Assembly (NCBI GenBank): GCA_023818695.1
Contig: JAMWCF010000001.1
Location: 275,306 to 339,305 of the forward strand
Reading direction: 5' to 3'
Source of the DNA: Candidatus Omnitrophota bacterium
GTDB lineage: Bacteria; Omnitrophota; Gorgyraeia; 1-14-0-20-64-10
Length of the DNA stretch: 64,000 nucleotides
Shown here: positions 1 to 64,000 of the stretch, piece by piece
Layout of the letters: the number at the start of each line of letters is the position of its first letter
How positions within the stretch are numbered: position 1 is the stretch's first letter
Made by a program: the position numbers and the translations under genes
Notes under the pieces: model-generated
Database searches by the model: none
What the model saw: the letters and a program-made list of their open reading frames with translations, nothing else
What the model was told of the DNA's origin: nothing

Positions 1-343
1 CGGCACATTCGGCTACGAAGAGGTCGTCACCCCCAGGGAACGGGAGTTTATCATCTGCAGGACTGCGGCGCTGGCGAAGCAGTTGGATTACAAGTTGCCT
101 GCCGAACCGGCAGGTTTTCTGCGGAGGTTGTTTCTGACGTTGGCATGGCTCTTACCGGACAAGTGGGAAGTGGGGAGCGTTCATCTGCATCCCAGATGGC
201 TTTCTGCTTTCTTTGGCCGGCGTCTTTACATTTGGTCCAGACTGCTCTTCCCGGTTTCAAGCGAATCCGGCCTGATACCGGTCCGGCACCCGGAGTCGCC
301 CGCCGCCGTTCCCGCGGCCGCCAAAAAAATCGGCGGCAAACCG

Positions 344-1633
344 GTGATCGAGATCACCGGATTGGGCAAACAATACCGGATCGGACAGCGGGAGCGGTAC
401 ATCGCGCTGCGCGACACGCTGGTGAAGATAGCGCAGGCACCGTTCCAGCAAAAGCAGCCGGAACACCCTCCGGAATCGACATTCTGGGCCTTGAAGGACG
501 TCGACCTGATGATCCAACCCGGTGAAGTACTCGGCGTCATCGGCCCTAACGGAGCAGGGAAATCGACCCTCCTGAAAATCCTCTCTCGGATCACTGAACC
601 GACGCAGGGGAAGGCAATCATTCGGGGAAGGGTCGGATCCCTGCTGGAAGTAGGGACCGGCTTCCATCCGGAGCTGACCGGCCGGGAAAACATCTACTTG
701 AACGGGGCTATCCTGGGAATGCAAAGGTCCGAGATCCGCCGAAAGTTCGATGAGATTGTCGATTTCTCAGGCATTGAGCAGTTCATCGATACGCCGGTCA
801 AGCGATACTCCAGCGGAATGTATGTCCGGCTGGCGTTTGCCGTGGCCGCTCACCTGGAGCCGGAAATCCTCCTGGTGGATGAGGTACTTGCTGTTGGGGA
901 TGCCTCCTTTCAACGGAAATGCCTTGGCAAAATGAGTCAGGTGGCCCACAGCGGGCGGACCATCTTCTTCGTCAGTCACAATATGTCGGCCATTAGGAAC
1001 CTCTGCAGCAGGGCCATCTGTCTTGACGGCGGCCGCCTGATTTCCGATGGAGAAACCGATAAAGTAATCCTGGACTACCTCTCCCGCGACAGGGATGCCC
1101 AGGGCCAAGGACACATGGATCTGCTGCATTTTCCGAATCGGGGCGGTTCCGGCACCGTTCGGATCACTTCTTTCGAGGCGCGCCCCGGTGACATGAACTC
1201 TGCCGCTTTGCGGACCGGCGCCGATGCCGAGTTCTATATTGGCTACCGGTCCGCCGGAACAAAGGGACCGGCCAGCCTGAATGTTATTGTCACCGTCCTG
1301 GACGGACTGGGAGACAGCATTTTTATGTGCATGCCTGCTTTCACCCCCTTGAAGGAGTTTCGGGACCTGCCTCCGGCGGGGATCATCCAGTGCCGGATCA
1401 AAAATCTGCCCCTGATTCCGGGTCGGTACACGGCGAACCTTTCCCTCAAGGATGAGGCGGGCGTGGCGGACGTCATCAATGGAGCTGTCAGCTTCGACGT
1501 CATTGACGCTGGGGAAAGCGGTCTCTCCGCCTTGCCGTGTGGCAGATGGGGCAAGATCGTCGTGACCCAGGAGTGGGAATACATCGAAAACAGACTCCCG
1601 GGGAGCCGGGACGCCGGCGGGAGGATCGGTTGA
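344..1633 (+). CDS. wzt: Polysaccharide/O-antigen ABC exporter ATP-binding protein (Wzt/TagH type) with C-terminal Wzt_C-like extension
   Basis: Walker A GPNGAGKST, ABC signature YSSGMYVRLAFA, Walker B ILLVDEVLAVGD and H-loop FFVSHN. About 170 aa follow the NBD, as in Wzt proteins that carry a glycan-terminus-binding domain. The start is uncertain: the frame is open back to nt 2 and the ORF track starts at TTG 83. GTG 344 gives the usual N-terminus (M)IEITGLGKQYRIG, places Walker A near residue 67, and yields about 429 aa. Confidence 0.85.
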   Translation: MIEITGLGKQYRIGQRERYIALRDTLVKIAQAPFQQKQPEHPPESTFWALKDVDLMIQPGEVLGVIGPNGAGKSTLLKILSRITEPTQGKAIIRGRVGSLLEVGTGFHPELTGRENIYLNGAILGMQRSEIRRKFDEIVDFSGIEQFIDTPVKRYSSGMYVRLAFAVAAHLEPEILLVDEVLAVGDASFQRKCLGKMSQVAHSGRTIFFVSHNMSAIRNLCSRAICLDGGRLISDGETDKVILDYLSRDRDAQGQGHMDLLHFPNRGGSGTVRITSFEARPGDMNSAALRTGADAEFYIGYRSAGTKGPASLNVIVTVLDGLGDSIFMCMPAFTPLKEFRDLPPAGIIQCRIKNLPLIPGRYTANLSLKDEAGVADVINGAVSFDVIDAGESGLSALPCGRWGKIVVTQEWEYIENRLPGSRDAGGRIG

Positions 1634-1647
1634 ACGGTAAGACCCAG

Positions 1648-2340
1648 ATGATAGCGGTGATCCCTGCGCGCGGAGGATCCAAGGGGATCCCGAAGAAAAA
1701 CATCCGGCTTTTGGAGGGCAAACCCCTTCTAGTTTATACCATTGAGCAGGCCCGGAAATCCAGCAGCCTGAAAAGGGTCATCGTATCGACTGACGACGAT
1801 GAGATTGCCGCGGTGGCCCGGCGGAACCAGGCGGAGGTGGTCCGGCGTCCGGCGGAACTGGCGCAGGACACCTCCCGGACGGAGGAGGCGCTGATCCACG
1901 CCCTTGAATCGCTGCGGGAGCGGGAAAACTACCGACCGGAGGCGGTGGTAACGCTGGAACCGACTTCGCCGTTGAGGCCGGCCCGGCTCATTGACGAATG
2001 CATCCGGCTTTTCAAAGAAACCGATGCCGATTCTGTCATCACGGTCACGGAAACGAGGGAATGTCTGGGGAGGATCCGCGAAGGACGCTTCGAGTTTCTT
2101 TTCCCGAACCAGCCCAGGCGGCGCCAGGAAAGGGAACCCTTGTTCAAAGAGAACAGCGCCGTCTACGTGACGCAGACGGAAACTCTTTTGAGAAAACGGT
2201 CTGTTCTCGGTGACCGGCTTTATGCGGTCGTCTGTAGTCCCGAAGAAGCAATCGACATCAACACCGAACATGACCTGATCGTGGCGGAGACCCTGCTGCG
2301 CTTGGCACAACAGCGGCAGAGGGTCTACTCGCCCGCCTGA
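1648..2340 (+). CDS. neuA: Acylneuraminate (nonulosonate) cytidylyltransferase, NeuA/LegF-like
   Basis: MIAVIPARGGSKGIPKKNI...GKPLL...VIVSTDDDEI is the N-terminal signature of the CMP-NeuAc synthetase family. Start is ATG 1648; TTG 1630 overlapping the wzt stop is an alternative. The 1537..1647 part of the ORF overlaps wzt and looks non-coding. Confidence 0.85.
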   Translation: MIAVIPARGGSKGIPKKNIRLLEGKPLLVYTIEQARKSSSLKRVIVSTDDDEIAAVARRNQAEVVRRPAELAQDTSRTEEALIHALESLRERENYRPEAVVTLEPTSPLRPARLIDECIRLFKETDADSVITVTETRECLGRIREGRFEFLFPNQPRRRQEREPLFKENSAVYVTQTETLLRKRSVLGDRLYAVVCSPEEAIDINTEHDLIVAETLLRLAQQRQRVYSPA

Positions 2341-2362
2341 AAGAGAAGAGGAGGAGATCGCC

Positions 2363-3403
2363 GTGATCCAACCCGTTCAAATCGGCCGCCGGATGGTCGG
2401 GCCGGGGCATAAACCGTTCATCATCGCCGAGGCCTGCATCAACCACGAGGGGAATTTCGAGATGGCCCGGAAGATGGTCCATGTCGCCCACGCCATGGGG
2501 GCGGATTGCATCAAATTCCAGATCCACATCCTGGAAAATGAGATGCTGCGAGAGGCGCCCCAATCGGAAAATTTCGACGAGCCGCTGTACGACACGCTGG
2601 AGAAGACAAACCTCTCCGTGGACGAGCACAGAAAGCTCAAAGCTCTGTGCGAACAGCTCGGCATCTTTTACCTGTGCACCCCCTTCAGCCGGGACGGCGC
2701 CGACATCCTGGAGGAGATCGGCGTGGAGGCGTTCAAGACCGGGTCGGGGGAGCTGACGAACCTGCCCCTGCAGGAACATATCGCCAGGAAGGGCAAGCCG
2801 ATGATCGTCTCCACCGGCATGTGCACCGAGGAGGAGGTGGCGGAGACCGTCAGCCTGATTCAAGGCATCGGCACCCCTCTGATCCTGACCCACTGCGTCT
2901 CCGCTTACCCGACCCCGTACCGGATCGTCAACCTGGGGATGATCCGGAAATACGCCGATCGGTTCCAGGTGCCGGTGGGCCTCTCGGACCATTCCAGGGG
3001 AATTTACACCGCTCTAGGAGCCGTCCCTTACGGAGCGTGCGTTCTGGAAAAACATTTCACGCTGGACAAGATGAGGGGCGGACCGGATAACCCGGTCTCG
3101 ATCGAACCGGGGGAACTGGCCGAACTTGTGAAAGGGGCCGACGCGATTTTCCAAGCGATGGGAGAGGAGCGGCGGATCTTCGAGGAAGAGAAACAGATCG
3201 TTGCCTGGGCGAGGGAGAGCGTGGTGACCGAGAAACCGATCAAGAAGGGAACTGTCATCACCAGAGAGATGGTCTGGGTGAAAAGACCTGGTCCCGGCCC
3301 CGGTGCTATTCCGGCAAAAGATTTGAAGAAGGTGATCGGCAAAACAGCGCTGGCCGACATCCCGAAAGACCAACAGCTTTTGTGGTCTCATGTCGGACGA
3401 TAA
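2363..3403 (+). CDS. neuB: N-acetylneuraminate/legionaminate synthase (NeuB family with C-terminal SAF domain)
   Basis: GTG 2363 lies 7 nt after GGAGGAG. Motifs present: AEACINHEGN, IKFQ, TPFS, KTGSGE, VSTGM, HCVSAYPTP, GLSDHS, LEKHFTLDK..GGPD. A SAF-like tail follows (KPIKKGTVITREMVWVKRPG). Confidence 0.9.
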   Translation: MIQPVQIGRRMVGPGHKPFIIAEACINHEGNFEMARKMVHVAHAMGADCIKFQIHILENEMLREAPQSENFDEPLYDTLEKTNLSVDEHRKLKALCEQLGIFYLCTPFSRDGADILEEIGVEAFKTGSGELTNLPLQEHIARKGKPMIVSTGMCTEEEVAETVSLIQGIGTPLILTHCVSAYPTPYRIVNLGMIRKYADRFQVPVGLSDHSRGIYTALGAVPYGACVLEKHFTLDKMRGGPDNPVSIEPGELAELVKGADAIFQAMGEERRIFEEEKQIVAWARESVVTEKPIKKGTVITREMVWVKRPGPGPGAIPAKDLKKVIGKTALADIPKDQQLLWSHVGR

Positions 3404-4550
3404 AAGACGCCATATTGCCGTCGTGACCGGCGGCCGGATGACCTACGGCTATTCCCGCCCGATCATGCGAAAGATCGAGAGGGAACCGGGCATGCGCTAC
3501 TCTCTGATCGTCACCAACCAGCACCTTCTGCCCAGCTTCGGGCATACGGTCAGCGAAATAGAGAAAGACAACCTTAACATCACCGACCGGATCTACATGG
3601 CGCTGGACGGTTATACCCCGGCGACCATGGCGAAATCGCTGGGGGTCTTCCTGCTGGGAGTCACGGACGCCCTGGTCCGGTTGAAGCCGGACATCACGCT
3701 GGTGGTGGGGGATAGGGGTGAGCACCTGATCGCCGCGATGGCAGCCGCCCACATGAATATCCCGGTTGCCCACATCCAGGCCGGAGAGCTGTCTGGCAAC
3801 ATCGATGGGATGACCCGGCACGCCATCGCCCGGTTCGCGCACCTGCATTTCGCTTCCAACCAGGACGCCGCAGACCGCTTGAGGAAAACCGGCGAACAGG
3901 AATTCCGGATCTTCCTCACGGGAGCGCCGCAGCTGGACGAGCTGGTGAACAGCGAATACGCCTCCCGGGAGGAGGTGGCTGCCATCTTCCGGCTGGATTT
4001 GAAGAAACCAACGATCTTAGTGGCCCAACACCCGGTCACCGAAGAGTTCGGCGGCGCGCAAAAGCAGATACAGGAAACGCTCGAAGCGGTCACCAGCTTC
4101 GGCCTGCAGACCATCGTTATCTTTCCGAACAACGACGCCGGCAGCGAGGAGATCCGACGGGTGATGGAGCGTTACAGGAAACCATTCCTGCGTATCGAGC
4201 GGAACCTCCCCAGGCGCCTCTACGCGGGGCTCATGAACGTGGCATCGGTGCTGGTGGGAAATTCCAGCAGTGGACTGATCGAGGCCCCTTGCTTTAAACT
4301 GCCGGCCGTCAACATCGGCAACCGGCAGAGGGACCGGTTCCGCGGCAACAACGTGATCGACGTGCCGTACGCCCAGGAAGCGATTCGACGGGGGATAGAG
4401 AAGGCCCTTTCCGCCGAATTCCAGAAATTCATCCGGGAGAACTGCGACAACCCGTATTTCGGGGACGGCCGGGTTTCGGACAGGATCGTCGAGATCCTCA
4501 AGACGGTCTCCATCGATGAGAAGCTGCTGAAGAAGCAGCTCGCTTACTGA
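3390..4550 (+). CDS. neuC: UDP-N-acetylglucosamine 2-epimerase (hydrolysing), NeuC/LegG-like
   Basis: IAVVTGGR..., VVGDRGE, and HIQAGELSGNIDG in place of the HxEAG epimerase motif, as in NeuC. Length 386 aa. Overlaps neuB by 14 nt and sits in a neuA-neuB-neuC arrangement. Confidence 0.85.
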   Translation: MSDDKRRHIAVVTGGRMTYGYSRPIMRKIEREPGMRYSLIVTNQHLLPSFGHTVSEIEKDNLNITDRIYMALDGYTPATMAKSLGVFLLGVTDALVRLKPDITLVVGDRGEHLIAAMAAAHMNIPVAHIQAGELSGNIDGMTRHAIARFAHLHFASNQDAADRLRKTGEQEFRIFLTGAPQLDELVNSEYASREEVAAIFRLDLKKPTILVAQHPVTEEFGGAQKQIQETLEAVTSFGLQTIVIFPNNDAGSEEIRRVMERYRKPFLRIERNLPRRLYAGLMNVASVLVGNSSSGLIEAPCFKLPAVNIGNRQRDRFRGNNVIDVPYAQEAIRRGIEKALSAEFQKFIRENCDNPYFGDGRVSDRIVEILKTVSIDEKLLKKQLAY

Positions 4551-4561
4551 AAGAGGCGGCT

Positions 4562-4903
4562 ATGACCAAAAAAATCGACCTGTTCACGATCAAGATCACC
4601 GACAACGTCCGGACAGCGATGGAGAAGATCACCGCCAATAAACACCGAGCCGTCGTGGTGCTCGACGGCAGGAAGGTCGTCGGGACGGTCAGCGACGGGG
4701 ACGTGCGCCGGGCACTCCTGAAGGAGATTCTCCCGATCGCGCCGGTGGAGGAGATCATGAACATCAACTGCCGGACCACCACCGAAACCGACCCCGGCAA
4801 ACAGAGGGAGATCCTATCCCGCGAAAAGGTGACCCTCCTGCCGGTCATTAACAAAGACAATGAGCTTATCGACGTCGCGCTTGCCTACGAACCGTTCGAA
4901 TGA
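4562..4903 (+). CDS. Stand-alone CBS-pair domain protein
   Basis: 113 aa with two CBS-like repeats (AVVVLDGRKVVGTVSDGDVRRALL and LLPVINKDNELIDVALAY). Embedded in the nonulosonate module. Confidence 0.7.
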   Translation: MTKKIDLFTIKITDNVRTAMEKITANKHRAVVVLDGRKVVGTVSDGDVRRALLKEILPIAPVEEIMNINCRTTTETDPGKQREILSREKVTLLPVINKDNELIDVALAYEPFE

Positions 4904-6614
4904 TGATCTGAAACTATGGCTCCGGTCCTTTCTGAAGCAGATCCGGCTTTTTCCCGCTCTGCGGGCGATTCTGCGGCTGTGGAAGATCGCGTCTGACCGG
5001 CCTCTGCGGCGGCAGGAGAACCAGCTCAGGCAGGAATTCGCCGCGTTCAAGAAGCATGTCGGCTCCTCTCTGCTGTGGTCCGCTTCCTCTGGGCGGGCCG
5101 GCAGAAGGGCTCTTGTCATCAGCGTCGGGTTCCCCAGCGGCATCAAAGCGGAACTTGGGCTGATCCAAGGGCTGCGGGCGGCCGGATATGAACCGGTGGT
5201 TCTCGCCAAAAGAGAGCCCTGGGTCGCCGCCTACTACCGGCTGGCTGGCCTTCGGGAAATCCTTTTCTGGGACCAATTCATCCGTCCACTGGCGCCGAGT
5301 GCGGTTTTGTCTGCGTTTGACCGGGTGGAAACAATGGCCAGCCTGCTCAAAGTGACGCGGGAAGGAGTCCGTGTCGGTCGGTTCGCGGCATCTACCTGCC
5401 TTCGAAACCTTCGAGTGGGAACCTTGGATTTGAAAGATCCTTCCATAAGGACGGCGGTCCGCATCGCTTTGGGGGAGTCGATGACCCACGCCGACGCCGC
5501 GGTACGGATCCTCCGAATCATCCAACCGCAGCTGGCGCTGTTTGTAGACAGAGGATACACTCCGCAGGGAGAGATCTTCGATCGGTGCCTGGCGGCCGGG
5601 GTCGATGCCGTCACATGGAACATCGCCCACAAAAACAACGTCCTGATGCTCAAACGGTACACCCCGGAAAACAGGGACGATCATCCGGCCTCCCTGTCGG
5701 AGGAGTCCTGGCGGCGAATCCAGCGTCTGCCATGGTCCAGGGAAAAGGGGGACCGGATCCGCCAGGAGTTGTTCGAGGCGTACGCCTCCGGCGACTGGTA
5801 CAGCGAGGTCGGCACCCAGTTTCTCGCGAAGATGGCGTCGGCGGCGCAGTTGAAAGAACGGATCGGCCTGGACGGCTCCAAAAAAACAGCTGTGATCTTC
5901 CCTCACATCCTCTGGGACGGCACCTTCTTCTGGGGGCATGACCTGTTCGACAGTTACGAGCAATGGCTGGTGGAGACCGTGCGGGCCGCCTGCGCCAATA
6001 GGAACGTAAACTGGATCATTAAGATCCATCCCGCGAACTTGATCAAAAACGCCAGAGACGGGGTAACGGGGCAGCCGGCGGAGCTGGCCGTGATTGCAAA
6101 GCAGGTCGGCCGGCTGCCGGACCACATCCGGATGATCCAGCCGGAGAGCGATATCAGCACCTTCTCCCTCTACGGAATCTCCGATTACTGTGTTACCGTC
6201 AGGGGCACGGTGGGGATCGAGGCGGCGCTGTTCGGAATCCCGGTCCTGACCGCTGGAACAGGCCGGTACGACAGGAAAGGGTTTACCATCGATTCCGAAA
6301 CCAGAGAGGAGTATCTCTCGAGGATTGCCCGAATCCAGGATCTGCCCCGACTGACCCCGAACGAGGTCGAGCTGGCGGAACGATTCGCCAGCGGCATCTT
6401 CCTCTGGCGACCTCTGCCGATTCGCTCCTTCACCCTCGAGTACCAGAAAGACAGTCGGGCTTCCATCAAAACGGAGATCCTCCCCAAAACGGAACGCCAG
6501 TGGCGGAAAGCGCCTGACGTGGCCGCCTTCGCGGCATGGGTCGCCGGCTCGAAGGAAACCGATTTTCTGTCCGGCGTTTCTCCGGAACAACCGGCGATGG
6601 CCACCCATCCATGA
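4860..6614 (+). CDS. Capsule_synth (KpsS/KpsC-like) family protein, candidate ulosonic/nonulosonic acid transferase (paralog 1)
   Basis: The C-terminal half has the family pattern seen in the two paralogs at 38614 and 41158: VIFPHI..., IIKIHPAN, VTVRGTVGIEAALFGIPVLTAGTGRYD. The 564-aa ORF on the opposite strand has no motifs and is taken as a mirror ORF. Start is uncertain: ATG 4860 overlaps the CBS gene by 44 nt and TTG 4881 is an alternative. Confidence 0.6.
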   Translation: MSLSTSRLPTNRSNDDLKLWLRSFLKQIRLFPALRAILRLWKIASDRPLRRQENQLRQEFAAFKKHVGSSLLWSASSGRAGRRALVISVGFPSGIKAELGLIQGLRAAGYEPVVLAKREPWVAAYYRLAGLREILFWDQFIRPLAPSAVLSAFDRVETMASLLKVTREGVRVGRFAASTCLRNLRVGTLDLKDPSIRTAVRIALGESMTHADAAVRILRIIQPQLALFVDRGYTPQGEIFDRCLAAGVDAVTWNIAHKNNVLMLKRYTPENRDDHPASLSEESWRRIQRLPWSREKGDRIRQELFEAYASGDWYSEVGTQFLAKMASAAQLKERIGLDGSKKTAVIFPHILWDGTFFWGHDLFDSYEQWLVETVRAACANRNVNWIIKIHPANLIKNARDGVTGQPAELAVIAKQVGRLPDHIRMIQPESDISTFSLYGISDYCVTVRGTVGIEAALFGIPVLTAGTGRYDRKGFTIDSETREEYLSRIARIQDLPRLTPNEVELAERFASGIFLWRPLPIRSFTLEYQKDSRASIKTEILPKTERQWRKAPDVAAFAAWVAGSKETDFLSGVSPEQPAMATHP

Positions 6615-7843
6615 CCGAGTCGCTGCAGGTTCTTCACCTCAACACCTGGGACAATGCCGGCGGATCGGGCAGGGCCTCCTACCGCCTGCACCAGGGGCTG
6701 AAAAAAAGGGGCGTCCGTTCCAGGATGCTGGTCGGCCACAAACGGACCGACGACCCAGATGTCGCTCTAATGGGAAGCTTCCTGGACCGGCTGGCCGGCG
6801 GAATCTGCAACGCCGCCGGTTTTCATTACCTCTTTTATCCCAGTTCGCTGCGAATCCACAAACACCCCTGGGTGCGAGAGGCCGACATCATCCAAATGTA
6901 CAACACACACGGAGCCTACTTCAGCCACTGGGTCCTGGCCCGCCTAAGCCAGGAGAAACCAGTCATCTGGCGGCTCTCCGACATGTGGGCCCTGACCGGC
7001 CACTGCTCCTATTCATATGAATGCGAGCGCTGGAAAACGGGATGCGGTTCCTGCCCCCATCTGAAGGAATATCCAGCTCTGCCGTGGGATATCACCGGAC
7101 TGCTGTGGAAAATCAAAGATCGGATCTACTCCCGCAGCCGCCTGGCTATTGTCTGCCCCTCCCGCTGGCTCATGAACCTGGCGATGGAAAGCCCCCTTTT
7201 GAACCGGTTCCCGATCCATTGGATTCCCAACGGACTGGATTTGGAGCTGTTCAGACCTCATCCGAAAAAAGAGGCGAAAAACCGATTCGGCATTCCGCAG
7301 GAGAACAAGGTGATCCTGTTCAGCGCCTCCTCGATCCTGTCGCCCCGCAAAGGGGCGGCTTACCTGACGACGGCGCTGGGCCGATTGAACGGTTCATTGG
7401 CCAAGACAACGCTGTTGATCGTCGGGGCGGGAGCCCGGTTGTTTGAAAGCAGACTGTCGGTCGACGTGAAAAGGGTCGAAGCAGTGGAGGGGGACGAGCC
7501 ATTGAGCTGGATCTATTCAGCGGCCGACCTGTTCGTCCTGCCGACCCTGGCCGACAACCTTCCCAACGGGATTCTCGAAAGCATGGCCTGCGGGACGCCG
7601 GCGGTCTCTTTCCGGGTCGGCGGAGTTCCGGAGGCAGTCCGGCACATGGAAACCGGCTACGCGGCGGCGCCGGGAGCAGCGGATGATCTGTCAAAAGGGA
7701 TCCGGCTCCTGCTGGAGGACGACCTCTTGAGGGAGCGGATGGGCCGTCGCTGCCGGGAGGTTACGGAACGGGAATACGGCGAAGAGACGCAGACGGACCG
7801 GTTCGAGAAATTGTACAGAGAGATCTTGAAGGAGAGGCGGTGA
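6611..7843 (+). CDS. Glycosyltransferase family 4 (GT-B, group 1)
   Basis: LQVLHLNTWDNAGGSG N-terminus. C-terminal EX7E-type motif LPTLADNLPNGILESMACGTPAVSFRVGGVPEAV. ATG 6611 forms an ATGA overlap with the upstream stop. Confidence 0.8.
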   Translation: MTESLQVLHLNTWDNAGGSGRASYRLHQGLKKRGVRSRMLVGHKRTDDPDVALMGSFLDRLAGGICNAAGFHYLFYPSSLRIHKHPWVREADIIQMYNTHGAYFSHWVLARLSQEKPVIWRLSDMWALTGHCSYSYECERWKTGCGSCPHLKEYPALPWDITGLLWKIKDRIYSRSRLAIVCPSRWLMNLAMESPLLNRFPIHWIPNGLDLELFRPHPKKEAKNRFGIPQENKVILFSASSILSPRKGAAYLTTALGRLNGSLAKTTLLIVGAGARLFESRLSVDVKRVEAVEGDEPLSWIYSAADLFVLPTLADNLPNGILESMACGTPAVSFRVGGVPEAVRHMETGYAAAPGAADDLSKGIRLLLEDDLLRERMGRRCREVTEREYGEETQTDRFEKLYREILKERR

Positions 7844-8793
7844 GCGACGAGCCGGTTGTCTCGATCGTCACCCCCTCTTTCAACCAGGGGCCTTTCCTGG
7901 AAGAGACAATCCTCTCGGTGCTGAACCAGTCGTATCCCCGTGTGGAGTACCACGTGATGGACGGCGGGTCGACCGACGAAAGCGTGGCGGTCATCCGCAA
8001 ACACGCCGGCCGGCTGGCCTCCTGGGTGAGCGAGCGGGACGCCGGTCAGGCGGACGCGATCAACAAGGGCTGGGCCCGTTCCACCGGCGAGATCCTGGCT
8101 TACCTGAACGCCGACGACCAGTACATGCCTGGGGCCATCGCGGCGGCGGTGGATTTAATGCGCCGACATCCGGAAACGGGGATCCTCTACGGAGCATGCT
8201 GTTCTTTTTTCCCCGACGACCCGGCCGGTCGTCTCTACGAACCACCGGTTTTCAGCCTGAAGCGGCTCCTTCTGGAAAACTTCATTCCACAGCCGACCGT
8301 TTTCATCCGTCGGGAGGTGCTCCGGAAAACCGGCATGCTCAACCGATCGTTGCGCTACTGCCTGGATTACGATCTCTGGATCCGGGCAGCGATCATCGGC
8401 ATCCGATTCGAAAAATTCGACGGCTCGCCGCTCGCCAAATTCCGGCTCTGGCAGGGATCCAAAACATCGGGAGATGCCGAGGGGTGGGCCAGGGAACGTC
8501 TCGACGTTCTGAACCAGCTCTTCGAGGCGGTTTCCCCCGCTTCAGAGCTGGCGCGGATGAAATCGATCGCACTGGCGAAAGGGTACGCGAGCGTCGCTTA
8601 TGGGGCCTCTTTGACCGGCAATAACCGGACGGCTCGCCATTTCCTGGGCAAGGCGATCGCCGCCGACCCGAAAATCATCGGGGATGCCCAATTCATCCGA
8701 ACCGGTCTCCTTTCCCTGATGCCGGACCGTTCTTCGGCCGCCATCCGGCGGCTCCTGTGGAAAAACCGAAGGGAACAGCGGGTGGGGCGGTGA
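7840..8793 (+). CDS. Glycosyltransferase family 2
   Basis: VSIVTPSFNQG...MDGGSTDES...LNADDQY (DxD). GTG 7840 forms a GTGA overlap with the upstream stop. Confidence 0.85.
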   Translation: MSDEPVVSIVTPSFNQGPFLEETILSVLNQSYPRVEYHVMDGGSTDESVAVIRKHAGRLASWVSERDAGQADAINKGWARSTGEILAYLNADDQYMPGAIAAAVDLMRRHPETGILYGACCSFFPDDPAGRLYEPPVFSLKRLLLENFIPQPTVFIRREVLRKTGMLNRSLRYCLDYDLWIRAAIIGIRFEKFDGSPLAKFRLWQGSKTSGDAEGWARERLDVLNQLFEAVSPASELARMKSIALAKGYASVAYGASLTGNNRTARHFLGKAIAADPKIIGDAQFIRTGLLSLMPDRSSAAIRRLLWKNRREQRVGR

Positions 8794-9911
8794 GCCGGAC
8801 AGCGGTTATCCCCTTGGGTTCTTTCCACCTCTCCGGCGGGGTAAAGGTGTTGATCCGGCTGGCAACCGGATTGATCCGCCGGGGCTGGGCGGTCCGGTTC
8901 CTGGTCCCGGATTACGGCTCACAATCCCCTCTTCCTCTGGAGCAGGGGATCAGCGTCCAGGTCGTCGGGTGCGGTCCCGCTTCCTGGCCGAAACCGTTGC
9001 GGCAGTTCCTCTATTACCTGAAGCTCTGCCGTCTCTCGGCGAGGGGGGCTGACCTGATCCTGGCGAATTATTACCTGACCGCCTACTGCGCCTTCTTCTC
9101 ATCGATCGGCGCCAGACCAAAACCAGCGATCCTGTGGTACATCCAGGCATACGAAGCAGGCAGCCACGGCATTCTGGCCGACGCCGGCTTTGTGAGCCGG
9201 GGAATCCGGACCATTCTGGCCTCCGTGAGCTACCGGCTGCCGCTGCGGATCTTCTGCGTATCGGAGTGGGTCAAAAAGAGGATCGGGCGAAAGGACGCCG
9301 AGGTGCTTCATCCGCCGGCGCTGGACTTGTCGGTTTTCATCCCCTGCGGGCGGTCGTTCGGATCGGACCGCTTGACGATCGGCGTCATCGGCAGGAAAGG
9401 GAAAACCAAAGGGTACGGCGATTTTCTCAAAGCACTGGAGACCCTTAAGGAGAAGGAAAAGATCCGGATCCTGGTGGTCGCCCCGGGACCGCCGGAGGTT
9501 CCCCTGCCAACCGGCTGCGAGGCGCAAGCGATTCGGGCGCAACGGGAAGATGAGATGGCCGCCTTTTACCGGCGGTGCGACATCTTCGTGCTCTCCTCCC
9601 GGATGGAGGGATTTCCGCTTCCGCCGCTGGAGGCGATGGCCTGCGGGTGCGCGGTTGTCACCACAGACTGCGGGGGGATGCGGGAATATGCGAAGGACGG
9701 AACGAATTGCCTGATTGTTCCCGCGGCGAACCCCCGCGCGCTGGCGCAGGCGATCCTCCGGCTCCTGCAGGATTCCTCCCTGCGCCGGAAACTGATCGGA
9801 GGCGGGCAGGAGACGGCGGAGCGGTTCGGCTGGGAGCCGATGCTGGAGAGGTTTCTCGGGAGGATCCCCATTCCAGCAGTACCGGCGCAGCCGCAGCTCA
9901 TGGTAAAATGA
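8790..9911 (+). CDS. Glycosyltransferase family 4 (GT-B, group 1)
   Basis: SSRMEGFPLPPLEAMACGCAVVTTDCGGMREYAKDG motif. GTG 8790 overlaps the upstream TGA, and the N-terminus is then VSRTAVIPLGSFHLSGG. Confidence 0.8.
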   Translation: MSRTAVIPLGSFHLSGGVKVLIRLATGLIRRGWAVRFLVPDYGSQSPLPLEQGISVQVVGCGPASWPKPLRQFLYYLKLCRLSARGADLILANYYLTAYCAFFSSIGARPKPAILWYIQAYEAGSHGILADAGFVSRGIRTILASVSYRLPLRIFCVSEWVKKRIGRKDAEVLHPPALDLSVFIPCGRSFGSDRLTIGVIGRKGKTKGYGDFLKALETLKEKEKIRILVVAPGPPEVPLPTGCEAQAIRAQREDEMAAFYRRCDIFVLSSRMEGFPLPPLEAMACGCAVVTTDCGGMREYAKDGTNCLIVPAANPRALAQAILRLLQDSSLRRKLIGGGQETAERFGWEPMLERFLGRIPIPAVPAQPQLMVK

Positions 9912-9930
9912 TGGCTTTCGAGGGAGAACC

Positions 9931-10767
9931 ATGCAAAAACCGCCTGTGATGGTCCTCTGCGGGGGATTGGGAAGCCGCCTCCAGGAGGAAACCGAGTCGA
10001 AACCAAAGCCGATGATCGAGATTGGTGGAAGGCCAATCCTTTGGCACATCATGAAGATCTATTCCGCCCAGGGATTTAAAGATTTCATCCTGTGCCTCGG
10101 CTACAAGGGCCACCTCATCAAGGACTTCTTCCTGAATTACCGGGCATACCAGAGCGATCTCATTGTTGATCTGGGGATAGGCAAACCGGATCCGCCGCAC
10201 AACCTTCAATTCGTCAGCGACCACCCGGAAGATGAGAATTGGACCGTCACCCTGGTGGAGACGGGGGCCAACGCCCAAACAGGTGCCCGAGTCCGGAAAG
10301 CGGCCCGCTATCTGGATAAAGCATCGCGATTCTGTCTCACATACGGAGATGGGCTGGCGGACATAGACTTGGAAGCTCTGCTCGACTGTCACGAGAAACA
10401 CGGACGAATCGGCACGGTCACCGGCGTGCGTCCGCCCGGCCGTTTCGGCGAGCTCGAAGTGGACAAGAACGGCCTCGCCACCCAGTTCAATGAAAAACCT
10501 CAGTTGGAAGAAGGATGGATCAACGGCGGCTTCTTTGTTTTTGAGAAGGAATTCGTGGAAAAATACCTCCCCAACCGGGACGATCTCGTCCTGGAGCAGG
10601 AACCTCTTCAAAAGCTGACGCGCGACAATCAGTTGACCGTTTATGAGCACAGGGGCTTCTGGCAGCCGATGGACACTTATCGGGAGTTCAAGTTCCTCAA
10701 CGACTTGTGGGCCACCGGAGAACCTCCGTGGGTGAGGAAAAACCAGATGATCCGAAAAATCCAATGA
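9931..10767 (+). CDS. rfbF: Glucose-1-phosphate cytidylyltransferase
   Basis: [65 protein letters not shown] closely follows the RfbF/DdhA consensus. GAGGGAG RBS lies upstream of ATG 9931. Confidence 0.9.
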
Positions 10768-11774
10768 ACCCCGCCGACGAGAAAAGCTTCTTTTGGCGCG
10801 ACCGGCCGGTCTTTGTGACCGGCGCCAGCGGCCTGCAGGGAAGCTGGCTGACCCGGGCCCTGGCCGGGCTGCAAGCCAACGTGGTTGTGCTGATGCGGGA
10901 CTGGGTGCCGCAATCGGAGCTGTGCCGGTCGGGGTTGATCGAACAGGTCCGGGTGGTCCGGGGGGAGATGACCGACCAGGCCCTGATCGAACGGATCCTG
11001 GGGGAATACGAGATCGATACCGTTTTCCATCTAGCCGCGCAGACGATCGTCACCATCGCCAATCGGAACCCCTTGTCCACCCTCGACACGAACATCCGGG
11101 GGACATGGACGTTGCTGGAGGCCAGCCGCCGCTGTCCGACCGTCAAACAGATCGTGGCGGCTTCTTCGGACAAAGCGTACGGTTCGCAGGCCGAGCTGCC
11201 GTACCGGGAGGAGGCCCCCCTGATCGGCCGGCATCCTTACGATGTCAGCAAATCCTGCGCGGATCTCCTGGCCCAGTCATTCGCCAAAACGTTCGGCGTT
11301 CCCGTGGTGATCGCCCGCTGCGGCAACCTGTACGGCGGGGGAGACCTGAACTGGAATAGGATCGTGCCAGGCACGATCCGTTCCGTCATCCGGGGCGAGA
11401 GGCCGGTCATCCGGTCGGATGGAACGCTGACGCGGGATTATTTCTATGTCGAGGATGGCGCTAACGCCTACCTCCAGGCGGCGCAGAAGCTGGCGGAGGA
11501 CCGCTCCCTGGTCGGGGAGGCCTTCAATTTCAGCAACGAACAGCCGATGAACGTTCTTCAGATCACCCGGGAGATCTTGAAGGTGATGAAACGGCAGGAC
11601 CTGGAACCGATCATCCAGAACCAGACCTCCAACGAAATTCCGCACCAGTATCTCGACGCCTCGAAAGCCAGAAAGCGGCTGGGCTGGAAACCGATCTTCA
11701 CGATGGAAGAAGCCCTTCACAAAACGGTGGACTGGTATGAAAAATTCTTTAACGACGGCAAACAAAACAATTAA
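10764..11774 (+). CDS. rfbG: CDP-glucose 4,6-dehydratase-like SDR
   Basis: [20 protein letters not shown] Rossmann motif, SSDKAYG, and YDVSK (YxxxK). ATG 10764 forms an ATGA overlap with rfbF. The assignment leans on position between rfbF and rfbH. Confidence 0.75.
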
Positions 11775-12216
11775 AGGGGTGGAGATCCATCCGCTCAAAC
11801 AGATCCCGGATGAGCGGGGCAAGATCATGCACATGCTCAAGAGCACCGATCCTTTTTTCGAGCGGTTCGGCGAGATCTACTTTTCGGTGGTCTATCCGGG
11901 AGTGGTCAAGGGATGGCACCTTCACGAAAAGATGACGCTCAACTACGCGGTCGTCAGTGGCTCCATCAAGCTGGTCCTCTACGATAACCGCCAGGATTCC
12001 CCAACGCGGTCGGCCCTCCAGGAGATCTTCCTGGGGGAATCGAACTACTGCCTGGTGAAGATCCCACCACTGGTTTGGAACGGGTTCAAGGGAATCGGCA
12101 CCGTTTCCGCGATTGTGGCCAACTGCGCGACCATCCCGCATGATCCGGCTGAAATGCGGCGTCTGGATCCCCGGTCGGGAGAGATTCCCTACGACTGGGA
12201 GCTTCAGCACAGATAA
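11737..12216 (+). CDS. RmlC-like cupin, NDP-4-keto-6-deoxyhexose 3,5-(or 5-)epimerase family
   Basis: [23 protein letters not shown]...[33 protein letters not shown]...[10 protein letters not shown] follows the RmlC-type cupin pattern. Start may be ATG 11737 (38-nt overlap with the upstream gene) or GTG 11779. Confidence 0.7.
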
Positions 12217-12238
12217 GCTGCTGCCCATCGCAACCCCC

Positions 12239-13180
12239 ATGAGCTGGAAACACAGGAAAGTTCTCGTCACCGGTGCCACCGGCTTCATCGGGTCCCATCT
12301 GGTTGAACGCCTTGTGGACCTCGAGGCCGAGGTGGAATGCTGGGCTGCTTCCGAAAAACGGCTGGCTCGGCTGGCGCGGGTGCGCGATCGGATCGATCTG
12401 CGCATGATCGACATCCGGGATCTGGCCCGGGTCGCCGAGGCGACCCGCCGTTGTCAGCCGGAGATCGTCTACCATCTGGCTGCCTACGGGGTGAATTTCG
12501 ATGAACGGGATATGCAACCAGCGGTGGACATCAACATCCGGGGGACTGTCCATCTCCTGGAAGCATTAAAGGGGATGCCGATCAAGAGAATCATTGCGGC
12601 CGGAACCTGGGCGGAATACGGACCGAAAGACCACCCCGCGCAGGAAGAGGACCCTCTGGAGCCGGTGGGGACCTACGGGACCACCAAGGCCACGGCCACC
12701 ACCATTGCCATGAAGATGGCGGTCCAGGACAATCTTCCGCTGGTGGTCCTAAGACCCTTTTCAGTCTACGGACCGGGGGAAGGGGATTACAAATTCGTTC
12801 CCATCGTCATCCGCGCCTGTTTGAAAAAAACACCCCCAAAATTGACCAGCTGCCGGCAGGTCAGGGACTACGTTTACATCGAAGACGCGGTGGAGGCGTT
12901 CATCAAGGCGGCCGACGCGCGGTTGGAAACCCCCATCGTCTTGAACATCGCTTCGGGTCGGCCGGTGCAGCTCAAAGAGCTGGTCGACGCCGTGGTGCGC
13001 CATTTTCCGGGCATCCAGCCGGATTTCGGGGCGATGCCCGACAGAGAAAACGAGATATGGTCGATTCGGGCCGACATCTCCAAGGCGAAGAAACTCCTCG
13101 GCTGGGAACCGACCCATACCCTGGAGCAGGGAATCACACAGACGATCAGTTGGTTCAAAAACAACCCTCATGGAAACTGA
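12239..13180 (+). CDS. NAD(P)-dependent NDP-sugar epimerase/reductase (SDR)
   Basis: VLVTGATGFIGSHLVERL and YGTTK (YxxxK). ATG 12239. The upstream part of the 12113 ORF overlaps the cupin gene. Confidence 0.8.
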   Translation: MSWKHRKVLVTGATGFIGSHLVERLVDLEAEVECWAASEKRLARLARVRDRIDLRMIDIRDLARVAEATRRCQPEIVYHLAAYGVNFDERDMQPAVDINIRGTVHLLEALKGMPIKRIIAAGTWAEYGPKDHPAQEEDPLEPVGTYGTTKATATTIAMKMAVQDNLPLVVLRPFSVYGPGEGDYKFVPIVIRACLKKTPPKLTSCRQVRDYVYIEDAVEAFIKAADARLETPIVLNIASGRPVQLKELVDAVVRHFPGIQPDFGAMPDRENEIWSIRADISKAKKLLGWEPTHTLEQGITQTISWFKNNPHGN

Positions 13181-14525
13181 TAAAGCGAAGCGTCTGAAAG
13201 CGGAGATCCTGGAGAAGGTCCGGGCCTATTACGGGCTGGCGCACGGGAGCCCGCCGTTCGTTCCCGGCCGCAGCAAAGTCCCCTACGCCGGCCGGGTTTT
13301 CGGCCCCGAGGAACTGGTCAACCTCGTTGACAGCTCCCTCGATTTCTGGCTGACCCTCGGCTCTTACGGCGACCAGTTTGAAAAACGGATGCGCGGCTTT
13401 TTCGGGGCCAGCGATTTCGTGCTGACCAATTCCGGGTCGACCGCCAACCTGCTGGCCGTGATGACGCTGACCTCCCCGCAGATCAAGGACCCCCTGCGGC
13501 CGGGCGACGAGGTCATCACCTGCGCGGTCGGCTTCCCGACAACGGTCGCCCCTCTGGTCCACGGCGGCCTCGTGCCGGTCTTCATCGACGCCGAGGTGGG
13601 AACTTACAACATTAACCCGGGGCTGATTGAAGAAGCTATCACGGACAAAACGCGGGCGATCATGATCGCCCATACGCTGGGGATTCCCTGCGACATGGAT
13701 GTCATCACCGGAATCGCAAAACGGCATAACCTCTACCTGATCGAAGACTGCTGCGATGCCTTGGGAGGAACATTCCGGGAGCAGAAAGTCGGGACATTCG
13801 GAAACCTGGCGACCTTGAGCTTCTATCCGGCCCACCAGATCACGCTGGGGGAGGGGGGCGGGCTGGTGGTCAACCGGGGAGGGATTCTCCCAAAAACGGC
13901 CCGTTCGATCCGGGACTGGGGGCGCGACTGCTGGTGCCCAACCGGGGTCTCCAACACCTGCGGTAAGCGTTTCGACTGGGAACTGGGTGGGCTGCCCAAG
14001 GGCTACGACCACAAATACATCTATTCCAACATCGGCTACAACTTCAAACCGACTGACCTCCAAGCGGCCATCGGGATGGCGCAGATCGAGAGGATCGGTG
14101 ATTTCGTGGAAAAGAGGCGTCGCAATTTTGAAACGCTCTACCAGGGACTGGCCCCGTTCTCGGACCGACTCATTTTGCCCGTGCGGGACAAGCGGGCTAA
14201 TCCCTCCTGGTTCGGTTTTCCGGTCACTGTCACCAATTCGGTCTCCAAAAACGACCTGGTCCAGCATCTTGAAGGAGCAGGAATAGAAACACGCTCCATC
14301 TTCGGTGGAAACCTGATCCGCCAGCCCGCTTACCAGAAGATCCGGGCGCGCGTCCCCCGGGAAACACCCGAGGCGGACCGGATTATGAGAGATACCTTTT
14401 TTATCGGTGTTTACCCGGGGCTGACGGAGGAGATGATCGCTTACGTCCTGGAAACCTTCAGGCGTTTTTTCGGCGCGCCGCAGCGAGGTACCGGTTGCCA
14501 GGAAAAGCAGAAGGTGATAAGCTAA
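13170..14525 (+). CDS. rfbH: CDP-4-keto-6-deoxy-D-glucose 3-dehydrase (E1; RfbH/DdhC/AscC-like, DegT fold)
   Basis: DegT-family fold of 451 aa. The usual PLP-Lys position reads His (SFYPAHQITLGEGG), as in PMP-dependent E1 dehydrases. DCWCPTGVSNTC matches the C-x-C-x7-C part of the E1 [2Fe-2S] motif, and a CC pair lies about 58 residues upstream. Confidence 0.85.
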   Translation: METDKAKRLKAEILEKVRAYYGLAHGSPPFVPGRSKVPYAGRVFGPEELVNLVDSSLDFWLTLGSYGDQFEKRMRGFFGASDFVLTNSGSTANLLAVMTLTSPQIKDPLRPGDEVITCAVGFPTTVAPLVHGGLVPVFIDAEVGTYNINPGLIEEAITDKTRAIMIAHTLGIPCDMDVITGIAKRHNLYLIEDCCDALGGTFREQKVGTFGNLATLSFYPAHQITLGEGGGLVVNRGGILPKTARSIRDWGRDCWCPTGVSNTCGKRFDWELGGLPKGYDHKYIYSNIGYNFKPTDLQAAIGMAQIERIGDFVEKRRRNFETLYQGLAPFSDRLILPVRDKRANPSWFGFPVTVTNSVSKNDLVQHLEGAGIETRSIFGGNLIRQPAYQKIRARVPRETPEADRIMRDTFFIGVYPGLTEEMIAYVLETFRRFFGAPQRGTGCQEKQKVIS

Positions 14526-14550
14526 CATTTTAAGCAATAAGGGGATATGA

Positions 14551-15648
14551 ATGGAGAATCAAGAGCTTTCCCGCTATCGCGGCAAGAGGATACTGATCAC
14601 CGGCGGTACCGGTTCGTGGGGAACCGAACTGATTTCCCACATTCTCCCGCACCAACCGGCTGAAATCCGGATCTACAGCAGGGGAGAGGCCCAGCAGGTC
14701 ATCTCCAAGCGCCGTTTTGAAAATCATCCGGCGTTACGCTATGTCGTCGGGGACGTCCGGGACAAGACCCGTCTGGACCTCGCCATGCACGGGATGGATA
14801 TCGTTTTCCACCTCGCCGCCCTCAAACACGTGCCTGTCTGCGAAGAGAACCCGTGGGAAACCGTGATGACAAACGTCATCGGGACACAGAACGTCATCAA
14901 TGCCGCGATCCATTGCCACGTGGAAAAAGTGATCTACGTGGCCAGTGACAAGGGGGTGGATCCCCTGAACCTGTACGGGGTCACCAAGTTGACGTCGGAA
15001 AAGCTGATCGTCGCCGCCAACAACATGGCCCCGACGGTTTTTTCTTGCTATCGGGCCGGCAACGTGATCGGGACCAGCGGCTCAGTCATCCCGCTCTTCA
15101 GGGAGCAGATCCTGCGGCTGGGGGAGGTCACCATCACCGACCCAAACATGACCCGGTTCTTCATCCCACTGCGGATGGCGATCGCATCCCTCATCCATGC
15201 CGAATCGCAGGCGGTGGGCGGAGAGACCTTCGTCCTGAAAATGAAGTCAATCCGGATTTCAGACCTCGCCGAACTGATGAGCAGGGAATTAAGCCCGAAA
15301 AAAAGGGTGACCGTCAAGCAGATCGGCATCCGTCCGGGAGAAAAGCTCCACGAGCTGCTCATTTCCCGCAACGAGGCCGCCAGGGCCATCGACATCGGGG
15401 AATTTTACGTCATCATGCCTCTGGTGGACATCCCGAAGCTGAACGAACGGTATGAAAACGAGCCCCGTGGAATCCCCGGAGAGTATTCCTCGGAGAACGC
15501 CAAACTGTTCACCCAGGAAGACTTCACGGAGCTCTTGAGAGCCGAGGGATGGCTCGATCCGGATCATCCCTCCCCCTATCTAAGCCGCTTGAGCGAGGAA
15601 CAGCTGCGCCACATTTACGCGGCGAACAAGTGGCTGGGCTTAAGCTAA
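14551..15648 (+). CDS. pseB: UDP-GlcNAc 4,6-dehydratase (PseB/FlaA1/CapE-CapD family)
   Basis: ILITGGTGSWG, YSRGEAQQ, VGDVRD, HLAALKHVPVCEENPWE, ASDKGVDPLNLYGVTK and IGIRPGEKLHE align along the whole length with FlaA1/PseB-type enzymes. AAGGGGA RBS lies before ATG 14551. A CapE/FnlA-type function cannot be excluded. Confidence 0.8.
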   Translation: MENQELSRYRGKRILITGGTGSWGTELISHILPHQPAEIRIYSRGEAQQVISKRRFENHPALRYVVGDVRDKTRLDLAMHGMDIVFHLAALKHVPVCEENPWETVMTNVIGTQNVINAAIHCHVEKVIYVASDKGVDPLNLYGVTKLTSEKLIVAANNMAPTVFSCYRAGNVIGTSGSVIPLFREQILRLGEVTITDPNMTRFFIPLRMAIASLIHAESQAVGGETFVLKMKSIRISDLAELMSRELSPKKRVTVKQIGIRPGEKLHELLISRNEAARAIDIGEFYVIMPLVDIPKLNERYENEPRGIPGEYSSENAKLFTQEDFTELLRAEGWLDPDHPSPYLSRLSEEQLRHIYAANKWLGLS

Positions 15649-16062
15649 ATGGCAGCCCGCCCCGTTCCGTCAACTGGAAAAGAAAAACCGGCCTTTCAGA
15701 TCGACCGAAAAGCAGATGAAAGGGGCTGGCTCGTTGAAATCTTTTCCCATGAAATGCCCAGGGGCCTTATCTACGCTTTTCAGTCGAAACCGGGCGCAGT
15801 ACGGGGAAGGCATTACCACAAGCGCAAGTCGGAGTGGTTCTGCGTTCTCCGGGGCAAGATCCGAGTAACCCTCAAGGATACAACCACCGGCGAGATCTCC
15901 GAACATGAGTTGAACGGCCAGACGGCGACCTACAAGCTGTTCGTCCCGCCCGGGTTCACTCACACCTTCACGACGATCGGCCCGGAAGATTCCATCGTGG
16001 TGGCCTATGTCAATGAGACGTTCGACCCCAAAGACCCGGACACCTTTCCGGACACCATATGA
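15649..16062 (+). CDS. Cupin-fold sugar epimerase/isomerase-like protein
   Basis: DERGWLVEIF...GAVRGRHYHKRKSEWFCVLRGKIRVTL...VPPGFTHTF is a cupin signature. ATG follows directly after the pseB-like TAA. Confidence 0.6.
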   Translation: MAARPVPSTGKEKPAFQIDRKADERGWLVEIFSHEMPRGLIYAFQSKPGAVRGRHYHKRKSEWFCVLRGKIRVTLKDTTTGEISEHELNGQTATYKLFVPPGFTHTFTTIGPEDSIVVAYVNETFDPKDPDTFPDTI

Positions 16063-16844
16063 TCAATAACCAGCAAAAAATTCTCGTTCTGATCCCGGCC
16101 TACAACGCATCGCGGACGATTCGCAAGGTCCTGACGCAGATTCCCAGACCTCCCGTGGACGCCGTCGCTGTCGTGGATGACGGATCCTCCGATAATACCG
16201 CCCAGGAAATTCAGTCGGCGAAACAGGCGATCCTGATAAAACATCCCAAAAACCGGGGCTACGGCGGCGCGCAGAAGACGCTTCATCGTTTCGCCCTCGA
16301 GCACCAGGCCCCCTACAGCGTCATCCTCCATGCCGACGGCGGCCATTTCCCGAATGAGATCCCGCAGATCGTGGAACCGCTGCTGAAGGGCGAAGCGGAC
16401 GTGGTGGTTGGTTCCAGGATTATGGGGATCTACCAGACGGTTCGGCCGTTCCTTGGCTCCAAGATGCTGGGGGCCTCCCTGTGGGGGCCGATGCCTGGCT
16501 ACAAGTTCGTCGCTAACAGGATCCTCTCCACCATCCAGAACATCTTTCTCGGCACCCGGTTCCTCGAATTTCACAGCGGTTTCCGGGCCATCACAAAGGA
16601 GGCCTTATCCAAAATTCCTCTTGATCGTCTTGGGAACTGGTACCTGTTCGACACGGAGTTCGTCGTCGCGTGTCACAGGGCTGGTTTGAGAATCAAGGAG
16701 GTCCCGGCGGGAACTTATTACAACCCGGAAGCCGGTTCAAAGGTTCCCTCCGTCCGATATGGGTTGGCGATCCTCGAGTACGCCTTTAAAGACTGGCTCC
16801 ACCGGCACTTCAGCGGCCGGAGAAACGGTATCGCTTCCTCCTAG
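16059..16844 (+). CDS. Glycosyltransferase family 2 (polyprenyl-phosphate sugar synthase/DPM1-like)
   Basis: ILVLIPAYNASRTI...VVDDGSSDNT...HADGGH. ATGA overlap with the upstream gene. Followed immediately by a GT-C membrane protein. Confidence 0.8.
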   Translation: MINNQQKILVLIPAYNASRTIRKVLTQIPRPPVDAVAVVDDGSSDNTAQEIQSAKQAILIKHPKNRGYGGAQKTLHRFALEHQAPYSVILHADGGHFPNEIPQIVEPLLKGEADVVVGSRIMGIYQTVRPFLGSKMLGASLWGPMPGYKFVANRILSTIQNIFLGTRFLEFHSGFRAITKEALSKIPLDRLGNWYLFDTEFVVACHRAGLRIKEVPAGTYYNPEAGSKVPSVRYGLAILEYAFKDWLHRHFSGRRNGIASS

Positions 16845-16851
16845 GGTCTGG

Positions 16852-18123
16852 GTGGACCCGGGGGCGAAATACCGGTGGCCTCTCTATCTCCTTCTGCTCC
16901 TGTGCTTCTTTACCCGCCTTAGCTTCATCCGGCAAATTCCCGCCGAGGATTTCTTCTACCCCGATGGAACAGATTATTCCCGCGTTGCTTCGGCCATCAC
17001 GCAGGGGGAGGGATTCTACCCACCGGAGATGAAGCCGGTGATCGCCTACCGGGCGCCGCTGTATTGCTTTTTCCTGGGAGGGGTCTACTGGCTCTTCGGG
17101 ATCGAAAATCTCACCGCCGTTCGACTGGTCCATTGCTTTCTGGCGATGCTGACCGGATGGATCATCTACCTGATCTCCGAAAGGATATGGGGAGCGGCCG
17201 GCGGACTGTTGTCCCTCTTCATCTTCTCGATCCATCCCTTTTTCGTCTACCATGCGGCGACTATTGCGCCGGAGATCGTCTTCACCCTTTTTGTCGTTTT
17301 GACTTATTACTTCCTCTTCCGCCTCTTTGACGAAAAGACCGCCTTTTTGGCGATCCTAGCCGGCATCCCACTGGGGCTGGCGGCTTTGACGAAGGGGACC
17401 GTTCTTCTGCTCGGTCCGGCTGCCGCGCTGACCATCTTCTCTTTCACCAAGGCGAACTGGGGCAGGCGGCTGGGGTTGGTGTTCCTGCTGGGTTCCATGA
17501 GTCTCCTGGTGATCTCCCCCTTGAGTTACTGGATCTACAAACGGTGGAACCAAGTCTCGCTCATGCTGGACGGTTCCGGTATGAACTTCTGGATCGCCAA
17601 TTCCCCGCATTCCGCCCATATTTTTAAAGCGAAAACAGCCAGCCAATTCCGAAGCGCCCAGCAACACCTCTGGATGGAAGTCCTGCCGGCGATGTCGAAA
17701 CGGCTCGAACACTTGAGTCCCGGCGACCGGGACCGAATCTACTACAAGATGGGATGGCGGGAATTCGAGAAGAATCCGGAACGATCCCTCTGGTTGATGG
17801 CCGAACGGTTCAGGATTTTCTGGAGGCCGTGGGTCCATCCTCTGGCTTACGGCCCGAAGGAGGTCTTCCTGTCCGGAATCGCCTCTTTGCCTTTGTTTTT
17901 TATCGGTTTTCTTTACCTGTTTTCCCGGTTCCGGGCGAAAACGCCGGAGGCCTGCTTCACGGTCCTTTCCATCATCTTGATTACGCTCGTCGTCGGCATG
18001 GTCAACAACACTGAAATCCGGTTCCGAGTTCCTCTCATTGACACGCTCCTGATCGTCTACGCCGGAGGCCTGATCGGTTCCGTTTTCCCCGGCTCCGAGC
18101 CTTATCCGAAACGACCTGCATGA
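16852..18123 (+). CDS. GT-C fold membrane glycosyltransferase (GT39/GT83, ArnT/PMT_2-like)
   Basis: Multiple TM segments. First-loop pattern YPDGTDYSRVASAITQGEGFYPP...AYRAPLYCFFLGGVYWLFG, then ALTKGT. Start is uncertain: the ORF track starts at 16759 inside the upstream gene, and GTG 16852 lies just after its stop. Confidence 0.75.
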   Translation: MDPGAKYRWPLYLLLLLCFFTRLSFIRQIPAEDFFYPDGTDYSRVASAITQGEGFYPPEMKPVIAYRAPLYCFFLGGVYWLFGIENLTAVRLVHCFLAMLTGWIIYLISERIWGAAGGLLSLFIFSIHPFFVYHAATIAPEIVFTLFVVLTYYFLFRLFDEKTAFLAILAGIPLGLAALTKGTVLLLGPAAALTIFSFTKANWGRRLGLVFLLGSMSLLVISPLSYWIYKRWNQVSLMLDGSGMNFWIANSPHSAHIFKAKTASQFRSAQQHLWMEVLPAMSKRLEHLSPGDRDRIYYKMGWREFEKNPERSLWLMAERFRIFWRPWVHPLAYGPKEVFLSGIASLPLFFIGFLYLFSRFRAKTPEACFTVLSIILITLVVGMVNNTEIRFRVPLIDTLLIVYAGGLIGSVFPGSEPYPKRPA

Positions 18124-19502
18124 AGCGGCCTGTCCTCCTTGCGTTGGCGGTCGCCCTCTGGGCGGTCTGCCGGTTCTTGGTCCCAGCGGGAATGCCGTTG
18201 CTGCTTGCCGGTCTTGGTTTCGTGTTGACGCGGCGGGCCTGCAGGGCATTCCTCCTCGATCCCTCTTCAGAAAGAGTCGTCCTGGCTTCTTATGTGGTCA
18301 AGACCACCGCCTCCTTCCTGCTTTACGGCATCTCCCTGTTCTCCCTGCCAGTCCTCCAATCATTGCAGCTTGGAAACGGATTCTGGTCGATCGCCTGGGA
18401 TGGGGTGGCGTACCACCAATACGCGCAAGTCATGCGGCAAGCCCTGCTCCACCTGGACTTCTCGGCGGTTCAAGCGCTCCGGCTGCCGGCCGGCACCATC
18501 TCCATGTCGGGATACCTGGGCGGAATCTACCTGCTGGCCGGCTCCACGCCGCTGAACGGAATCCTCTTGAACAGCTGGTGGGCAACGGCGGGGCTTATCG
18601 CCGCTTTTCTACTGGCCGTACAGCTGCGCATCCCCTCCGGGTCGATCCCCACAATCCTCCTGCCGATCGCTTTCTGGCCCTCCGCCATTCTCTGGTCGAC
18701 CCAGCTTCTGAAAGACGTTATCATCCTCTCCCTGGTCCTCATCACCTGCGCGCTGTTCCTCTTTCTCTGGCACCCAGGGGAAGAGGAACGCCGCATGAAC
18801 CGGATGGGATGGCTCTTCCTGACTCTTTCGGTCCTCCTTCTTTCCACTTTCAGAAATTACACGTCCCTCATCCTGGCTTCCTGCATCTTTTTGGATTTTC
18901 TCTTTTTCGCCGTCTGGAAGTCGAAAACCTACGGACCCAGGGCACTCCTGCGCGGTGCCGGACTGACGGCGATCATTCTCACCTGTTCGATCAGTGGCTC
19001 CGCCATCGTTATCCGGGAGATCGGCATGGGGATGAAAGAGAAAAGCATTGCCGGCCTCTCGCAGCGCCTGCCGGAGTATGCCGGAGAACTGCGCAGAGGG
19101 CTCATGAAAACTCCAGGCTCTGCCCTAGTGGCGCCTGACCAGCCGCCGGCCCAGATATCCTACCGGGCTGCAGATATCAGCCGAAACCTGGCGGCTGCCT
19201 TTTTCGCCCCTTTCCCCTGGCAATGGAAGAAGGAAGGGAATTGGTCGCTGATGAGGGTCGCCGCCGGTCTGGAGGCGCTGTTGATCTATCCGCTGGTGAT
19301 TGGTCTTCTGATCTCATTGCCCCGTTTTTCGGTCCTGCAGGAAGGGCAGGGGTTCTTCCTGCTTCTGTTCGTCATCGTTCTGCCAACCACTTTGAGTGCG
19401 GTGATCCCGAACTTCGGATCGATGGCCCGGCTGCGGCTCCAATTCATTCTGCCGATGATCCTGCTCCTTGGAAAACTCCGGATGGCTTCTTCAAACAGTT
19501 AG
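18120..19502 (+). CDS. Polytopic integral membrane protein, uncharacterised (paralog of 51348..53540; polymerase or GT-C-like candidate)
   Basis: At least 10 hydrophobic segments. Shares WPSAILWSTQLLKDVII and the C-terminal IPNFGSMARLRLQFILPMILLL with the 730-aa protein at 51348. ATGA overlap with the upstream gene. Confidence 0.65.
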   Translation: MKRPVLLALAVALWAVCRFLVPAGMPLLLAGLGFVLTRRACRAFLLDPSSERVVLASYVVKTTASFLLYGISLFSLPVLQSLQLGNGFWSIAWDGVAYHQYAQVMRQALLHLDFSAVQALRLPAGTISMSGYLGGIYLLAGSTPLNGILLNSWWATAGLIAAFLLAVQLRIPSGSIPTILLPIAFWPSAILWSTQLLKDVIILSLVLITCALFLFLWHPGEEERRMNRMGWLFLTLSVLLLSTFRNYTSLILASCIFLDFLFFAVWKSKTYGPRALLRGAGLTAIILTCSISGSAIVIREIGMGMKEKSIAGLSQRLPEYAGELRRGLMKTPGSALVAPDQPPAQISYRAADISRNLAAAFFAPFPWQWKKEGNWSLMRVAAGLEALLIYPLVIGLLISLPRFSVLQEGQGFFLLLFVIVLPTTLSAVIPNFGSMARLRLQFILPMILLLGKLRMASSNS

Positions 19503-19518
19503 ACCGGTCTTAAAATCC

Positions 19519-19564
19519 TTGACATCTGCGCGGGGGCATTGTACGTTCATAAAATGAACATGCA
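19519..19564 (+). promoter_or_regulatory. Candidate promoter (-35 TTGACA) overlapping an inverted repeat (candidate operator) upstream of the wHTH regulator
   Basis: Perfect TTGACA at 19519..19524. A weak -10 (TACGTT) follows after a 17-nt spacer. Perfect palindrome GTTCAT-AAA-ATGAAC at 19545..19559, extendable to 11-nt arms (9/11 matches) at 19540..19564. Lies in the only intergenic gap over 60 nt in the window. Confidence 0.35.
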
Positions 19565-19589
19565 GTGTAACTTCCGCTAACTCAAACAG

Positions 19590-20240
19590 ATGAAACCAGA
19601 TTCCTTCCGGGAATTGAAGGTTTTAGAGGAGATTTCCAGCAACACCGCCTCCACCCAGCGCCACCTGGCCCAGAAGCTCGGGGTCGCGCTGGGGCTGACC
19701 AACCTTATGATCAGGCGCTGCATTCAAAAAGGGTATCTGAAAGCGGTCAATGTCCGGAAAAACAGGATCCAATACCTCCTCACCCCAAAAGGGGTCGCCG
19801 AAAAGACCCGGTTAACCATCGAATACCTGGAATACTCCATGCACCTCTACCGCCGGGTCCGCCAGATCCTGAAGGAAACCCTGCAGGCCGTTTCGAAAAA
19901 CGGCGGGAAAACGATCGTCTTCTTCGGACGGGGGGAGCTGTCGGAGATCACCTATCTGTCCGTCAAGGAAGCCGGCCTGAATATGGTAGCGATCGTCGAC
20001 GATCAGACCTGCGGAGAATCGTTTCTCGGCCTGCCCGTCATCGAAACAAAAGCGCTGGCCCTCGTGCCGTTTGACTGCGGGATCGTCAGCTCCCTTAACA
20101 GCGGATGGGACAAGTCGAGCAAACAACTGGCCCGGTTCGGGATCCCGGAGGAAAAGATTATCGTGATCGAGCAGAATGGGGCCCAGATCAAGGCGGTCCC
20201 CTTCAAACAGAAAACGGAGCAGGAGCTGGTTCCTCTGTGA
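19590..20240 (+). CDS. Winged-helix (MarR-like, EPS-locus type) transcriptional regulator fused to a C-terminal Rossmann-like domain
   Basis: N-terminus LKVLEEISSNTASTQRHLAQKLGVALGLTNLMIRRCIQKGYLKAVNV...YLLTPKGVAEKTRL reads as a wHTH. C-terminus TIVFFGRGELSEITYLSVKEAGLNMVAIVDDQTCGESFLGLPV resembles the nucleotide-binding-like segment of sugar-transferase and CapD N-termini. Confidence 0.7.
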   Translation: MKPDSFRELKVLEEISSNTASTQRHLAQKLGVALGLTNLMIRRCIQKGYLKAVNVRKNRIQYLLTPKGVAEKTRLTIEYLEYSMHLYRRVRQILKETLQAVSKNGGKTIVFFGRGELSEITYLSVKEAGLNMVAIVDDQTCGESFLGLPVIETKALALVPFDCGIVSSLNSGWDKSSKQLARFGIPEEKIIVIEQNGAQIKAVPFKQKTEQELVPL

Positions 20241-21265
20241 GAGAAACCTCTGTGGTGTTCCGGGTGGCGGGTTCTCCCAGCGGAGGATTCGGGCATATCC
20301 GCCGATGCTGGACCCTGGCTTCACACCTCCGGAATTTCGTCGGGAGGATCGGTTTCATCGCCTCCACCCCGGAGGCGGCACAGGTTCTCCGGAAAGCCGG
20401 CTTCGAAACCTGCGAAGAACCCTCTCCTTCAAGCATCGAAACCACCCTTCGGGTACTGCACCTGATTCCTTCGAAAAAACTCTGCGTGGCGGACGACCCC
20501 TCCCTGACAACGAGCGATCTGGAAAGGTTGAGCAAGGCGGCGGCAACCATCTGTATCGACGATACCTGTGAAAGGGAATTCCCGGTCGAGATGGCCATCA
20601 ACGGATCGGCCGGGGCCCAGTCGCTGCCGTACCGTGGCAGGAGGGACACCCGGTTCCTGCTCGGATCCGATTACATCATGCTGCGCCCCTGCTTCGAGCA
20701 TCCCCCTCAGCGCCGCTGGACCCATGAGCCGCCGAAGAGGATCCTGGTTCTGACAGGCGGAGGGGAAGCCGGGCCCCTTTCGGAAATGATTGTCCGAATC
20801 GTGCGCGGATCTCTTCCGAAGATCCGCATCGATGTCGTGGGCGGGCCCCTTGGTTTTGGAATTTCGAAGACAGCGGAGCAGACCGCCGGCGTCACGGCGC
20901 ACCGGAACCCCGACGACATCCGCTCCCTCATGCTGGCGGCCGACATCGCAGTCAGCGGAGGAGGCCAAACCGCCTATGAGCTGGCCGCCACAGCCACTCC
21001 CACCCTTGGAATCCTGGCGGCTCCCAACCAGCATGTGAACCTCAAGGGGCTCGCCTCGGCGGGAACCCTCCAGGACCTGGGATCTCCGGAGGACCCGGCC
21101 TTCGAAAAAAAATTAAGAGAAGCGGTTCTTCATCTGGCCGGCGACCCGCACAAACGCAGATGGATGGGAGAGGCCGGCAGATTCCTGGTGGACGGAAAAG
21201 GGACTCGGCGGGTCGCGGATGAAATCCTTCATTTGATCGAAGAAAAAGAGCTGACCCGGTCATGA
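20237..21265 (+). CDS. pseG: UDP-2,4-diacetamido-2,4,6-trideoxy-hexose hydrolase-like (PseG-like, GT28-type fold)
   Basis: VFRVAGSPSGGFGHIRRCWTLASHL matches the PseG N-terminal GxGHxxRC pattern. LVLTGGGE and SGGGQTAYELAA are also present. GTG 20237 overlaps the regulator stop; GTG 20252 and 20255 are alternatives. Confidence 0.6.
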   Translation: MRETSVVFRVAGSPSGGFGHIRRCWTLASHLRNFVGRIGFIASTPEAAQVLRKAGFETCEEPSPSSIETTLRVLHLIPSKKLCVADDPSLTTSDLERLSKAAATICIDDTCEREFPVEMAINGSAGAQSLPYRGRRDTRFLLGSDYIMLRPCFEHPPQRRWTHEPPKRILVLTGGGEAGPLSEMIVRIVRGSLPKIRIDVVGGPLGFGISKTAEQTAGVTAHRNPDDIRSLMLAADIAVSGGGQTAYELAATATPTLGILAAPNQHVNLKGLASAGTLQDLGSPEDPAFEKKLREAVLHLAGDPHKRRWMGEAGRFLVDGKGTRRVADEILHLIEEKELTRS

Positions 21266-22188
21266 AAAACGGCGAACAAGGAAAGAGCCGGCTGCTAATC
21301 ACCGGGGTAACCGGACTTCTGGGCAACACGCTGGTCCGAGAGGCCGCTCCTTCCTCCTATGAGGTCCTGGGGATCGCCAGACAGCCGGCGAAAGCGGTCC
21401 CACCCTGCGCCGCGCAGGCCGCAGACATCCTCGACGCGAACGCGCTGGAAAAGATCATATCCTCTTTCCAACCGAACATCGTCGTCCACACCGCGGCAAT
21501 GACCTCCGTGGACCGCTGCCAGGCTGATCCCCAAATGGCAGAGCTGATCAACGTCAAAGGGACCGAAAATCTGCTGCGCTGCCTGACCGATTCCCCATGC
21601 CGGTTCGTTTTCCTCTCCACCGATTCCGTCTTCGACGGCCGGAAGGGGAATTACACGGAGGAAGATCCTGTGGCCCCTCTCCATGTGTACGGGAAAACGA
21701 AACGGAAAGCCGAAGAGCTGATCCTGAAAGAAAGGCCGAAATCCTCCCTCATCATCCGGACCGCCTTTTACGGCTGGAACGTCCTGCCAGACAACAACTC
21801 CCTGGCCGAGTGGATCCTCTCGAACCTGCAGGAGGGCAAGCCGTTCAAGGGATTCGTGGACCTGCTCTTCTCACCGATTCTGACGAACCATCTGGCGCAG
21901 GGAATCCTGGACCTGGCCGACCAGCCGGTGTCGGGGATCGTCCATCTGGCCGGATCGGAGGGGTGCTCGAAATACGAGTTCGCCAGGCAGCTGGCCTCCC
22001 TGTTCGGCTTCCGGCAGGAGCTGATCATTCCGGTCGAAAGCCGAAACGTGAAACTGAAGGTGACCCGGCCGCGCGACGTGACCTTGAACGTCGAAAAGGC
22101 ACAGCAGCTGCTGGAGAGGCCCATGCCGGGGTTGTTGGACGGACTGCGGCTCTTCCAGGCGCTCAAACAGGCGGTGACGACTTCATGA
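21262..22188 (+). CDS. RmlD-like NDP-4-keto-6-deoxy-sugar reductase (SDR)
   Basis: LLITGVTGLLGNTL, STDSVFDGRKGNYTEEDPVAPLHVYGKTKRKAE (RmlD substrate-binding-domain pattern with YxxxK). ATGA overlap upstream. Confidence 0.8.
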   Translation: MKNGEQGKSRLLITGVTGLLGNTLVREAAPSSYEVLGIARQPAKAVPPCAAQAADILDANALEKIISSFQPNIVVHTAAMTSVDRCQADPQMAELINVKGTENLLRCLTDSPCRFVFLSTDSVFDGRKGNYTEEDPVAPLHVYGKTKRKAEELILKERPKSSLIIRTAFYGWNVLPDNNSLAEWILSNLQEGKPFKGFVDLLFSPILTNHLAQGILDLADQPVSGIVHLAGSEGCSKYEFARQLASLFGFRQELIIPVESRNVKLKVTRPRDVTLNVEKAQQLLERPMPGLLDGLRLFQALKQAVTTS

Positions 22189-23900
22189 AAATCCTCGGGA
22201 TCTCATTCCTAGCTGACGCCTCGGCGGCCCTTCTGATCGACGGGAAGGTGGTCGCCGCCGTCGCGGAGGAACGGCTCAACCGGATCAAGCTCTGGAACGG
22301 CATCCCGAAAAGATCGGTGCAGGCGGTGCTCGATATCGCCGGGCTCACAATGGACCAGATCGACCTGATCGCCACGCACGGCGCGGCTCCGCCTGAACCG
22401 GACCCCGCTCCCTTTCTGGAAAAGGAGCAGCTGATCCGGGAATCGGGGCTGACCGCAGAAGAAAAGGATCGGCAACTGGCCCACCTGCGCAGCCGGCTGG
22501 AACATGAGCGGATGGTGCTGGGCACACGAACGCCGGCTTACCTGGATGAAATTCGGACGTACGGCCGGCCTCTGGCAGTCTACGGCCATCACCAGGCCCA
22601 TGCCGCCTGCGCTTATTACGGTTCCGGCTGGACAGAGTGCCTGATTATGACGGTGGACGGATGGGGAGAGGACGGTTCCGGCTCCATCTGGAAAGGGGCC
22701 GGCGGTTCCATCCAACCTGTGAGCCGGACCCCCTCCATCGACTCCCTTGGCTACTTCTACGGCAGCATCACGAAAGCGCTCGGCTTCATCCCGCACCGGC
22801 ATGAGGGAAAAGTGCTTGGACTGGCCGCCTACAACCAAAACCCCGTGTCCTACCCGAAAATCCGGCAGATGATGGATTACGACCCGGCCAGAAAGAGATT
22901 CGTCTCCCGGATGGAAAACGGTCTCTACGTTCCACGGTTCGAAAATCCAGCGCTCAAGGAGTACATCGGACGCTTCAACAGGGAGGACGTCGCCTCCGCC
23001 GCGCAGAAGACCCTGGAAGAGGTGGTCCGGGCTTGCGTGCTGGATCAGGGTGAGGCGGCCGGCAGGATTGCGGTGGCCGGCGGAGTCTTCGCGAACGTCA
23101 AGCTCAACCAGCGGCTGTGCGAACTGCCGAACGTCCGGGAGGTTTATGTCTTCCCAAACATGGGCGACGGCGGATTGGCTGTCGGGACCGCCTGGCTGGC
23201 CTATAAGGAGAAGACAGGCCGGATCCCTGAACCGCTGGAGACCCTTTACCTGGGACCGGGCCCCGCGGAGAAGGAGATCGCCCGCGCCCTCTCCCAGAGC
23301 GGATTGAACTACAAGCATATCCCGGACAGGATCGAAGAGAAAGTGGCCGAACTGCTGGCGGATGGGCAGATCGTGGCCCGGTTCGACGGGCGGATGGAGT
23401 TCGGACCCAGGGCGCTGGGCAACCGGAGCATCCTCTGCCAGGCGACCGACCCGACCATCAACGACTGGCTGAACAAGCGGCTCCAGCGGTCGGAGTTCAT
23501 GCCTTTCGCGCCGGCCACCCTGGCGGAGGATGCGGACGCCCGCTACATCGGCATCGCCTCCGCTCGGAAACCGGCCCGCCACATGACGATCACCTTCGAC
23601 TGTACCCCCCTTCTGCGCTCCGAGGCGCCGGCGGCGGTCCACGTGGACGGAACGGCCCGGCCGCAGGTCGTCTCCGAAAAGGACAACCCCCAGTTTTACC
23701 GGATCCTGAAGCATTACAAACAGCTGACCGGCAGGGCGAGCGTCATCAACACCAGTTTCAACATGCACGAGGAACCGATCGTCTGCACGATCGATGACGC
23801 AATCCGGGCGGTGCAGGCGGGACACCTGCCTTACCTGGCGGCCGGCGATTTCCTGGCGGAGCTGAATCCGGTGCCGGTTCGGGCGGGGGCAAAACCATGA
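22185..23900 (+). CDS. Carbamoyltransferase (NodU/CmcH/TobZ family)
   Basis: MKILGISFLADASAALLIDGKVVAAVAEERLNRIK, HHQAHAACAYY, and the C-terminal FMPFAPA...NTSFNMHEEPIVCT. ATG 22185 forms an ATGA overlap. The 21597..22184 part of the ORF is read-through over the upstream gene. Confidence 0.85.
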   Translation: MKILGISFLADASAALLIDGKVVAAVAEERLNRIKLWNGIPKRSVQAVLDIAGLTMDQIDLIATHGAAPPEPDPAPFLEKEQLIRESGLTAEEKDRQLAHLRSRLEHERMVLGTRTPAYLDEIRTYGRPLAVYGHHQAHAACAYYGSGWTECLIMTVDGWGEDGSGSIWKGAGGSIQPVSRTPSIDSLGYFYGSITKALGFIPHRHEGKVLGLAAYNQNPVSYPKIRQMMDYDPARKRFVSRMENGLYVPRFENPALKEYIGRFNREDVASAAQKTLEEVVRACVLDQGEAAGRIAVAGGVFANVKLNQRLCELPNVREVYVFPNMGDGGLAVGTAWLAYKEKTGRIPEPLETLYLGPGPAEKEIARALSQSGLNYKHIPDRIEEKVAELLADGQIVARFDGRMEFGPRALGNRSILCQATDPTINDWLNKRLQRSEFMPFAPATLAEDADARYIGIASARKPARHMTITFDCTPLLRSEAPAAVHVDGTARPQVVSEKDNPQFYRILKHYKQLTGRASVINTSFNMHEEPIVCTIDDAIRAVQAGHLPYLAAGDFLAELNPVPVRAGAKP

Positions 23901-24940
23901 GACAAGAGATCCAGATCCGGGACAGGGTGATCGGCCAGGAGCGGCCGCTGTTCATCATGGCGGAGTGCGGGGTCACCTGCAACTACGACATGTCGATCAC
24001 CAGGGAACTGATCGACGCGGTGAAGGAGGCGGGGGCGGACGCTATCAAGCTGATCTTCTGGTTCCCGGACGAGATCATGAGCGACAAAACGATCACCTAC
24101 AGCTACGAGACCCTCGAGGGCCCCAAAAGCGAAAACATGCACCGGATGCTCAACCGCCTTCGCTTCACCTTCGAGCAGTGGATGGAGATCAAATCGTATG
24201 CCGACAGGAAAGGGGTAATCCTTTTCTCCACGGTCAACTCCCCCTCCGGCATCGAGTGGGCCGAGAAGCTGGGGCTGGAGGCGTACAAATTGAGCTCCTG
24301 GGACTACAACTACTTTCCCCTCTGGAGGAGGATCGCCGCGCTGGGCAAACCGATGCTGATCGATACCGGCCCGGTCGACACGCTGGACGCGGCAAAGGCA
24401 ATCGAGCTGATGCAGGAGGAGGGCAACGACCAGTCGGTGCTGGTCCACTGCTGTCACGCCGACACCTACGAGGAGCTGAACATGGCCACCATCCCGTACC
24501 TGCGGGAGACGTTCCAAACGCTGGCCGGCTACTCCTCCCGGGACCGCAACCCTGTCCCCGACATCATGGCGGTCACCCTGGGGGCCTGCGTCCTGGAGAA
24601 ACGGCTGACGATGAGCCGGACCCTGCCGGGACACCACCATGTCCTGTCGCTGGAACCGAAGGAGTTCGCGGAGCATGTCCGGGTCCTGCGCCAGGTGCAG
24701 ACCGGCATCGGGAAACCGGACCTGATCCCCAGCAAAGCAGACCTGCATGAAAGAAAACGGTGGTTCAGGCATCTGACGGCCCGGGTTCCGATCAAGAAGG
24801 GAACCGTTCTGACACCCGACCTCCTGGAGGGGATGCGGCCGGAGCAGGGGATCTCGCCGGAATACCTGGAGTATTTCCTCTGGAAACCGGCGCAGAGGGA
24901 CCTGCAGGAGAACGAAGCGATCGGGTGGAACGATGTCTGA
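23897..24940 (+). CDS. Divergent NeuB/PseI-family paralog with SAF domain; canonical active-site motifs substituted
   Basis: Colinear with the two canonical synthases in this window, but key motifs differ. AECGVTCNYD replaces AE(I/A)xxNHxG. IKLIFW replaces xKFQ. GYSSRD replaces GLSDH. LEKRLTMSR replaces EKH(F/L)TL. The SAF-like tail VPIKKGTVLTPDLLEGMRP is retained. Confidence 0.7.
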   Translation: MRQEIQIRDRVIGQERPLFIMAECGVTCNYDMSITRELIDAVKEAGADAIKLIFWFPDEIMSDKTITYSYETLEGPKSENMHRMLNRLRFTFEQWMEIKSYADRKGVILFSTVNSPSGIEWAEKLGLEAYKLSSWDYNYFPLWRRIAALGKPMLIDTGPVDTLDAAKAIELMQEEGNDQSVLVHCCHADTYEELNMATIPYLRETFQTLAGYSSRDRNPVPDIMAVTLGACVLEKRLTMSRTLPGHHHVLSLEPKEFAEHVRVLRQVQTGIGKPDLIPSKADLHERKRWFRHLTARVPIKKGTVLTPDLLEGMRPEQGISPEYLEYFLWKPAQRDLQENEAIGWNDV

Positions 24941-25649
24941 AAAAGGACGGCTTGCCTGTCTCATACCGGCCCGGGGAGGATCGAAGAGATTCCCCGGCAA
25001 GAACATTGCTCCCTTAAGAGGCAAACCGGTGATCGGCTATGCCATCGAGGCGGCCATCGCTTCTCGCCTCTTCCCGGAGGTCTGGGTTTCAACCGACGAC
25101 CAAGCTATCACCGAGGCCGCCTCCCGCTTCGGCGCCCGGATCCATCGCAGGCCCGCGCCGCTGGCCGGGGATTCGGCCCGGCTGGCCGATGTCTGCCTGG
25201 ACTTCTCGGAATGGCTCGCCGGACAGGGAAAACCGGCTGACACCCTCTGCCTGATCCTTCCGACAGCGGCGCTGATGCTTCCGGAGGACCTGACAGGCGG
25301 GCTGGCGCTGATGAAGGAGCGGGAGGCCGATTTCTGCCAGGCGGTCACCTCTTTCATGGAGCCGCCGTTTTGGGCGATGGAGGAGAGAGGCGGGTACCTG
25401 AAGATGGTCTTCGGGGACAAATACCTGGTCGCCTCGCAGAAACTCCCCCCTGTCTGGGTCGACAGCGGCTATTTCTACTTCATGAAGCTGGATGCGCTCA
25501 AGCGGGAGAACCGGCTCTTCGGCGACAAGGCGGTCGGATGGAAGATCCCGCGGGAACGGTCGGTAGACATCGATGAGCCGGGGCACCTGGTAATCGCGGA
25601 GGCGCTGATGGAGGCGCTGGATCGGAAAAAGGCGGAGGTAGTGAGATGA
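24933..25649 (+). CDS. pseF: Pseudaminic-acid-type (nonulosonate) cytidylyltransferase
   Basis: LACLIPARGGSKRFPGKNIAPLRGKPVIGYAIEAAIASRLFPEVWVSTDDQAI follows the PseF/NeuA family pattern. Confidence 0.8.
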   Translation: MSEKGRLACLIPARGGSKRFPGKNIAPLRGKPVIGYAIEAAIASRLFPEVWVSTDDQAITEAASRFGARIHRRPAPLAGDSARLADVCLDFSEWLAGQGKPADTLCLILPTAALMLPEDLTGGLALMKEREADFCQAVTSFMEPPFWAMEERGGYLKMVFGDKYLVASQKLPPVWVDSGYFYFMKLDALKRENRLFGDKAVGWKIPRERSVDIDEPGHLVIAEALMEALDRKKAEVVR

Positions 25650-26677
25650 AGTTCCTCATCGTCGGCTGCGGCTCGATCGGCAGGCGTCATGCCTCCAACC
25701 TGCTGAAGCTCAAGGTGGGAGAGGTGATCGTCTGCGACACCGATCCGGCCCGGCTGGAAGAGATCAAGAAGGAACATGGACTCCGGGGCTTCGCCTCCTT
25801 GGAGGAGGCGCTTCGGGAGAAACCGGAGGCGGCCCTGATCTGCACGCCGACCCATCTGCATGTGCCGGCGGCGCTGGAATGCCTGAAGGCCGGCTGTCAC
25901 CTGTTCATCGAGAAGCCGGTCGCCACCTCTCTGGAGGAAGCTCGACGGCTCATTCCAGCGGCGCGCAATCGGGTCGTACTGACAGCTTGCAACATGCGGT
26001 TCCACCCAGGGGTTATTGCGCTGCATCAAAACCAAAAACTACTTCGACACCCTGTCTTATACAGAGCACGGTTCAGCCACTTTTTACCGAATTGGCGGCC
26101 GGAAACTCCCTATCAAAATACACAAAGCGCCATGACCGAACAGAGCGGGGGAATTATTCTCGAATGTATTCATGAAATCGATTATCTTCGCTGGCTGGCG
26201 GGGCCAATTAAGGGCGTGCGCGCTTTGATCAAATACGGTGTTCACAATCAAGATGAAACGCTCAAAGACATCAAGACGGCTGATTACGCGGTAGTGCTTG
26301 TTGATTTTCAATCCGGGGCAACAGGAGAGATCCGCCTGGATTACCTGCAGCATCCCAAAGAGCGCGGATGCGAAATCGTCAGCCCAGGAGACGGCTCTCT
26401 TTACTGGGGAAGCAAAAATAAACGTCCGGAGGAAGTCGTCGTATTCCACATCAGTAAGGACGGATTACCCAAACCGCTCCTTCCCCCGGATGATTCTTAT
26501 GATCCAAATGATATGTATATAAACGAGATGCGGCATTTTGTAGATTGTCTCGAAAGAAGGGCGGAACCGCTTGTCGGCCTGGATGAAGCGATAGAAACAC
26601 TTCAATGGGCGCTTGAAGCTGCGCGATATGAAATTCCAGAAGCGAAAGGGTATGTGGGCGCATCCATCTTAAAATGA
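25646..26677 (+). CDS. Gfo/Idh/MocA family oxidoreductase
   Basis: MKFLIVGCGSIGRRH Rossmann motif and CHLFIEKPVA (EKP motif). ATGA overlap upstream. The 3' two-thirds of the gene is visibly AT-richer. Confidence 0.8.
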   Translation: MKFLIVGCGSIGRRHASNLLKLKVGEVIVCDTDPARLEEIKKEHGLRGFASLEEALREKPEAALICTPTHLHVPAALECLKAGCHLFIEKPVATSLEEARRLIPAARNRVVLTACNMRFHPGVIALHQNQKLLRHPVLYRARFSHFLPNWRPETPYQNTQSAMTEQSGGIILECIHEIDYLRWLAGPIKGVRALIKYGVHNQDETLKDIKTADYAVVLVDFQSGATGEIRLDYLQHPKERGCEIVSPGDGSLYWGSKNKRPEEVVVFHISKDGLPKPLLPPDDSYDPNDMYINEMRHFVDCLERRAEPLVGLDEAIETLQWALEAARYEIPEAKGYVGASILK

Positions 26678-27294
26678 AAACAACGTCATCCAAACCCAAA
26701 AGAGCTTCAAACCAAAAGCTGAACCGCCCGTTCCTGGTCGGCAAAAGGATTTACCTTCGCCCCATGGAGATGACCGATCTGGATGGGCCGTACTTCGACT
26801 GGCTCAACGATTACGAGGTGACCCGCTTCCTGGAGACCGGCTCCTTTCCAACCACCACCGCCACACTGCGGCATTACCTGAAGAACATCGCCAAGCATCC
26901 CAACAACGTGATGCTGGCGATCATGGAGAAGAGAACCAATCGCCATGTCGGCAACGTCAAACTGGGAAACATCCACCCCCTTCACCGGAACGCCGACATC
27001 GGGATCATGGTGGGGGACAAGAGGGTCTGGGGCAAGGGGTACGGCTCGGAGGCGATGGAGCTGATGCTGGAGTATGGCTTCAAGCGGCTGAACCTTCACA
27101 AGATCACCCTGGGGGTTTACGCCGACCATGAAGGGGCGGTCAAGGCGTACAAAAAACTGGGGTTCACCGTGGAGGGTGTGCTGAAGGAGCACCTGTTCCG
27201 GGATGGCGGCTTCCGGGACAAAACGGTGATGGGGATCTTAAAGAGCGACTACGAGAGATCGAGGAGAGCCGGGGATGGCAAAAACAACGGCTGA
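26674..27294 (+). CDS. GNAT family N-acetyltransferase (RimJ/RimL-like; PseH-like role possible)
   Basis: IGIMVGDKRVWGKGYGSEAMELMLEYGFKRLNLHKITLGVYADHEGAVKAYKKLGF is an acetyl-CoA binding motif A. Confidence 0.85.
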   Translation: MKTTSSKPKRASNQKLNRPFLVGKRIYLRPMEMTDLDGPYFDWLNDYEVTRFLETGSFPTTTATLRHYLKNIAKHPNNVMLAIMEKRTNRHVGNVKLGNIHPLHRNADIGIMVGDKRVWGKGYGSEAMELMLEYGFKRLNLHKITLGVYADHEGAVKAYKKLGFTVEGVLKEHLFRDGGFRDKTVMGILKSDYERSRRAGDGKNNG

Positions 27295-28636
27295 ACCGCT
27301 CACCATCCAGGAGATCTGCCGAAACCTGATGGAGGAACCGCCGGTCCCGGTGCTGGAGCGCCGGTTGGACCGCTCCATGGAGCTCAAGCGCAGGGCCGAA
27401 AAGCTGATCCCCTCCTGCTCGCAGACCTTCAGCAAGGGGCCGTCCCAGTTCGTGCAGGGGATCGCCCCTGTCTACCTGGAAAGGGGATCCGGCTGCACCG
27501 TCTGGGATGTGGACGGCAACTCTTACCTTGACTACTGCATGGCGCTCGGTGCGGTTCTTCTTGGCTACGGGGATTCCAGGGTGTCCCAGGCGGTGTCGGT
27601 CCAGATGAAGCAGGGAACGGTCTTCACCTTAAGCCACCCTCTGGAGGTGGAGCTGTCGGAAACGCTCCGGCGGCTGATCCCCTGCGCCGAGATGGTCCGG
27701 TTCGGCAAGAACGGCTCCGACGTCACCTCGGCGGCGGTCCGGCTGGCGAGGGGATTCACCGGCAGGGAGATGATCGCCTGCTGCGGCTATCACGGCTGGC
27801 AGGACTGGTACATCGGGGCGACAACCCGCAACAGGGGAGTACCGGAACCGGTAGCCCGGCTGACAAAGACATTCAAATACAACGACCTGGGATCGCTGGA
27901 AGAACTATTCCGTCAGTATCCCGGTAAAATCGCCGCGGTGATCATGGAGCCGGTGGGCCTTGTGGAACCGAAGCCGGGGTTCCTGGAAGGGGTGCAGAAG
28001 CTGGCTCGGAAAAACGAAGCCCTGCTTGTCTTCGACGAGATGGTGACCGGGTTCCGGTTCGGCACGGGGGGCGCGCAGCAATATTTCGGGGTGACGCCGG
28101 ACATGGCCTGCTTCGGCAAGGGGATGGCCAACGGGATGGCGGTCTCGGCGATCGTGGGACGCCGGGATGTGATGGAGCTGTTCGACGAGATCTTCTTTTC
28201 CTTCACCTTCGCCGGAGAGACCGCCTCGCTGGCCGCGGCGCTGGCCACCCTGCAGGCGCTGGAAGAGCCCGGAGTCCTGGAAGGAATCTGGGCCCGGGGC
28301 CGGCAAATCCAGGAAGGGTACAACCTGCTGGCCGAATCATACGGCTTGAAAGGAGAAACCGAGTGCGTCGGCCTTCCCCCCCGGACCGGCATCTCTTTCC
28401 ATCCGGATGAAACGGCGCTGGCGATGAAAACCTTCGTCCAGCAGGAGTGCATCAAGAGGGGATATCTTTTCACAGGCGCCCACAATCTCTGCGCGGCCCA
28501 CAACGAGCAGGCCGTCGAATCGGTCTTGCGAATCTACCGGACGGTCCTGGAACTTTTGGCGGCCCGGATCAGGGACGGGGCCTTGCTCTGCTCCCTCGAA
28601 GGGCCGGTGATTCAGCCGGTCTTCAGAAAGATGTGA
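27275..28636 (+). CDS. Class-III aminotransferase (glutamate-1-semialdehyde aminomutase-like)
   Basis: SQTFSKGPSQF, GSDVTSAAVRLAR, LVFDEMVTGFR, and CFGKGMANGMAVSAIVG (PLP-Lys context). Confidence 0.85.
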   Translation: MAKTTAEPLTIQEICRNLMEEPPVPVLERRLDRSMELKRRAEKLIPSCSQTFSKGPSQFVQGIAPVYLERGSGCTVWDVDGNSYLDYCMALGAVLLGYGDSRVSQAVSVQMKQGTVFTLSHPLEVELSETLRRLIPCAEMVRFGKNGSDVTSAAVRLARGFTGREMIACCGYHGWQDWYIGATTRNRGVPEPVARLTKTFKYNDLGSLEELFRQYPGKIAAVIMEPVGLVEPKPGFLEGVQKLARKNEALLVFDEMVTGFRFGTGGAQQYFGVTPDMACFGKGMANGMAVSAIVGRRDVMELFDEIFFSFTFAGETASLAAALATLQALEEPGVLEGIWARGRQIQEGYNLLAESYGLKGETECVGLPPRTGISFHPDETALAMKTFVQQECIKRGYLFTGAHNLCAAHNEQAVESVLRIYRTVLELLAARIRDGALLCSLEGPVIQPVFRKM

Positions 28637-28638
28637 CG

Positions 28639-29766
28639 ATGACGGACACAACCCCTTTCATCGAGATCAACGGGCGAAAGATTGGGCCCGGTTTTCCGGT
28701 CTACGTGGTGGCCGAGATCTCCTGCAACCACAACGGTTCCTTTGACAGGGCGGTCGAGCTGATCCGGCTGGCAAAGGAGGCCGGTGCCGACGCCGCCAAG
28801 TTCCAGACCTACACCGCCGACACGATCACCATCGACTCGGAAGAGCAATGGTTCCAGATCCGGCATGAGAGTCTCTGGGAAGGCAGGAATCTTTACGACC
28901 TGTACCGGGAGGCCCACACCCCCTGGGAATGGCAGCCGAAGCTGAAGAAGATAGCGCAAGAGACCGGGATCGATTTCTTCTGCTCCCCGTTCGACCCGAC
29001 CGCCGTCGATTTCCTGGAGAAGGAGGTGGGGGTGCCGGCTTACAAGGTGGCCTCCTTTGAGATCGTGGACATCCTCCTGATCCAGAAGATCGCCGCGACA
29101 GGCAAACCGATGATCCTCTCCACCGGCCTGGCCAACTTCCGGGAGATCGCCGAGGCGGTCCAGGCGGCCCGCCAGGCCGGCTGCAGACAAGTCGCCCTCT
29201 TGAAATGCACCAGCAACTACCCGGCGAAGCCGTCCGAGATGAAGATTTCCTCGATACCGCACCTGGCCCGGGCTTTCCACTGCCCGGTCGGGCTGTCGGA
29301 CCACACCCTGGGAAGCGAGGTGGCCCTCGGCGCGGTGGCGCTGGGCGCCTGCATTGTGGAGAAACATCTGACCCTCTCCAGGAAGGAGGGGGGACCGGAC
29401 GCCGGTTTCTCGCTGGAGCCGGGGGAGTTCGCCGACCTGGTGCAGGGGGTCCGGACGGTGGAGCAGGCGATCGGGACCCCGGACTATAAGCTGACGCTGG
29501 AAGAAGAGAAAAATCTGATGTTCCGCCGCTCTTTGTTCGTGGTGGCCAACATGAAGGCGGGTGAAACCTTCACGCCTCAAAATGTCCGCTCGATCCGGCC
29601 GGGGCACGGCCTGGCCCCGAAACATCTTCCACTTGTGCTCGGAAAGAAGGCGGCCCGGAATATCCGCCGCGGCACGCCGCTGGACTGGACGCTGATCGTC
29701 TCCAGCCCCGTAGATGATAAAAATGACGAACCAATCGACCGAAAAAGAGAACTCGACGCTGTTTGA
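28639..29766 (+). CDS. pseI: Pseudaminic acid synthase (PseI, NeuB family with SAF domain)
   Basis: VYVVAEISCNHNGS, AKFQTY, SLWEGRNLYDLYREAHTPWEW (PseI-typical), YKVASFE, LSTGL, LKCTSNYP, GLSDHT, VEKHLTL..GGPD. ATG 28639 lies 2 nt after the upstream stop. Confidence 0.85.
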   Translation: MTDTTPFIEINGRKIGPGFPVYVVAEISCNHNGSFDRAVELIRLAKEAGADAAKFQTYTADTITIDSEEQWFQIRHESLWEGRNLYDLYREAHTPWEWQPKLKKIAQETGIDFFCSPFDPTAVDFLEKEVGVPAYKVASFEIVDILLIQKIAATGKPMILSTGLANFREIAEAVQAARQAGCRQVALLKCTSNYPAKPSEMKISSIPHLARAFHCPVGLSDHTLGSEVALGAVALGACIVEKHLTLSRKEGGPDAGFSLEPGEFADLVQGVRTVEQAIGTPDYKLTLEEEKNLMFRRSLFVVANMKAGETFTPQNVRSIRPGHGLAPKHLPLVLGKKAARNIRRGTPLDWTLIVSSPVDDKNDEPIDRKRELDAV

Positions 29767-30922
29767 GAGCGCTCAAAAGCTTAAGCGGTGCGTCCGCTGT
29801 CTCCTGGCGGAAACGCACGACACCATCCTCTTCGATGCCGAAGGAGTCTGCAACATCTGCCGGAACATCGAGCACAAGAAAGAGGTCATCGACTGGCCGG
29901 CAAAGGAAAAGGAGTTCCGGGAGATCCTCGACCGGTACCGGGGCAAGCACGCTTACGACTGCATCATCCCCTTCAGCGGGGGAAAGGACAGCGCCTACAC
30001 CGCCTACGCCCTGGTCAGAAATTACGGCGTCAAGCCGCTGGTCGTCTGCTTCGACCACGGCTTCATGCGGCCGACCGTCTTGGCCAACACCGAGAAGACG
30101 ATCCGGGCGTTGGGGGTCGACTTCTTGAAGTTTCGGGCCGGCTGGAAGGTGGTCCGGCGGCTCATGGTGGAAAGCTTGAAGCGCAAAGGGGACTTCTGCT
30201 GGCACTGCCACACCGGCATCTTCTCATTCCCCATGCAGATGGCGATCCGGTTCCAGGTGCCTCTGGTGATCTGGGGGCAGCCAAACACCGAATACAACGC
30301 CTATTTCCGAATGGATGAGCCGGAGCTGGTCGATGAAAAGCGGTACAACCGGTACATCAACCTGGGGATCACCGCCGAAGACATGGCCGGGATGCTGGGA
30401 CCGGAGATCGATGCGAGGGACCTGGAGCCGTTCCGCTACCCACCGAAGGAGGAGCTGAAGAAGCTCGGCTACCGTTCCATCTGCATGGGGACCTATATCC
30501 CCTGGGACGTCAAAAAACAGGTGGAGATTATCGAAAAGGAGCTCGGCTGGCAGGAGGACGCGGTAGAGGGGGTCCCCCCGGAATACGGTTACGAGAAGAT
30601 CGAATGTTTCCTGCAGGGGGTCCGGGATTACCTGCGCTTTATCAAGCGGGGGATGGGCCGGACGAACCACCTGGCCTGCATCGACATCCGGGACGGACGC
30701 CTGACGCGGGAAGAGGGAGAGCGCCTGATGCGGGAGTTCGACGGCAAGCGGCCGGCCTCTCTCGACGTCTTCCTGAAGATGGTCGAGATCACCGAAGAGG
30801 AGTTCAATAAGATCGCCCTTGAGCATGCAGTCTATCCCCATCAGCCGGACTTGAGCAGCGTGGAGAAGGGGCAGCCGCTCTGGGACCAACAATTCTGGCT
30901 GATTCCCGGGAAGAAAGAATGA
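29714..30922 (+). CDS. N-acetyl sugar amidotransferase (PP-loop ATPase; WbpG/PseA/WbuX-like), copy 1
   Basis: Zinc-ribbon-like CVRC...CNIC, PP-loop PFSGGKDSAY, and CWHCH. Followed by HisH/HisF homologs, as in known acetamidino-sugar loci. Start may be ATG 29714 or 29723. Confidence 0.85.
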   Translation: MIKMTNQSTEKENSTLFESAQKLKRCVRCLLAETHDTILFDAEGVCNICRNIEHKKEVIDWPAKEKEFREILDRYRGKHAYDCIIPFSGGKDSAYTAYALVRNYGVKPLVVCFDHGFMRPTVLANTEKTIRALGVDFLKFRAGWKVVRRLMVESLKRKGDFCWHCHTGIFSFPMQMAIRFQVPLVIWGQPNTEYNAYFRMDEPELVDEKRYNRYINLGITAEDMAGMLGPEIDARDLEPFRYPPKEELKKLGYRSICMGTYIPWDVKKQVEIIEKELGWQEDAVEGVPPEYGYEKIECFLQGVRDYLRFIKRGMGRTNHLACIDIRDGRLTREEGERLMREFDGKRPASLDVFLKMVEITEEEFNKIALEHAVYPHQPDLSSVEKGQPLWDQQFWLIPGKKE

Positions 30923-32361
30923 AAGTCACGATCATCGACTACGGGATGGGGAACTTGAGTTCGGTAGCGAGGGCCTTCGAATCCCTCAACGCCGAGGTGC
31001 AGGTGACCAACAGCCCCGCCGACATCGAGAGGGCGCAGCGGCTTGTCCTGCCGGGCGTGGGGGCCTTCGGTCAGGGGATGAGGAACCTGGAGCGGCTTGG
31101 CCTGCGACAACCGCTTGAGAAGGCGGTACTCCACGCGAAAACCCCCTTGCTGGGGATCTGTCTGGGCATGCAGCTGATGGCGAAAGAGAGCTGGGAACAG
31201 GGGCGGCACCAGGGACTCGGCTGGGTGCCGGCCGCCGTCAAGCCCTTCCAGGGAAACGGCTCGCTGAAAACAATCCATATCGGCTGGAACGAGGTGGTGC
31301 CGGCAAGGCCGAGCTTCCTCTTCAAGGGTCTGCGGCGCGTCCCTTACTTCTATTTTGTTCACGGCTACCATGTCACCTGCGAGGAACCGGACGCAGTGGC
31401 CGCCACCTCTACGTACGGCGGCCCGTTCCATTCGGCGCTCGCCGCGGGAAACATCGCCGGTGTCCAGTTCCACCCGGAGAAGAGCCAGGAGGCGGGGCTC
31501 GGCCTGCTGAAGAACTTTCTGAACTGGAACCCAGACGCCGATGAAGAGACTCCGATGGATTCCCTGAAACCGAACGGAAAAGGGGCCCCAAACCTGCGGC
31601 TGATCCCAACTCTTCTCTATTACAAAGGCCGGTTGACGAAAACGATCAGGTTCCAGATCCAGAATGAGGGGATCCGAAGGGATGTGGGGCACCCGGTCAA
31701 GGCCCCGATGGTTTACGATGCTCAATTGGCCGACGAGCTGATCTTCCTGGATTTCCGGGCGACGGTTGAAGGGCGGGGGATCGAGGAACTGCGAGGGGCA
31801 GTTGCAGAGATCGCCGGGCGGGCCTTCATGCCGCTGACAGCCGGAGGAGGAATCCGGTCCGTGGAGGATATCCGATCGCTGCTTCTGGCCGGGGCCGACA
31901 AGGTGGCGATCAACAGCGCCGCGGTGGAGCGGCCTGATCTCATCTGGGAAGCGGCCGGGGTCTTCGGGAGCCAGTGCATTGTGGTCTCCATCGACGCCAA
32001 GAGGACGGGGGACCGGTATGAAGTTTTCACGCGTAGCGGGACAACCCCAACAGGTCTGGACCCGGCCGAGTGGGCCAAAAAAGCAGAAGGGCTTGGAGCC
32101 GGGGAAATCCTCCTGACATCCATCGACCGGGACGGCACGATGGCGGGCTATGACCTGGAGCTGATCCGCCGGGTGGCATCGGCCGTCAAGATCCCGGTGA
32201 TCGCTTCCGGCGGCTCCGGCACACTGCGAGACCTGGCCGACGCGGCGATCCAGGGAGAGGCATCAGCGGTGGCAGCCGCCTCGATCTTCCACTTCCGGGA
32301 CGTCAGTCCCATCAAGGCGAAGGCCTTTTTGAAGCGGGTACCGCTTCCAATCAGGGATTGA
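30919..32361 (+). CDS. Fused HisH-HisF-like imidazole-glycerol-phosphate-synthase homolog (glutaminase plus cyclase domains in one 480-aa polypeptide)
   Basis: The N-terminal domain has LPGVGAFG, GICLGMQ (catalytic Cys) and QFHPEKS. A linker of about 25 aa (NWNPDADEETPMDSLKPNGKGAPN) follows. The HisF-like barrel then has LIPTLLYYKGR, GGGIRS, DKVAINSAAV and ASGGSG. The reading frame is uninterrupted. Confidence 0.85.
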   Translation: MKVTIIDYGMGNLSSVARAFESLNAEVQVTNSPADIERAQRLVLPGVGAFGQGMRNLERLGLRQPLEKAVLHAKTPLLGICLGMQLMAKESWEQGRHQGLGWVPAAVKPFQGNGSLKTIHIGWNEVVPARPSFLFKGLRRVPYFYFVHGYHVTCEEPDAVAATSTYGGPFHSALAAGNIAGVQFHPEKSQEAGLGLLKNFLNWNPDADEETPMDSLKPNGKGAPNLRLIPTLLYYKGRLTKTIRFQIQNEGIRRDVGHPVKAPMVYDAQLADELIFLDFRATVEGRGIEELRGAVAEIAGRAFMPLTAGGGIRSVEDIRSLLLAGADKVAINSAAVERPDLIWEAAGVFGSQCIVVSIDAKRTGDRYEVFTRSGTTPTGLDPAEWAKKAEGLGAGEILLTSIDRDGTMAGYDLELIRRVASAVKIPVIASGGSGTLRDLADAAIQGEASAVAAASIFHFRDVSPIKAKAFLKRVPLPIRD

Positions 32362-32365
32362 GCAG

Positions 32366-33025
32366 ATGATCGCGCTGGTGGATTACGGGATGGGGAACTT
32401 GAGGTCGGTGGCCAACGCCTTCGAGGCGATTGGCGAAAAACCGGTGATCACTCATTCCAGGGCGGAGATCGAGTCGGCCGCCGGGATCGTCCTGCCGGGC
32501 GTGGGGGCCTTCGGCGACGGGATGAAGAACCTGCGCCGGCTGGAGCTGATCGAGACACTTAACAGAGAGGTGTTGGAAAAGAAGAAACCGTACCTGGGAA
32601 TCTGTCTCGGCATGCAGTTTCTCACAGATGAGAGCGAAGAACACGGGCTCCACAAGGGGTTCGGCTGGATCAAAGGCCGGATCCGGGAGATCAAACCGGC
32701 AGACAAGCGGTACAAAGTTCCCCATATGGGATGGAACGAGCTGCAAATCCTCAAGGAAGGGGGGCTCTTTCAGGGGCTTCCGGAAGCGCCGGTCTTCTAC
32801 TTCGTCCACAGCTACCATCTCGAGCCGGCGGAACCTGGAGTCATCACAGCGGTCTGCCGCCATGGGGCCGAGGTGACGGCGGCAGTGGAAAAGGAAAATA
32901 TCGTTGGAGTCCAGTTCCACCCGGAGAAAAGCCAGCGGGTGGGACTGCAGCTTCTGAAAAATTTCGTCCGGATGGTCAAAGAGCATGCTGAAAAAACGGC
33001 TGATACCTGTTCTCATCCTGCGTGA
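32366..33025 (+). CDS. HisH-like glutamine amidotransferase subunit (WbuY-like)
   Basis: MIALVDYGMGNLRSV, LPGVGAFG, GICLGMQ, QFHPEKS. Confidence 0.9.
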   Translation: MIALVDYGMGNLRSVANAFEAIGEKPVITHSRAEIESAAGIVLPGVGAFGDGMKNLRRLELIETLNREVLEKKKPYLGICLGMQFLTDESEEHGLHKGFGWIKGRIREIKPADKRYKVPHMGWNELQILKEGGLFQGLPEAPVFYFVHSYHLEPAEPGVITAVCRHGAEVTAAVEKENIVGVQFHPEKSQRVGLQLLKNFVRMVKEHAEKTADTCSHPA

Positions 33026-33737
33026 CGGGCAGGTCGTCCAGAGCATCCAGTTCAGGCACACCAATGTGATCCATTGGAATCCGGTCACCGCGGTGGATTT
33101 TTTCAACAAGTGGGCGGTGGATGAGATCCTCCTGCTGGATGTCAGCCGGACGACGGAAAACCGGCAGAAATTTTACGATGCAGTCCACACGCTCTCGGCG
33201 AAATGTTTCGTCCCTCTGACCGTCGGCGGATGGGTGACCAGCACGGAGGAGATCCGGAAACTCCTGCGGCTCGGGGCGGACAAGGTCTCCGTCAACACGC
33301 AGGCGGTCCGGCACCCCGAGTTCATCTCCGAGGCGGCTCAAATCTTCGGAAGCCAGTGCATTGTGGTGTCGATCGATGTCAAAAAGATCGACGGCGCCCG
33401 CCGGGTGGTGATCGACCGGGGACGGGAAATCACGGAGCTGGCGCCGGTCGAATGGGCGAGGGAAGCCGAAAAGCGGGGGGCGGGGGAGATCTTCCTAACC
33501 TCCATTGACCACGACGGCACCCGCAGCGGCTATGACCTGGAGCTGATGCGCCAGGTCTCACATGCGGTTTCGATCCCGGTGATCGCCTTCGGAGGGGCGT
33601 TCGCCTGGGAACATCTGGCGGAAGGAATTTTGGCAGGCGCTGAAGCGTGCGCCGCCGCCAACGTCTTCCATTTCACGGAGCACAGCACCAAGAAGGCCAA
33701 GGAACACTTGAGAAAGGCAGGGATTGAGGTCCGATGA
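32985..33737 (+). CDS. HisF-like cyclase subunit (WbuZ-like)
   Basis: LIPVLILRDGQVV, VGGWV (GGGI position), DKVSVNTQAV, and IAFGGA with a C-terminal phosphate-binding pattern. Overlaps the HisH-like gene by 41 nt. Confidence 0.9.
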   Translation: MLKKRLIPVLILRDGQVVQSIQFRHTNVIHWNPVTAVDFFNKWAVDEILLLDVSRTTENRQKFYDAVHTLSAKCFVPLTVGGWVTSTEEIRKLLRLGADKVSVNTQAVRHPEFISEAAQIFGSQCIVVSIDVKKIDGARRVVIDRGREITELAPVEWAREAEKRGAGEIFLTSIDHDGTRSGYDLELMRQVSHAVSIPVIAFGGAFAWEHLAEGILAGAEACAAANVFHFTEHSTKKAKEHLRKAGIEVR

Positions 33738-35047
33738 GATATTGCCAGCGGTGTCTTTATCCTGAAAACGCCAAACCGACGATCATCTTCGATGAGCAGG
33801 GAATCTGTAGCGGCTGCCGACACCACGAGTCCCGGGGCCGAATCGACTGGACCGAGCGGGAGAAAAAACTGCGCACACTCCTGACGGAGTACCGGGACAA
33901 GCAAAGGGCCGCCGGGGCCATTTACGACTGCATCGTGCCAGTGAGCGGTGGCAAGGACAGTCACTTCCAGGTCTACCTGATCAAGGAGGTCTACGGGCTC
34001 AACCCCCTGTGCGTTACCTTCAACCACTGCTTCAATACCTCGCTGGGACTGCGCAACCTGAACAACCTGATCAGCCGGTTCGGCGTCGACCTGATCCGGT
34101 TCACCGCCAACCCGGAGTCTGTCCGGAAAATCGCCAGGTACATGGTAAAAAGAGTCGGGGATATCACCTGGCATTACCACGCCGGGATCATGACGGTCCC
34201 GTTCCAGGTGGCGGTGAAATACAAGGTTCCCCTGATCGTCTGGCCGGAGCATTACGGGGAGCTGACCGGCGTCTTCACGCTGGACGACATGGTGGAGTTC
34301 ACCAAGTGGGTGCGGCAGGAGCATGACATGCGTGGCATCGAGCCGGAAGATATCGCCAATGATCCGGCCAGCGGGATCACGATGCGGGACCTGTATCCTT
34401 ACATCTACCCGACCGATGAAGAGCTGGAGGAGGTCGGGGTCCGGGGAATCTACCTGGTCAACTACATCTATTGGGATCCCAAGGCCCAGTCGGAGCTGGT
34501 GCTGGAGAAGTGCGGGTTCCAGCCGCTGGCCCGTAAAAGAGACCGGACTTTTCATCTCTGCGCGAAAACCGACGATCATGCCAACGAGGTGCACGACTAC
34601 ATGAAGTATCTGAAGTTCGGATACGGCCGGGCAACCGATGACGCCTCTACCGAGATCCGCTACGGCCGAATGACCCGGGAAGAGGGGATCGAGGTGGTCC
34701 GGGAGTACGACCATGTCAGGCCGAAATCGCTCGACTATTACTTGAAGTTCCTGGGAATGACGGAATCGGAGTTCGAGGGGGCGCTGGAGCCGATGAGGGA
34801 CAGGAGGATCTGGAAAAAGGGGCCGGACGGCAGGTGGGCGATAACCGATTCGGTGATCAACCACCAGGATGATCCCGGGGTGGAGGCGGCCAGGGTGTCG
34901 CAGTCGAAGGACCGGACATTCTCCAGGGAAAACAGCCGGCTTTATTACAACCCGAAATACCCGCCGGTTCTGCCGGAGATGGCGGCGCCATCCAACGGCA
35001 ACGGACACGGAGCCACCGTGAAAGAAGAAGGATTCGTGATCCAGTGA
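33734..35047 (+). CDS. N-acetyl sugar amidotransferase (PP-loop ATPase; WbpG/PseA/WbuX-like), copy 2
   Basis: CQRC...CSGC, PP-loop PVSGGKDSHF, and WHYH. A divergent paralog of copy 1, colinear but with clearly different sequence. ATGA overlap upstream. Confidence 0.85.
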   Translation: MRYCQRCLYPENAKPTIIFDEQGICSGCRHHESRGRIDWTEREKKLRTLLTEYRDKQRAAGAIYDCIVPVSGGKDSHFQVYLIKEVYGLNPLCVTFNHCFNTSLGLRNLNNLISRFGVDLIRFTANPESVRKIARYMVKRVGDITWHYHAGIMTVPFQVAVKYKVPLIVWPEHYGELTGVFTLDDMVEFTKWVRQEHDMRGIEPEDIANDPASGITMRDLYPYIYPTDEELEEVGVRGIYLVNYIYWDPKAQSELVLEKCGFQPLARKRDRTFHLCAKTDDHANEVHDYMKYLKFGYGRATDDASTEIRYGRMTREEGIEVVREYDHVRPKSLDYYLKFLGMTESEFEGALEPMRDRRIWKKGPDGRWAITDSVINHQDDPGVEAARVSQSKDRTFSRENSRLYYNPKYPPVLPEMAAPSNGNGHGATVKEEGFVIQ

Positions 35048-35958
35048 CGCCGATCTGTCCCGCCTGCAAGGCGGATAAAACATCCCTCTCGAAAGATGCC
35101 GGCAGACCTCCATACCGCTTCTATGAATGCGGCGAGTGCCGCCTGGTCTTCTCCAACCCGATGCAGCCGGTCAACGGCCGGTGGTACAGCCGGCAAGCGA
35201 TGTACGTCGTACGGGACAATTTCGGAACAGGCGAGCTCCAGTGGAACCACCGGCAGTTTCTCAAAGACCTTCCGGCCGCCGGCGGCCGACTGCTGGACGT
35301 CGGCTGCGGGACCGGAGAGTTCTTGGCCGCCGCCCGTCAAGCCGGCTACCTGGTGAGCGGTTTCGACTTCGATGCCGAAGCGGTCAAGACAGCGCGACAG
35401 AGGACCGGAATCAATGAGATAACCACCGGGGACCTGGCGCAGTTTTCCGGAAAGGAGCGGACGAGACGTTTTGACGTGGTGACCGCCTTTGAAGTGCTGG
35501 AGCACTCCCCGGAACCGGACCGGTTCCTGGCCTCTCTGACCGAATTGATCGCTCCCAACGGCTATCTGGCCATCAGCGTGCCTGACAGGGAAAGGCGGCC
35601 TCGGATCCGGTACGACTGGGACTTTCCGCCGAACCACTTAACACGCTGGAGCAGGGGATCACTGGCGCACATTATCCAGAGAAACGGCCTTCGGATCGTC
35701 CGAATGGAAAGTGGATGGAGGCAGGGAGAACCGCTTCTTCACCAAACATTGCAGTTCGGCCTGGTTACCCGCTTGATGGGAGCCGGTTCTCCTTCCGGCG
35801 GCGGCAGAGGCGTTTCCCGCCATGCGGCCTCCACCGCTTACAAGGTGAAATCAGCGGCAGTGAAAATACTGGCTGTGCCGGTCAATCTCGGTTTAAGCGC
35901 CATCGGGGCGACGGGGATGACCCTCTACCTGCTGGCGCAGAAAAACAATGTCAACTGA
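35044..35958 (+). CDS. Class I SAM-dependent methyltransferase with N-terminal zinc-ribbon
   Basis: CPAC...CGEC ribbon, then the SAM motif LLDVGCGTGEFL and VVTAFEVLEH. GTGA overlap with amidotransferase copy 2. Confidence 0.8.
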   Translation: MTPICPACKADKTSLSKDAGRPPYRFYECGECRLVFSNPMQPVNGRWYSRQAMYVVRDNFGTGELQWNHRQFLKDLPAAGGRLLDVGCGTGEFLAAARQAGYLVSGFDFDAEAVKTARQRTGINEITTGDLAQFSGKERTRRFDVVTAFEVLEHSPEPDRFLASLTELIAPNGYLAISVPDRERRPRIRYDWDFPPNHLTRWSRGSLAHIIQRNGLRIVRMESGWRQGEPLLHQTLQFGLVTRLMGAGSPSGGGRGVSRHAASTAYKVKSAAVKILAVPVNLGLSAIGATGMTLYLLAQKNNVN

Positions 35959-37090
35959 TACGCAAAAAACAAAACTGATGCTTCTGATCTCCAGCGGCGC
36001 GTTGGGCGGTGGAGAGGAGACGGTCCGCCTGCTGGCCGTCTATCTCGATAAAAACCTTTTTGACATCACTGTCGTCTGCCCGGCATCCCCTCTATCCGAG
36101 TCGCTGCAGGGGATTCCCGGCGTCGCCTGCCGCACCGCCTGGTTCCCCCGGCTCCCGACCCCGAAGGCGGTCTCCCAACTGACCAACCTCATCCGGGAGG
36201 TCAGACCGGATATCCTGCACACCCATCTTTACCACGGCGACCTTTACGGCTGGCTAGCCACCAGGAAAGCCCATGTTCCCCGGCTGGTCTCGACGGTGCA
36301 GGGGGTCAACTTCTTCTGGGAGATGGAGCGGGGAATCCGCCGCCTGCGCTGGCGTCTCTGCTCCTTGCTCTACCGGCAGATTTACCGGGCTTTCGACGCG
36401 GTCGCCGTCTGCAGCAGCGCCGTCAGAGAACAGATCACAACCAGACCGGGGATTAGGATCCCGGCCGGGAAGATCACGGTGATCCACAACAGCATGGACC
36501 CGGAGAAGCTTCGGGCCGCTTTGGAAAAAGGCGCGGCCACCAGGCAAAACGGGAGATCCAAACGAATCATTTCGGTCGCTAATCTCCTCCCATTCAAGGG
36601 GCACGAGGTCCTCTTGGAGGCGGTGAACCGGCTCCGCTCCATGCTCGACGTCGAATGCCTAATCGTCGGGGAAGGACCGGAGCGCAAGCGGCTGGAAACC
36701 CGATGCAGGGAACTGGGCATTGAAAAGCGGGTCCGGTTCCTTGGAAGCAGGCCGGACGTCGTGAATCTGCTTCACGACAGCGATCTGTTTGTCCTGCCCT
36801 CCCTATGGGAGCCGTTTGGCATCGCTATTGTGGAAGCAATGGCGGCGGGCATCCCGGTGGTTGCCGCTGGAGGCGGCGGGATCCCGGAAATCATCCAAGA
36901 TGGGGTGAACGGCCTCCTGGTCCGGCCCGGAGACCCGGAAGCGCTTGCGGCGAATATCCGGAAGCTCCTTTCCGCCTCTTCCGTCAGGACGGCATTGACC
37001 AAGCACGCGAAAGAAACCGTTCAGAAAAATTTCGGCGCTCCATCGATGGCGGCGGCTTACGCCGGTTGGTATGGCGGAATCCATCGGTGA
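35948..37090 (+). CDS. Glycosyltransferase family 4 (GT-B, group 1)
   Basis: LLISSGALGGGE, and LPSLWEPFGIAIVEAMAAGIPVVAAGGGGIPEIIQDG. Confidence 0.85.
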   Translation: MSTDTQKTKLMLLISSGALGGGEETVRLLAVYLDKNLFDITVVCPASPLSESLQGIPGVACRTAWFPRLPTPKAVSQLTNLIREVRPDILHTHLYHGDLYGWLATRKAHVPRLVSTVQGVNFFWEMERGIRRLRWRLCSLLYRQIYRAFDAVAVCSSAVREQITTRPGIRIPAGKITVIHNSMDPEKLRAALEKGAATRQNGRSKRIISVANLLPFKGHEVLLEAVNRLRSMLDVECLIVGEGPERKRLETRCRELGIEKRVRFLGSRPDVVNLLHDSDLFVLPSLWEPFGIAIVEAMAAGIPVVAAGGGGIPEIIQDGVNGLLVRPGDPEALAANIRKLLSASSVRTALTKHAKETVQKNFGAPSMAAAYAGWYGGIHR

Positions 37091-37096
37091 ATTGAT

Positions 37097-38617
37097 ATGC
37101 TCGTAAAAACAATCGCACGTCAATCGCTTCACAGTGGGCTCTTCTATGGGTGTTACACACTTTCCCGACTTCTTCTGGCTGTGGCGCTTGGCAAGTCCCT
37201 CACCTCCAGGGAGTACGGAACTTACAGTCTGATCGGCTCCCTGTCAGCCATGAGCGGGGCGACCACTTTAAGCGCCTTTCAATATTTCAACCGGCATGTT
37301 CCGGGAAGAGAACTCCGGGAAGGACTCTCTCTCTTTAAGAGTGTCCTCGTGCCGCAGACCATTCTGTTGACGACGGCGTTCGCGTTCCTCTTTTTCTTTT
37401 CAGGTTTGCGTGGCGAGTTCGCCAGAATCATGGAGATCAGCTCACAGCCCGCCTTATTTTTATTGATAGCAGCCATCCTGCTGCTTGATGGAATTGCCAC
37501 TGAGTTTATGCGATACCTTTACGCCAGAAAGGAGATCGAGCGAGGCAACATCGTGACCTTCTTTCAGAACAGTTTTTGGGCCTTTTTACTTTTCCTGCTT
37601 TTCCTAGCCACCCCACAATGGATCGATTTTCTGGTTGTTCTCAATGTGTGGTTGGCAGGGCTGATTCTGGCCGTTGGCTACAGCATCTGGAAAACCGGCT
37701 TCAAGGATCTCCTGAAGGTTCCATGGAGCATGGGCACCTATATGTCAGCTATCCGGTTTGGCCTGCCGTTTATTATGACTTATTCGGCATCGACGGCACT
37801 TTCTTTCGGCCGTTTCTTCCTGGCTGGAATTCATTCGGCGGAGGAGGTCGGCATTTTTTCTTATCACTACAATATCATCGCCATGATCGGCGCCCTCTCC
37901 TCGCCTCTGATCGGCAACCCGATCGACCCTTACGCCGTTGAGGCTTACAATCACGGCCGCTATGAACACAGCAGCATTTTGCTGACCGCTTCTTTGAAAT
38001 ACCGCCTTTTCCTGGTCATCCCACTGCTGACGGCTGCGGCTTCCTGCAGCGAGTCTTTGATCCGCTTCCTGGCAAAGGAGCAATTCGTCGCGTCGCCATG
38101 GCTGCTTTTTTCCATGGTTCCGATTCCGGTCCTCCTAACCCTGGCCAGCTCCTTGGAGCGGATTTATTTCCTGGAAAAGAGGATGGCCATCGCCGGCTTG
38201 TGCCATCTGGCCGGTGGTATCGTTCAGGTGGCCGCTTTCCCCCTCCTGATCCCCATTCATCCGCTGTACGGCATCGTCACCGCCATAAACGTTGGCCTCC
38301 TCATCCAAACGGTCTTTCTTTGGACATTCTCAAGAGGGGGGCAACTTTCCATTCAAACAAACGGCTGGAAAATGTTCCTTGCTACCGTCATCTCCGGCAT
38401 AACGGGCTGGATAATCTCCCGAACCACCATTTTATTCCCCCCCGCAATCGCGTTGATACTGGCGGCCAGCTCCGCCGTCATCGGCTTCATCATTCCGATT
38501 TTTTTCCTCCGGCTGCTCCCGCCATCTGAATTTAAAGCCCTGCATGGAATCATTCGAGGCAAAGATGGCGAAAAAAAGAAGGAACAACCATTGGCCGCCG
38601 CATCGCTGGAGGGATGA
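37097..38617 (+). CDS. wzx: Wzx-like oligosaccharide flippase (MOP superfamily polysaccharide biosynthesis protein)
   Basis: 506 aa with 12-14 hydrophobic segments and no soluble domain. The N-terminal pattern is typical of Wzx-type proteins. Lower GC than its neighbours, as is common for wzx. Confidence 0.65.
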   Translation: MLVKTIARQSLHSGLFYGCYTLSRLLLAVALGKSLTSREYGTYSLIGSLSAMSGATTLSAFQYFNRHVPGRELREGLSLFKSVLVPQTILLTTAFAFLFFFSGLRGEFARIMEISSQPALFLLIAAILLLDGIATEFMRYLYARKEIERGNIVTFFQNSFWAFLLFLLFLATPQWIDFLVVLNVWLAGLILAVGYSIWKTGFKDLLKVPWSMGTYMSAIRFGLPFIMTYSASTALSFGRFFLAGIHSAEEVGIFSYHYNIIAMIGALSSPLIGNPIDPYAVEAYNHGRYEHSSILLTASLKYRLFLVIPLLTAAASCSESLIRFLAKEQFVASPWLLFSMVPIPVLLTLASSLERIYFLEKRMAIAGLCHLAGGIVQVAAFPLLIPIHPLYGIVTAINVGLLIQTVFLWTFSRGGQLSIQTNGWKMFLATVISGITGWIISRTTILFPPAIALILAASSAVIGFIIPIFFLRLLPPSEFKALHGIIRGKDGEKKKEQPLAAASLEG

Positions 38618-40101
38618 TGACCGAGGGAAAAACCCCTCTGCGCTGTCTGGCCTACATGGCGGGGAACTCCACGCCGTTCTTCATCAGCATAATGGAGGCC
38701 TTCGTCGAGCGGATGGGCAGCCGCGTCTCGGAGCTGACGATTCTAGTCGGAGACCGTTACCAGTTCCTTCAGGCGAAAAAGCGGTCTTTGAATGTAAAAA
38801 TTCGGCTGATCTATCAGCATGAGCGGTTTAACCCGTTTCACGCGCCGATGCCCGACACGACCCGCTTGGCGCAACTGGAACAACGATACGGCATCCCGAA
38901 CCTCTGGCGGTATGTGCTGGCCCAGCGGATGATCGATCCCCTGCCGCACGATAGAAAAACCGCCTATCTAGCCGCCTACCTGGAATATTATGAAGCCCTG
39001 TTCCATAAAACGCGGCCGGATGTTTTCATTACCGGAGGACAAGACTCCCTGCCTTTTCTGGCAGCGCACGAGGTGTTTAAACGAAACGGAGCGATCCCTC
39101 TCATTCTGACGCCTGGATGGATCCCTGGATGGGTCTTCGTGGTGGACAACGAATATCTCCGGATCCCGGGCGTTCCGGAGTTGTACGAATCACTGAAGGG
39201 ACGGGAGTTGACACCGGAAGAAAAGGCCATCGCGGCGCAGATCCGGGATAGCTACCTGGTGAAGAAAATCCGCCCTACCGCTTTCCTGGCGGGGCATTCG
39301 ATCCCGGCGGTCCCCTCTCCGCTGCGTTTTCTGAAGATCCTCGCCAGGCGAATCCGGTATGAGGACCGGTACTTCGACGCGCCGTTGAAGGAAAACATGA
39401 AGCGGTCGGTCTTGGTTCGGGCCCGGATGCCGTTCCAAAAAGCTGTTTACCAACGACTGTCGCACACGTCGGCGACAGAAAAAAACGCTCTTTACTACCC
39501 GCTCCATTACGAGCCGGAAGCGAGCATCGACGTGCTCGGCACCCCGTACCGAGACCAGCTGGAGCTGATTGAGCGGATTGCCTCCTGCCTTCCGGTCAAC
39601 TGCACCCTTTACGTGAAGGAACATCCCCACATGAACCCGGGGGCCAGACCAATCGGCTTCTATCGGAAACTAGCCCGGATCAACGGGGTGAAGCTGCTGG
39701 ACCAGGGAATCAACGGGCACGAAGTGATCTGGCGGTGCAAAGGAGTGGTGACGATCGCCGGCACAACCGGCTTCGAGGCCCTCTTCTATGGAAAACCGGT
39801 CCTTCTAATGGGACACACCTTCTATGAAGATTTCAGGGAAGGGATCTTCACGCCGGGAAGCTGGGAAAAGATGGTCACAACGTTGAAAGAAATGGTCTCC
39901 TTCGCCGGTTTCGATCCGGTGCTACTGGACAAGTTCGTCGTGGCGGTGATCAAAAGAAGTTTCCCGGGACTCAACGAGATCACGGCCCCCGGCTACGACG
40001 AACCGGAAAATCACGCGGCCCTGGCAAAAGCGCTCGAAACAGAGTTGGAATTCAGAGCGGGAAAGGAGAAGATCGGTGAGACGGCTTGTATGCCGGCTTG
40101 A
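38614..40101 (+). CDS. Capsule_synth (KpsS/KpsC-like) family protein, candidate ulosonic/nonulosonic acid transferase (paralog 2)
   Basis: YYPLHYEPEASID..., LYVKEHPHMNPG, VVTIAGTTGFEALFYGKPVLLMGHTFYE. ATGA overlap with wzx. Confidence 0.75.
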   Translation: MMTEGKTPLRCLAYMAGNSTPFFISIMEAFVERMGSRVSELTILVGDRYQFLQAKKRSLNVKIRLIYQHERFNPFHAPMPDTTRLAQLEQRYGIPNLWRYVLAQRMIDPLPHDRKTAYLAAYLEYYEALFHKTRPDVFITGGQDSLPFLAAHEVFKRNGAIPLILTPGWIPGWVFVVDNEYLRIPGVPELYESLKGRELTPEEKAIAAQIRDSYLVKKIRPTAFLAGHSIPAVPSPLRFLKILARRIRYEDRYFDAPLKENMKRSVLVRARMPFQKAVYQRLSHTSATEKNALYYPLHYEPEASIDVLGTPYRDQLELIERIASCLPVNCTLYVKEHPHMNPGARPIGFYRKLARINGVKLLDQGINGHEVIWRCKGVVTIAGTTGFEALFYGKPVLLMGHTFYEDFREGIFTPGSWEKMVTTLKEMVSFAGFDPVLLDKFVVAVIKRSFPGLNEITAPGYDEPENHAALAKALETELEFRAGKEKIGETACMPA

Positions 40102-41149
40102 CCAGGATGGCGTCGGAGCGGGTCGCTCCCGGCGGCTTCATGCGGCAATTCTTGCAGACGACGCTGTAACCCTTCTTCTCAAGAAAGGATCGGCGAAGTT
40201 CCGTTTGCTGGGGGCTGTTGAAAACCTGGCCGACGGTGTCCCCCTTGAGGATGTTCCCGAAGACCAGGTGCTTGGCATAGAAGGAACAGCAGGGCTGGAT
40301 GTTGCCGTTGGCCGTCACGGCAATCGACTGGAAAGGATACTGGCAATGGAAGGGACCTGTTTCAAAATCGGGCAGGGTATCGATCCGAGAGTGGTCGACG
40401 CAATCCTGGAACTCGATGTAATCGGTGTAGTCGGCCCATTTTCGGACGAAGAGGTCCATCTCATGCTCATTGAGTTTGGTCACCACGAAGCTGACCCGAA
40501 CGATCGGCACCTTTCGGCCCATGGCGTTTCGGACTCGGATGAACTCCTTCAGGTTATTTTCGACCAGCTCCAGATCTCCCCCGCGGCAAACGGTGTAGGT
40601 GTCCTGCGTGGCGGCATCGATCGAACAGTGGAGCTTGGTCACCCCCGCCTCAATCAACTTCCGGGAACGCTCGGGGGTGAGGTAAACGCCATTGGTGGTG
40701 AGGATGATATCGACGATGCCCCGGTCGGCGATGTACCGGACCTTCTCTTCCAGATGCTTGTCGATCAGGGGCTCTCCCCGGTCGAACCCGACTGCCGCCA
40801 GCCCCTGTGTCCTGGCGGCATACTCGTCGATCATCCGTTCGAAAGCCGCCTTGTCGATCCGGGCTTTGCTCCCCCGGTCAACGGCGCGGGGACAATACGG
40901 GCATTCGTAGTTGCACCAGTCGACCGCTTCAACCGACAAGTCAAGGGGGTAATCAAGGATCATCTCCCCGCGGCCAGAAGCCAGAAAGCGGCGGCGATAT
41001 TCCTTGTACCGCTCTCCCTTGACTTCGGCGATCAGATCGTTCGGATCGGCGAGTTTGGAAAAACGGGTCTGAAAGAAAAGCCGCGACTTTTTGAGATCGA
41101 CGGCGGCCTGTTGGGTGGCTTCGTCACTCATAAGCGATTCGATTGACAT
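40052..41149 (-). CDS. Radical SAM enzyme with C-terminal SPASM/twitch-like Cys-rich extension
   Basis: CNYECPYC (CxxxCxxC), FDRGEPLI (GGEPL-like) and ILTTNGVYL. C-terminal C-x13-GNIQPC (G-x4-C) and a terminal CKNC. The 356-aa ORF on the + strand (40076..41146) has no motifs. This is the only convincing minus-strand gene in the window. Confidence 0.9.
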   Translation of the reverse strand: MSIESLMSDEATQQAAVDLKKSRLFFQTRFSKLADPNDLIAEVKGERYKEYRRRFLASGRGEMILDYPLDLSVEAVDWCNYECPYCPRAVDRGSKARIDKAAFERMIDEYAARTQGLAAVGFDRGEPLIDKHLEEKVRYIADRGIVDIILTTNGVYLTPERSRKLIEAGVTKLHCSIDAATQDTYTVCRGGDLELVENNLKEFIRVRNAMGRKVPIVRVSFVVTKLNEHEMDLFVRKWADYTDYIEFQDCVDHSRIDTLPDFETGPFHCQYPFQSIAVTANGNIQPCCSFYAKHLVFGNILKGDTVGQVFNSPQQTELRRSFLEKKGYSVVCKNCRMKPPGATRSDAILVKPAYKPSHRSSPFPL

Positions 41150-41157
41150 TGTAGACC

Positions 41158-42666
41158 ATGGTTGAATCTTTTACACCAAAATTCTCGACGAAGGGCGGCG
41201 CCCCCGCCGTGCTTGTCTACGCCAGGTATTACACAACCAGCATCGTGCTGATCCGAGCGCTGGAACAGCTCTTTAAGGATTCTCCCGAAGTGCCGAAGGA
41301 GATCCGGTTCCACGTTGTGTTGGATGACCGGCGGGACCTGCCAATGGCAAGGAAAGCCCTTCCGGCTTCCGTCTCAATCCACCTCCAATACGACGCCATC
41401 CAGCCGTACCGGGACACCCGCAAATGGCCGGAAGAGACGGTCAGCCGCTGGGAGAAGAGCTACGGGTCGCCCCACTTGAGAAGTTTCCTCTGGATGGAGA
41501 GGGCCCTGGAGGGCCGTCCGGAAGGGGTGAAGTGGCGCTATCTCCTGTGTCATCTCGATTACTTCGAAAAACTCTGGAAGGAGATCCATCCTTCCCTTTA
41601 CATCACCGGCGCCGCCGACGGGCTTTTGCCATGGACCGCCATGACCGTCATGAAAGCAAACGGCGTGCCGGTGCTGTGCCTCGGGCCCTCCCGTTTCGGA
41701 AAGAAGATCTTCGTGATGGACAACGCGTACGAGCATCTCGATATCGGTGCGGTTTATCAACGGATCCGGCGTGAAGGGCTTCTTCCGGAACAACGCCAGC
41801 AAGCCGTCCAGCTTGTGGAAGAATACCGACGTGCTTCCGTAAAACCGGTCGATTACATCGCCCTGCAGGGACGGCTGAAGAGGCGCCGACTCCTGCCGAA
41901 CCCCTTCTCGGCCATCCGGCTGGCGCGGGACGCCTTCTGCACCGATGCCGGAAACTTTGACATGCCGCTGCGGGCCTCCCTGGAACGGGCTCTGAAAGCC
42001 CGTAGAACCGCTCTTTACAATCACCTGCTTGCTTCCACGCAAACGGCCGTCTTGCCGGAGGCAGAGCGGTTCTTTTTCTTCCCACTCCAGTACGAACCGG
42101 AGATCTCTTTGAGCACGCAGGGCAGGGGCTGGCATAAACAGCTGGAACTCGTGAAATGGATAAGCCAGTCCTTGCCGATCGACCGTTGGCTTTACGTCAA
42201 AGAGCATCCGTCGATGCTCTCCGGCATACGGCCTTTGCGCTTCTACCGAGAAATCCTCTCGCTACCGAGGGTCCGTCTCCTGAAACAATCGATCAACAGT
42301 TTTGAGATCGTGCCGAAGGCGGAGGCGGTGCTCACCATCACCGGCACGGCCGGGTGGGAGGCACTCATGTTCGGACGACCCGTGGTTCTGCTCGGCCATG
42401 CCTTCTATGAAGAGTTTGCGGAGGGGGTCACGCGGCTGGAATCCCGAGAAACGCTTCCTGCAATCCTGCTGGATATGCGCCGGAAATGGTTTGCGCAGGA
42501 AGATCTGTTGGCCTACATCACCGCGGTGATGACCAAAACACGGGACGGCTTCTTTTTCGACCCGCGCCTTTACCCGGAGATGATCCCTGACGGACTCGGA
42601 GAAAAAAACCTCCGGAACATTGCGGCTGTTTTACGGGAAAAACTCCCTCAACCGGTGTTATCATAA
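41158..42666 (+). CDS. Capsule_synth (KpsS/KpsC-like) family protein, candidate ulosonic/nonulosonic acid transferase (paralog 3)
   Basis: FFFPLQYEPEISL..., LYVKEHPSMLSG, VLTITGTAGWEALMFGRPVVLLGHAFYE. Colinear with paralog 2 from the N-terminus onward. Confidence 0.75.
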   Translation: MVESFTPKFSTKGGAPAVLVYARYYTTSIVLIRALEQLFKDSPEVPKEIRFHVVLDDRRDLPMARKALPASVSIHLQYDAIQPYRDTRKWPEETVSRWEKSYGSPHLRSFLWMERALEGRPEGVKWRYLLCHLDYFEKLWKEIHPSLYITGAADGLLPWTAMTVMKANGVPVLCLGPSRFGKKIFVMDNAYEHLDIGAVYQRIRREGLLPEQRQQAVQLVEEYRRASVKPVDYIALQGRLKRRRLLPNPFSAIRLARDAFCTDAGNFDMPLRASLERALKARRTALYNHLLASTQTAVLPEAERFFFFPLQYEPEISLSTQGRGWHKQLELVKWISQSLPIDRWLYVKEHPSMLSGIRPLRFYREILSLPRVRLLKQSINSFEIVPKAEAVLTITGTAGWEALMFGRPVVLLGHAFYEEFAEGVTRLESRETLPAILLDMRRKWFAQEDLLAYITAVMTKTRDGFFFDPRLYPEMIPDGLGEKNLRNIAAVLREKLPQPVLS

Positions 42667-42719
42667 AAAGATCACTTAGAGCACACGCCAGCTTGTGAAA
42701 GGGGCTCTTAGAACGCATA

Positions 42720-43501
42720 ATGGAACATAAAGCTAGAACCGACACCGTCCCCGGTTTCGAAAACACCCTCACATTGCGCAGGGAAATTCCCGTTCGCTTC
42801 CCGGTGAACCTGTCGATCGTCCTGCCGGCCTTCAACGAGGCGGCGAACCTGGCGGCGGTCACGGAATCGGCGGTCGCGTTCCTGCGCGAATCGGTCGAAA
42901 ATTTCGAAATCATCATCGTCAATGACGGCTCCACCGACGGCACGGGGGAGCTGATCCGGACCCTCGCCTGGAAGCACCCGGAGGTGCGGGGGATCGAACA
43001 CCCGGTGAACAGTGGCTACGGGGCCTGTTTGCGTAACGGCTTCGCCTCCAGCCGGTACGAATGGCTCTTCTTCACCGATTCGGACCACCAGTTCCGGATC
43101 GACAGTCTGCTGGAGCTTCTGCCGCTGCGGAAGAGGCCGATGTCATCGTCGGGTTCCGGAAGGAGCGGCGGGATCCGCGGCTGCGGCTGTTCCTTTCATG
43201 GGGCTATAACCTGCTCATGCGGCTAATGTTCGACGTGCAGGTGAGGGATATCGACTGCGCCTTCAAGCTGCTTAAGAGGGATGTCCTCGGTGCCGTTCGG
43301 ATTGAATCGGACCGGTTTTTCGTCAACACGGAACTGCTGGTCAAGGCCCGCGCAAAGGGGTACCGGATCAAAGAAACGGGGGTGGACCACTTTCCGAGGA
43401 TCTACGACCGCTCCAAGGTTTCCCTCCGGGAGATCCCCCGCACGCTCCGGGAAGTGATCCGGATCTGGAAATCGGTGCGTCGGCAATCCGCCCATGTTTG
43501 A
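42720..43501 (+). pseudogene. Glycosyltransferase family 2 (polyprenyl-phosphate sugar synthase type) interrupted by a frameshift near 43127
   Basis: ORF 42720..43226 carries LSIVLPAFNE...VNDGSTDGT...FTDSDHQF...LLELLPL. ORF 43061..43501, one frame back, continues AEEADVIVGFRKERRDP...DIDCAFKLLKR. Restoring one G in CTG(G)CGG at about 43127 would give a continuous protein of about 260 aa. Confidence 0.7.
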
Positions 43502-44234
43502 AGCGGAACAGAGACAATACGCCGAACTCGGAGGGGATTATTTCTGGCTGGCAGGGAAACGGGGGCTTGCCTGGTCCGTCTTCCGCCAGATCAATCCCGA
43601 CGCCGCCGCAAACGGCAAAGTGCTGGACATCGGCTGCGGACCGGGATACGCCTTCGCGGAGGCGGCCGGCTGGGGGGAGCTTTACGGGCTCGACCCCTCC
43701 AGGGAGGCGCTTCTGTTGTGCCGGCAAAACAGCCGGCAGGGAGCCCGCCTGGTCAACGGATCGGCCGAGCGGCTGCCCTACAAGGACGGCTCTTTCTCAG
43801 TGGTCATCGCGTTTGAGATCTTCGAGCACCTGGAGAACGACGCGGCGGCCATCGGGGAATGCTTCCGGATTCTGCAGCCGGGGGGATGGCTGATCTTCAC
43901 CGTCCCGGCTTTTCAATGGCTGTGGGGAGACCATGATGACCTGTATTTCCATAAAAGACGGTACACAACCGGACAGATGCGGCGACGGCTCCGAGAAGCC
44001 GGCTTCCGGGTCAAACGGCTGACCTATTGCCATGCTTTGTTCACCCTGCCGCTGTGGCTGACGCGGCGCGTAAAAAGATGGACGGCCAACGGCACGAAAC
44101 GGGATGACTTCGTCAGATTATCACCCCGGATGAACCGGTTCCTGACCGGCGTCGTTTTATCGGAATCGATTCTGCTGAAACAGTGGGACATGCCATGTGG
44201 AACGAGCATCATCGGAATCGCCTGCAAATCATAA
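43494..44234 (+). CDS. Class I SAM-dependent methyltransferase
   Basis: VLDIGCGPGYAF, LPYKDGSFSVVIAFEIFEHL, LQPGGWLIFTVP. Confidence 0.85.
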   Translation: MFEAEQRQYAELGGDYFWLAGKRGLAWSVFRQINPDAAANGKVLDIGCGPGYAFAEAAGWGELYGLDPSREALLLCRQNSRQGARLVNGSAERLPYKDGSFSVVIAFEIFEHLENDAAAIGECFRILQPGGWLIFTVPAFQWLWGDHDDLYFHKRRYTTGQMRRRLREAGFRVKRLTYCHALFTLPLWLTRRVKRWTANGTKRDDFVRLSPRMNRFLTGVVLSESILLKQWDMPCGTSIIGIACKS

Positions 44235-45436
44235 TCCTGCTGGGGGCAGCATTTCTTATACGGCTGGCGGCTGGCTGGCTGGCTGGACAGGCGCCGGTGT
44301 CCGCCCCGCTGGAATACGAATGGATCGCCAGGAACATCCTTTCCGGCAGGGGATTCGTCTATGACCATCTCAACACCCCGTATTTGGCGTTCGTCCCGCC
44401 CGCCTACCCGGTCTTCTGCGCCGCCGTCTACGGCGCGACGAAGAACAGTCAGCTGGTTCTGCTGCTGCTGCAGTGCCTGATCAGCGCCCTTACCTGCCTT
44501 CAAGTGACGGCGATCGGCCAACTTCTGCTGAATAACCGAAAGACCGCCCTCTGGGGCGGCTGGCTGACGGCAATCCATCCGGGGATGGTGATCTACGCGA
44601 CCAAGCTGCACCCGATGACAACCGACCTGTTCGTTTATCTCTGGGCCCTGTGGGCCTGGCTGACGCTTTACCGGAAGCCAACCTGGCGTCGGGCGATTGT
44701 CGCGGGGCTGGCTTCAGGAACGGCCCTTCTCTCCCGGGGGACCATCGCCTATTTCACCCTTTTTGCCGCCGTTTTTTATATCCTGCGGTTCCGAGGCAGC
44801 GCGGCAATGCTGCGAAAACTCATGCCGGCGCTGATTCTATCAGCCCTGCTGGTGATGCCGTGGCTTATCCGAAACGCCGTCCATTTCGGGAGATTCCCGC
44901 TTTACATGACCACCAGCGGGGAACTGCTCTGGCGCGGGAACAACCCGGCGGCCAGCGGGTCGGCTCTGCGGCCAGACGGCACCTCGGTGCTTTCCGCAGC
45001 CCCTGAGCCGTTTCGAAAAGAGCTTCTCACTCTCGGTGAGCTGGATCAGAATCGGCTTTTCTTCGAAACCGCCAAGCGGTTCATCATTGAAAATCCGGTG
45101 TGGGCGCTGAAGCTTTACGCGAAAAAATGGGTTGCTTTCTGGACATTCTCTCCGCAAACCGGACTGTGGTACCCCAAGTCGTACGTTTTCATCTACTACC
45201 CCTTCTATCTCCTGACAATTCTCCTGGCGACGGCGGGAGCATGGGCTCACCGGCACCGTCTGCGGACCCCCGAAGGGATCCTTCTGGCCGGCTTCATCCT
45301 CTCCATCTGCATGACGCAAAGCATCTTTTACGTTGAAGGAAGGCACCGGTGGACGGTGGAGCCGCTGCTGCTGGCGGCCGCGGGCCTGCTGACGATGCTT
45401 CGCCGTCCCTCGACGGTCATGGAGCCGGAGTCATGA
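44195..45436 (+). CDS. GT-C fold membrane glycosyltransferase (GT39/GT83, ArnT/PMT_2-like)
   Basis: EYEWIARNILSGRGFVY...AFVPPAYPVFCAAVYG, LLSRGT, and many TM segments. Start may be ATG 44195 or GTG 44183; both overlap the upstream methyltransferase gene. Confidence 0.75.
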   Translation: MWNEHHRNRLQIIILLGAAFLIRLAAGWLAGQAPVSAPLEYEWIARNILSGRGFVYDHLNTPYLAFVPPAYPVFCAAVYGATKNSQLVLLLLQCLISALTCLQVTAIGQLLLNNRKTALWGGWLTAIHPGMVIYATKLHPMTTDLFVYLWALWAWLTLYRKPTWRRAIVAGLASGTALLSRGTIAYFTLFAAVFYILRFRGSAAMLRKLMPALILSALLVMPWLIRNAVHFGRFPLYMTTSGELLWRGNNPAASGSALRPDGTSVLSAAPEPFRKELLTLGELDQNRLFFETAKRFIIENPVWALKLYAKKWVAFWTFSPQTGLWYPKSYVFIYYPFYLLTILLATAGAWAHRHRLRTPEGILLAGFILSICMTQSIFYVEGRHRWTVEPLLLAAAGLLTMLRRPSTVMEPES

Positions 45437-46518
45437 GCGCCCCTCTGGTTTCGGTGCTCGTGCCGACGCGCGACCGGATCGGCTTCCTGAAGAAAAGTCT
45501 GGCGACGATCCTCAACCAGACGTTCCACTCCATCGAGATCCTGATCGGCGACAACGCCTCGACCGACGGCACGGCGGAACTCTGCCGGCAAACGGCCGCG
45601 GCCGACTCCAGGGTTCGGCATCTGCGGTCGGAGACCCCTTTGAGCATCTACGCCAACCACAACCGTCTTATTGAGCAGGCACAGGGCGATTACCTCTGCT
45701 TCCTCCATGACGATGATGAATTTGACCAGACGCTGCTTCAGGAAGAGGTCTCCTTTTTCAACGTCCACCCTCTGGCCGGCATCGTCTCGCCGGATTGGAC
45801 CCTTATCGATGAGGAGGGGAAGGTGCTGGGAACAAGGGACCACGCGGTTCCGGAGCTCGAAGAGGGTCCGGCCTTCATCGAGCGGACCTTGCGGGCAGGG
45901 CAGTCCAGTGTCGGGCTCTCCGGGACGATGATCCGCCGCGCGGCTTTGCTGGGAACTCGATTCGATGAATCGGGGCCTGTCGGGTTCGGGGATTTCGCTT
46001 TCTGGTTCGAGATTTCGGAACGGGCTTCCGTGGGGCATATCCCCAAGCGGCTCTATTTCTACCGGCTCCACACCCGTTCCCACAGCCGCAAATCGATCCT
46101 CTCCATCGCGCAGGACTACCAAAGGGCTCTTCTGACCTATTGCGACAATCACCTGAAGCGCTGGCCGAAACACGAAACCCTGGTCAGCGGCTGGCGCCAC
46201 CTGATCAACCGCTATCTTTTTTGGCTGATGGCTTACAGCATCAGTCTCCATTTCAGCAAAAGCGGCTCCAACGGAAAACCGGCGTCCAACGGCCATACCT
46301 CGGGGAGGTACCGAACTGTCTTGGATCTGATGGACATGCGATTGACGGAAGCAGAGTTCCGGGAGCTTTTGGCCCAATTCCGGTCTCTGCGGACAGGGCC
46401 CGTTGAAGCAATCGCCCGGGGAGCCATCAACTTCTTTGTAGCAACCCGGTGGACCTGGCCGCTCCAGCAGCTGGCCCCTCACGCGCCGGCTTTCCGGGGG
46501 ATTCTGAAACTCCAATGA
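45433..46518 (+). CDS. Glycosyltransferase family 2
   Basis: VSVLVPTRDR...GDNASTDGT...FLHDDDEF. ATGA overlap upstream. Confidence 0.85.
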   Translation: MSAPLVSVLVPTRDRIGFLKKSLATILNQTFHSIEILIGDNASTDGTAELCRQTAAADSRVRHLRSETPLSIYANHNRLIEQAQGDYLCFLHDDDEFDQTLLQEEVSFFNVHPLAGIVSPDWTLIDEEGKVLGTRDHAVPELEEGPAFIERTLRAGQSSVGLSGTMIRRAALLGTRFDESGPVGFGDFAFWFEISERASVGHIPKRLYFYRLHTRSHSRKSILSIAQDYQRALLTYCDNHLKRWPKHETLVSGWRHLINRYLFWLMAYSISLHFSKSGSNGKPASNGHTSGRYRTVLDLMDMRLTEAEFRELLAQFRSLRTGPVEAIARGAINFFVATRWTWPLQQLAPHAPAFRGILKLQ

Positions 46519-48410
46519 AACAGCTCCATCAGGAAATAGAGGAGGCAGCCCCCCCAGCCGGAACAAAGGGGGCGTCCGTGCAGGACATCGTCTGCATCTC
46601 CTCCATTGACTGGGATTTCATCTGGCAGGGACACCAGCAGATCATGTCGACCCTCGCGGAGCAGGGAAACCGGGTCCTGTTCATCGAGAACACCGGCATC
46701 CGGTCCGTCACGCTGTCCGACACCCCTCGCCTGAAAAAACGGCTGATGAGATGGCTCAAGAGCGTCCGGGGGTTCCGCCAGGAGATGCCGAATCTGTACG
46801 TCTATTCACCGCTGGGGCTGCCCTTTCCCTATTCCCGCCTGGCCAGATGGATCAACCGGTGGATGATCCTCCAGGACCTGCGCCGATGGATGAAGGTGGT
46901 GCAGTTCGGCAATCCGGTCGTCTGGACCTTCCTGCCAACCCCGCTGGCGATGAACCTGATAGATGCGATCAATCCCCAGGCGGTTATCTACTACTGCATC
47001 GACAACTTCGCCGCCAGTTCCCCGGCGGCCCGGAAGATCCGGCGGGCCGAAAGTCAGATGTTCCGAAAAGCGGACCTCGTCTTCGTGACATCCCACCAGC
47101 TGAAGGATTACGCCTCGGCGCACAGCAAAAAAGTCCATCTGTTCCCGTTCGGGGTGGATTACGAAACTTTCGAGAAGCACCGGGAGGGACCGCAGCGCCC
47201 GGAACCGGCCGATATCGCCCGGATCCCGCGGCCGCGTGCCGGATATGTCGGAGGGATCCACCAATGGGTGGACCTCAACCTGCTGAAGGAGACCGCCCGG
47301 CTCTGCCCTGATCTGCAATTCGTCCTCATCGGCCCGGTCCAAACCGACATTCGGCCGATCCGAGGGATCGGCAACATCCATCTGCTGGGAACCAAACCGC
47401 ACGAATCGCTGCCGGATTACATCCGCTGCTTCGATGCCGGCATCATCCCGTACCGGCTGACCGACTACACCGACAACGTCTACCCGACGAAAACGAACGA
47501 GTATCTGGCCATGGGCAAACCGGTGGTCTCTACCCCTCTGAAAGAGATCATGCTTTTCAATCAGACCCACGGCGAAACGATCCGGATCGCCGCCTCCCCG
47601 GAGGAGTTCGGCGGCCGGATCCGTGAATCGATCCGGCATCACGACGCCGGGCGGCTGACCGCCATCGCCAGGGAAAACGGCTGGCTGTCCAGGATCCAGA
47701 AGATGACGGAGCTGATCGACCGCACAATCCAGGAGCGTGCCGCCGGCCGGCAACTGCGCTGGCGGGAACAGTTCATCGATTTCACCCGGACGGCCCAGAG
47801 ACGAGTGATCAAATCGGTCGTGGGGGCGGCGGCCCTGGTTGGACTCCTTCTTTATACGCCGCTTCCCTGGTGGGCCGCCTCCCCCCTGAAGATATCGGAA
47901 CCGCCGCGGCCAGCTGACGCGATCGTGGTGCTCGGCGGCGGCGTCGGGGAATCGGGCAAAGCGGGGCAGGGGTATGAGGAGAGGGTCCAGCAGGCGGTGG
48001 CGCTTTACCGGCGCGGGCTGGCCGGAAAGATCCTCTTCTCCTCCGGCTACATCCATATCTTTCACGAACCGGAAGTGATGAAGGCGCTGGCCGTCTCCCT
48101 CGGGGTGCCGGCTTCAGACATCCTCCTCGAAACGGAAGCGGCCAACACGCGTGAAAATGCCCTCCAGGTCGCCGAAATCGCCTCGGCCAACGGCTGGCAG
48201 TCGATCCTGCTGGTCAGCTCCCCCTATCACATGCGCCGAGCGGAGCTGACGTTCGCCAAACAGAAGCCGCAGCTGAACGTCATCAGCGTCCCGGTCGACA
48301 ACTCCCTTTTCTACGCCAGGAAACGGATCGGCATGACATGGGAACAGCTGCTGGGTATTCTGCACGAATACCTGGCTCTCGTCTATTACCGACTCAAGCG
48401 CTGGATTTGA
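46515..48410 (+). CDS. Fusion protein: GT-B group-1 glycosyltransferase (TuaH-like), one TM segment, and a DUF218/YdcF-ElyC-like domain
   Basis: N-terminus: [21 protein letters not shown]...FIENTG, then [14 protein letters not shown]...[17 protein letters not shown] hydrophobic segment follows ([23 protein letters not shown]). C-terminus: [11 protein letters not shown]...TRENA...[13 protein letters not shown], a DUF218 pattern. Confidence 0.75.
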
Positions 48411-49405
48411 TGAAAACAGCGTTCTGGAAGAGCAAAAGGGTAACCCTCACGGGAGGGAGCGGGTTCCTCGGCTCTCACATCGCGACCCTCTTGAAAGAAA
48501 TGGGCTGTCGAAACCTCTTCATCCCGCGCCGCCGGGAGTTTGACCTGCGGCAACGGGAAGCGGTCGTCCGGATGTATAAAAAATCCCGCCCGGAAATCCT
48601 GATCCACGCGGCGGCGGTGGTGGGTGGGATCGGTGCCAACCGGCGCGCCCCGGGAACCTTTCTCTACGACAACGCGATCATGGGCCTGCAGGTGATCGAG
48701 ATGGCCCGGCAATTCGGCGTCAAAAAGTTCGTCCTCATCGGCACCACCTGCTCCTATCCAAAATTCACGCCGGTCCCGTTTAAAGAAGAGGACCTGTGGA
48801 ATGGCTACCCGGAGGAGACCAACGCCCCGTACGGGATCGCCAAAAAGGTGCTGATCGCCCAGATTCAGGCCTACCGGAAACAGTACCCCGATTTCCACGG
48901 CATCAGTCTGATCCCGGTCAACCTCTTCGGGCCGGGGGATAACTTCAACCTGCAGACCTCCCACGTAATCCCGGCCATGGTCCGGAAATTCTCCGAGGCG
49001 ACGGAGAAGAAAAAGAAACAGGTGACCCTCTGGGGAACAGGCACCCCGACCAGGGAGTTCCTTTACGTCGAAGACTGCGCGGAGGGGATCGTCATGGCCG
49101 CCGAGAAATACGATTCCCTGGAACCGGTGAACCTTGGATCGGGGCTGGAGATCTCCATCAAAAACCTGGCCGAAAAAATCGCCGATCTGATCGGCTTCAA
49201 GGGAGAGATCCTGTGGGACGCCTCCCAGCCGGACGGACAGCCCAAACGGCGGCTGGATACCTCCAAGGCGGTGGCCGGCTTCGGGTTCAGGGCGCGGACT
49301 CCCCTTGAGGTTGGCCTTGAGAAAACCATCCGCTGGTATCGCTTGAACCGCAGTTCCATTGAACGGGAGAAAGAACTGGACGCATGTGCGGTATTGCAGG
49401 AATAG
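48410..49405 (+). CDS. fcl: GDP-L-fucose synthase (GDP-4-keto-6-deoxymannose 3,5-epimerase/4-reductase)
   Basis: [74 protein letters not shown] 48410 overlaps the upstream TGA by 1 nt. Confidence 0.85.
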
Positions 49406-51351
49406 TTGACGCGGCAGGCGGGCCGGTTGACAAGACGTTGCTGCGCCGCATGACCAGCGCCCTCGCCCACAGGGGACCGGACGCGGAAGGATATTATTTC
49501 AATCCCGCCGCCCGCTTGGGATCCGGGCAGGGGCAGATCAGCGCCGCCTTCGGTCACCGGCGCCTGAAGGTCATCGACCTGGATGCCGGCATCCAGCCGA
49601 TGGGATCGCCGGATGAGTCCTTATGGATCGTCTTCAATGGCGAGATCTACAACTACAAGGAACTCCGGGAAGAGTTGATCGCCCGGGGGCGGAGCTTCCG
49701 GACGAAGTCGGACACCGAAGTGATCCTCCAGGCCTACGAGGAGCAGGGCCCCGACTGCGTGACCCGGTTCCGGGGGATGTTCGCTTTTGCCCTCTGGGAC
49801 CAGAAGCGTCAGCGGCTGATGCTGGCCAGGGACCGGCTCGGCAAGAAACCCCTTGTCTACACCCATCAGAACGGACGGCTGATCTTCTCCTCCCAGATGG
49901 ATTCCCTCCTGCAGCACCCGGATCTGAAAAGCCGGCTGGACGCGGCCGCGATCCACCATTACCTGACATTCATGTGCGTGCCGGCCCCCCGGACCGCCTT
50001 CGAAGGGATCCGGAAGCTCCCTCCGGCCCATTACGCCCTTTATGATGGGCGGCAGCTGCAGATCACCCGCTACTGGAACCTCAATTTCCACACAAAGAGA
50101 AAGATCCAGCTGGATGAAGCAGTTTGTGAAACACAGCGGCTCCTGGAGGAATCGGTCCGTCTGCGGCTGCGTTCCGACGTGCCGCTGGGGGTTCTTTTAA
50201 GCGGAGGGGTAGACTCCTCCGCCGTCGTGTCGATTGCCAGCCGACTGGCGAACCGCCGGATCAAGACCTTTTCCATCGGCTTCGAGGAGTCCCAGTTCAA
50301 CGAACTGCCGCACGCCGGAGTGGTCGCCCGCCGGTTCAACACCGACCACCGGGAGCAGATCGTCCGGCCGGATGCCTCCTCCGTCATCCCGACGCTGGTC
50401 AGACAGTTCGGGGAGCCGTTCGCCGATTCCTCCGCCCTGCCGACCTATTACCTGGCCGAGATGGCTAGAAGAGAAGTGACCGTCGTCCTCAATGGCGACG
50501 GGGGGGATGAGGCGTTCGGCGGCTATTACAGGCAGTTGGCGATGCGTCTGGCCGATTGCTACGGCGATCTGCCAGCATGGCTTCGCCGGGGCCTGCTGGA
50601 CCCGGTCCTCGGCTCCTGGCCGGACCGGCTGGCCTTCGCCAACGGCCGGATGAGCCCGAAAAGATTCTTCCAGGGAGCCAGCCGACCGAGGGCCGAGCGG
50701 TGGGTCTCCTGGATTGGGCTTTTTTCCGAAGAGGAGAAGCGCCGCCTGTACACCCCCTTCATGCGAACCCAGACCGGCGCCGAAGACTCTGCGGAGCTGA
50801 TGCGCCTCTCTTTCCGGGGACTTGAGGAGCTGGACGGCGTGGATGCCGCGCTCGCCGTGGACACCTCCTTTTATCTGCCGAATGACCTGCTCGTTAAAAT
50901 GGACATCTGCTCCATGGCGCACGGCCTGGAGGCCAGGTCCCCTCTGCTGGACCAGGTGTTATTGGAGTTCACCGCCTCTTTGCCGGGCCGGATGAAGGTG
51001 CCAGGCCGGACATTAAAGTTTCTCCTGAAGGAAACGCAGAAGGAGTTCCTGCCGGCCGACCACCTGAACAGACCCAAGCAGGGGTTCGCCATCCCGGTTG
51101 CCCAGTGGTTTCGGGACCCTCTGCGCCAGTGGCTTGAAGGAATCCTTCTTTCCGACACAGCCAATCTCCACGCTTACATCCGTAAGGAAGGCATTAAAAC
51201 TTTGGTCGACCAGCACACCTCCGGCATGAAGGACCACGGACACCGCCTCTGGGCGCTGCTGATGCTGGAGCTGTGGCTCCAGCAGTTCATAGATGAAAGA
51301 CCGCGGGTGAGGGAGGACAGCGCCGTCGCGGAAACGGGCCGCCTCCCATGA
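49384..51351 (+). CDS. Asparagine synthase (glutamine-hydrolysing)-like amidotransferase (AsnB/WbpS type)
   Basis: MCGIAGI (Ntn Cys2), HRGPD, the [10 protein letters not shown]-loop, and a C-terminal AsnB pattern. Confidence 0.9.
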
Positions 51352-53540
51352 AATCCAAATGGAAGTGGATCATCAGCATCGCTGTTCTTGCCGGCTGGTG
51401 GTTCGCCCCGACATCAATCCCTCTGCTGGCTGGGACATTCCTCTTTCTCGGCCTGGCCTGGTGGGGCTTCCTGATCGCCGGTTCGATGAAACCAGACCGG
51501 ACGCTGTGGCGGCTGATCCTGACGGCGGCGGGCCTGCGGCTGGCCGCCGCCTTCGGGCTGTATTTCTGTTCTTTCTTCCGCTGGCCGCTTTTCATTTTTC
51601 AACAGCATGAGGTCCCCGGCTACTGGTGGTTCGCCATGGACTCCCTGGCGGCCCACCTCTACGGGGAAGGGACCTGGTTTTCCTGGATGACAGGGGCCCC
51701 GTACCCCGTCTATACCCACGGGGCCATCGAGTATTACCTCTTCCTGGCTGTCATCTACTGGCTGTTCGGAGTGCATCCCCTCTTCGGCATCCTAGCCAAC
51801 GTCTGGTTCTCGATCCTCCAGGTCCTCCTCGCCTACAAAATCGTGGAGCGGCTGTTCAACAAAAGGAGCGCCCTGCTGGCGGCATGGCTGGTCGCCCTGT
51901 GGCCCTCCGGCATCCTCTGGGCGACACAGCTTCTCAAGGACACCCTCTGCGGCTTTTTCGTTTTATCGATCCTGCTGGCCAGTATCGCCCTGTGGCAATC
52001 GGCCTCCATCCGGCAGGAACAACCATGGCTTCGGCGGGTTGGATGGTTCCTGTTGCTGGCCTTCTCGATGGCCGCCACCACCAAATTCCGGTCCTACCTT
52101 GGGATCGCTCTCGCCCTTTCGGTGGCGATGGCATTCGGAGCCGGTCTGCTTTGGTCGCTCATCCGGCGCCGGGCGGGACCCGCAACGATGGCTGTTCTGA
52201 TCTCCTGCGTGTCGGTGGGGAGCATGGTTTTCGCGTACCAGACCCCTTATCCGCAGAGGTGGTTTACCATTGACTACGCGATCGACCGGACCGGCCGGCT
52301 CAAAGCTCTTTTCGATCAACAAGCGGCCTCGGAATCCTGGATCCTTTACGAAGGTGCTTCATGGGACGCCATCATCTACGAGGGTGCTTCATGGGACGCC
52401 ATCATCGGCGAAGCGATGAAGAAGCGGGCCCTGACGGTCCATCAGATCGTGGAGTTTTACAAACCCGCCGGCGTTCTGATCGATATGAAAGAGGGAGAAA
52501 AACCGACCCCCTCGATGAGGCCGGTCGGTCCCCGGCTCTTCGACATCCCGGATCCCCGGCTCGTCCGGGTCTGGGCCATTAACCCCCGACGGATTGAGAT
52601 CCATCGTCCCTGGCAGGAGGCCTCCTTCAGGATAGAGGGAAAAAAATATACCAATCTTTGGCAGGAGGAACGGATCAGCCTTCGTTCATTCTGGTCCTCC
52701 CTCTGGCCAGCCGGTCAATTCAAAGCAATCGCTCAACGATGGAAGGCGCCGAAGATCCGGACCCATTACCGGAAAGCAGACAGCGCCATGCTGGAATCGG
52801 CGGATCTGCTCATCTGGGAGATATCGGCGACGATGGGTGACGACGGCGACATCACCTATTTCTCCCTTTACGATCCGGTGCGGGTACGCTTCCTGAACCC
52901 TCGCGAAGTGATCACCGAACAAAACGGACGGGCGGCGAATGCGCGGGTCGCTTACAGGTCTCTGTATGATCTCATGACGTGGGGATGGGGCATCCGGCCC
53001 AGGCAGATATTCCCGATAACGATCTGCCGGCCGGCCATCACCCTCGTCGAAATGAACATGCAGGCCGTTGTCTCCTCCTTCGCGGCCCAGGCCTCACTGC
53101 GGAGCTTCATGAGTGTCCGGCTGGGGATCCTCAACGAGGGGGGACGTTCCACCATCTACCCGGAAAGCACGTTCCGGACATCGGACGACCTGATCCGCTT
53201 CATCCCGAAAGCGCTGGCCGTCTCCTGGCTCTCTCCGTTCCCGCACCAATGGTTCGATCCTTATCCCACCACGGGAGCCTTCATGCTTTTTGGATCAGTC
53301 GAGACCTTCGTTTTTTATCTGCTGCTGCCCTGGATCCTGCTGGGGGGATGGCGGCTGATCCGGCACGGCCAGGCGGCCAGCTGGGCTGTGGTGGGATTCA
53401 TCCTTTTCTCCTCCCTGATCCTGGGCCTCGTGATCCCGAACGTCGGAACCCTGTTTCGCCTGCGCTTACCGATGATCCTGGCCTGTCTCCTTCTCTTCCC
53501 AATGGGGGCCTTGAAGAATGGAGAAGACGCCAAAGCGTAA
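51348..53540 (+). CDS. Large polytopic membrane protein, uncharacterised; paralog of 18120..19502 with a soluble insertion of about 270 aa
   Basis: Shares WPSGILWATQLLKDT and the C-terminal IPNVGTLFRLRLPMILACLLLF with the 460-aa protein at 18120. The central hydrophilic region (roughly aa 300-570) has no counterpart in the shorter paralog. Confidence 0.65.
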   Translation: MKSKWKWIISIAVLAGWWFAPTSIPLLAGTFLFLGLAWWGFLIAGSMKPDRTLWRLILTAAGLRLAAAFGLYFCSFFRWPLFIFQQHEVPGYWWFAMDSLAAHLYGEGTWFSWMTGAPYPVYTHGAIEYYLFLAVIYWLFGVHPLFGILANVWFSILQVLLAYKIVERLFNKRSALLAAWLVALWPSGILWATQLLKDTLCGFFVLSILLASIALWQSASIRQEQPWLRRVGWFLLLAFSMAATTKFRSYLGIALALSVAMAFGAGLLWSLIRRRAGPATMAVLISCVSVGSMVFAYQTPYPQRWFTIDYAIDRTGRLKALFDQQAASESWILYEGASWDAIIYEGASWDAIIGEAMKKRALTVHQIVEFYKPAGVLIDMKEGEKPTPSMRPVGPRLFDIPDPRLVRVWAINPRRIEIHRPWQEASFRIEGKKYTNLWQEERISLRSFWSSLWPAGQFKAIAQRWKAPKIRTHYRKADSAMLESADLLIWEISATMGDDGDITYFSLYDPVRVRFLNPREVITEQNGRAANARVAYRSLYDLMTWGWGIRPRQIFPITICRPAITLVEMNMQAVVSSFAAQASLRSFMSVRLGILNEGGRSTIYPESTFRTSDDLIRFIPKALAVSWLSPFPHQWFDPYPTTGAFMLFGSVETFVFYLLLPWILLGGWRLIRHGQAASWAVVGFILFSSLILGLVIPNVGTLFRLRLPMILACLLLFPMGALKNGEDAKA
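52347..52406 (+). repeat. In-frame 30-bp tandem duplication (2 copies, 1 synonymous mismatch) encoding YEGASWDAII twice
   Basis: 52347..52376 reads tacgaaggtgcttcatgggacgccatcatc. 52377..52406 reads tacgagggtgcttcatgggacgccatcatc. Both are in the reading frame of the 51348 CDS. Confidence 0.95.
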
Positions 53541-54735
53541 AATCTTAAGGGTGATCGCCCGGCTGAACGTGGGGGGCCCGGCCCATCACGTGGCGATCCT
53601 TTCCAGCGGCCTGGATGAAAACCGGTGGGAAACGATTTTGGCGGCTGGATCGGTCTCGCCGTCCGAGGGGGATGCCGGATACCTCCTTGAAAAATATCCA
53701 TGCCGGTTCATCCCCATCCCTTCTCTGCAAAGATCCGTACACCTGTGGAAAGATCCGGCGGCCTTCCTCCGAATCTTCCGGCTGCTGTGGAAGGAACGCC
53801 CCGATATCCTTCACACCCACACGGCAAAAGCCGGCGCCCTGGGCAGGAGCGCCGGGATTCTTTACCGACTCCTGACCGGCAGGAGACTCGTCATTGTTCA
53901 CACGTTTCACGGCCATGCCCTGGAGGGATATTTCAGCCGTCGGCTGAACCGTCTCTTCGCGGGAATCGAACGGCTCCTTGCCTTTGGGACGAATCGCCTG
54001 ATCACCGTCAGCGAGGCGGTCAAAGCGGATCTGACCGCCTTGAAGATCGCTCCGGCATGGAAGATCGAGGTGATCCCGCTGGGGCTGGATCTGGATCCGT
54101 TCTTCAAAATTGAAGCACAACCCCCTTCCAGTGAGAAAATCCGGATCGGCTTCGTGGGACGGCTGGTGCCGGTGAAGGAACCGGAGCTTCTTTTGAAAGC
54201 CCTCCGGAAACTAACCTCCTTCGAAGGATCCTCTTGCTTTGAGGCGGTCATCGTGGGGGACGGGGAGCTGCGGCTGGAAACCGAGCAAAAAGCCCGGCTC
54301 CTGGAACTAACCGACCGGGTCCGGTTCACCGGATGGCAAAAAGATCTCCTGCCGGTCTACGAATCCCTGGACATCCTGTGCCTCACCTCCCGGAACGAAG
54401 GAACGCCGGTCGCCGCGATCGAAGCGCTCGCCGCTTCCAGGCCGGTGGTCTCCACCGATGTCGGGGGAGTCCGGGAGATCCTCACCCAGACGTCGGTGAG
54501 CGGAGGAGGGCGGATCAAGAGCGGTTTCTCTGTGTGCGCGCACGGCATCCTCGTCCCGCCCGGCGACGCCCAGGAGCTGGCCAGAGGGCTGGCCTACCTG
54601 ATCCGGCATCCTGAACTGCGGCTGAACATGGGACAAGCCGGCAGGGAATTCGTCAGGGAAAAGTACACCTCCCAACGGCTGATTAGGGATATGGAAAAGT
54701 TTTATGAATCCCTGGTTTCCACTTCCGCTTCGTGA
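53518..54735 (+). CDS. Glycosyltransferase family 4 (GT-B, group 1)
   Basis: ILRVIARLNVGGPAHHV, HTHTAKAGALGR, and LTSRNEGTPVAAIEALAASRPVVSTDVGGVREIL. Confidence 0.85.
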   Translation: MEKTPKRKILRVIARLNVGGPAHHVAILSSGLDENRWETILAAGSVSPSEGDAGYLLEKYPCRFIPIPSLQRSVHLWKDPAAFLRIFRLLWKERPDILHTHTAKAGALGRSAGILYRLLTGRRLVIVHTFHGHALEGYFSRRLNRLFAGIERLLAFGTNRLITVSEAVKADLTALKIAPAWKIEVIPLGLDLDPFFKIEAQPPSSEKIRIGFVGRLVPVKEPELLLKALRKLTSFEGSSCFEAVIVGDGELRLETEQKARLLELTDRVRFTGWQKDLLPVYESLDILCLTSRNEGTPVAAIEALAASRPVVSTDVGGVREILTQTSVSGGGRIKSGFSVCAHGILVPPGDAQELARGLAYLIRHPELRLNMGQAGREFVREKYTSQRLIRDMEKFYESLVSTSAS

Positions 54736-54779
54736 TAAGATAACCCAACCGCAAACAATCAAGGGGGGAGAACCTTCTC

Positions 54780-55766
54780 ATGAAATTTCTTGTAACCGGG
54801 GGGGCCGGGTTTATCGGATCGCACCTGTCAGACTTACTCCTTCAGCAGGGGCATCAGGTCGTCGCCCTGGACAATCTCTCAACGGGACGCGTCGACAATA
54901 TCGCTCATGTGAGGAACAATCCCAATTTTCAGCTGGTGGTCGGCTCCATCCTGGATGAGCGCCTGGTGGACAAATACGCGGAGCGGTGCGACGGGATCTT
55001 CCACCTGGCTGCAGCGGTGGGGGTGGAGTTGATCGTCAAAAAACCGCTGGAATCCCTCTGGACAAACATCCGGGGATCCGAGGTGGTCCTGGAGATGGCC
55101 AACCGGTACCAAAAGAAGGTGATGATCACCTCCACGTCGGAGATCTACGGGAAAAATACCAACTCCTGTTTAAAGGAAGACGAGGACAGGATCCTCGGTT
55201 CACCGCTGAAGAGCCGCTGGTCCTATTCGACCTCGAAAGCGGTGGATGAGATCCTGGCTTACACCTACTGGAAAGAAAAGGGGTTGCCAACATTCATCGT
55301 TCGCCTTTTCAACACGGTCGGCCCCCGGCAAACGGGTCATTACGGGATGGTGATCCCGCGTTTCGTCCAGCAGGCGCTGAAAGGGGAACCGATCACCGTT
55401 TACGGCAACGGAAAGCAGTCCCGGTGTTTCCTCTATGTCGGCGATGCTGTCAGGGCGATGAGCGCCCTCATGGACCTGCCTACCTCGGCGGGAGAGGCCT
55501 TTAATCTCGGCAGCCAGGAGGAGGTGTCGATCCTTCAGCTGGCCCAGATGGTCATCGAATTGACCGGCAGCCGTTCCGAGATCCGGTTCGTCCCTTACAG
55601 CGAGGCATATGAAGCCGGCTTCGAAGACATGTTCCGGCGGGTCCCCGACATCAGCAAGGCCGGCTCGTTCGTCGGGTTCAAACCGACCAAGACTCTCAAG
55701 GAGATTTTACAAAGCGTCATCGCCTATTACCGGAAGGAACCAAGTTTAGTCGCAGCCGGCCGATGA
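54780..55766 (+). CDS. NAD-dependent NDP-sugar epimerase/dehydratase (UXS/ArnA-C-terminal-like SDR)
   Basis: MKFLVTGGAGFIGSHL, TSTSEIYG, YSTSK (YxxxK). GGGGGAG RBS lies upstream. Confidence 0.85.
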   Translation: MKFLVTGGAGFIGSHLSDLLLQQGHQVVALDNLSTGRVDNIAHVRNNPNFQLVVGSILDERLVDKYAERCDGIFHLAAAVGVELIVKKPLESLWTNIRGSEVVLEMANRYQKKVMITSTSEIYGKNTNSCLKEDEDRILGSPLKSRWSYSTSKAVDEILAYTYWKEKGLPTFIVRLFNTVGPRQTGHYGMVIPRFVQQALKGEPITVYGNGKQSRCFLYVGDAVRAMSALMDLPTSAGEAFNLGSQEEVSILQLAQMVIELTGSRSEIRFVPYSEAYEAGFEDMFRRVPDISKAGSFVGFKPTKTLKEILQSVIAYYRKEPSLVAAGR

Positions 55767-55774
55767 CGGCCGGT
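55755..55774 (+). other. GC-rich stem-loop spanning the stop codon of 54780..55766 (possible attenuator, weak terminator or mRNA-stabilising hairpin)
   Basis: GCCGGCCG-ATGA-CGGCCGGT forms an 8-bp stem (7 G:C plus 1 G:U) with a 4-nt loop. Only a moderately T-rich tract follows (TCCGGCTTCTTATGTTCTCTTT), so it is not a classical intrinsic terminator. Confidence 0.25.
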
Positions 55775-55785
55775 TCCGGCTTCTT

Positions 55786-57597
55786 ATGTTCTCTTTGGCT
55801 CCAATTCAACAGATCCTTCTGATCGGGGCACTCACCTGGCTGGCCTCCGACCTGCTCACCCCGTGGGTCCGGCGTTTCGCCGTTTCCGTCGGGTCCGTTT
55901 CGAAACCGGCGGACGACCGGTGGGGAAGGCGGGCCATCGGCCGGCTTGGAGGGCTTTCCATCGCCCTGGGATTCATGGGAACAACGATCTGGCTGATTCC
56001 GCAGGATGGACGGCTGATCGGTTTCCTTCTTGCCACCCTTCTGATGCTCGGCACCGGCTTGTGGGACGACATCCGTCGGCTGGCCCCCTTTTCCAAACTT
56101 GTCCTTCAGATTATGGCCGGTTGCTTTGTCGTCCTGGCCGGCATCCAGTTCCAGATCCCGGTCTTTCCCTGGCTGGGGGTGCCGCTGACGATCGGCTGGC
56201 TTGTCCTGATCATGAACGCGTTCAACCTAATGGACAACATGGACGGTCTGGCAGGCGGCATCGGCGTCATTGCGGCGATCTTCTGCGCCTGGCACGCGGT
56301 CAGGGCCGGCCAATGGACCGGTGCCGCCCTCTGCGCATCTCTGGCCGGAGCCACGCTGGGATTCCTGCGTCATAACCTGCCGCCGGCCAAAATTTTCATG
56401 GGAGATTCCGGAAGCCAGATCCTGGGACTCGGCCTCGGCACCCTGACGCTGATGGAAACTTGGCACACCCCCGCCCGCCTCCTGGGCATCCTGGCCATTC
56501 CCACTTTTCTGCTGGCGGTGCCGATCTTCGACACCTGTTTCGTCACCATCTCCCGGATCATCCACGGCAGGCATCCGTTCCAGGGAGGGACCGATCATCT
56601 CTCGCACCGGCTCGGAATCCTAGGGCTTACCACCCGGCAGGTGGTCTTTACGCTTTATGGCATCAGCGCCGGATTCGGGATGTTGAGCGTCGTCCTGGCC
56701 CACCAAAACCCGCTGGCAATCGCCGGCGTCTGGCTTCTCTCCATGGGACTGTTGCTGCTGGGAGGGATCTACCTGGCGAAGGTGAGGGTCTATGCTGGCC
56801 CCGCCGAGCCGGCAGCAGAATCCCGCACGATCCTGATCGAAACAATGCTGTTTCATAAGCGGCGAATCGCCGAGGTCATCATCGATTTCATCCTGATCTG
56901 CGCCTCTTTTGTCACCGCCCACGCCCTGCGGTTCGAGGCCAACCTGACGCCCGATCTGGTCGCGTTGATCCTGAAATCGCTGCCTTGGATCATTCTGCTC
57001 AAAATGTTCTGCCTCTTTTCCTGCGGTCTTTACCGGGGCCTGTGGCGGTATACCAGTCTGCCGGACCTCGTCAACATCTTCCGTGCCGTCACCTTCGGTT
57101 CCATGCTGTCGGCCCTGGTCGTCTTGTTCCTGTGGCGCTTTGAAGGATACTCGAGGGCCGTCTTCTTCATCGACTGGCTCCTGCTCTTCGTCACCATCAG
57201 CGGCTCCCGGGTCGCGGAACGCCTTTTGAATGAATGGATCCTGTCGCTGCGGCGGGACGCGGTTCCCGTGCTGATCGTTGGGGCGGGGGACACCGGAGAG
57301 CTGGTTCTGCGGCAGCTCAAACAGACGGAACATGGAAACAGGCGCGTCATAGGCTTCCTGGACGACGACCCCGAGATGCGCGGCAGCCGGATCCACGGGA
57401 TTCCCATCCTGGGCAACCGGGAAGAGCTGGGCGTCATCGTGCAGACATTCGGCGTCCGGGAAATTCTGATCGCCATCCCGCGCCCTCCGGCCCAGCTCCT
57501 TCAACAGATCCAGGCCTATTGCGAAGAAAACGGGATCGGCTGGATGGTCGCCACCACGCTGCCAACGGGGGAGTCGGCGGCCGTACCAAAGGAATGA
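55786..57597 (+). CDS. Fusion protein: WecA/WbpL-type polyprenyl-phosphate HexNAc-1-P transferase (MraY family) plus a C-terminal membrane/Rossmann-like module of the kind found at WbpM/CapD/WbaP N-termini
   Basis: N-terminal about 330 aa: WDD, NAFNLMDNMDGLAGG, FMGDSGSQ, DHLSHRL. C-terminal about 250 aa: TM segments with GLYRGLWRYTSLPDL, then VLIVGAGDTGELVLRQL...RVIGFLDDDPEMRGSRIHGIPILG. No dehydratase domain follows. Confidence 0.85.
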   Translation: MFSLAPIQQILLIGALTWLASDLLTPWVRRFAVSVGSVSKPADDRWGRRAIGRLGGLSIALGFMGTTIWLIPQDGRLIGFLLATLLMLGTGLWDDIRRLAPFSKLVLQIMAGCFVVLAGIQFQIPVFPWLGVPLTIGWLVLIMNAFNLMDNMDGLAGGIGVIAAIFCAWHAVRAGQWTGAALCASLAGATLGFLRHNLPPAKIFMGDSGSQILGLGLGTLTLMETWHTPARLLGILAIPTFLLAVPIFDTCFVTISRIIHGRHPFQGGTDHLSHRLGILGLTTRQVVFTLYGISAGFGMLSVVLAHQNPLAIAGVWLLSMGLLLLGGIYLAKVRVYAGPAEPAAESRTILIETMLFHKRRIAEVIIDFILICASFVTAHALRFEANLTPDLVALILKSLPWIILLKMFCLFSCGLYRGLWRYTSLPDLVNIFRAVTFGSMLSALVVLFLWRFEGYSRAVFFIDWLLLFVTISGSRVAERLLNEWILSLRRDAVPVLIVGAGDTGELVLRQLKQTEHGNRRVIGFLDDDPEMRGSRIHGIPILGNREELGVIVQTFGVREILIAIPRPPAQLLQQIQAYCEENGIGWMVATTLPTGESAAVPKE

Positions 57598-58841
57598 AGA
57601 TCCAGGAGGCCGCCAGGCGGCTGTCGGTTCTGCTCTGCTTCGTCATCCCGTTCTCCATCGCGGCGATTGAAATCCTTTTCCCGGTCCTCCTGACCGCCTG
57701 GATCATCGGCTGGGTGAGGACAAAACAGACGGTGTGGCGGCTGCCGGCTGGCCGCTCGATCCTGTCTCCCCTTGCTGTCTACCTGCTCCTGTGCGCGCTG
57801 TCGATTCTTTTCAGCTCACATCCCCGCTTGAGCATCGAGGGATTCTTCGAGAAAACGCTGGAATACCTCCTTTTCTTCATCATCCTGGCAGATCTGGCCA
57901 ACCATCCGAAGATGACCGAGCGGCATATCACCGCCCTGCTGGCAGCCGCCTTTCTCGTCTGCCTTTACGGCGTGGTGCAGGAGTGGGCCGTCAGCCGTTT
58001 CGTCGGGCCCGGGGTCGCGCTGGATCCGATCCGCGGTAAACCCCTCACCTACAACCGGATGATCGGCCCCTACTCCAACCCGATCGACCTGGCCACCTTC
58101 CTCATGGTGGCAGTCCTGCTGCTCCTTCCCCGAGCGGTTTCTTCCACCCGAGCGCACAAGGCGCTCTTATGGCCTTTGGGAATCCTGGCCGTCGGATGCA
58201 TCATCTGGACCGAGTCCAAAGGGGCCATACTCGGTCTTGGCTGCGGCCTCCTCCTGCTGTTCCTCATCGATCCTGCCGTGGCCCGCCTGAAGAGACTTTT
58301 GATTTTCTCTTTCATCGCGGCGACCATCTTTTTCTTCTTTAAAGATAAAGACCTGTTGGGCGCCTTCGTCCTAGCGGATCCCGGCACGCTGGAGCGTTCC
58401 ATCATGCTGGACACCGCCTGGCGGATGATCAAAGCCGAACCGCTGGTCGGGCATGGGCTGAACACCTTCATGGCCAATTACATGAGCTATGTCGCCGGCC
58501 CGAACCAGGGTCCCGCCTACGCGCACAACTGCTTCTTCCAGATCGCCGCGGAGACGGGACTGCCCTCCCTGTTCTTCTTCCTCCTGTCCCTCGTTCGCCT
58601 TTTCGAACAGCTGCTGCCGAAAACAGGGGAGCCGTCCACCCGGGCCGCTTTGACCGGCGCGGCGGCGGGCCTCTTCGGATTCCTGGTTCAATCCGCTTTC
58701 GACACTAATTTCTACTCCCTCCGGCAGGCCGTCCTGTTTTGGGCTTTGGCGGGAAGCGGAATCGGCTGCGCTTTCCGGCTTCTTCAAGATCAACGGCAAA
58801 GGCATGAATCCGGCGCCGTCGAAACAGCCGTCACCCGGTGA
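57594..58841 (+). CDS. O-antigen ligase/polymerase family membrane protein (Wzy_C domain; WaaL-like by context)
   Basis: WTESKGAILGLGCGLLLL and GPAYAHNCFFQIAAETGLPSLFFF, with multiple TM segments. ATGA overlap upstream. Followed by two GT9 genes. Confidence 0.8.
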   Translation: MKIQEAARRLSVLLCFVIPFSIAAIEILFPVLLTAWIIGWVRTKQTVWRLPAGRSILSPLAVYLLLCALSILFSSHPRLSIEGFFEKTLEYLLFFIILADLANHPKMTERHITALLAAAFLVCLYGVVQEWAVSRFVGPGVALDPIRGKPLTYNRMIGPYSNPIDLATFLMVAVLLLLPRAVSSTRAHKALLWPLGILAVGCIIWTESKGAILGLGCGLLLLFLIDPAVARLKRLLIFSFIAATIFFFFKDKDLLGAFVLADPGTLERSIMLDTAWRMIKAEPLVGHGLNTFMANYMSYVAGPNQGPAYAHNCFFQIAAETGLPSLFFFLLSLVRLFEQLLPKTGEPSTRAALTGAAAGLFGFLVQSAFDTNFYSLRQAVLFWALAGSGIGCAFRLLQDQRQRHESGAVETAVTR

Positions 58842-59788
58842 CCTCCGAACCTCGCTTGAAACGGATCCTGGCCGTCCGCAGCGACCGGATGGGGGATCTG
58901 CTCATGACCCTGCCGGCCCTCCACGCCATCCGCCAACGGTTCCCGCAGGCGGAAATAACTCTCCTTCTGCAAAACGGGCTGGAACCACTCCTGGAAGGCC
59001 ATCCGGACGTCGACAGGGTGGTGAGTTGGCGCCAATCGGAGGGAACCGGCTGGCTCTCCTCTCTCCGGTGGGCCGGTCGGCTGCGGCCTTTCCGGTTCGA
59101 TCTCGCCGTGATCTTCAATCCCACTCGCCTTTTTCACGTCGCATGCTTTCTGGCCGGCATCCCCCAGCGGATCGGTTATGGCCGAAAGTTCGGCTTTCTC
59201 CTGACCAAAACGATCCCGGATTCGAAAGCGGTCCGCAAAAGACACGAGGTGGAGTACAACCTGGAACTCTGCCGTCTGCTTGGGACCGACGACTCCCCGC
59301 CGGTTCTCCATCTTCCGGAACACCCCGAAGCCGGCCGGCGCGCGGAGCATCTTTTCGCCTCCCGCGGCATCCCGCTGGATAAAGCGCCGGTGGCCATCCA
59401 TCCATGGACCAGCAACCCCGCGAAAAGCTGGCCCGTGAGCGATTTTCAAACGCTCGTCGGGCTCCTGGTCCGAGCGAACCAGACCGTCATCATCATCGGC
59501 GTGCCCGAATCCCCGTCGCTCACGAAAGGGTGGGAAGAGGGGGCCTTCAACCTGTCCGGACAGATCCCGCTGGGGTTGCTGCCGCCGGTCTTAAGACGGT
59601 GCCGCCTCCTGATCACGAACGACAGCGGTCCGGCGCACGTCGCCGCGGGGGTCGGGACCCCCTCCATCATCGTGGCCCCGCAGGAGCACGCCGCTGTGCT
59701 CGAACGCTGGCGGCCATGGGGGACCCACAAGATCCTGCTTTCGCCGACGCCCGAGATGGTCTTCCAAACAGCCGAAGGAATGACATGA
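58838..59788 (+). CDS. Glycosyltransferase family 9 (heptosyltransferase-like)
   Basis: ILAVRSDRMGDLLMTLPALHAIRQRFP and LITNDSGPAHVAA. GTGA overlap upstream. Confidence 0.85.
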   Translation: MTSEPRLKRILAVRSDRMGDLLMTLPALHAIRQRFPQAEITLLLQNGLEPLLEGHPDVDRVVSWRQSEGTGWLSSLRWAGRLRPFRFDLAVIFNPTRLFHVACFLAGIPQRIGYGRKFGFLLTKTIPDSKAVRKRHEVEYNLELCRLLGTDDSPPVLHLPEHPEAGRRAEHLFASRGIPLDKAPVAIHPWTSNPAKSWPVSDFQTLVGLLVRANQTVIIIGVPESPSLTKGWEEGAFNLSGQIPLGLLPPVLRRCRLLITNDSGPAHVAAGVGTPSIIVAPQEHAAVLERWRPWGTHKILLSPTPEMVFQTAEGMT

Positions 59789-60852
59789 GGATTCTCATCG
59801 TCAACCCATACGGAATAGGGGACGTTCTTTTTTCGCTTCCTCTTCTCTACACGCTCCGTCAGGCCTTCTCAAACGGCTTCATCTCGTTCCTGTGCAACCG
59901 GCGAACGCACGAGCTGGTTTCCCTGTGGAGTTTCCTGGATCACACGGACGTTTTTGAGAAGGACGAATTCCGGACGGCGTGGCGCCGATCCAAGAAAGAG
60001 GGGATCCGGCACCTCCGGCAGGTGATCGGTTCCATCCGTGAAAAACGATTCGACCTGGTGATCGACCTGTCGCTCAACTGGCAGGTCGGGCTGTGCGCGC
60101 GGCTGGCCGGCATCACAACCCGGGTCGGGTTCGACTACCGGGGAAGGGGCCGGTTCCTCACCCATCGCCTGCGGATCACCGGTTTCCATGACAAACCGGT
60201 CTACGAGTATTACCTGGATCTCCTCTCCTTCCTGAACCTGGCCAAACCCCACGCAGTCCAGACCGACTTCCAACTGCCGGCGCCATATCTGGAGCAGGCC
60301 GATCTTTATCTGCAGCAGCAGGGGATCCGACAAGGAACCCGCTGCATCGGCATCGTGCCGGGCGGGGGGGTCAGCTGGGGGCCGAACGCTGTCTTCAAAC
60401 AGTGGCCCCCGGATTTCTTCGCGCGGACCGCCGACGAGCTGGCCCGCCGGCATCAGGCCGGCATCATCCTTTTCGGCGACGCCCGGGAAGCGGATCTTTG
60501 CCGCCGGATCGAACAGCGGATGGAAACGAAGCCGCTTGTGGTAGCTCCCGCCCCATCGCTGCCTCTCTTGGGAGGCCTCCTGCACCGCTGCGAGCTGGTG
60601 GTCGGCAACGACAGCGGGCCGATGCACATGGCCGTCTGCCTCGGGACAAAAACCGTCACCATCTTCGGCCCTGTGGACGGTTCCGTTTACGGACCGATGT
60701 CGCTCAAGCCGACTCACCGGCTCGCCGCCAAAGCGCTCGCCTGCAGGCCTTGCTACCAGCACTTTCGATTTCCGCCGTGCCCGTGGAATAACGCCTGCCT
60801 GCGGGAACTCGCCCCGGAAGAGATCCTTGCGGCCGCGGAAACGATTATGTAA
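59785..60852 (+). CDS. Glycosyltransferase family 9 (heptosyltransferase-like)
   Basis: MRILIVNPYGIGDVLFSLPLLYTLRQAF and VVGNDSGPMHMAV. ATG 59785 forms an ATGA overlap. The 59404..59784 part of the ORF is read-through over the upstream gene. Confidence 0.85.
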   Translation: MRILIVNPYGIGDVLFSLPLLYTLRQAFSNGFISFLCNRRTHELVSLWSFLDHTDVFEKDEFRTAWRRSKKEGIRHLRQVIGSIREKRFDLVIDLSLNWQVGLCARLAGITTRVGFDYRGRGRFLTHRLRITGFHDKPVYEYYLDLLSFLNLAKPHAVQTDFQLPAPYLEQADLYLQQQGIRQGTRCIGIVPGGGVSWGPNAVFKQWPPDFFARTADELARRHQAGIILFGDAREADLCRRIEQRMETKPLVVAPAPSLPLLGGLLHRCELVVGNDSGPMHMAVCLGTKTVTIFGPVDGSVYGPMSLKPTHRLAAKALACRPCYQHFRFPPCPWNNACLRELAPEEILAAAETIM

Positions 60853-60865
60853 CATACTGTAGACA

Positions 60866-62434
60866 ATGAAGATGCGCCGTCTCTCCATAGACCCTTTCCT
60901 TCTCCTCATCGTCGGCTTCGCGACCGTTTTCCTCCTGGCCAACCTCGGTAACGGACGGCTCTGGCAGGATGAAGCGGAAACAGCCGTGCTGGGCAAAAAT
61001 ATCCTCCGGTTCGGCTATCCGAAAGCGTTCGACGGTGTCAACTGGGTGAACCCGGCCATGCCGGTCCGGGCGGGGGAGGCGTGGACCTATCATACCTGGC
61101 TTTCCATGTACGCGGCCGCCGCCTCTTTCTTCCTTTTCGGAACGACAACCGAAGCGGCCCGTCTGCCGTTCGCGCTGATGGGAGTCGCATCGGTGTGGCT
61201 GATGTACCTTCTGGCCAAACGGGCCGGGCCGGACAAACAGTTCGTCCGCTGGAGCACTTTTTCGCTGGTACTGTGCGTCCCTTTTGTCCTGCACATGCGG
61301 CAATGTCGCTATTACGCGCCGGCCGTCCTCTTCACTTTATGGACCCTTCTGGCTTACCTGCGTTTCCTCGAAGGGTGCCGCCAATCCCGCCTGGAACTGT
61401 TTTGCGCGCTCACCCTCCTCTTTCATTCCAGCCACGGGGTTTTCATCCCTGTCATGGCAGCCCTGCTGATCCATTTCTTCCTGCACCGTCCCGCGGCGCA
61501 GCCCGCGAAAAAAATCATCCCTCTTCTGTCATGGCTGGCCGTCACGACGGTCCCCTGGATCTTTTATCTGGATTCAGCCCAGCACCACCGAGGCACGATC
61601 GACTGGAGGGAGGTCAGCCGGCATCTGCAGTTTTACTTTCGGCAGATCAACAAATTCGTCTTCCCGGTGATCTTCTGGGGCGCCGCCGCCCTCCTGTGGC
61701 GAAAACGGTTCCGCGGCCTGTTCGGCGCCGCCGGCTCGGATTCCAGACGATTCTGGCAGCTGCAGGGGTGGCTGGCGGCGGCGGGACTGCTCTTTTTGAT
61801 CTTCATGCCGGAGCAGAGACACTTCAGGTATCTGGTTTTCCTCCTTCCGACCTTCGTGCTCCTGCAATCGGCTCTGTGGCTTCGGGTCGTCCGCAGCAAT
61901 GCCCTCATCGGCGTCCCGCTGGCGCTGCTCCTGCTGATGACCGACGCGCTCCATCATTCGGGGCTTTCCGTTCTCGCAGCGCAGATTCCGGCGGTCCGGC
62001 AACAGCTTTCATCGCCTGACACGCGGATCCGCTCCTTCCCGCTGGAATTGATCGGCGAGCTGACTCATCCCTACCGGGGACCGGTGGACGCGGTGGTTGA
62101 GCTCCTGCGGGCGAAAGGGAAGTCGGGGGAAACGGTCAAGACCCCCTACTCGGATCATCCGCTCATCTTCTACACGGAGCTGAAGGTGGAGCCGCTGCGC
62201 AGCACGGAGGATTTCATGAAGGAAACCTTCCCGGAATGGATCGTCCTGAAAAAGGACTGGATCCCGGAAAACTTCCGCCAGACCCCTTATTACAGAAAGC
62301 TCCAGGAGCGCTACGGTGAGCTTCTCCTTGACGCCCCTGACATTCCCTGGCAGAATCGACCTGACCCCGGTTACCACCGTTTCCGGACCGACAGGAACGT
62401 CCCCCGAATCACCGTTCTTCGGAGAAAGGATTAA
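60866..62434 (+). CDS. GT-C fold membrane glycosyltransferase (ArnT-like, GT83/GT39)
   Basis: LWQDEAETAVLGKNILRFGYP first-loop acidic motif, ARLPFALMGVASVWLMYLLAKR, many TM segments, and a soluble C-terminal domain. Confidence 0.75.
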   Translation: MKMRRLSIDPFLLLIVGFATVFLLANLGNGRLWQDEAETAVLGKNILRFGYPKAFDGVNWVNPAMPVRAGEAWTYHTWLSMYAAAASFFLFGTTTEAARLPFALMGVASVWLMYLLAKRAGPDKQFVRWSTFSLVLCVPFVLHMRQCRYYAPAVLFTLWTLLAYLRFLEGCRQSRLELFCALTLLFHSSHGVFIPVMAALLIHFFLHRPAAQPAKKIIPLLSWLAVTTVPWIFYLDSAQHHRGTIDWREVSRHLQFYFRQINKFVFPVIFWGAAALLWRKRFRGLFGAAGSDSRRFWQLQGWLAAAGLLFLIFMPEQRHFRYLVFLLPTFVLLQSALWLRVVRSNALIGVPLALLLLMTDALHHSGLSVLAAQIPAVRQQLSSPDTRIRSFPLELIGELTHPYRGPVDAVVELLRAKGKSGETVKTPYSDHPLIFYTELKVEPLRSTEDFMKETFPEWIVLKKDWIPENFRQTPYYRKLQERYGELLLDAPDIPWQNRPDPGYHRFRTDRNVPRITVLRRKD

Positions 62435-63373
62435 ATGTTTTCGATTGTCATCCCGCTGTTCAACGAACAGGAGATCGTCCGGGAGCTGGTCGACAGGGTC
62501 CGAAGCGCCTGCGGCGGTCTGGGCATGCCTTACGAGATCATCGTCGTCAACGATGGCAGCACGGATGAAACCCTCCCGCGGCTTGTGGAGTTAAGCCGTT
62601 CCGTTCCTGAACTGCGCGTCATCCAATTGAGCCGCCGGTTCGGCCATATGCCGGCCTTGAGCGCGGGCTTGCGGGCGGCGAAGGGAGACGCCGTCATTGT
62701 CATGGACGGGGACCTCCAGGATCCTCCGGAGCTGATCCCGCAGTTTTACGCCCAATGGCGCGCCGGATCAGAGATCGTCTACGGCCTGCGCACCACCAGG
62801 CGAGAGCCGTTCCTGACTAGAAAGATGATCGCACTGTTCTACTGGCTCCTGGACAACCTTTCAGAAGTCCCGATCCCGAAACAGGTAGGCACCTTCTGCC
62901 TGCTGGACAGACGCATCGCCGACACCATCAACGCCATGCCGGAGCGGGAGCGGTATTTCGCGGGACTCCGGGCCTGGGCCGGCGGGACAACCTCCTTCGT
63001 GCGCTACGAGAGACAGCCCAGGGCCAGCGGCCCAAGCCGGGTCGGCATGGGAGGGATGTTCCGGCTGGCCCGGATCGCCCTGGTCTCCTTTTCCAAGGCC
63101 CCCCTGCGCTACGCGAGCCTCCTCTCCATCCTGTACGGTCTTGCCCTCTTCGTCATCGGCTCCTACGCTATCCTGACTCGGATCTTCACCGACCTAGCGA
63201 TACCCGGATGGGCCACCACCACCGCCCTGCTGGGGATGACCGGCTTCATCCAGGGCATCCTGCTGGCGATCATCGCCGAATACATCGCCGTCATCTTCGA
63301 TGAACTGAAAAAGCGCCCCCTGTTTCTGGTCCAACAGGAGTTCGCCAACGGCAAACCGGTCGGGCCCCGTTAG
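62435..63373 (+). CDS. Glycosyltransferase family 2, ArnC-like polyprenyl-phosphate sugar synthase with C-terminal TM segments
   Basis: MFSIVIPLFNE...VVNDGSTDET...MDGDLQDPP...VYGLRTTRREP. Two C-terminal hydrophobic segments. ATG follows directly after the upstream TAA. Confidence 0.85.
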   Translation: MFSIVIPLFNEQEIVRELVDRVRSACGGLGMPYEIIVVNDGSTDETLPRLVELSRSVPELRVIQLSRRFGHMPALSAGLRAAKGDAVIVMDGDLQDPPELIPQFYAQWRAGSEIVYGLRTTRREPFLTRKMIALFYWLLDNLSEVPIPKQVGTFCLLDRRIADTINAMPERERYFAGLRAWAGGTTSFVRYERQPRASGPSRVGMGGMFRLARIALVSFSKAPLRYASLLSILYGLALFVIGSYAILTRIFTDLAIPGWATTTALLGMTGFIQGILLAIIAEYIAVIFDELKKRPLFLVQQEFANGKPVGPR

Positions 63374-63379
63374 CTTCCC

Positions 63380-64000
63380 ATGAAAATCACGGCGGTCTTC
63401 TGCGTCTACAATGAGAAGGAGTACCTGGAATGGGCCGTCCGTTCCATCCTGCCGGCGGTGGAGCGGGTGATCATCCTGCTGGGGACAGCACCTTACAACG
63501 CTTACAACCCGGACGCCAGGAACATGTCGCGGCCGGATGGAACGGAGACAATCGTGGACCGGCTGGCCGCGGCCGATCCGAAGATCACCGTCGTCAAGGG
63601 GATCTGGGAATCGGAGGTGGAACACCGAAACGCCGGGCTGAAACTCTGCCTGGAAGACGGGACCGATTACTACTGGCTGGTCGATGGAGACGAGTTTTAC
63701 CGGGAGGACCACGTCCGAAACATCCGCCGGGGGATCGAACAGCACCCTGAAGCGGGGACCTTCATCATCAAGTGCCACATCTTCTGGCGCTCCTTCCGGT
63801 ACCGGATCCCCGCCCAGGAAATGTCCTGGCGGCCCCGGCGGATCTTCAAGATGACCCGCTGGCGGACAATCCTCGGCATTCGGTTCCCGCACCGTTTGCG
63901 ATTCACCGGGCAGAACGAGACCAACAGTATCGGCATGGTCTATGAATTCCCCCCGGAGGAAGCGGTTTTCTACCACTTCTCCTACGCCCGGTCGTCTGAC
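63380..64000 (+). CDS. GT2-like glycosyltransferase, 3'-truncated by the window edge
   Basis: My own translation from ATG 63380 is MKITAVFCVYNEKEYLEWAVRSILPAVERVIIL...YYWLVDGDEFY (DxD). It stays open for 207 codons to nt 64000. It is absent from the ORF track because it has no stop in the window. Confidence 0.55.
   Translation, partial: MKITAVFCVYNEKEYLEWAVRSILPAVERVIILLGTAPYNAYNPDARNMSRPDGTETIVDRLAAADPKITVVKGIWESEVEHRNAGLKLCLEDGTDYYWLVDGDEFYREDHVRNIRRGIEQHPEAGTFIIKCHIFWRSFRYRIPAQEMSWRPRRIFKMTRWRTILGIRFPHRLRFTGQNETNSIGMVYEFPPEEAVFYHFSYARSSD

Follow-up and report, generated by a model that had tools for sequence, protein, structure and literature searches.

The NeuB family and a divergent member

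Flagella, LPS, capsules and S-layers are decorated with nonulosonic acids, namely sialic, legionaminic and pseudaminic (Pse) acids. The pathways to these sugars are considered well mapped, with six enzymes leading to CMP-Pse. A precedent for a PEP-utilising TIM barrel that stays active after its metal site is lost comes from the KDO8P synthases (KDO8PS), of which class I is metal-independent and the others are metal-dependent. In that case one Cys-to-Asn substitution is enough, with no alteration of the sites for phosphate and sugar.

As reference we use N. meningitidis NeuB (NmNeuB; PDB 1XUU/1XUZ, TIGR03569), whose numbering (Nm) is applied to equivalent residues. The roles of its residues, including which of them bind the carboxylate and which the phosphate of PEP, are taken from PMC11339185, according to which Arg314 of the SAF domain reaches into the active site of the partner subunit. 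The ORF under study lies at 23897–24940 on the plus strand of the window, a stretch of 64,000 nucleotides from a Candidatus Omnitrophota bacterium, and encodes a 347 aa protein with a NeuB-family TIM barrel, a C-terminal SAF domain and a remodelled active site. We call the clade that contains this ORF NeuB*.

The target belongs to the family by both of its Pfam domains, each above its gathering threshold: NeuB (PF03102) at 165.3 bits for a cut-off of 22.1, and SAF (PF08666, residues 293–347) at 23.3 bits for a cut-off of 21. It falls well below the NCBIfam equivalogs, with 201 bits against the NeuB model TIGR03569 (cut-off 399.65) and 175.2 bits against the PseI model TIGR03586 (cut-off 340.25). 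An AF2 model of the target (pLDDT 87.6) is matched best by Foldseek to C. jejuni PseI (8h2c, TM 0.82) and to NmNeuB (1xuu, TM 0.75, E 1e-29), with KDO8PS and DAHPS as the next structural neighbours. On this model the fold is preserved despite the remodelled pocket, in agreement with the sequence-only reading, which had described a retained TIM-barrel-plus-SAF architecture.

The nearest described proteins compare with the target as follows. NmNeuB (~25% identity) has the TIM barrel and SAF fold in common with NeuB*, as well as E25, K53, K129, S132, S213, E234 and R314, but its H215, H236, S154, N184, Q55, Y186 and D247 are all replaced. PseI (TIGR03586), the best structural match, has a similar length, the same type of gene cluster and a common β2-α2 insertion; identity is 26–31%, and the window's own PseI keeps every canonical residue. 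Among solved structures the best sequence match is Bacillus subtilis SpsE (PDB 1VLI; E 6e-38, full length including SAF), which differs by its canonical SDH, EKH and GADH motifs. Two canonical NeuB-family paralogs were said to lie in the same window, and we find them at 2363–3403 and 28639–29766.

Beyond the generic NeuB family, neither NCBIfam nor Pfam holds a curated family for NeuB*, and the PDB holds no solved structure of it. We found no description of the clade in the literature searched, including a large phylogeny of NulO synthases (PMC8208679). In automated annotation its members appear as 'N-acetylneuraminate synthase', 'legionaminate synthase' or 'SpsE', a mislabelling that inflates the sialic-acid capability predicted from metagenomes.

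The remodelled active site and its conservation

The register of the active site was taken from HMMER alignments to the solved NeuB, PseI and SpsE structures, from MAFFT and from hmmalign, all of which place the residues as they had been placed by eye. Neither metal-ligand position of the target is occupied by His in these formal alignments; both read Arg (SDH>SSR, EKH>EKR), and the motif replacements reported earlier are confirmed. Specifically, and always on the plus strand, AECGVTCNYD (A22-ECGVTCNY-D31, 23960–23989) stands for AE..NH.G, with E23 (Nm E25) kept, N29 changed to Thr and H30 to Cys. KLIFW (K51-LIFW55, 24047–24061) stands for KFQ, with the PEP-carboxylate Lys (Nm K53) kept and the sugar-contact Gln55 changed to Ile. 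The segment K131-LSSWD136 (24287–24304) keeps Nm K129 and S132 and changes G133 to Trp and E134 to Asp, while in I155-DTGP159 (24359–24373) the PEP-phosphate ligand Ser154 (Nm) is replaced by Asp, and in H184-CCH187 (24446–24457) one residue is deleted at the phosphate ligand Nm N184 and the sugar-contact Tyr186 becomes His. GYSSRD (G211-YSSRD216, 24527–24544) stands for GLSDH, with S213 kept, D214 changed to Ser and the metal ligand His215 to Arg; LEKRLT (E234-KRLT238, 24596–24610) stands for EKH, with E234 kept and the metal ligand His236 changed to Arg. PGHHH (P244-GHHH248, 24626–24640) aligns with GPD(H) of the GGPD motif and replaces the sugar-contact Asp247 and P246 by His. The SAF (AFP-like) domain at 24773–24937 retains Arg314, within R314-PE. 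The changes G133W, S154D, Y186H and D247H and the deletion of residue 184 extend the earlier list and count as clade-invariant.

How far these features hold across the clade can be seen from counts in its representatives, set against 113 canonical representatives. The Mn-ligand pair (Nm His215, His236) is His in 113/113 canonical representatives and missing in the target. All 24 NeuB* representatives have R236, while position 215 is variable (D7, P4, S3, A3 and others including R and K), so that the statement that both metal-ligand positions are Arg is correct for the target (R215, R236) and, clade-wide, for R236 alone. D154 is equally universal (24/24, compared with Ser in 106/113 canonical representatives), as are the gap at residue 184 (24/24) and W133 (23/23); T at Nm29 and H186 are each found in 20/21, H247 in 21/23 and H246 in 18/23, and H248 is mostly conserved. 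Position 55 varies between Q, M and I.

The kept residues are just as constant. E25, K53, K129, E234 and R314, all present in the target as in a canonical synthase, are 90–100% conserved in the clade (K53 at 100%, K129 in 23/23, R314 in 21/21), and S213 and K235 are retained throughout. The canonical set of PEP-phosphate ligands (S132, S154, S213 and N/S/T184) is broken up, with S154 replaced by Asp, residue 184 deleted, S132 relaxed to only 60% conservation and S213 kept. Of 336 alignment columns, 30 reach at least 90% conservation, and these include 10 of the 16 columns that match ligand contacts of NmNeuB (hypergeometric p ~4e-8); conservation within the protein is thus highest in the remodelled pocket.

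These numbers bear directly on whether the gene is simply a decaying or inactive neuB/pseI duplicate without function. That the target lacks the two histidines of the Mn site, and the NHxG and KFQ motifs as well, would fit such a duplicate, but the ORF is intact, dN/dS is 0.14–0.26, equal to that of neighbouring bona fide enzymes, and the core subfamily comprises at least 120 distinct ortholog clusters at 90% identity, almost all of exactly 347 aa, in many phyla. The pocket is the best-conserved region, streamlined phage genomes carry the gene, and the frameshifts, stops, relaxed selection and patchy orthologs of a pseudogene are not seen. Decay is thus effectively refuted, and we give it practically no weight. 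The sequence-only reading had argued against decay and for neofunctionalisation, and because of the intact ORF, the low dN/dS, the orthologs and the conserved pocket we agree that the explanation should be sought in this class, either as neofunctionalisation or as some conserved role of a non-canonical kind.

NeuB* forms a monophyletic group in an NJ tree. Of the 150 nearest representatives at 50% identity, 24 belong to it; these 24 share only ~34% identity. Orthologs number in the hundreds and are 55–82% identical across phyla, compared with 47–67% for most of the PseI partners and 32–76% for PseF, which makes NeuB* the best-conserved protein of the cluster across phyla, evolving more slowly than PseI. 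Its carriers are Omnitrophota, Planctomycetota, Desulfobacterota, Nitrospirota, Acidobacteriota, Methylomirabilota, Cyanobacteria, CPR bacteria and marine or environmental phages. Among INPHARED phages and PLSDB plasmids, searched for cultured or annotated carriers, there is none, all matches being canonical and at most 31% identical. The target is best explained as a functional member of this deep, so far uncharacterised clade, which is dedicated to Pse clusters.

The mixture of kept and lost ligands also bears on a more serious alternative, that NeuB* is a second genuine nonulosonic acid synthase using PEP and a 6-deoxy-hexosamine, a reading we regard as unlikely. Such an enzyme might work without metal, if R236 and His residues took over the electrophilic role of Mn2+ in analogy to the metal-independent KDO8P synthases. 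Alternatively it might use a metal site that has moved to a His/Asp cluster, which D154, H186 and H247 together with the mostly conserved H246 and H248 could form. Its sugar specificity or facial selectivity would be unlike that of PseI, for example for a C4 epimer or a non-N-acetylated hexose. Invariant residues do include the two glutamates of the catalytic water (E25, E234), both lysines for the PEP carboxylate (K53, K129), S213 and the essential R314, and the sugar contacts Q55, Y186 and D247 are all altered, as expected for a new sugar substrate. S213, partly S132, and the new cationic residues R236 and H246–248 are also compatible with PEP still being bound, a point against the reading favoured below. 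The phosphate site is harder to reconcile with this alternative, since S154D sets a carboxylate at a phosphate-binding position, the ligand at residue 184 is deleted and S132 is poorly kept. The comparison with KDO8PS is imperfect: in NeuB* at least 10 pocket positions, phosphate ligands included, have been altered in concert.

Genomic context of NeuB*

The target sits in a tightly packed series of genes. Its start overlaps the stop (23900) of a NodU/CmcH-type carbamoyltransferase (22185–23900, plus strand; Pfam Carbam_trans_N and Carbam_trans_C) in an ATGA, and its end overlaps by 8 nt a PseF-like CMP-nonulosonate cytidylyltransferase that starts at 24933 (24933–25649, plus strand; Pfam CTP_transf_3, and 173.6 bits against TIGR03584, below the cut-off of 205.7); both overlaps, noted earlier, are evident in the sequence. 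On the same strand lie a PseG-like UDP-sugar hydrolase at 20237–21265 (127.9 bits against TIGR03590, below the cut-off of 153.6) and the canonical pseudaminic acid synthase PseI at 28639–29766 (459.6 bits against TIGR03586, cut-off 340), in which the catalytic residues are all canonical.

The two flanking genes behave differently across the clade. A carbamoyltransferase had been proposed as a linked partner to look for in orthologs with the same pair of Arg residues; it is adjacent only in the window and in two other loci (L001, L002), and is a lineage-specific neighbour rather than a family-wide partner. PseF, in contrast to this, lies directly downstream in ~26 of 33 evaluable loci. More generally NeuB* co-localises with PseB, PseC, PseG, PseI and PseF, its constant partners being the adjacent PseF, PseB, a DegT-type aminotransferase, usually PseG, and canonical PseI, which is found within ~6 kb in ~20 of the 22 loci with enough flank. 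For example, the order in a complete genome of 5.1 Mb is PseC-PseB-PseG-formyltransferase-PseI-NeuB*-PseF-glycosyltransferase, with a single cytidylyltransferase.

In most cellular loci the PseI partner has every canonical catalytic residue as well as its own SAF domain and R314, the exceptions being three proteins that read SDN at 215 (L017, L029, L042) and two others without R314. Since PseI is catalytically complete there, no synthase is missing, and we reject NeuB* as a replacement of PseI for most loci. PseG and GNAT/formyltransferase genes usually accompany NeuB*, which leaves a role as replacement of PseG or PseH unsupported; in phage loci and some of the CPR loci no PseG was detected, and NeuB* is present with or without it. 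No PseI was seen at L023 (21 kb) or at the truncated loci L004, L007 and L010, and at L023 no other NeuB lies within the 21 kb either.

For a second synthase this context cuts both ways. The position of NeuB* immediately 5' of a cytidylyltransferase is the classical order of synthase followed by activase, the locus L023 has no other NeuB nearby, and formyl- or carbamoyl-transferases are frequent in the clusters. Nearly every locus, on the other hand, combines a complete PseI with a single cytidylyltransferase and a single set of enzymes that form the hexose. Moreover, C. jejuni PseI already accepts varied N-acyl groups, according to PMC13576459, and on that basis a second synthase is not obviously needed.

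The near-constant presence of an active paralog, together with the loss of both canonical metal ligands, might instead suggest that NeuB* is a non-catalytic pseudoenzyme, either in a domain-swapped heterodimer with PseI or in a complex with PseF, to which it is tightly coupled. Its SAF domain would then donate Arg314 to the synthase, with the pocket serving as a ligand sensor (Pse or CMP-Pse feedback) or the protein as a channelling scaffold. The SAF domain and R314 are strictly retained, and two phage contigs carry full-length NeuB* beside a canonical NeuB without a SAF domain (278 and 212 aa), which complementation in trans would explain. In most cellular loci, with a PseI that has its own SAF domain and R314, such complementation is not needed, and NeuB proteins without SAF also exist alone (PMC8208679; PDB 6ncs). 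NeuB* also evolves more slowly than its supposed partner, its most conserved residues are the polar and charged pocket residues typical of catalysis, and neither a fusion protein nor direct evidence of an interaction was found. We therefore consider a partner subunit quite unlikely. The phage contigs and the loci without a nearby PseI fit the rival models better than they fit an enzyme acting at a late step.

The search for fusions gave no informative domain combination among homologs. One 539-aa homolog (P0065) was examined and set aside, as its N-terminal extension, encoded on a contig of high GC content, resembles an artefact of gene calling.

A putative late step before CMP activation

The reading we tentatively favour, at rather less than even confidence, is that neofunctionalisation has left NeuB* an active enzyme, still able to bind a 2-oxo-acid moiety, that no longer performs PEP/Mn chemistry and acts late in the pathway. 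NeuB* occurs in addition to canonical PseI, not in its place, and its translation is usually linked to that of the CMP-activating PseF; gene order is a weak guide to reaction order in Pse clusters, but it would be consistent with a protein that acts after PseI and before PseF, with free Pse or an immediate precursor of it as substrate. The pocket keeps the half of the NeuB site responsible for the carboxylate or 2-oxo-acid end of PEP or product (E25, K53, K129, S213, E234), along with the trans-acting SAF Arg314, and would still accommodate a 3-deoxy-2-ulosonic-acid or pyruvyl moiety. What it has given up is the Mn site of His215 and His236, together with two to three of the four ligands of the PEP phosphate, in exchange for the invariant set D154, R236, H186, H247 and W133, with R236, possibly paired with D154, presumably filling the old metal/phosphate position. 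The reaction is then probably not a Mn/PEP condensation; candidates include aldol-type or enolisation chemistry, such as an epimerisation or a pyruvate-dependent aldol step. The new His/Asp cluster could itself bind a metal, so the metal independence suggested as an option in the sequence-only reading would be only one possibility.

A more specific version, to which we attach low confidence, is a step, for example of aldol, retro-aldol or enolisation chemistry and independent of both PEP and Mn, that would turn Pse or its hexose precursor into another nonulosonate stereoisomer or derivative before CMP activation, a reaction undescribed on the NeuB scaffold. If true, this would be a new enzyme class, and bacteria and phages would share a so far unrecognised family of surface sugars, widespread in uncultured phyla among which is CPR. 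We also considered whether the new His/Asp cluster might act as a deacetylase, and rejected this: since the carboxylate site is retained, an oxo-acid is the more likely ligand, and separate PIG-L-like genes are present in L009 and L022. These deacetylase genes are apparent from an N-terminal sequence motif only.

NeuB* is a seventh protein of Pse clusters, derived from a synthase and highly conserved, in which the catalytic metal site has been replaced. Its presence must mean one of the following: a chemical step, and with it a sugar, that has so far escaped recognition, the first nonulosonate synthase with a shifted metal site, or a regulatory subunit derived from a paralog. The compact eight-gene cluster of the L040 type is a directly testable system for reconstitution, and the signature T29, W133, D154, H186, R236 and H247 provides a simple rule for separating NeuB* from canonical synthases.

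A second NeuB-family gene adjoining PseF in Pse clusters is also found outside NeuB*. This 'intermediate' NeuB-like clade (L031, L033, L034, P0153, P0172, P0196, P0198, P0200 and P0247), likewise uncharacterised and with no NCBIfam model specific to it, has N29T and S154D in common with NeuB* but keeps H30, Q55, Y186 and the SDH motif (H215), and reads EKT or EKP where NeuB* has EKR and PEH where it has GHHH. In the NJ tree the two clades are separate.

An intact gene with a remodelled pocket

The NeuB-family target (23897..24940, + strand) is an intact ORF of 347 codons. Its start codon shares an ATGA (23897-23900) with the TGA stop of the carbamoyltransferase gene upstream, and a PseF-like cytidylyltransferase gene begins at 24933, overlapping it by 8 nt. 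The target belongs to the NeuB fold family: it matches Pfam NeuB (PF03102, 165 bits) with a C-terminal SAF domain (23.3 bits), and the closest structural matches of an AlphaFold2 model computed from 17 orthologs (mean pLDDT 87.6) are C. jejuni PseI (8h2c, TM 0.82) and N. meningitidis NeuB (NmNeuB, 1xuu), with DAHP and KDO8P synthases next. However, it fails the defining features of NeuB/LegI/PseI synthases that we tested, namely equivalog scores, metal ligands and phosphate ligands. Its NCBIfam scores are 201 bits for NeuB (cut-off 400) and 175 bits for PseI (cut-off 340), both far under cut-off.

The sequence-only reading had aligned the target by eye and listed replacements of the metal-ligand histidines and of the NHxG/KFQ, SDH, EKH and GPD motifs. 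HMMER alignment to solved structures, MAFFT alignments including NmNeuB and the window's two canonical paralogs (2363-3403 and 28639-29766), and profile alignment all reproduce that register and confirm the substitutions: canonical AE..NH.G reads AECGVTCNYD in the target, KFQ reads KLI, SDH reads SSR, EKH reads EKR and GPD(H) reads GHHH. According to PMC11339185, citing Gunawan et al. 2005, NmNeuB binds its metal through His215 and His236, the PEP phosphate through S132, S154, S213 and N184, and the sugar through D247, Q55, Y186 and R314, the last from the other subunit. In this numbering both metal ligands are gone from the target, as are two phosphate ligands (S154 corresponds to D156 in the target; residue 184 is missing) and three sugar contacts (Q55I, Y186H, D247H). 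It keeps E25, K53, K129, S132, S213, E234 and R314 (target E23, K51, K131, S134, S213, E234 and R314).

By these alignments the canonical His/His Mn site is not available to the protein. The nearest analogy for the lost site is that of class I versus class II KDO8P synthases, where a metal site is lost through a single-residue change.

Distribution and constraint of the NeuB* clade

A search of 5.8 billion proteins gave 567 matches at E<=1e-10, from sources including Omnitrophota, Methylomirabilota and cyanobacteria; the best 120 clusters of these are 62-82% identical to the target and nearly all exactly 347 aa. Scanning one genome per species gave 30 orthologous loci (L001-L030, 40-82% identity), all in MAGs, of Planctomycetia, Omnitrophota, Desulfobacterota, Nitrospiraceae, Acidobacteriota, Ignavibacteriales, Rokubacteria and several CPR lineages. 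HMMER was run exhaustively against 1.84 billion 50%-identity representatives; of the 150 nearest, 24 carry the signature of the target's clade (NeuB*), approximately 7 an intermediate signature and 113 the canonical one. Changes invariant in NeuB* are N29T, G133W, S154D, loss of residue 184, Y186H, H236R and D247H, and H246 and H248 are mostly present. Thus the claim that both metal histidines have become Arg holds for the target but not clade-wide: position 215 is variable, and R236 is the sole defining Arg. In an NJ tree without support values NeuB* is monophyletic, separate from the intermediate clade (T29, D154, H215 kept, EKT, PEH). No description of NeuB* was found among the NCBIfam models, PDB entries and literature searched, and public annotation calls its members NeuB, LegI or SpsE.

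The intermediate clade (L031:10001-11056, L033:3274-4326, L034:114-1163; proteins P0153, P0172, P0196, P0198, P0200, P0247) is itself monophyletic in the NJ tree, and one member is from a Thermoplasmata archaeon. It has T29 and D154, EKT/EKP for EKH and PEH for GPDH, keeps H30, Q55, Y186 and SDH, and also adjoins PseF in pseudaminic acid (Pse) clusters already having PseI. No specific NCBIfam model was found for it.

The dN/dS of the target against its two closest orthologs is 0.14 and 0.26, as it is for PseF, PseI and the carbamoyltransferase in the same loci; dS is ~0.9, near saturation. Of the cluster's proteins NeuB* is the most conserved across phyla (62% identity at locus L008, with PseI at 62%, PseB at 46% and PseF at 37%; 59% at L017, with PseI at 48%). 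In 20 full-length clade representatives (mean identity 34%), 30 of 336 columns are >=90% conserved, and because 10 of the 16 columns that correspond to ligand contacts in NeuB are among them (hypergeometric p ~4e-8; Mann-Whitney p ~3e-6 on conservation), the pocket is under the strongest constraint. A decaying duplicate is therefore ruled out, and we give decay practically no weight. The earlier view that the gene is not decaying is borne out by ORF, dN/dS and pocket alike, and neofunctionalisation was the right class of explanation. Comparative evidence establishes NeuB* as a functional protein, and the pocket constraint argues for ligand binding or catalysis.

A place in pseudaminic acid biosynthesis

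NeuB* sits in Pse clusters, which also encode a PseB-like dehydratase, a DegT aminotransferase and, in most cases, PseG. In ~26 of 33 evaluable loci the next gene downstream of NeuB* is PseF-like, and canonical PseI is found within ~6 kb in ~20 of the 22 with enough flanking sequence. In a complete 5.1-Mb genome the cluster comprises PseC, PseB, PseG, a formyltransferase, PseI, NeuB*, PseF and a Capsule_synth glycosyltransferase; it holds a single cytidylyltransferase. The partner PseI has all canonical residues and its own R314 in most cellular loci; that of the window (28639-29766, 459.6 bits) is a true equivalog. NeuB*, PseF, PseB and DegT also occur together on two phage contigs from IMG/VR, both bearing capsid genes, and on a phage-like contig from Tara. 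On gene content, NeuB* is part of Pse biosynthesis and no replacement for PseI.

NeuB* could be a second synthase whose metal is changed or missing and whose sugar or facial specificity is new; its retained catalytic glutamates and R314 and the synthase-activase gene order favour this, but S154D, the residue-184 deletion and the ubiquity of a complete PseI make it unlikely. A pseudoenzyme partner or regulatory subunit would account for the co-occurrence with an active paralog and for the canonical NeuBs without SAF domains on two phage contigs (278 and 212 aa in L044 and L045), but the PseI partners are complete and NeuB* evolves more slowly than PseI, so that we consider it improbable.

The reading we tentatively prefer is a late Pse step. 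The carboxylate/oxo-acid half of the pocket is kept while the phosphate half is lost or relaxed, from which we infer a ligand that would still bear a 2-oxo-acid end, possibly pyruvate or C1-C3 of a nonulosonate in its open-chain form; the chemistry would no longer be PEP/Mn condensation. The order PseI-NeuB*-PseF and the single activase suggest that NeuB* would act ahead of CMP activation, with free Pse or the compound just before it as substrate. The former metal/phosphate position would be filled by R236, which may pair with D154, and H186 and H246-248 are candidate acid/base groups or new metal ligands.

Variation among Pse loci and in the window

The otherwise canonical PseI of L017:15912-17021, L029:3613-4749 and L042:10099-11136 reads GFSDNN in place of G(L)SDH, with Asn for the first metal-ligand His and with EKH and GPD/GAD unchanged. 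The phage modules (L044, IMGVR_UViG_3300033149_001893; L045, IMGVR_UViG_3300001533_003131; L041, the Tara/ENA contig) also hold PAPS-reductase-like/WbuX, GNAT, formyltransferase, and GT29 and Capsule_synth transferase genes; PseG was not detected in them.

A general linkage to a carbamoyltransferase, as the sequence-only reading envisaged, was not found: the gene accompanies NeuB* in three loci only, namely the window, L001 and L002. NeuB* clusters often contain formyltransferase-like genes, the carbamoyltransferase standing in their place in the window lineage, and PIG-L-type deacetylase-like genes occur in L009 and L022, by N-terminal sequence motif only (formyltransferase-like/PIG-L-like genes: L009:6408-7816, L022:13671-15043, L014:4072-4851, L040:8218-8811, L042:11906-12553, L045:8766-9254). 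One-carbon, non-acetyl N-acyl groups may be a recurring feature.

The window is a large LPS/polysaccharide locus with a Wzt ABC transporter, NeuA, NeuB, NeuC, CDP-hexose genes, many glycosyltransferases, two Capsule_synth-family proteins, an O-antigen ligase and heptosyltransferases. Upstream of the target lie PseG-like, RmlD-like and carbamoyltransferase genes; downstream follow PseF-like, Gfo/Idh/MocA, GNAT, class-III aminotransferase, PseI and two WbuX/HisH/HisF acetamidino sets. No DegT-type PseC was found near the window's Pse genes; a DegT-family gene at 13170-14525 scores as RfbH. The Gfo/Idh/MocA oxidoreductase, GNAT and GSA-aminomutase-like aminotransferase between PseF and PseI (25646-28636) recur in L001, L002, L011 and partly L007, and could turn a sugar OH into NHAc, perhaps adding a further amino group to the nonulosonate. 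Both N-acetyl-sugar amidotransferase sets (29714-35047) are complete, a hint that the sugar bears two acetamidino groups: the first set is WbuX (29714-30922) and a HisH-HisF fusion (30919-32361), the second HisH (32366-33025), HisF (32985-33737) and WbuX (33734-35047), the latter set being found with NeuB* in ~12 loci.

A separate NeuA-like, NeuB and NeuC module (1537-4550) adjoins the Wzt-type ATPase gene; its NeuB has canonical residues (340 bits, slightly under cut-off) and its NeuC is a hydrolysing 2-epimerase (381 bits), and the locus therefore holds two independent nonulosonate pathways. The ~500-aa proteins at 38614-40101 and 41158-42666, with weak Capsule_synth (PF05159) matches, are candidate CMP-nonulosonate glycosyltransferases; a homolog follows PseF in the compact eight-gene cluster L040, and others are present in L042 and L045.

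Follow-up and report, generated by a model that had tools for sequence, protein, structure and literature searches.

Two predicted acetamidino-forming gene modules of probably separate ancestry lie side by side in a nonulosonic-acid cluster of an Omnitrophota bacterium

The window analyzed here, a 64,000-nt stretch of a Candidatus Omnitrophota genome, contains five consecutive open reading frames between positions 29714 and 35047, all on the + strand and at the coordinates listed in the first-pass annotation. The first of these (X1; 29714..30922, with the start more likely at 29723, as placed by the gene caller, than at 29714) encodes an N-acetyl sugar amidotransferase (NASAT) and is followed by a gene in which HisH and HisF homologs are fused (HisH~HisF; 30919..32361). 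Next come a separate HisH-like glutaminase with the residues Cys80, His185 and Glu187 (HisH2; 32366..33025), a HisF-like barrel predicted to serve as an ammonia channel (HisF2; 32985..33737), and a second NASAT (X2; 33734..35047). A SAM-dependent methyltransferase gene on the same strand, matching Methyltransf_23 and related families, follows X2 (35044..35958). Genes overlap at four of the five junctions from X1 through the methyltransferase; the first 41 nt of HisF2 lie within HisH2, and the methyltransferase start overlaps the stop of X2. Inside the block, no promoter or terminator signal on the + strand exceeded the chance level, and no further NASAT, HisH or HisF homolog occurs elsewhere in the window. 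X1 and the fused gene are referred to below as module A, and HisH2, HisF2 and X2, followed by the methyltransferase, as module B. The layout had been described as a mirror, and the X gene positions are indeed mirrored, but the whole block lies on a single strand and the HisH-HisF order is equal in both halves. The “mirror” thus consists of two adjacent modules whose internal gene orders are opposite.

Directly upstream is a conserved block (23897..29766, + strand), defined by profile matches and by gene order across loci, that travels with both modules. It encodes a divergent NeuB-like synthase (23897-24940), a PseF-like CMP-sugar synthetase (24933-25649), a Gfo/Idh/MocA oxidoreductase (25646-26677), a GNAT (26674-27294), a class III aminotransferase (27275-28636), and PseI (28639-29766), and this order is identical in loci L003, L083, L084, L085, and L089. 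At the other end of the locus, a homolog of the methyltransferase (56–58% identity) lies directly 3′ of X2 in L003, L085, and L094, and non-orthologous methyltransferases occupy this place in L084, L086, L087, and L170; the methyltransferases of the window and these seven loci belong to different subfamilies. None is found directly 3′ of X2 in L083, L088, or the P0021 contig. There is a precedent for a methyltransferase beside a NASAT: PtmH/ORF8 carries out N-methylation of the 5-acetimidoyl group on CMP-legionaminic acid (PMC3766260). The methyltransferase in the window is a candidate for N-methylation of the newly formed amidine.

Both X1 (354.4 bits) and X2 (365.7 bits) match the NCBIfam family TIGR03573 (WbuX, N-acetyl sugar amidotransferase), for which the curated cut-off is 203.2 bits. 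The NASAT family is defined by a PP-loop, SGGxDS, and a zinc-binding tetracysteine motif, CxxC...[GN]xCxxC (PMC10607449). The PP-loop is found as SGGKDS at nt 29975-29992 of X1 (aa 88-93) and nt 33944-33961 of X2 (aa 71-76), and the tetracysteine at nt 29789-29860 (aa 26-49) and nt 33743-33817 (aa 4-28), respectively. The X1 clade has additional cysteines of its own (C162, C165, C257, and C298). X2 matches the Legionella pneumophila enzyme LpNASAT (PDB 8WEX) with an E value of 2e-45, and its homologs at 60–86% identity form at least 120 clusters. The profiles and the ORF positions thus agree with the initial description of two PP-loop amidotransferases bracketing two HisH/HisF sets, and the family profiles together with the PP-loop and Cys4 motifs bear out the assignment of each trio to the acetamidino-forming NASAT/HisH-like/HisF-like system.

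The fused gene (30919-32361) is a single ORF of 480 aa containing both a GATase and a His_biosynth Pfam domain. Its glutaminase domain (aa 1-~202; Cys81, His185, Glu187) is joined through a linker (aa ~203-226) to a HisF-like barrel (aa 227-480). Full-length fused homologs (n = 25) are 58–73% identical, and the architecture recurs across 26 sequences, in which the linker varies in sequence and keeps its length. An AF2 model (pLDDT 92.3, pTM 0.92) superposes on both domains of the yeast fused His7 (1OX4, 1JVN) with a query-normalised TM of 0.85–0.86 and an rmsd of 3.5–3.7 Å, and the predicted fold is that of a fused IGP synthase, its two domains arranged as in IGPS. As in His7, the glutaminase is N-terminal and the barrel C-terminal; unlike His7, this is an independent, bacterial fusion that has lost the cyclase Asp and has a predicted role in sugar amidination rather than histidine synthesis.

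GICLGMQ and HPE, which hold the Cys-His-Glu triad, are present in both HisH copies, and these score 218.0 (fused copy) and 243.6 bits (HisH2) against TIGR01855 (HisH; cut-off 105.4). For the HisF copies, the best match is WbuZ, TIGR03572 (270.1 bits for the fused copy and 272.0 for HisF2; cut-off 299.7), and the AglZ/HisF2 family, NF038364 (230.9 and 232.1 bits; cut-off 310), is likewise among the best-scoring families, though each is below its cut-off; the housekeeping HisF model TIGR00735 gives 250.0 and 251.3 bits, also below cut-off (294.55). The cyclase residue Asp11 is replaced by Leu (Leu233) in the fused copy and by Ile in HisF2, while Asp130 and the motifs with channel-gate residues are kept. 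Of 71 NASAT-linked HisF homologs, 70 have L, I, M, V, or T at this position, and Asp is retained in 21 of the 27 HisF sequences from loci without a NASAT. Because Asp11 is lost, both HisF copies are most plausibly ammonia channels and not histidine-pathway enzymes, and neither hisA nor hisB nor any further his gene occurs in the window, in line with the earlier expectation that the copies are not housekeeping genes. Two glycine-rich motifs are altered in HisF2, to GGW from GGG and to FGGAF from SGGAG; these are the motifs that bind the histidine-pathway substrate, a compound not needed here.

X1 and X2 share 39% protein identity and fall in separate NJ clades (bootstrap 77 and 89, respectively). 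X1 is 48–60% identical to NASATs of X-HisH-HisF trios in other phyla. X2 has counterparts in stand-alone HisH-HisF-X modules (Desulfobacca, Curtissbacteria, and other loci), where the X proteins are 61–68% identical to it and the HisH and HisF proteins are 55–61% and 62–69% identical to HisH2 and HisF2. The X2 clade is sister to NASATs of canonical pse (pseB-pseC-pseG-pseI) clusters, with a bootstrap of only 63, and, among the sampled loci, NASATs of HisH-HisF-X type beyond the X1, X2, and PseA-like clades are only 22–28% identical to X1/X2. Elsewhere, X1-type genes occur in the order X-HisH-HisF, usually with a class III aminotransferase and often also with a Gfo-type oxidoreductase and a GNAT, and X2-type genes are found within pseudaminic-acid clusters in the order HisH-HisF-X(-methyltransferase). 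Among loci 10 kb or longer, 29 of 37 with module A only contain the class III aminotransferase, as do none of the five with module B only, and a 347-aa NeuB-like gene is present in four of the five B-only loci and in just one A-only locus, at a truncated contig. Since some X1-clade loci (L028, L034) lie within NeuC-containing, legionaminic-like clusters, the X1 clade is not bound to one pathway. The two amidotransferases are not recent duplicates, and their separate clades and different habitual gene neighbors favor the two acceptor specificities proposed in the first-pass annotation.

The natural variants comprise module A alone with a fused gene (L095), module A alone with separate genes, module B alone, and the A+B composite. 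The composite is found in at least nine distinct loci from at least two phyla, with HisH~HisF fused every time, among them one in a Planctomycetia MAG (L003) and one in an Omnitrophica MAG (L171). Purifying selection acts on each of the five genes, with dN/dS values of 0.04–0.15 against orthologs wherever dS could be estimated; for HisH2, dS is saturated in the comparisons with L003 and L085. Loci L019, L021, and L060 have two NASATs around a single HisH/HisF pair, so the family does not require a HisH/HisF pair dedicated to each NASAT.

Several characterized systems offer points of comparison. In Pseudomonas, the acetamido group amidinated by WbpG is built by an oxidoreductase, an aminotransferase, and an acetyltransferase. 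This set resembles the X1-associated genes for Gfo, class III aminotransferase, and GNAT, and the P. aeruginosa O5 B-band system, WbpG with HisH2/HisF2, likewise combines a PP-loop NASAT with a HisH-like glutaminase and a HisF-like barrel. However, it is a single module with a UDP-hexuronic acid acceptor, whereas the window has two modules, one with HisH~HisF fused, in a nonulosonic-acid cluster. In Methanococcus maripaludis, the flagellin N-glycan depends on the AglX/AglY/AglZ trio for its acetamidino group. This system is reflected in the sub-cut-off AglZ/HisF2 matches of both HisF copies (231–232 against 310 bits) but is archaeal and has a hexuronic acid acceptor. Campylobacter PseA (Cj1316c, with Cj1315c/Cj1314c) and PtmG, the latter beside PtmH, represent two NASATs per locus, as here, presumably served by a single hisH/hisF-like pair, where in the window each NASAT has its own; as a contextual proxy for orthology to PseA or PtmG, X2 groups with NASATs of pse clusters at the bootstrap of 63, and X1 lies in a separate clade.

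The two Campylobacter jejuni/coli NASATs, encoded in one glycosylation island, yield acetamidino forms of pseudaminic and legionaminic acids (PMC3766260; PMC3958885), and the methyltransferase beside PtmG yields the N-methylacetimidoyl form (PMC3766260). LpNASAT shares its fold family, PP-loop, and zinc tetracysteine motif with X1 and X2, and its ATP dependence has been inferred from the structure (PMC10607449). The Legionella acceptor is polylegionaminic acid, with the amidine N-methylated by the LPS ORF8 methyltransferase (PMC3766260). In a Legionella-type locus (L016), the genes run HisH-HisF-X, and the NASAT, a member of a distant clade, is about 22–28% identical to X1/X2. Delivery of ammonia to the NASAT has been proposed for WbpG with HisH2/HisF2 (PMC11445079; PMC10607449), and a physical interaction of HisF2 with WbpG was detected by pull-down (PMC11445079).

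The first-pass annotation had set the dissimilar X genes against HisH copies with identical nucleotide runs and had read the latter as duplicated ammonia-channelling partners. The two runs it listed, of 26 nt (31045..31070 = 32489-32514, in the VLPGVGAFG motif) and 20 nt (30940..30959 = 32384-32403, in the YGMGNL part of DYGMGNL), are exact, occur at those places alone, and have no match in any of 100 shuffles; a further 20-mer is shared by the HisH copies (31462..31481 = 32909-32928, VQFHPEK) and one by the HisF copies (32146..32165 = 33528-33547, GYDLELI), all on the + strand. The exact runs (26, 20, and 20 nt for the HisH pair; 20, 17, and 15 nt for the HisF pair) are longer than given by a simple codon-usage simulation (P 0.004 and 0.03, respectively), and the 26-mer, found in neither HisH copy of L003, is specific to the lineage of the window, both of which would suit a single X-HisH-HisF module duplicated locally in tandem into two redundant copies, with the runs left over from that event or from ongoing gene conversion homogenizing the HisH/HisF copies. 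Conditioned on overall synonymous similarity, however, a shuffle leaves only the HisH pair marginal (P about 0.016, uncorrected for three tests); neither the HisF nor the X pair is significant. The HisH runs lie on the most conserved HisH motifs, and the 20-mers at 30940-30959 and 31462-31481 are also present in the HisH1 ortholog of L003, a Planctomycetia genome, which removes them as a sign of recent duplication. Nor does the contrast between the gene pairs hold, since protein identity is 39% for X1/X2, 48% for HisH1/HisH2, and 46% for HisF1/HisF2, synonymous difference is equal (pS 0.58, 0.575, and 0.589 for X, HisH, and HisF), and the same-codon fraction (54–59%) is alike across the three pairs. 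HisH2 and HisF2 are closer to the stand-alone HisH-HisF-X2 modules than to the neighboring copies. Duplication of the genes as wholes is contradicted by the low identities, the equal synonymous divergence, and the closer relatives of each copy in other phyla, and we regard a local tandem origin as very improbable; the 26-mer alone is a weak hint of micro-conversion. The HisH/HisF partners appear instead to have been inherited each with its own amidotransferase.

A reading in which HisH and HisF simply serve histidine biosynthesis in this organism and happen to lie within the cluster is extremely improbable, even though both HisH copies exceed the curated HisH cut-off, the HisF copies do almost as well on the hisF model as on WbuZ, and the HisF1 domain is 51% identical to the housekeeping HisF of L023: the residue at position 11 follows the NASAT-linked pattern, other his genes are absent nearby, and the genes are kept as part of the glycan block in nine loci. 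There is likewise very little chance that one module is a decaying relic and that amidination is single, a reading for which no support was found beyond the altered HisF2 motifs; every ORF is intact, the catalytic triads, PP-loops, and zinc motifs are preserved, and dN/dS is low for all five genes wherever dS could be estimated. It is also possible, though unlikely, that both modules are functional with interchangeable ammonia suppliers, the doubling being a by-product of ready-made modules and the fusion having no insulating role. The loci with two NASATs per HisH/HisF pair would agree with this, as would C. jejuni, where PseA and PtmG presumably share one pair. Moreover, the fused genes found in composites all belong to a single clade, which means that fusion and composite are associated through just one event in evolution. 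Against interchangeable suppliers stand the co-variation of HisF2 and X2 as a unit across phyla, the purifying selection on both sets in every composite locus examined, and the specific HisF2-WbpG contact shown experimentally in Pseudomonas (PMC11445079).

We consider it likely that the locus, from an uncultured relative of a Planctomycetia genome, is a nonulosonic-acid and capsule-type glycan cluster with one long operon, and that it contains two complete acetamidino-forming modules, independently inherited and adjacent, that act on different N-acetyl groups. By homology, both modules would share the same chemistry. Glutamine would be hydrolysed by the HisH-like glutaminase, and the ammonia would pass through the HisF-like barrel, the cyclase activity of which is gone, to a docked NASAT. 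The NASAT would use ATP, through its PP-loop, to activate the carbonyl of the sugar N-acetyl group, with release of AMP and PPi, and the oxygen would be replaced by ammonia to give the acetamidino group. Each NASAT would pair one-to-one with its own HisF. Judging from gene neighborhoods, the acceptor of X2 is most likely N5 or N7 of a pseudaminic-type acid, given that members of the X2 clade sit within canonical pseudaminic-acid clusters; the amidine made by X2 may subsequently be N-methylated by the methyltransferase encoded next to it. X1 would most likely amidinate a different acetamido group. Although this type of enzyme system is already known, two separately inherited enzyme sets predict an unusually modified cell-surface sugar.

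The locus consists of five genes on the forward strand. X1 (29714–30922, with the start placed at 29723 by the gene caller) and X2 (33734–35047) encode N-acetyl sugar amidotransferases (NASATs), between which lie a fused HisH~HisF gene (30919–32361; 480 aa, joining a class I glutaminase to a HisF-type barrel), a separate HisH2 (32366–33025; 219 aa) and a separate HisF2 (32985–33737; 250 aa). X1 and the fused gene form module A, and HisH2, HisF2 and X2 form module B. From X1 to the methyltransferase gene beside X2, four of the five gene junctions overlap, the fused gene and HisH2 being separated by a 4-nt gap. HisF2 overlaps the 3′ end of HisH2 by 41 nt (32985–33025), and HisH2 ends in a C-terminal tail of some 13 residues that the fused copy lacks. 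A promoter and terminator scan of 19000–38900 returned nothing beyond shuffle expectation.

No Pfam model matches X1 or X2; both exceed the curated 203-bit threshold of the NASAT model TIGR03573 (354 and 366 bits, respectively). The NASAT family is defined by a PP-loop and a zinc tetracysteine motif, and LpNASAT (8WEX) is its only solved member (PMC10607449). Both the PP-loop (SGGKDS) and the tetracysteine motif (CxxC...[GN]xCxxC) are present in X1 and X2, and X2 matches 8WEX at E 2e-45. These scores, the motifs and the domain content bear out the first-pass annotation, which described PP-loop amidotransferases accompanied by two sets of HisH and HisF homologues. The 64-kb window contains no further NASAT, HisH or HisF homologue.

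The two halves of the locus are not duplicates of each other. Protein identity between them is 39% for X1/X2, 48% for the HisH pair and 46% for the HisF pair. The first-pass annotation had contrasted clearly different amidotransferases with similar HisH copies, a contrast that fails for the genes as wholes, since synonymous difference (pS 0.58, 0.575 and 0.589 for X, HisH and HisF) and the fraction of identical amino acids using the same codon (58%, 59% and 54%) are alike in all three pairs. Nei-Gojobori dS between the paralogues is about 1.1, which is near saturation (and some orthologue pairs are saturated completely), so that the values do not date the split and show only an absence of difference among the three pairs. 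A recent-duplicate origin of X1 and X2 is contradicted by their 39% identity and their placement in separate clades of the neighbour-joining tree (X1 clade, bootstrap 77; X2 clade, bootstrap 89, close to the ceiling imposed by saturated distances in some replicates).

The 26-mer and 20-mer reported earlier as shared by the HisH copies are exact and occur only where they had been placed. The longest exact runs are 26, 20 and 20 nt in the HisH pair, 20, 17 and 15 nt in the HisF pair, and at most 13 nt in the X pair. The HisH runs coincide with the best-conserved stretches of the protein (DYGMGNL, VLPGVGAFG and VQFHPEK), and the 20-nt HisF run coincides with GYDLELI. Two of the HisH 20-mers recur in the HisH1 orthologue of L003, an uncultured Planctomycetia MAG, and HisH2 of the window thus shares them with a paralogue from a different organism. 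This points to motif conservation and a common strong codon bias rather than recent duplication. The 26-mer is lineage-specific, with five synonymous differences in HisH1 of L003 and many differences in its HisH2. A null based on average codon usage overstates the significance of such runs, the same-codon fraction being 54–59% in the three pairs versus about 44% expected, and was therefore replaced by a conditional shuffle that holds overall synonymous similarity fixed. Under this shuffle the 26-nt run has P ~0.016, and neither the HisF nor the X pair reaches significance. The 26-mer points weakly to a short conversion tract and may just as well be due to chance.

Each module can be traced separately. 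The exact protein is recovered on metagenome contigs of two runs. L003 is the nearest genome, with a fused protein 73% identical and a cluster collinear over more than 20 kb, and relatives within the X1 clade are widespread at 48–65% identity. Among 37 loci that span 10 kb or more and carry an X1-type gene without an X2-type gene, the usual order is pseB-pseC-(Gfo oxidoreductase)-class III aminotransferase-pseG-pseI-X-HisH-HisF-GNAT, and the class III aminotransferase is present in 29. An earlier assignment of the X1 clade as legionaminic-type, based on the homologous loci L028 and L034, was dropped when a larger metagenome sample gave mostly pse-type neighbourhoods.

The X2 clade is very large (at least 120 clusters of ~433-aa proteins, 60–86% identity) and is sister, at 63% bootstrap in the neighbour-joining tree, to the NASATs of canonical pse clusters. 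Module B stands alone in Desulfobacca, in Curtissbacteria and in three other loci, where HisH-HisF-X directly follows pseI within a full pse gene set. A methyltransferase lies directly 3′ of X in three of these five loci, and none of them has the class III aminotransferase. Their HisH proteins are 55–61% identical to HisH2 versus 45–51% to HisH1, and their HisF proteins 62–69% identical to HisF2 versus 43–45% to HisF1, indicating that HisH2, HisF2 and X2 travelled together. The "mirror" proposed in the first-pass annotation therefore stands as an arrangement and falls as a pair of duplicated halves: a module of order X-H-F has been placed beside one of order H-F-X.

The composite of both modules is found in nine distinct loci: the window, L003, six further homologous loci (L083, L084, L085, L089, L094 and the contig of protein P0021) and L171, from an Omnitrophica MAG (GCA_016192545.1, 796–10320). 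L085/L097, and probably also L093/L094, are duplicate records of one sequence in different archives, and each pair is counted once. In L171 other genes are inserted within module B, so adjacency within the module is not essential; two uncharacterised 375-aa genes lie between HisH2 and HisF2, and GDSL-lipase and PhyH genes between HisF2 and X2.

The HisH~HisF fusion is present in all nine composites versus one of the 37 X1-only loci; this exception, L095, belongs to the same subclade as the composites and simply lacks module B. About 25 full-length homologues of the fusion (58–73% identity) were found, with a linker of ~22 residues that is conserved in length and variable in sequence. Both domains of the AlphaFold model of the fused protein (pLDDT 92.3, pTM 0.92) superpose on yeast His7, itself a fusion, with a query-normalised TM of 0.85–0.86. 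Because the fused genes of the composites form one clade, the association between fusion and module doubling rests on a single evolutionary event and is suggestive only.

That the HisH and HisF copies might belong to the histidine pathway is contradicted by the loss of a cyclase residue and by the absence of other his genes from the 64-kb window. Alignment with solved HisF structures shows cyclase Asp11 replaced by Leu233 in the fused copy and by Ile in HisF2. Among the fetched loci, a hydrophobic residue or Thr occupies this position in 70 of 71 HisF homologues from NASAT-carrying loci, and Asp11 is kept in 21 of 27 from loci without a NASAT. Asp130 is retained, both glutaminase triads are intact, the motifs holding the channel-gate Arg, Lys and second Glu were located (RLIP, ADKV and GAGEI), and the first gate Glu is evident directly in the sequences. 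For all five genes, dN/dS against orthologues is 0.04–0.15 wherever dS could be estimated, that of HisH2 being saturated against L003 and L085. Judged by these residues and substitution patterns, the HisF copies are not histidine genes and the modules are not decaying.

Homology with the Pseudomonas WbpG/HisH2/HisF2 system suggests that each module releases ammonia from glutamine and that the barrel channels this ammonia to the docked NASAT; in Pseudomonas, contact between HisF2 and WbpG has been shown by pull-down and ammonia delivery proposed (PMC11445079). The NASAT would then activate the acetyl carbonyl with ATP, a use of ATP suggested by the PP-loop (PMC10607449), before the amidine forms. 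Two acceptor specificities are favoured on comparative grounds, given the separate ancestry and different habitual neighbours of X1 and X2, the 33 positions conserved within each clade but differing between them (versus 55 conserved in common), and two other independent arrangements, in loci L006 and L037, that pair an X1-type trio with a second trio. In three Bacteroidota MAGs (L019, L021 and L060) the order is X-H-F-X, with distant NASATs (~24% identity) on both sides of one HisH-HisF pair; in other lineages, then, a single ammonia supplier is apparently able to serve two amidotransferases.

The acceptor of X2 is probably N5 or N7 of a pseudaminic-type acid, and the adjacent methyltransferase may methylate the new amidine, as PtmH/ORF8 do on legionaminic acid (PMC3766260). 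For X1 the target may be another acetamido group, a candidate being the one made by the Gfo oxidoreductase, class III aminotransferase and GNAT. A fuller proposal would have a single pseudaminic-type nonulosonic acid carrying two amidines, one of them N-methylated or on an extra amino group installed by these three enzymes, with the fusion fixed because it prevents mis-pairing of co-expressed paralogous glutaminase/channel systems, and with a second, four-cysteine metal site at the active-site motif of the X1 clade; taken jointly, we consider this unlikely. No paper in the single library searched names a doubly amidinated nonulosonic acid. Since the window encodes three NeuB-family synthases (2363–3403, 23897–24940 and 28639–29766) and two CMP-sugar synthetases (1537–2340 and 24933–25649), two different nonulosonic acids are equally possible.

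Four cysteines of X1 (C162, C165, C257 and C298) are invariant in its clade (11/11 loci; at least 90% of 79 sequences) and missing from every other NASAT in the sample, those of the X2 clade and of pse clusters included. The G-D-x-x-W-H-x-H motif found across the family is flanked by two of the four, giving C-W-H-C at about nt 30197–30208. These cysteines may form a second, clade-specific metal site.

Essentially the entire window is one glycan-biosynthesis region, beginning with a Wzt-type ABC transporter ATPase that carries a Wzt_C domain (83–1633) and including a NeuC-like gene (3390–4550) and two PMT_2/ArnT-like membrane glycosyltransferases (16759–18123 and 44183–45436). The 347-aa NeuB-family synthase at 23897–24940 falls short of the curated NeuB and PseI cut-offs alike, and accompanies X2-type modules in four of the five stand-alone loci, beside an ordinary PseI. 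The Gfo/Idh/MocA oxidoreductase, GNAT and class III (glutamate-semialdehyde-aminomutase-like) aminotransferase genes (25646–28636) travel with X1-type modules, and in L085 a formyltransferase replaces the GNAT. Fusions of Gfo with the aminotransferase in L084 (2355–4694, 779 aa) and L089, and of GNAT with the aminotransferase in L093/L094, suggest consecutive oxidation, transamination and acylation steps. The nonulosonic-acid block also contains a NodU-like carbamoyltransferase gene (about 22185–23900), shared with L003, L083 and the homologous locus L096; this gene hints at an O-carbamoylated sugar. A radical SAM/SPASM gene on the reverse strand (40052–41149) lies between two Capsule_synth (KpsC/KpsS-like) genes (38614–40101 and 41158–42666). 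This trio recurs in L083, and in another homologous locus, L170, a radical SAM/SPASM gene follows the X2-methyltransferase pair. The asparagine-synthase-type glutamine amidotransferase at 49384–51351 represents a third kind of amidotransferase in the region; such enzymes often amidate uronic acids.

The individual parts are of the same kind as WbpG/HisH2/HisF2, PseA with Cj1315c/Cj1314c, PtmG-PtmH, AglXYZ and LpNASAT, and genomes with several NASATs have been described for Campylobacter and Vibrio vulnificus (PMC10607449). What is new is a conserved operon uniting two self-contained modules, a His7-like fused ammonia supplier and a predicted, more heavily amidinated sugar. With the enzymology already known, the gain is incremental unless the product is a new sugar. 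Acetamidino and N-methylacetamidino groups on nonulosonic acids alter surface charge, and in Campylobacter and Legionella groups of the acetamidino type shape antibody, phage and host recognition. Loci with module A, module B or both, fused or unfused, offer a natural experiment on NASAT acceptor choice and can test whether each NASAT needs its own HisF-like ammonia channel. The two-module operon predicts that the surface sugars of Planctomycetia- and Omnitrophica-like bacteria would be more amidinated than any structure we found described.
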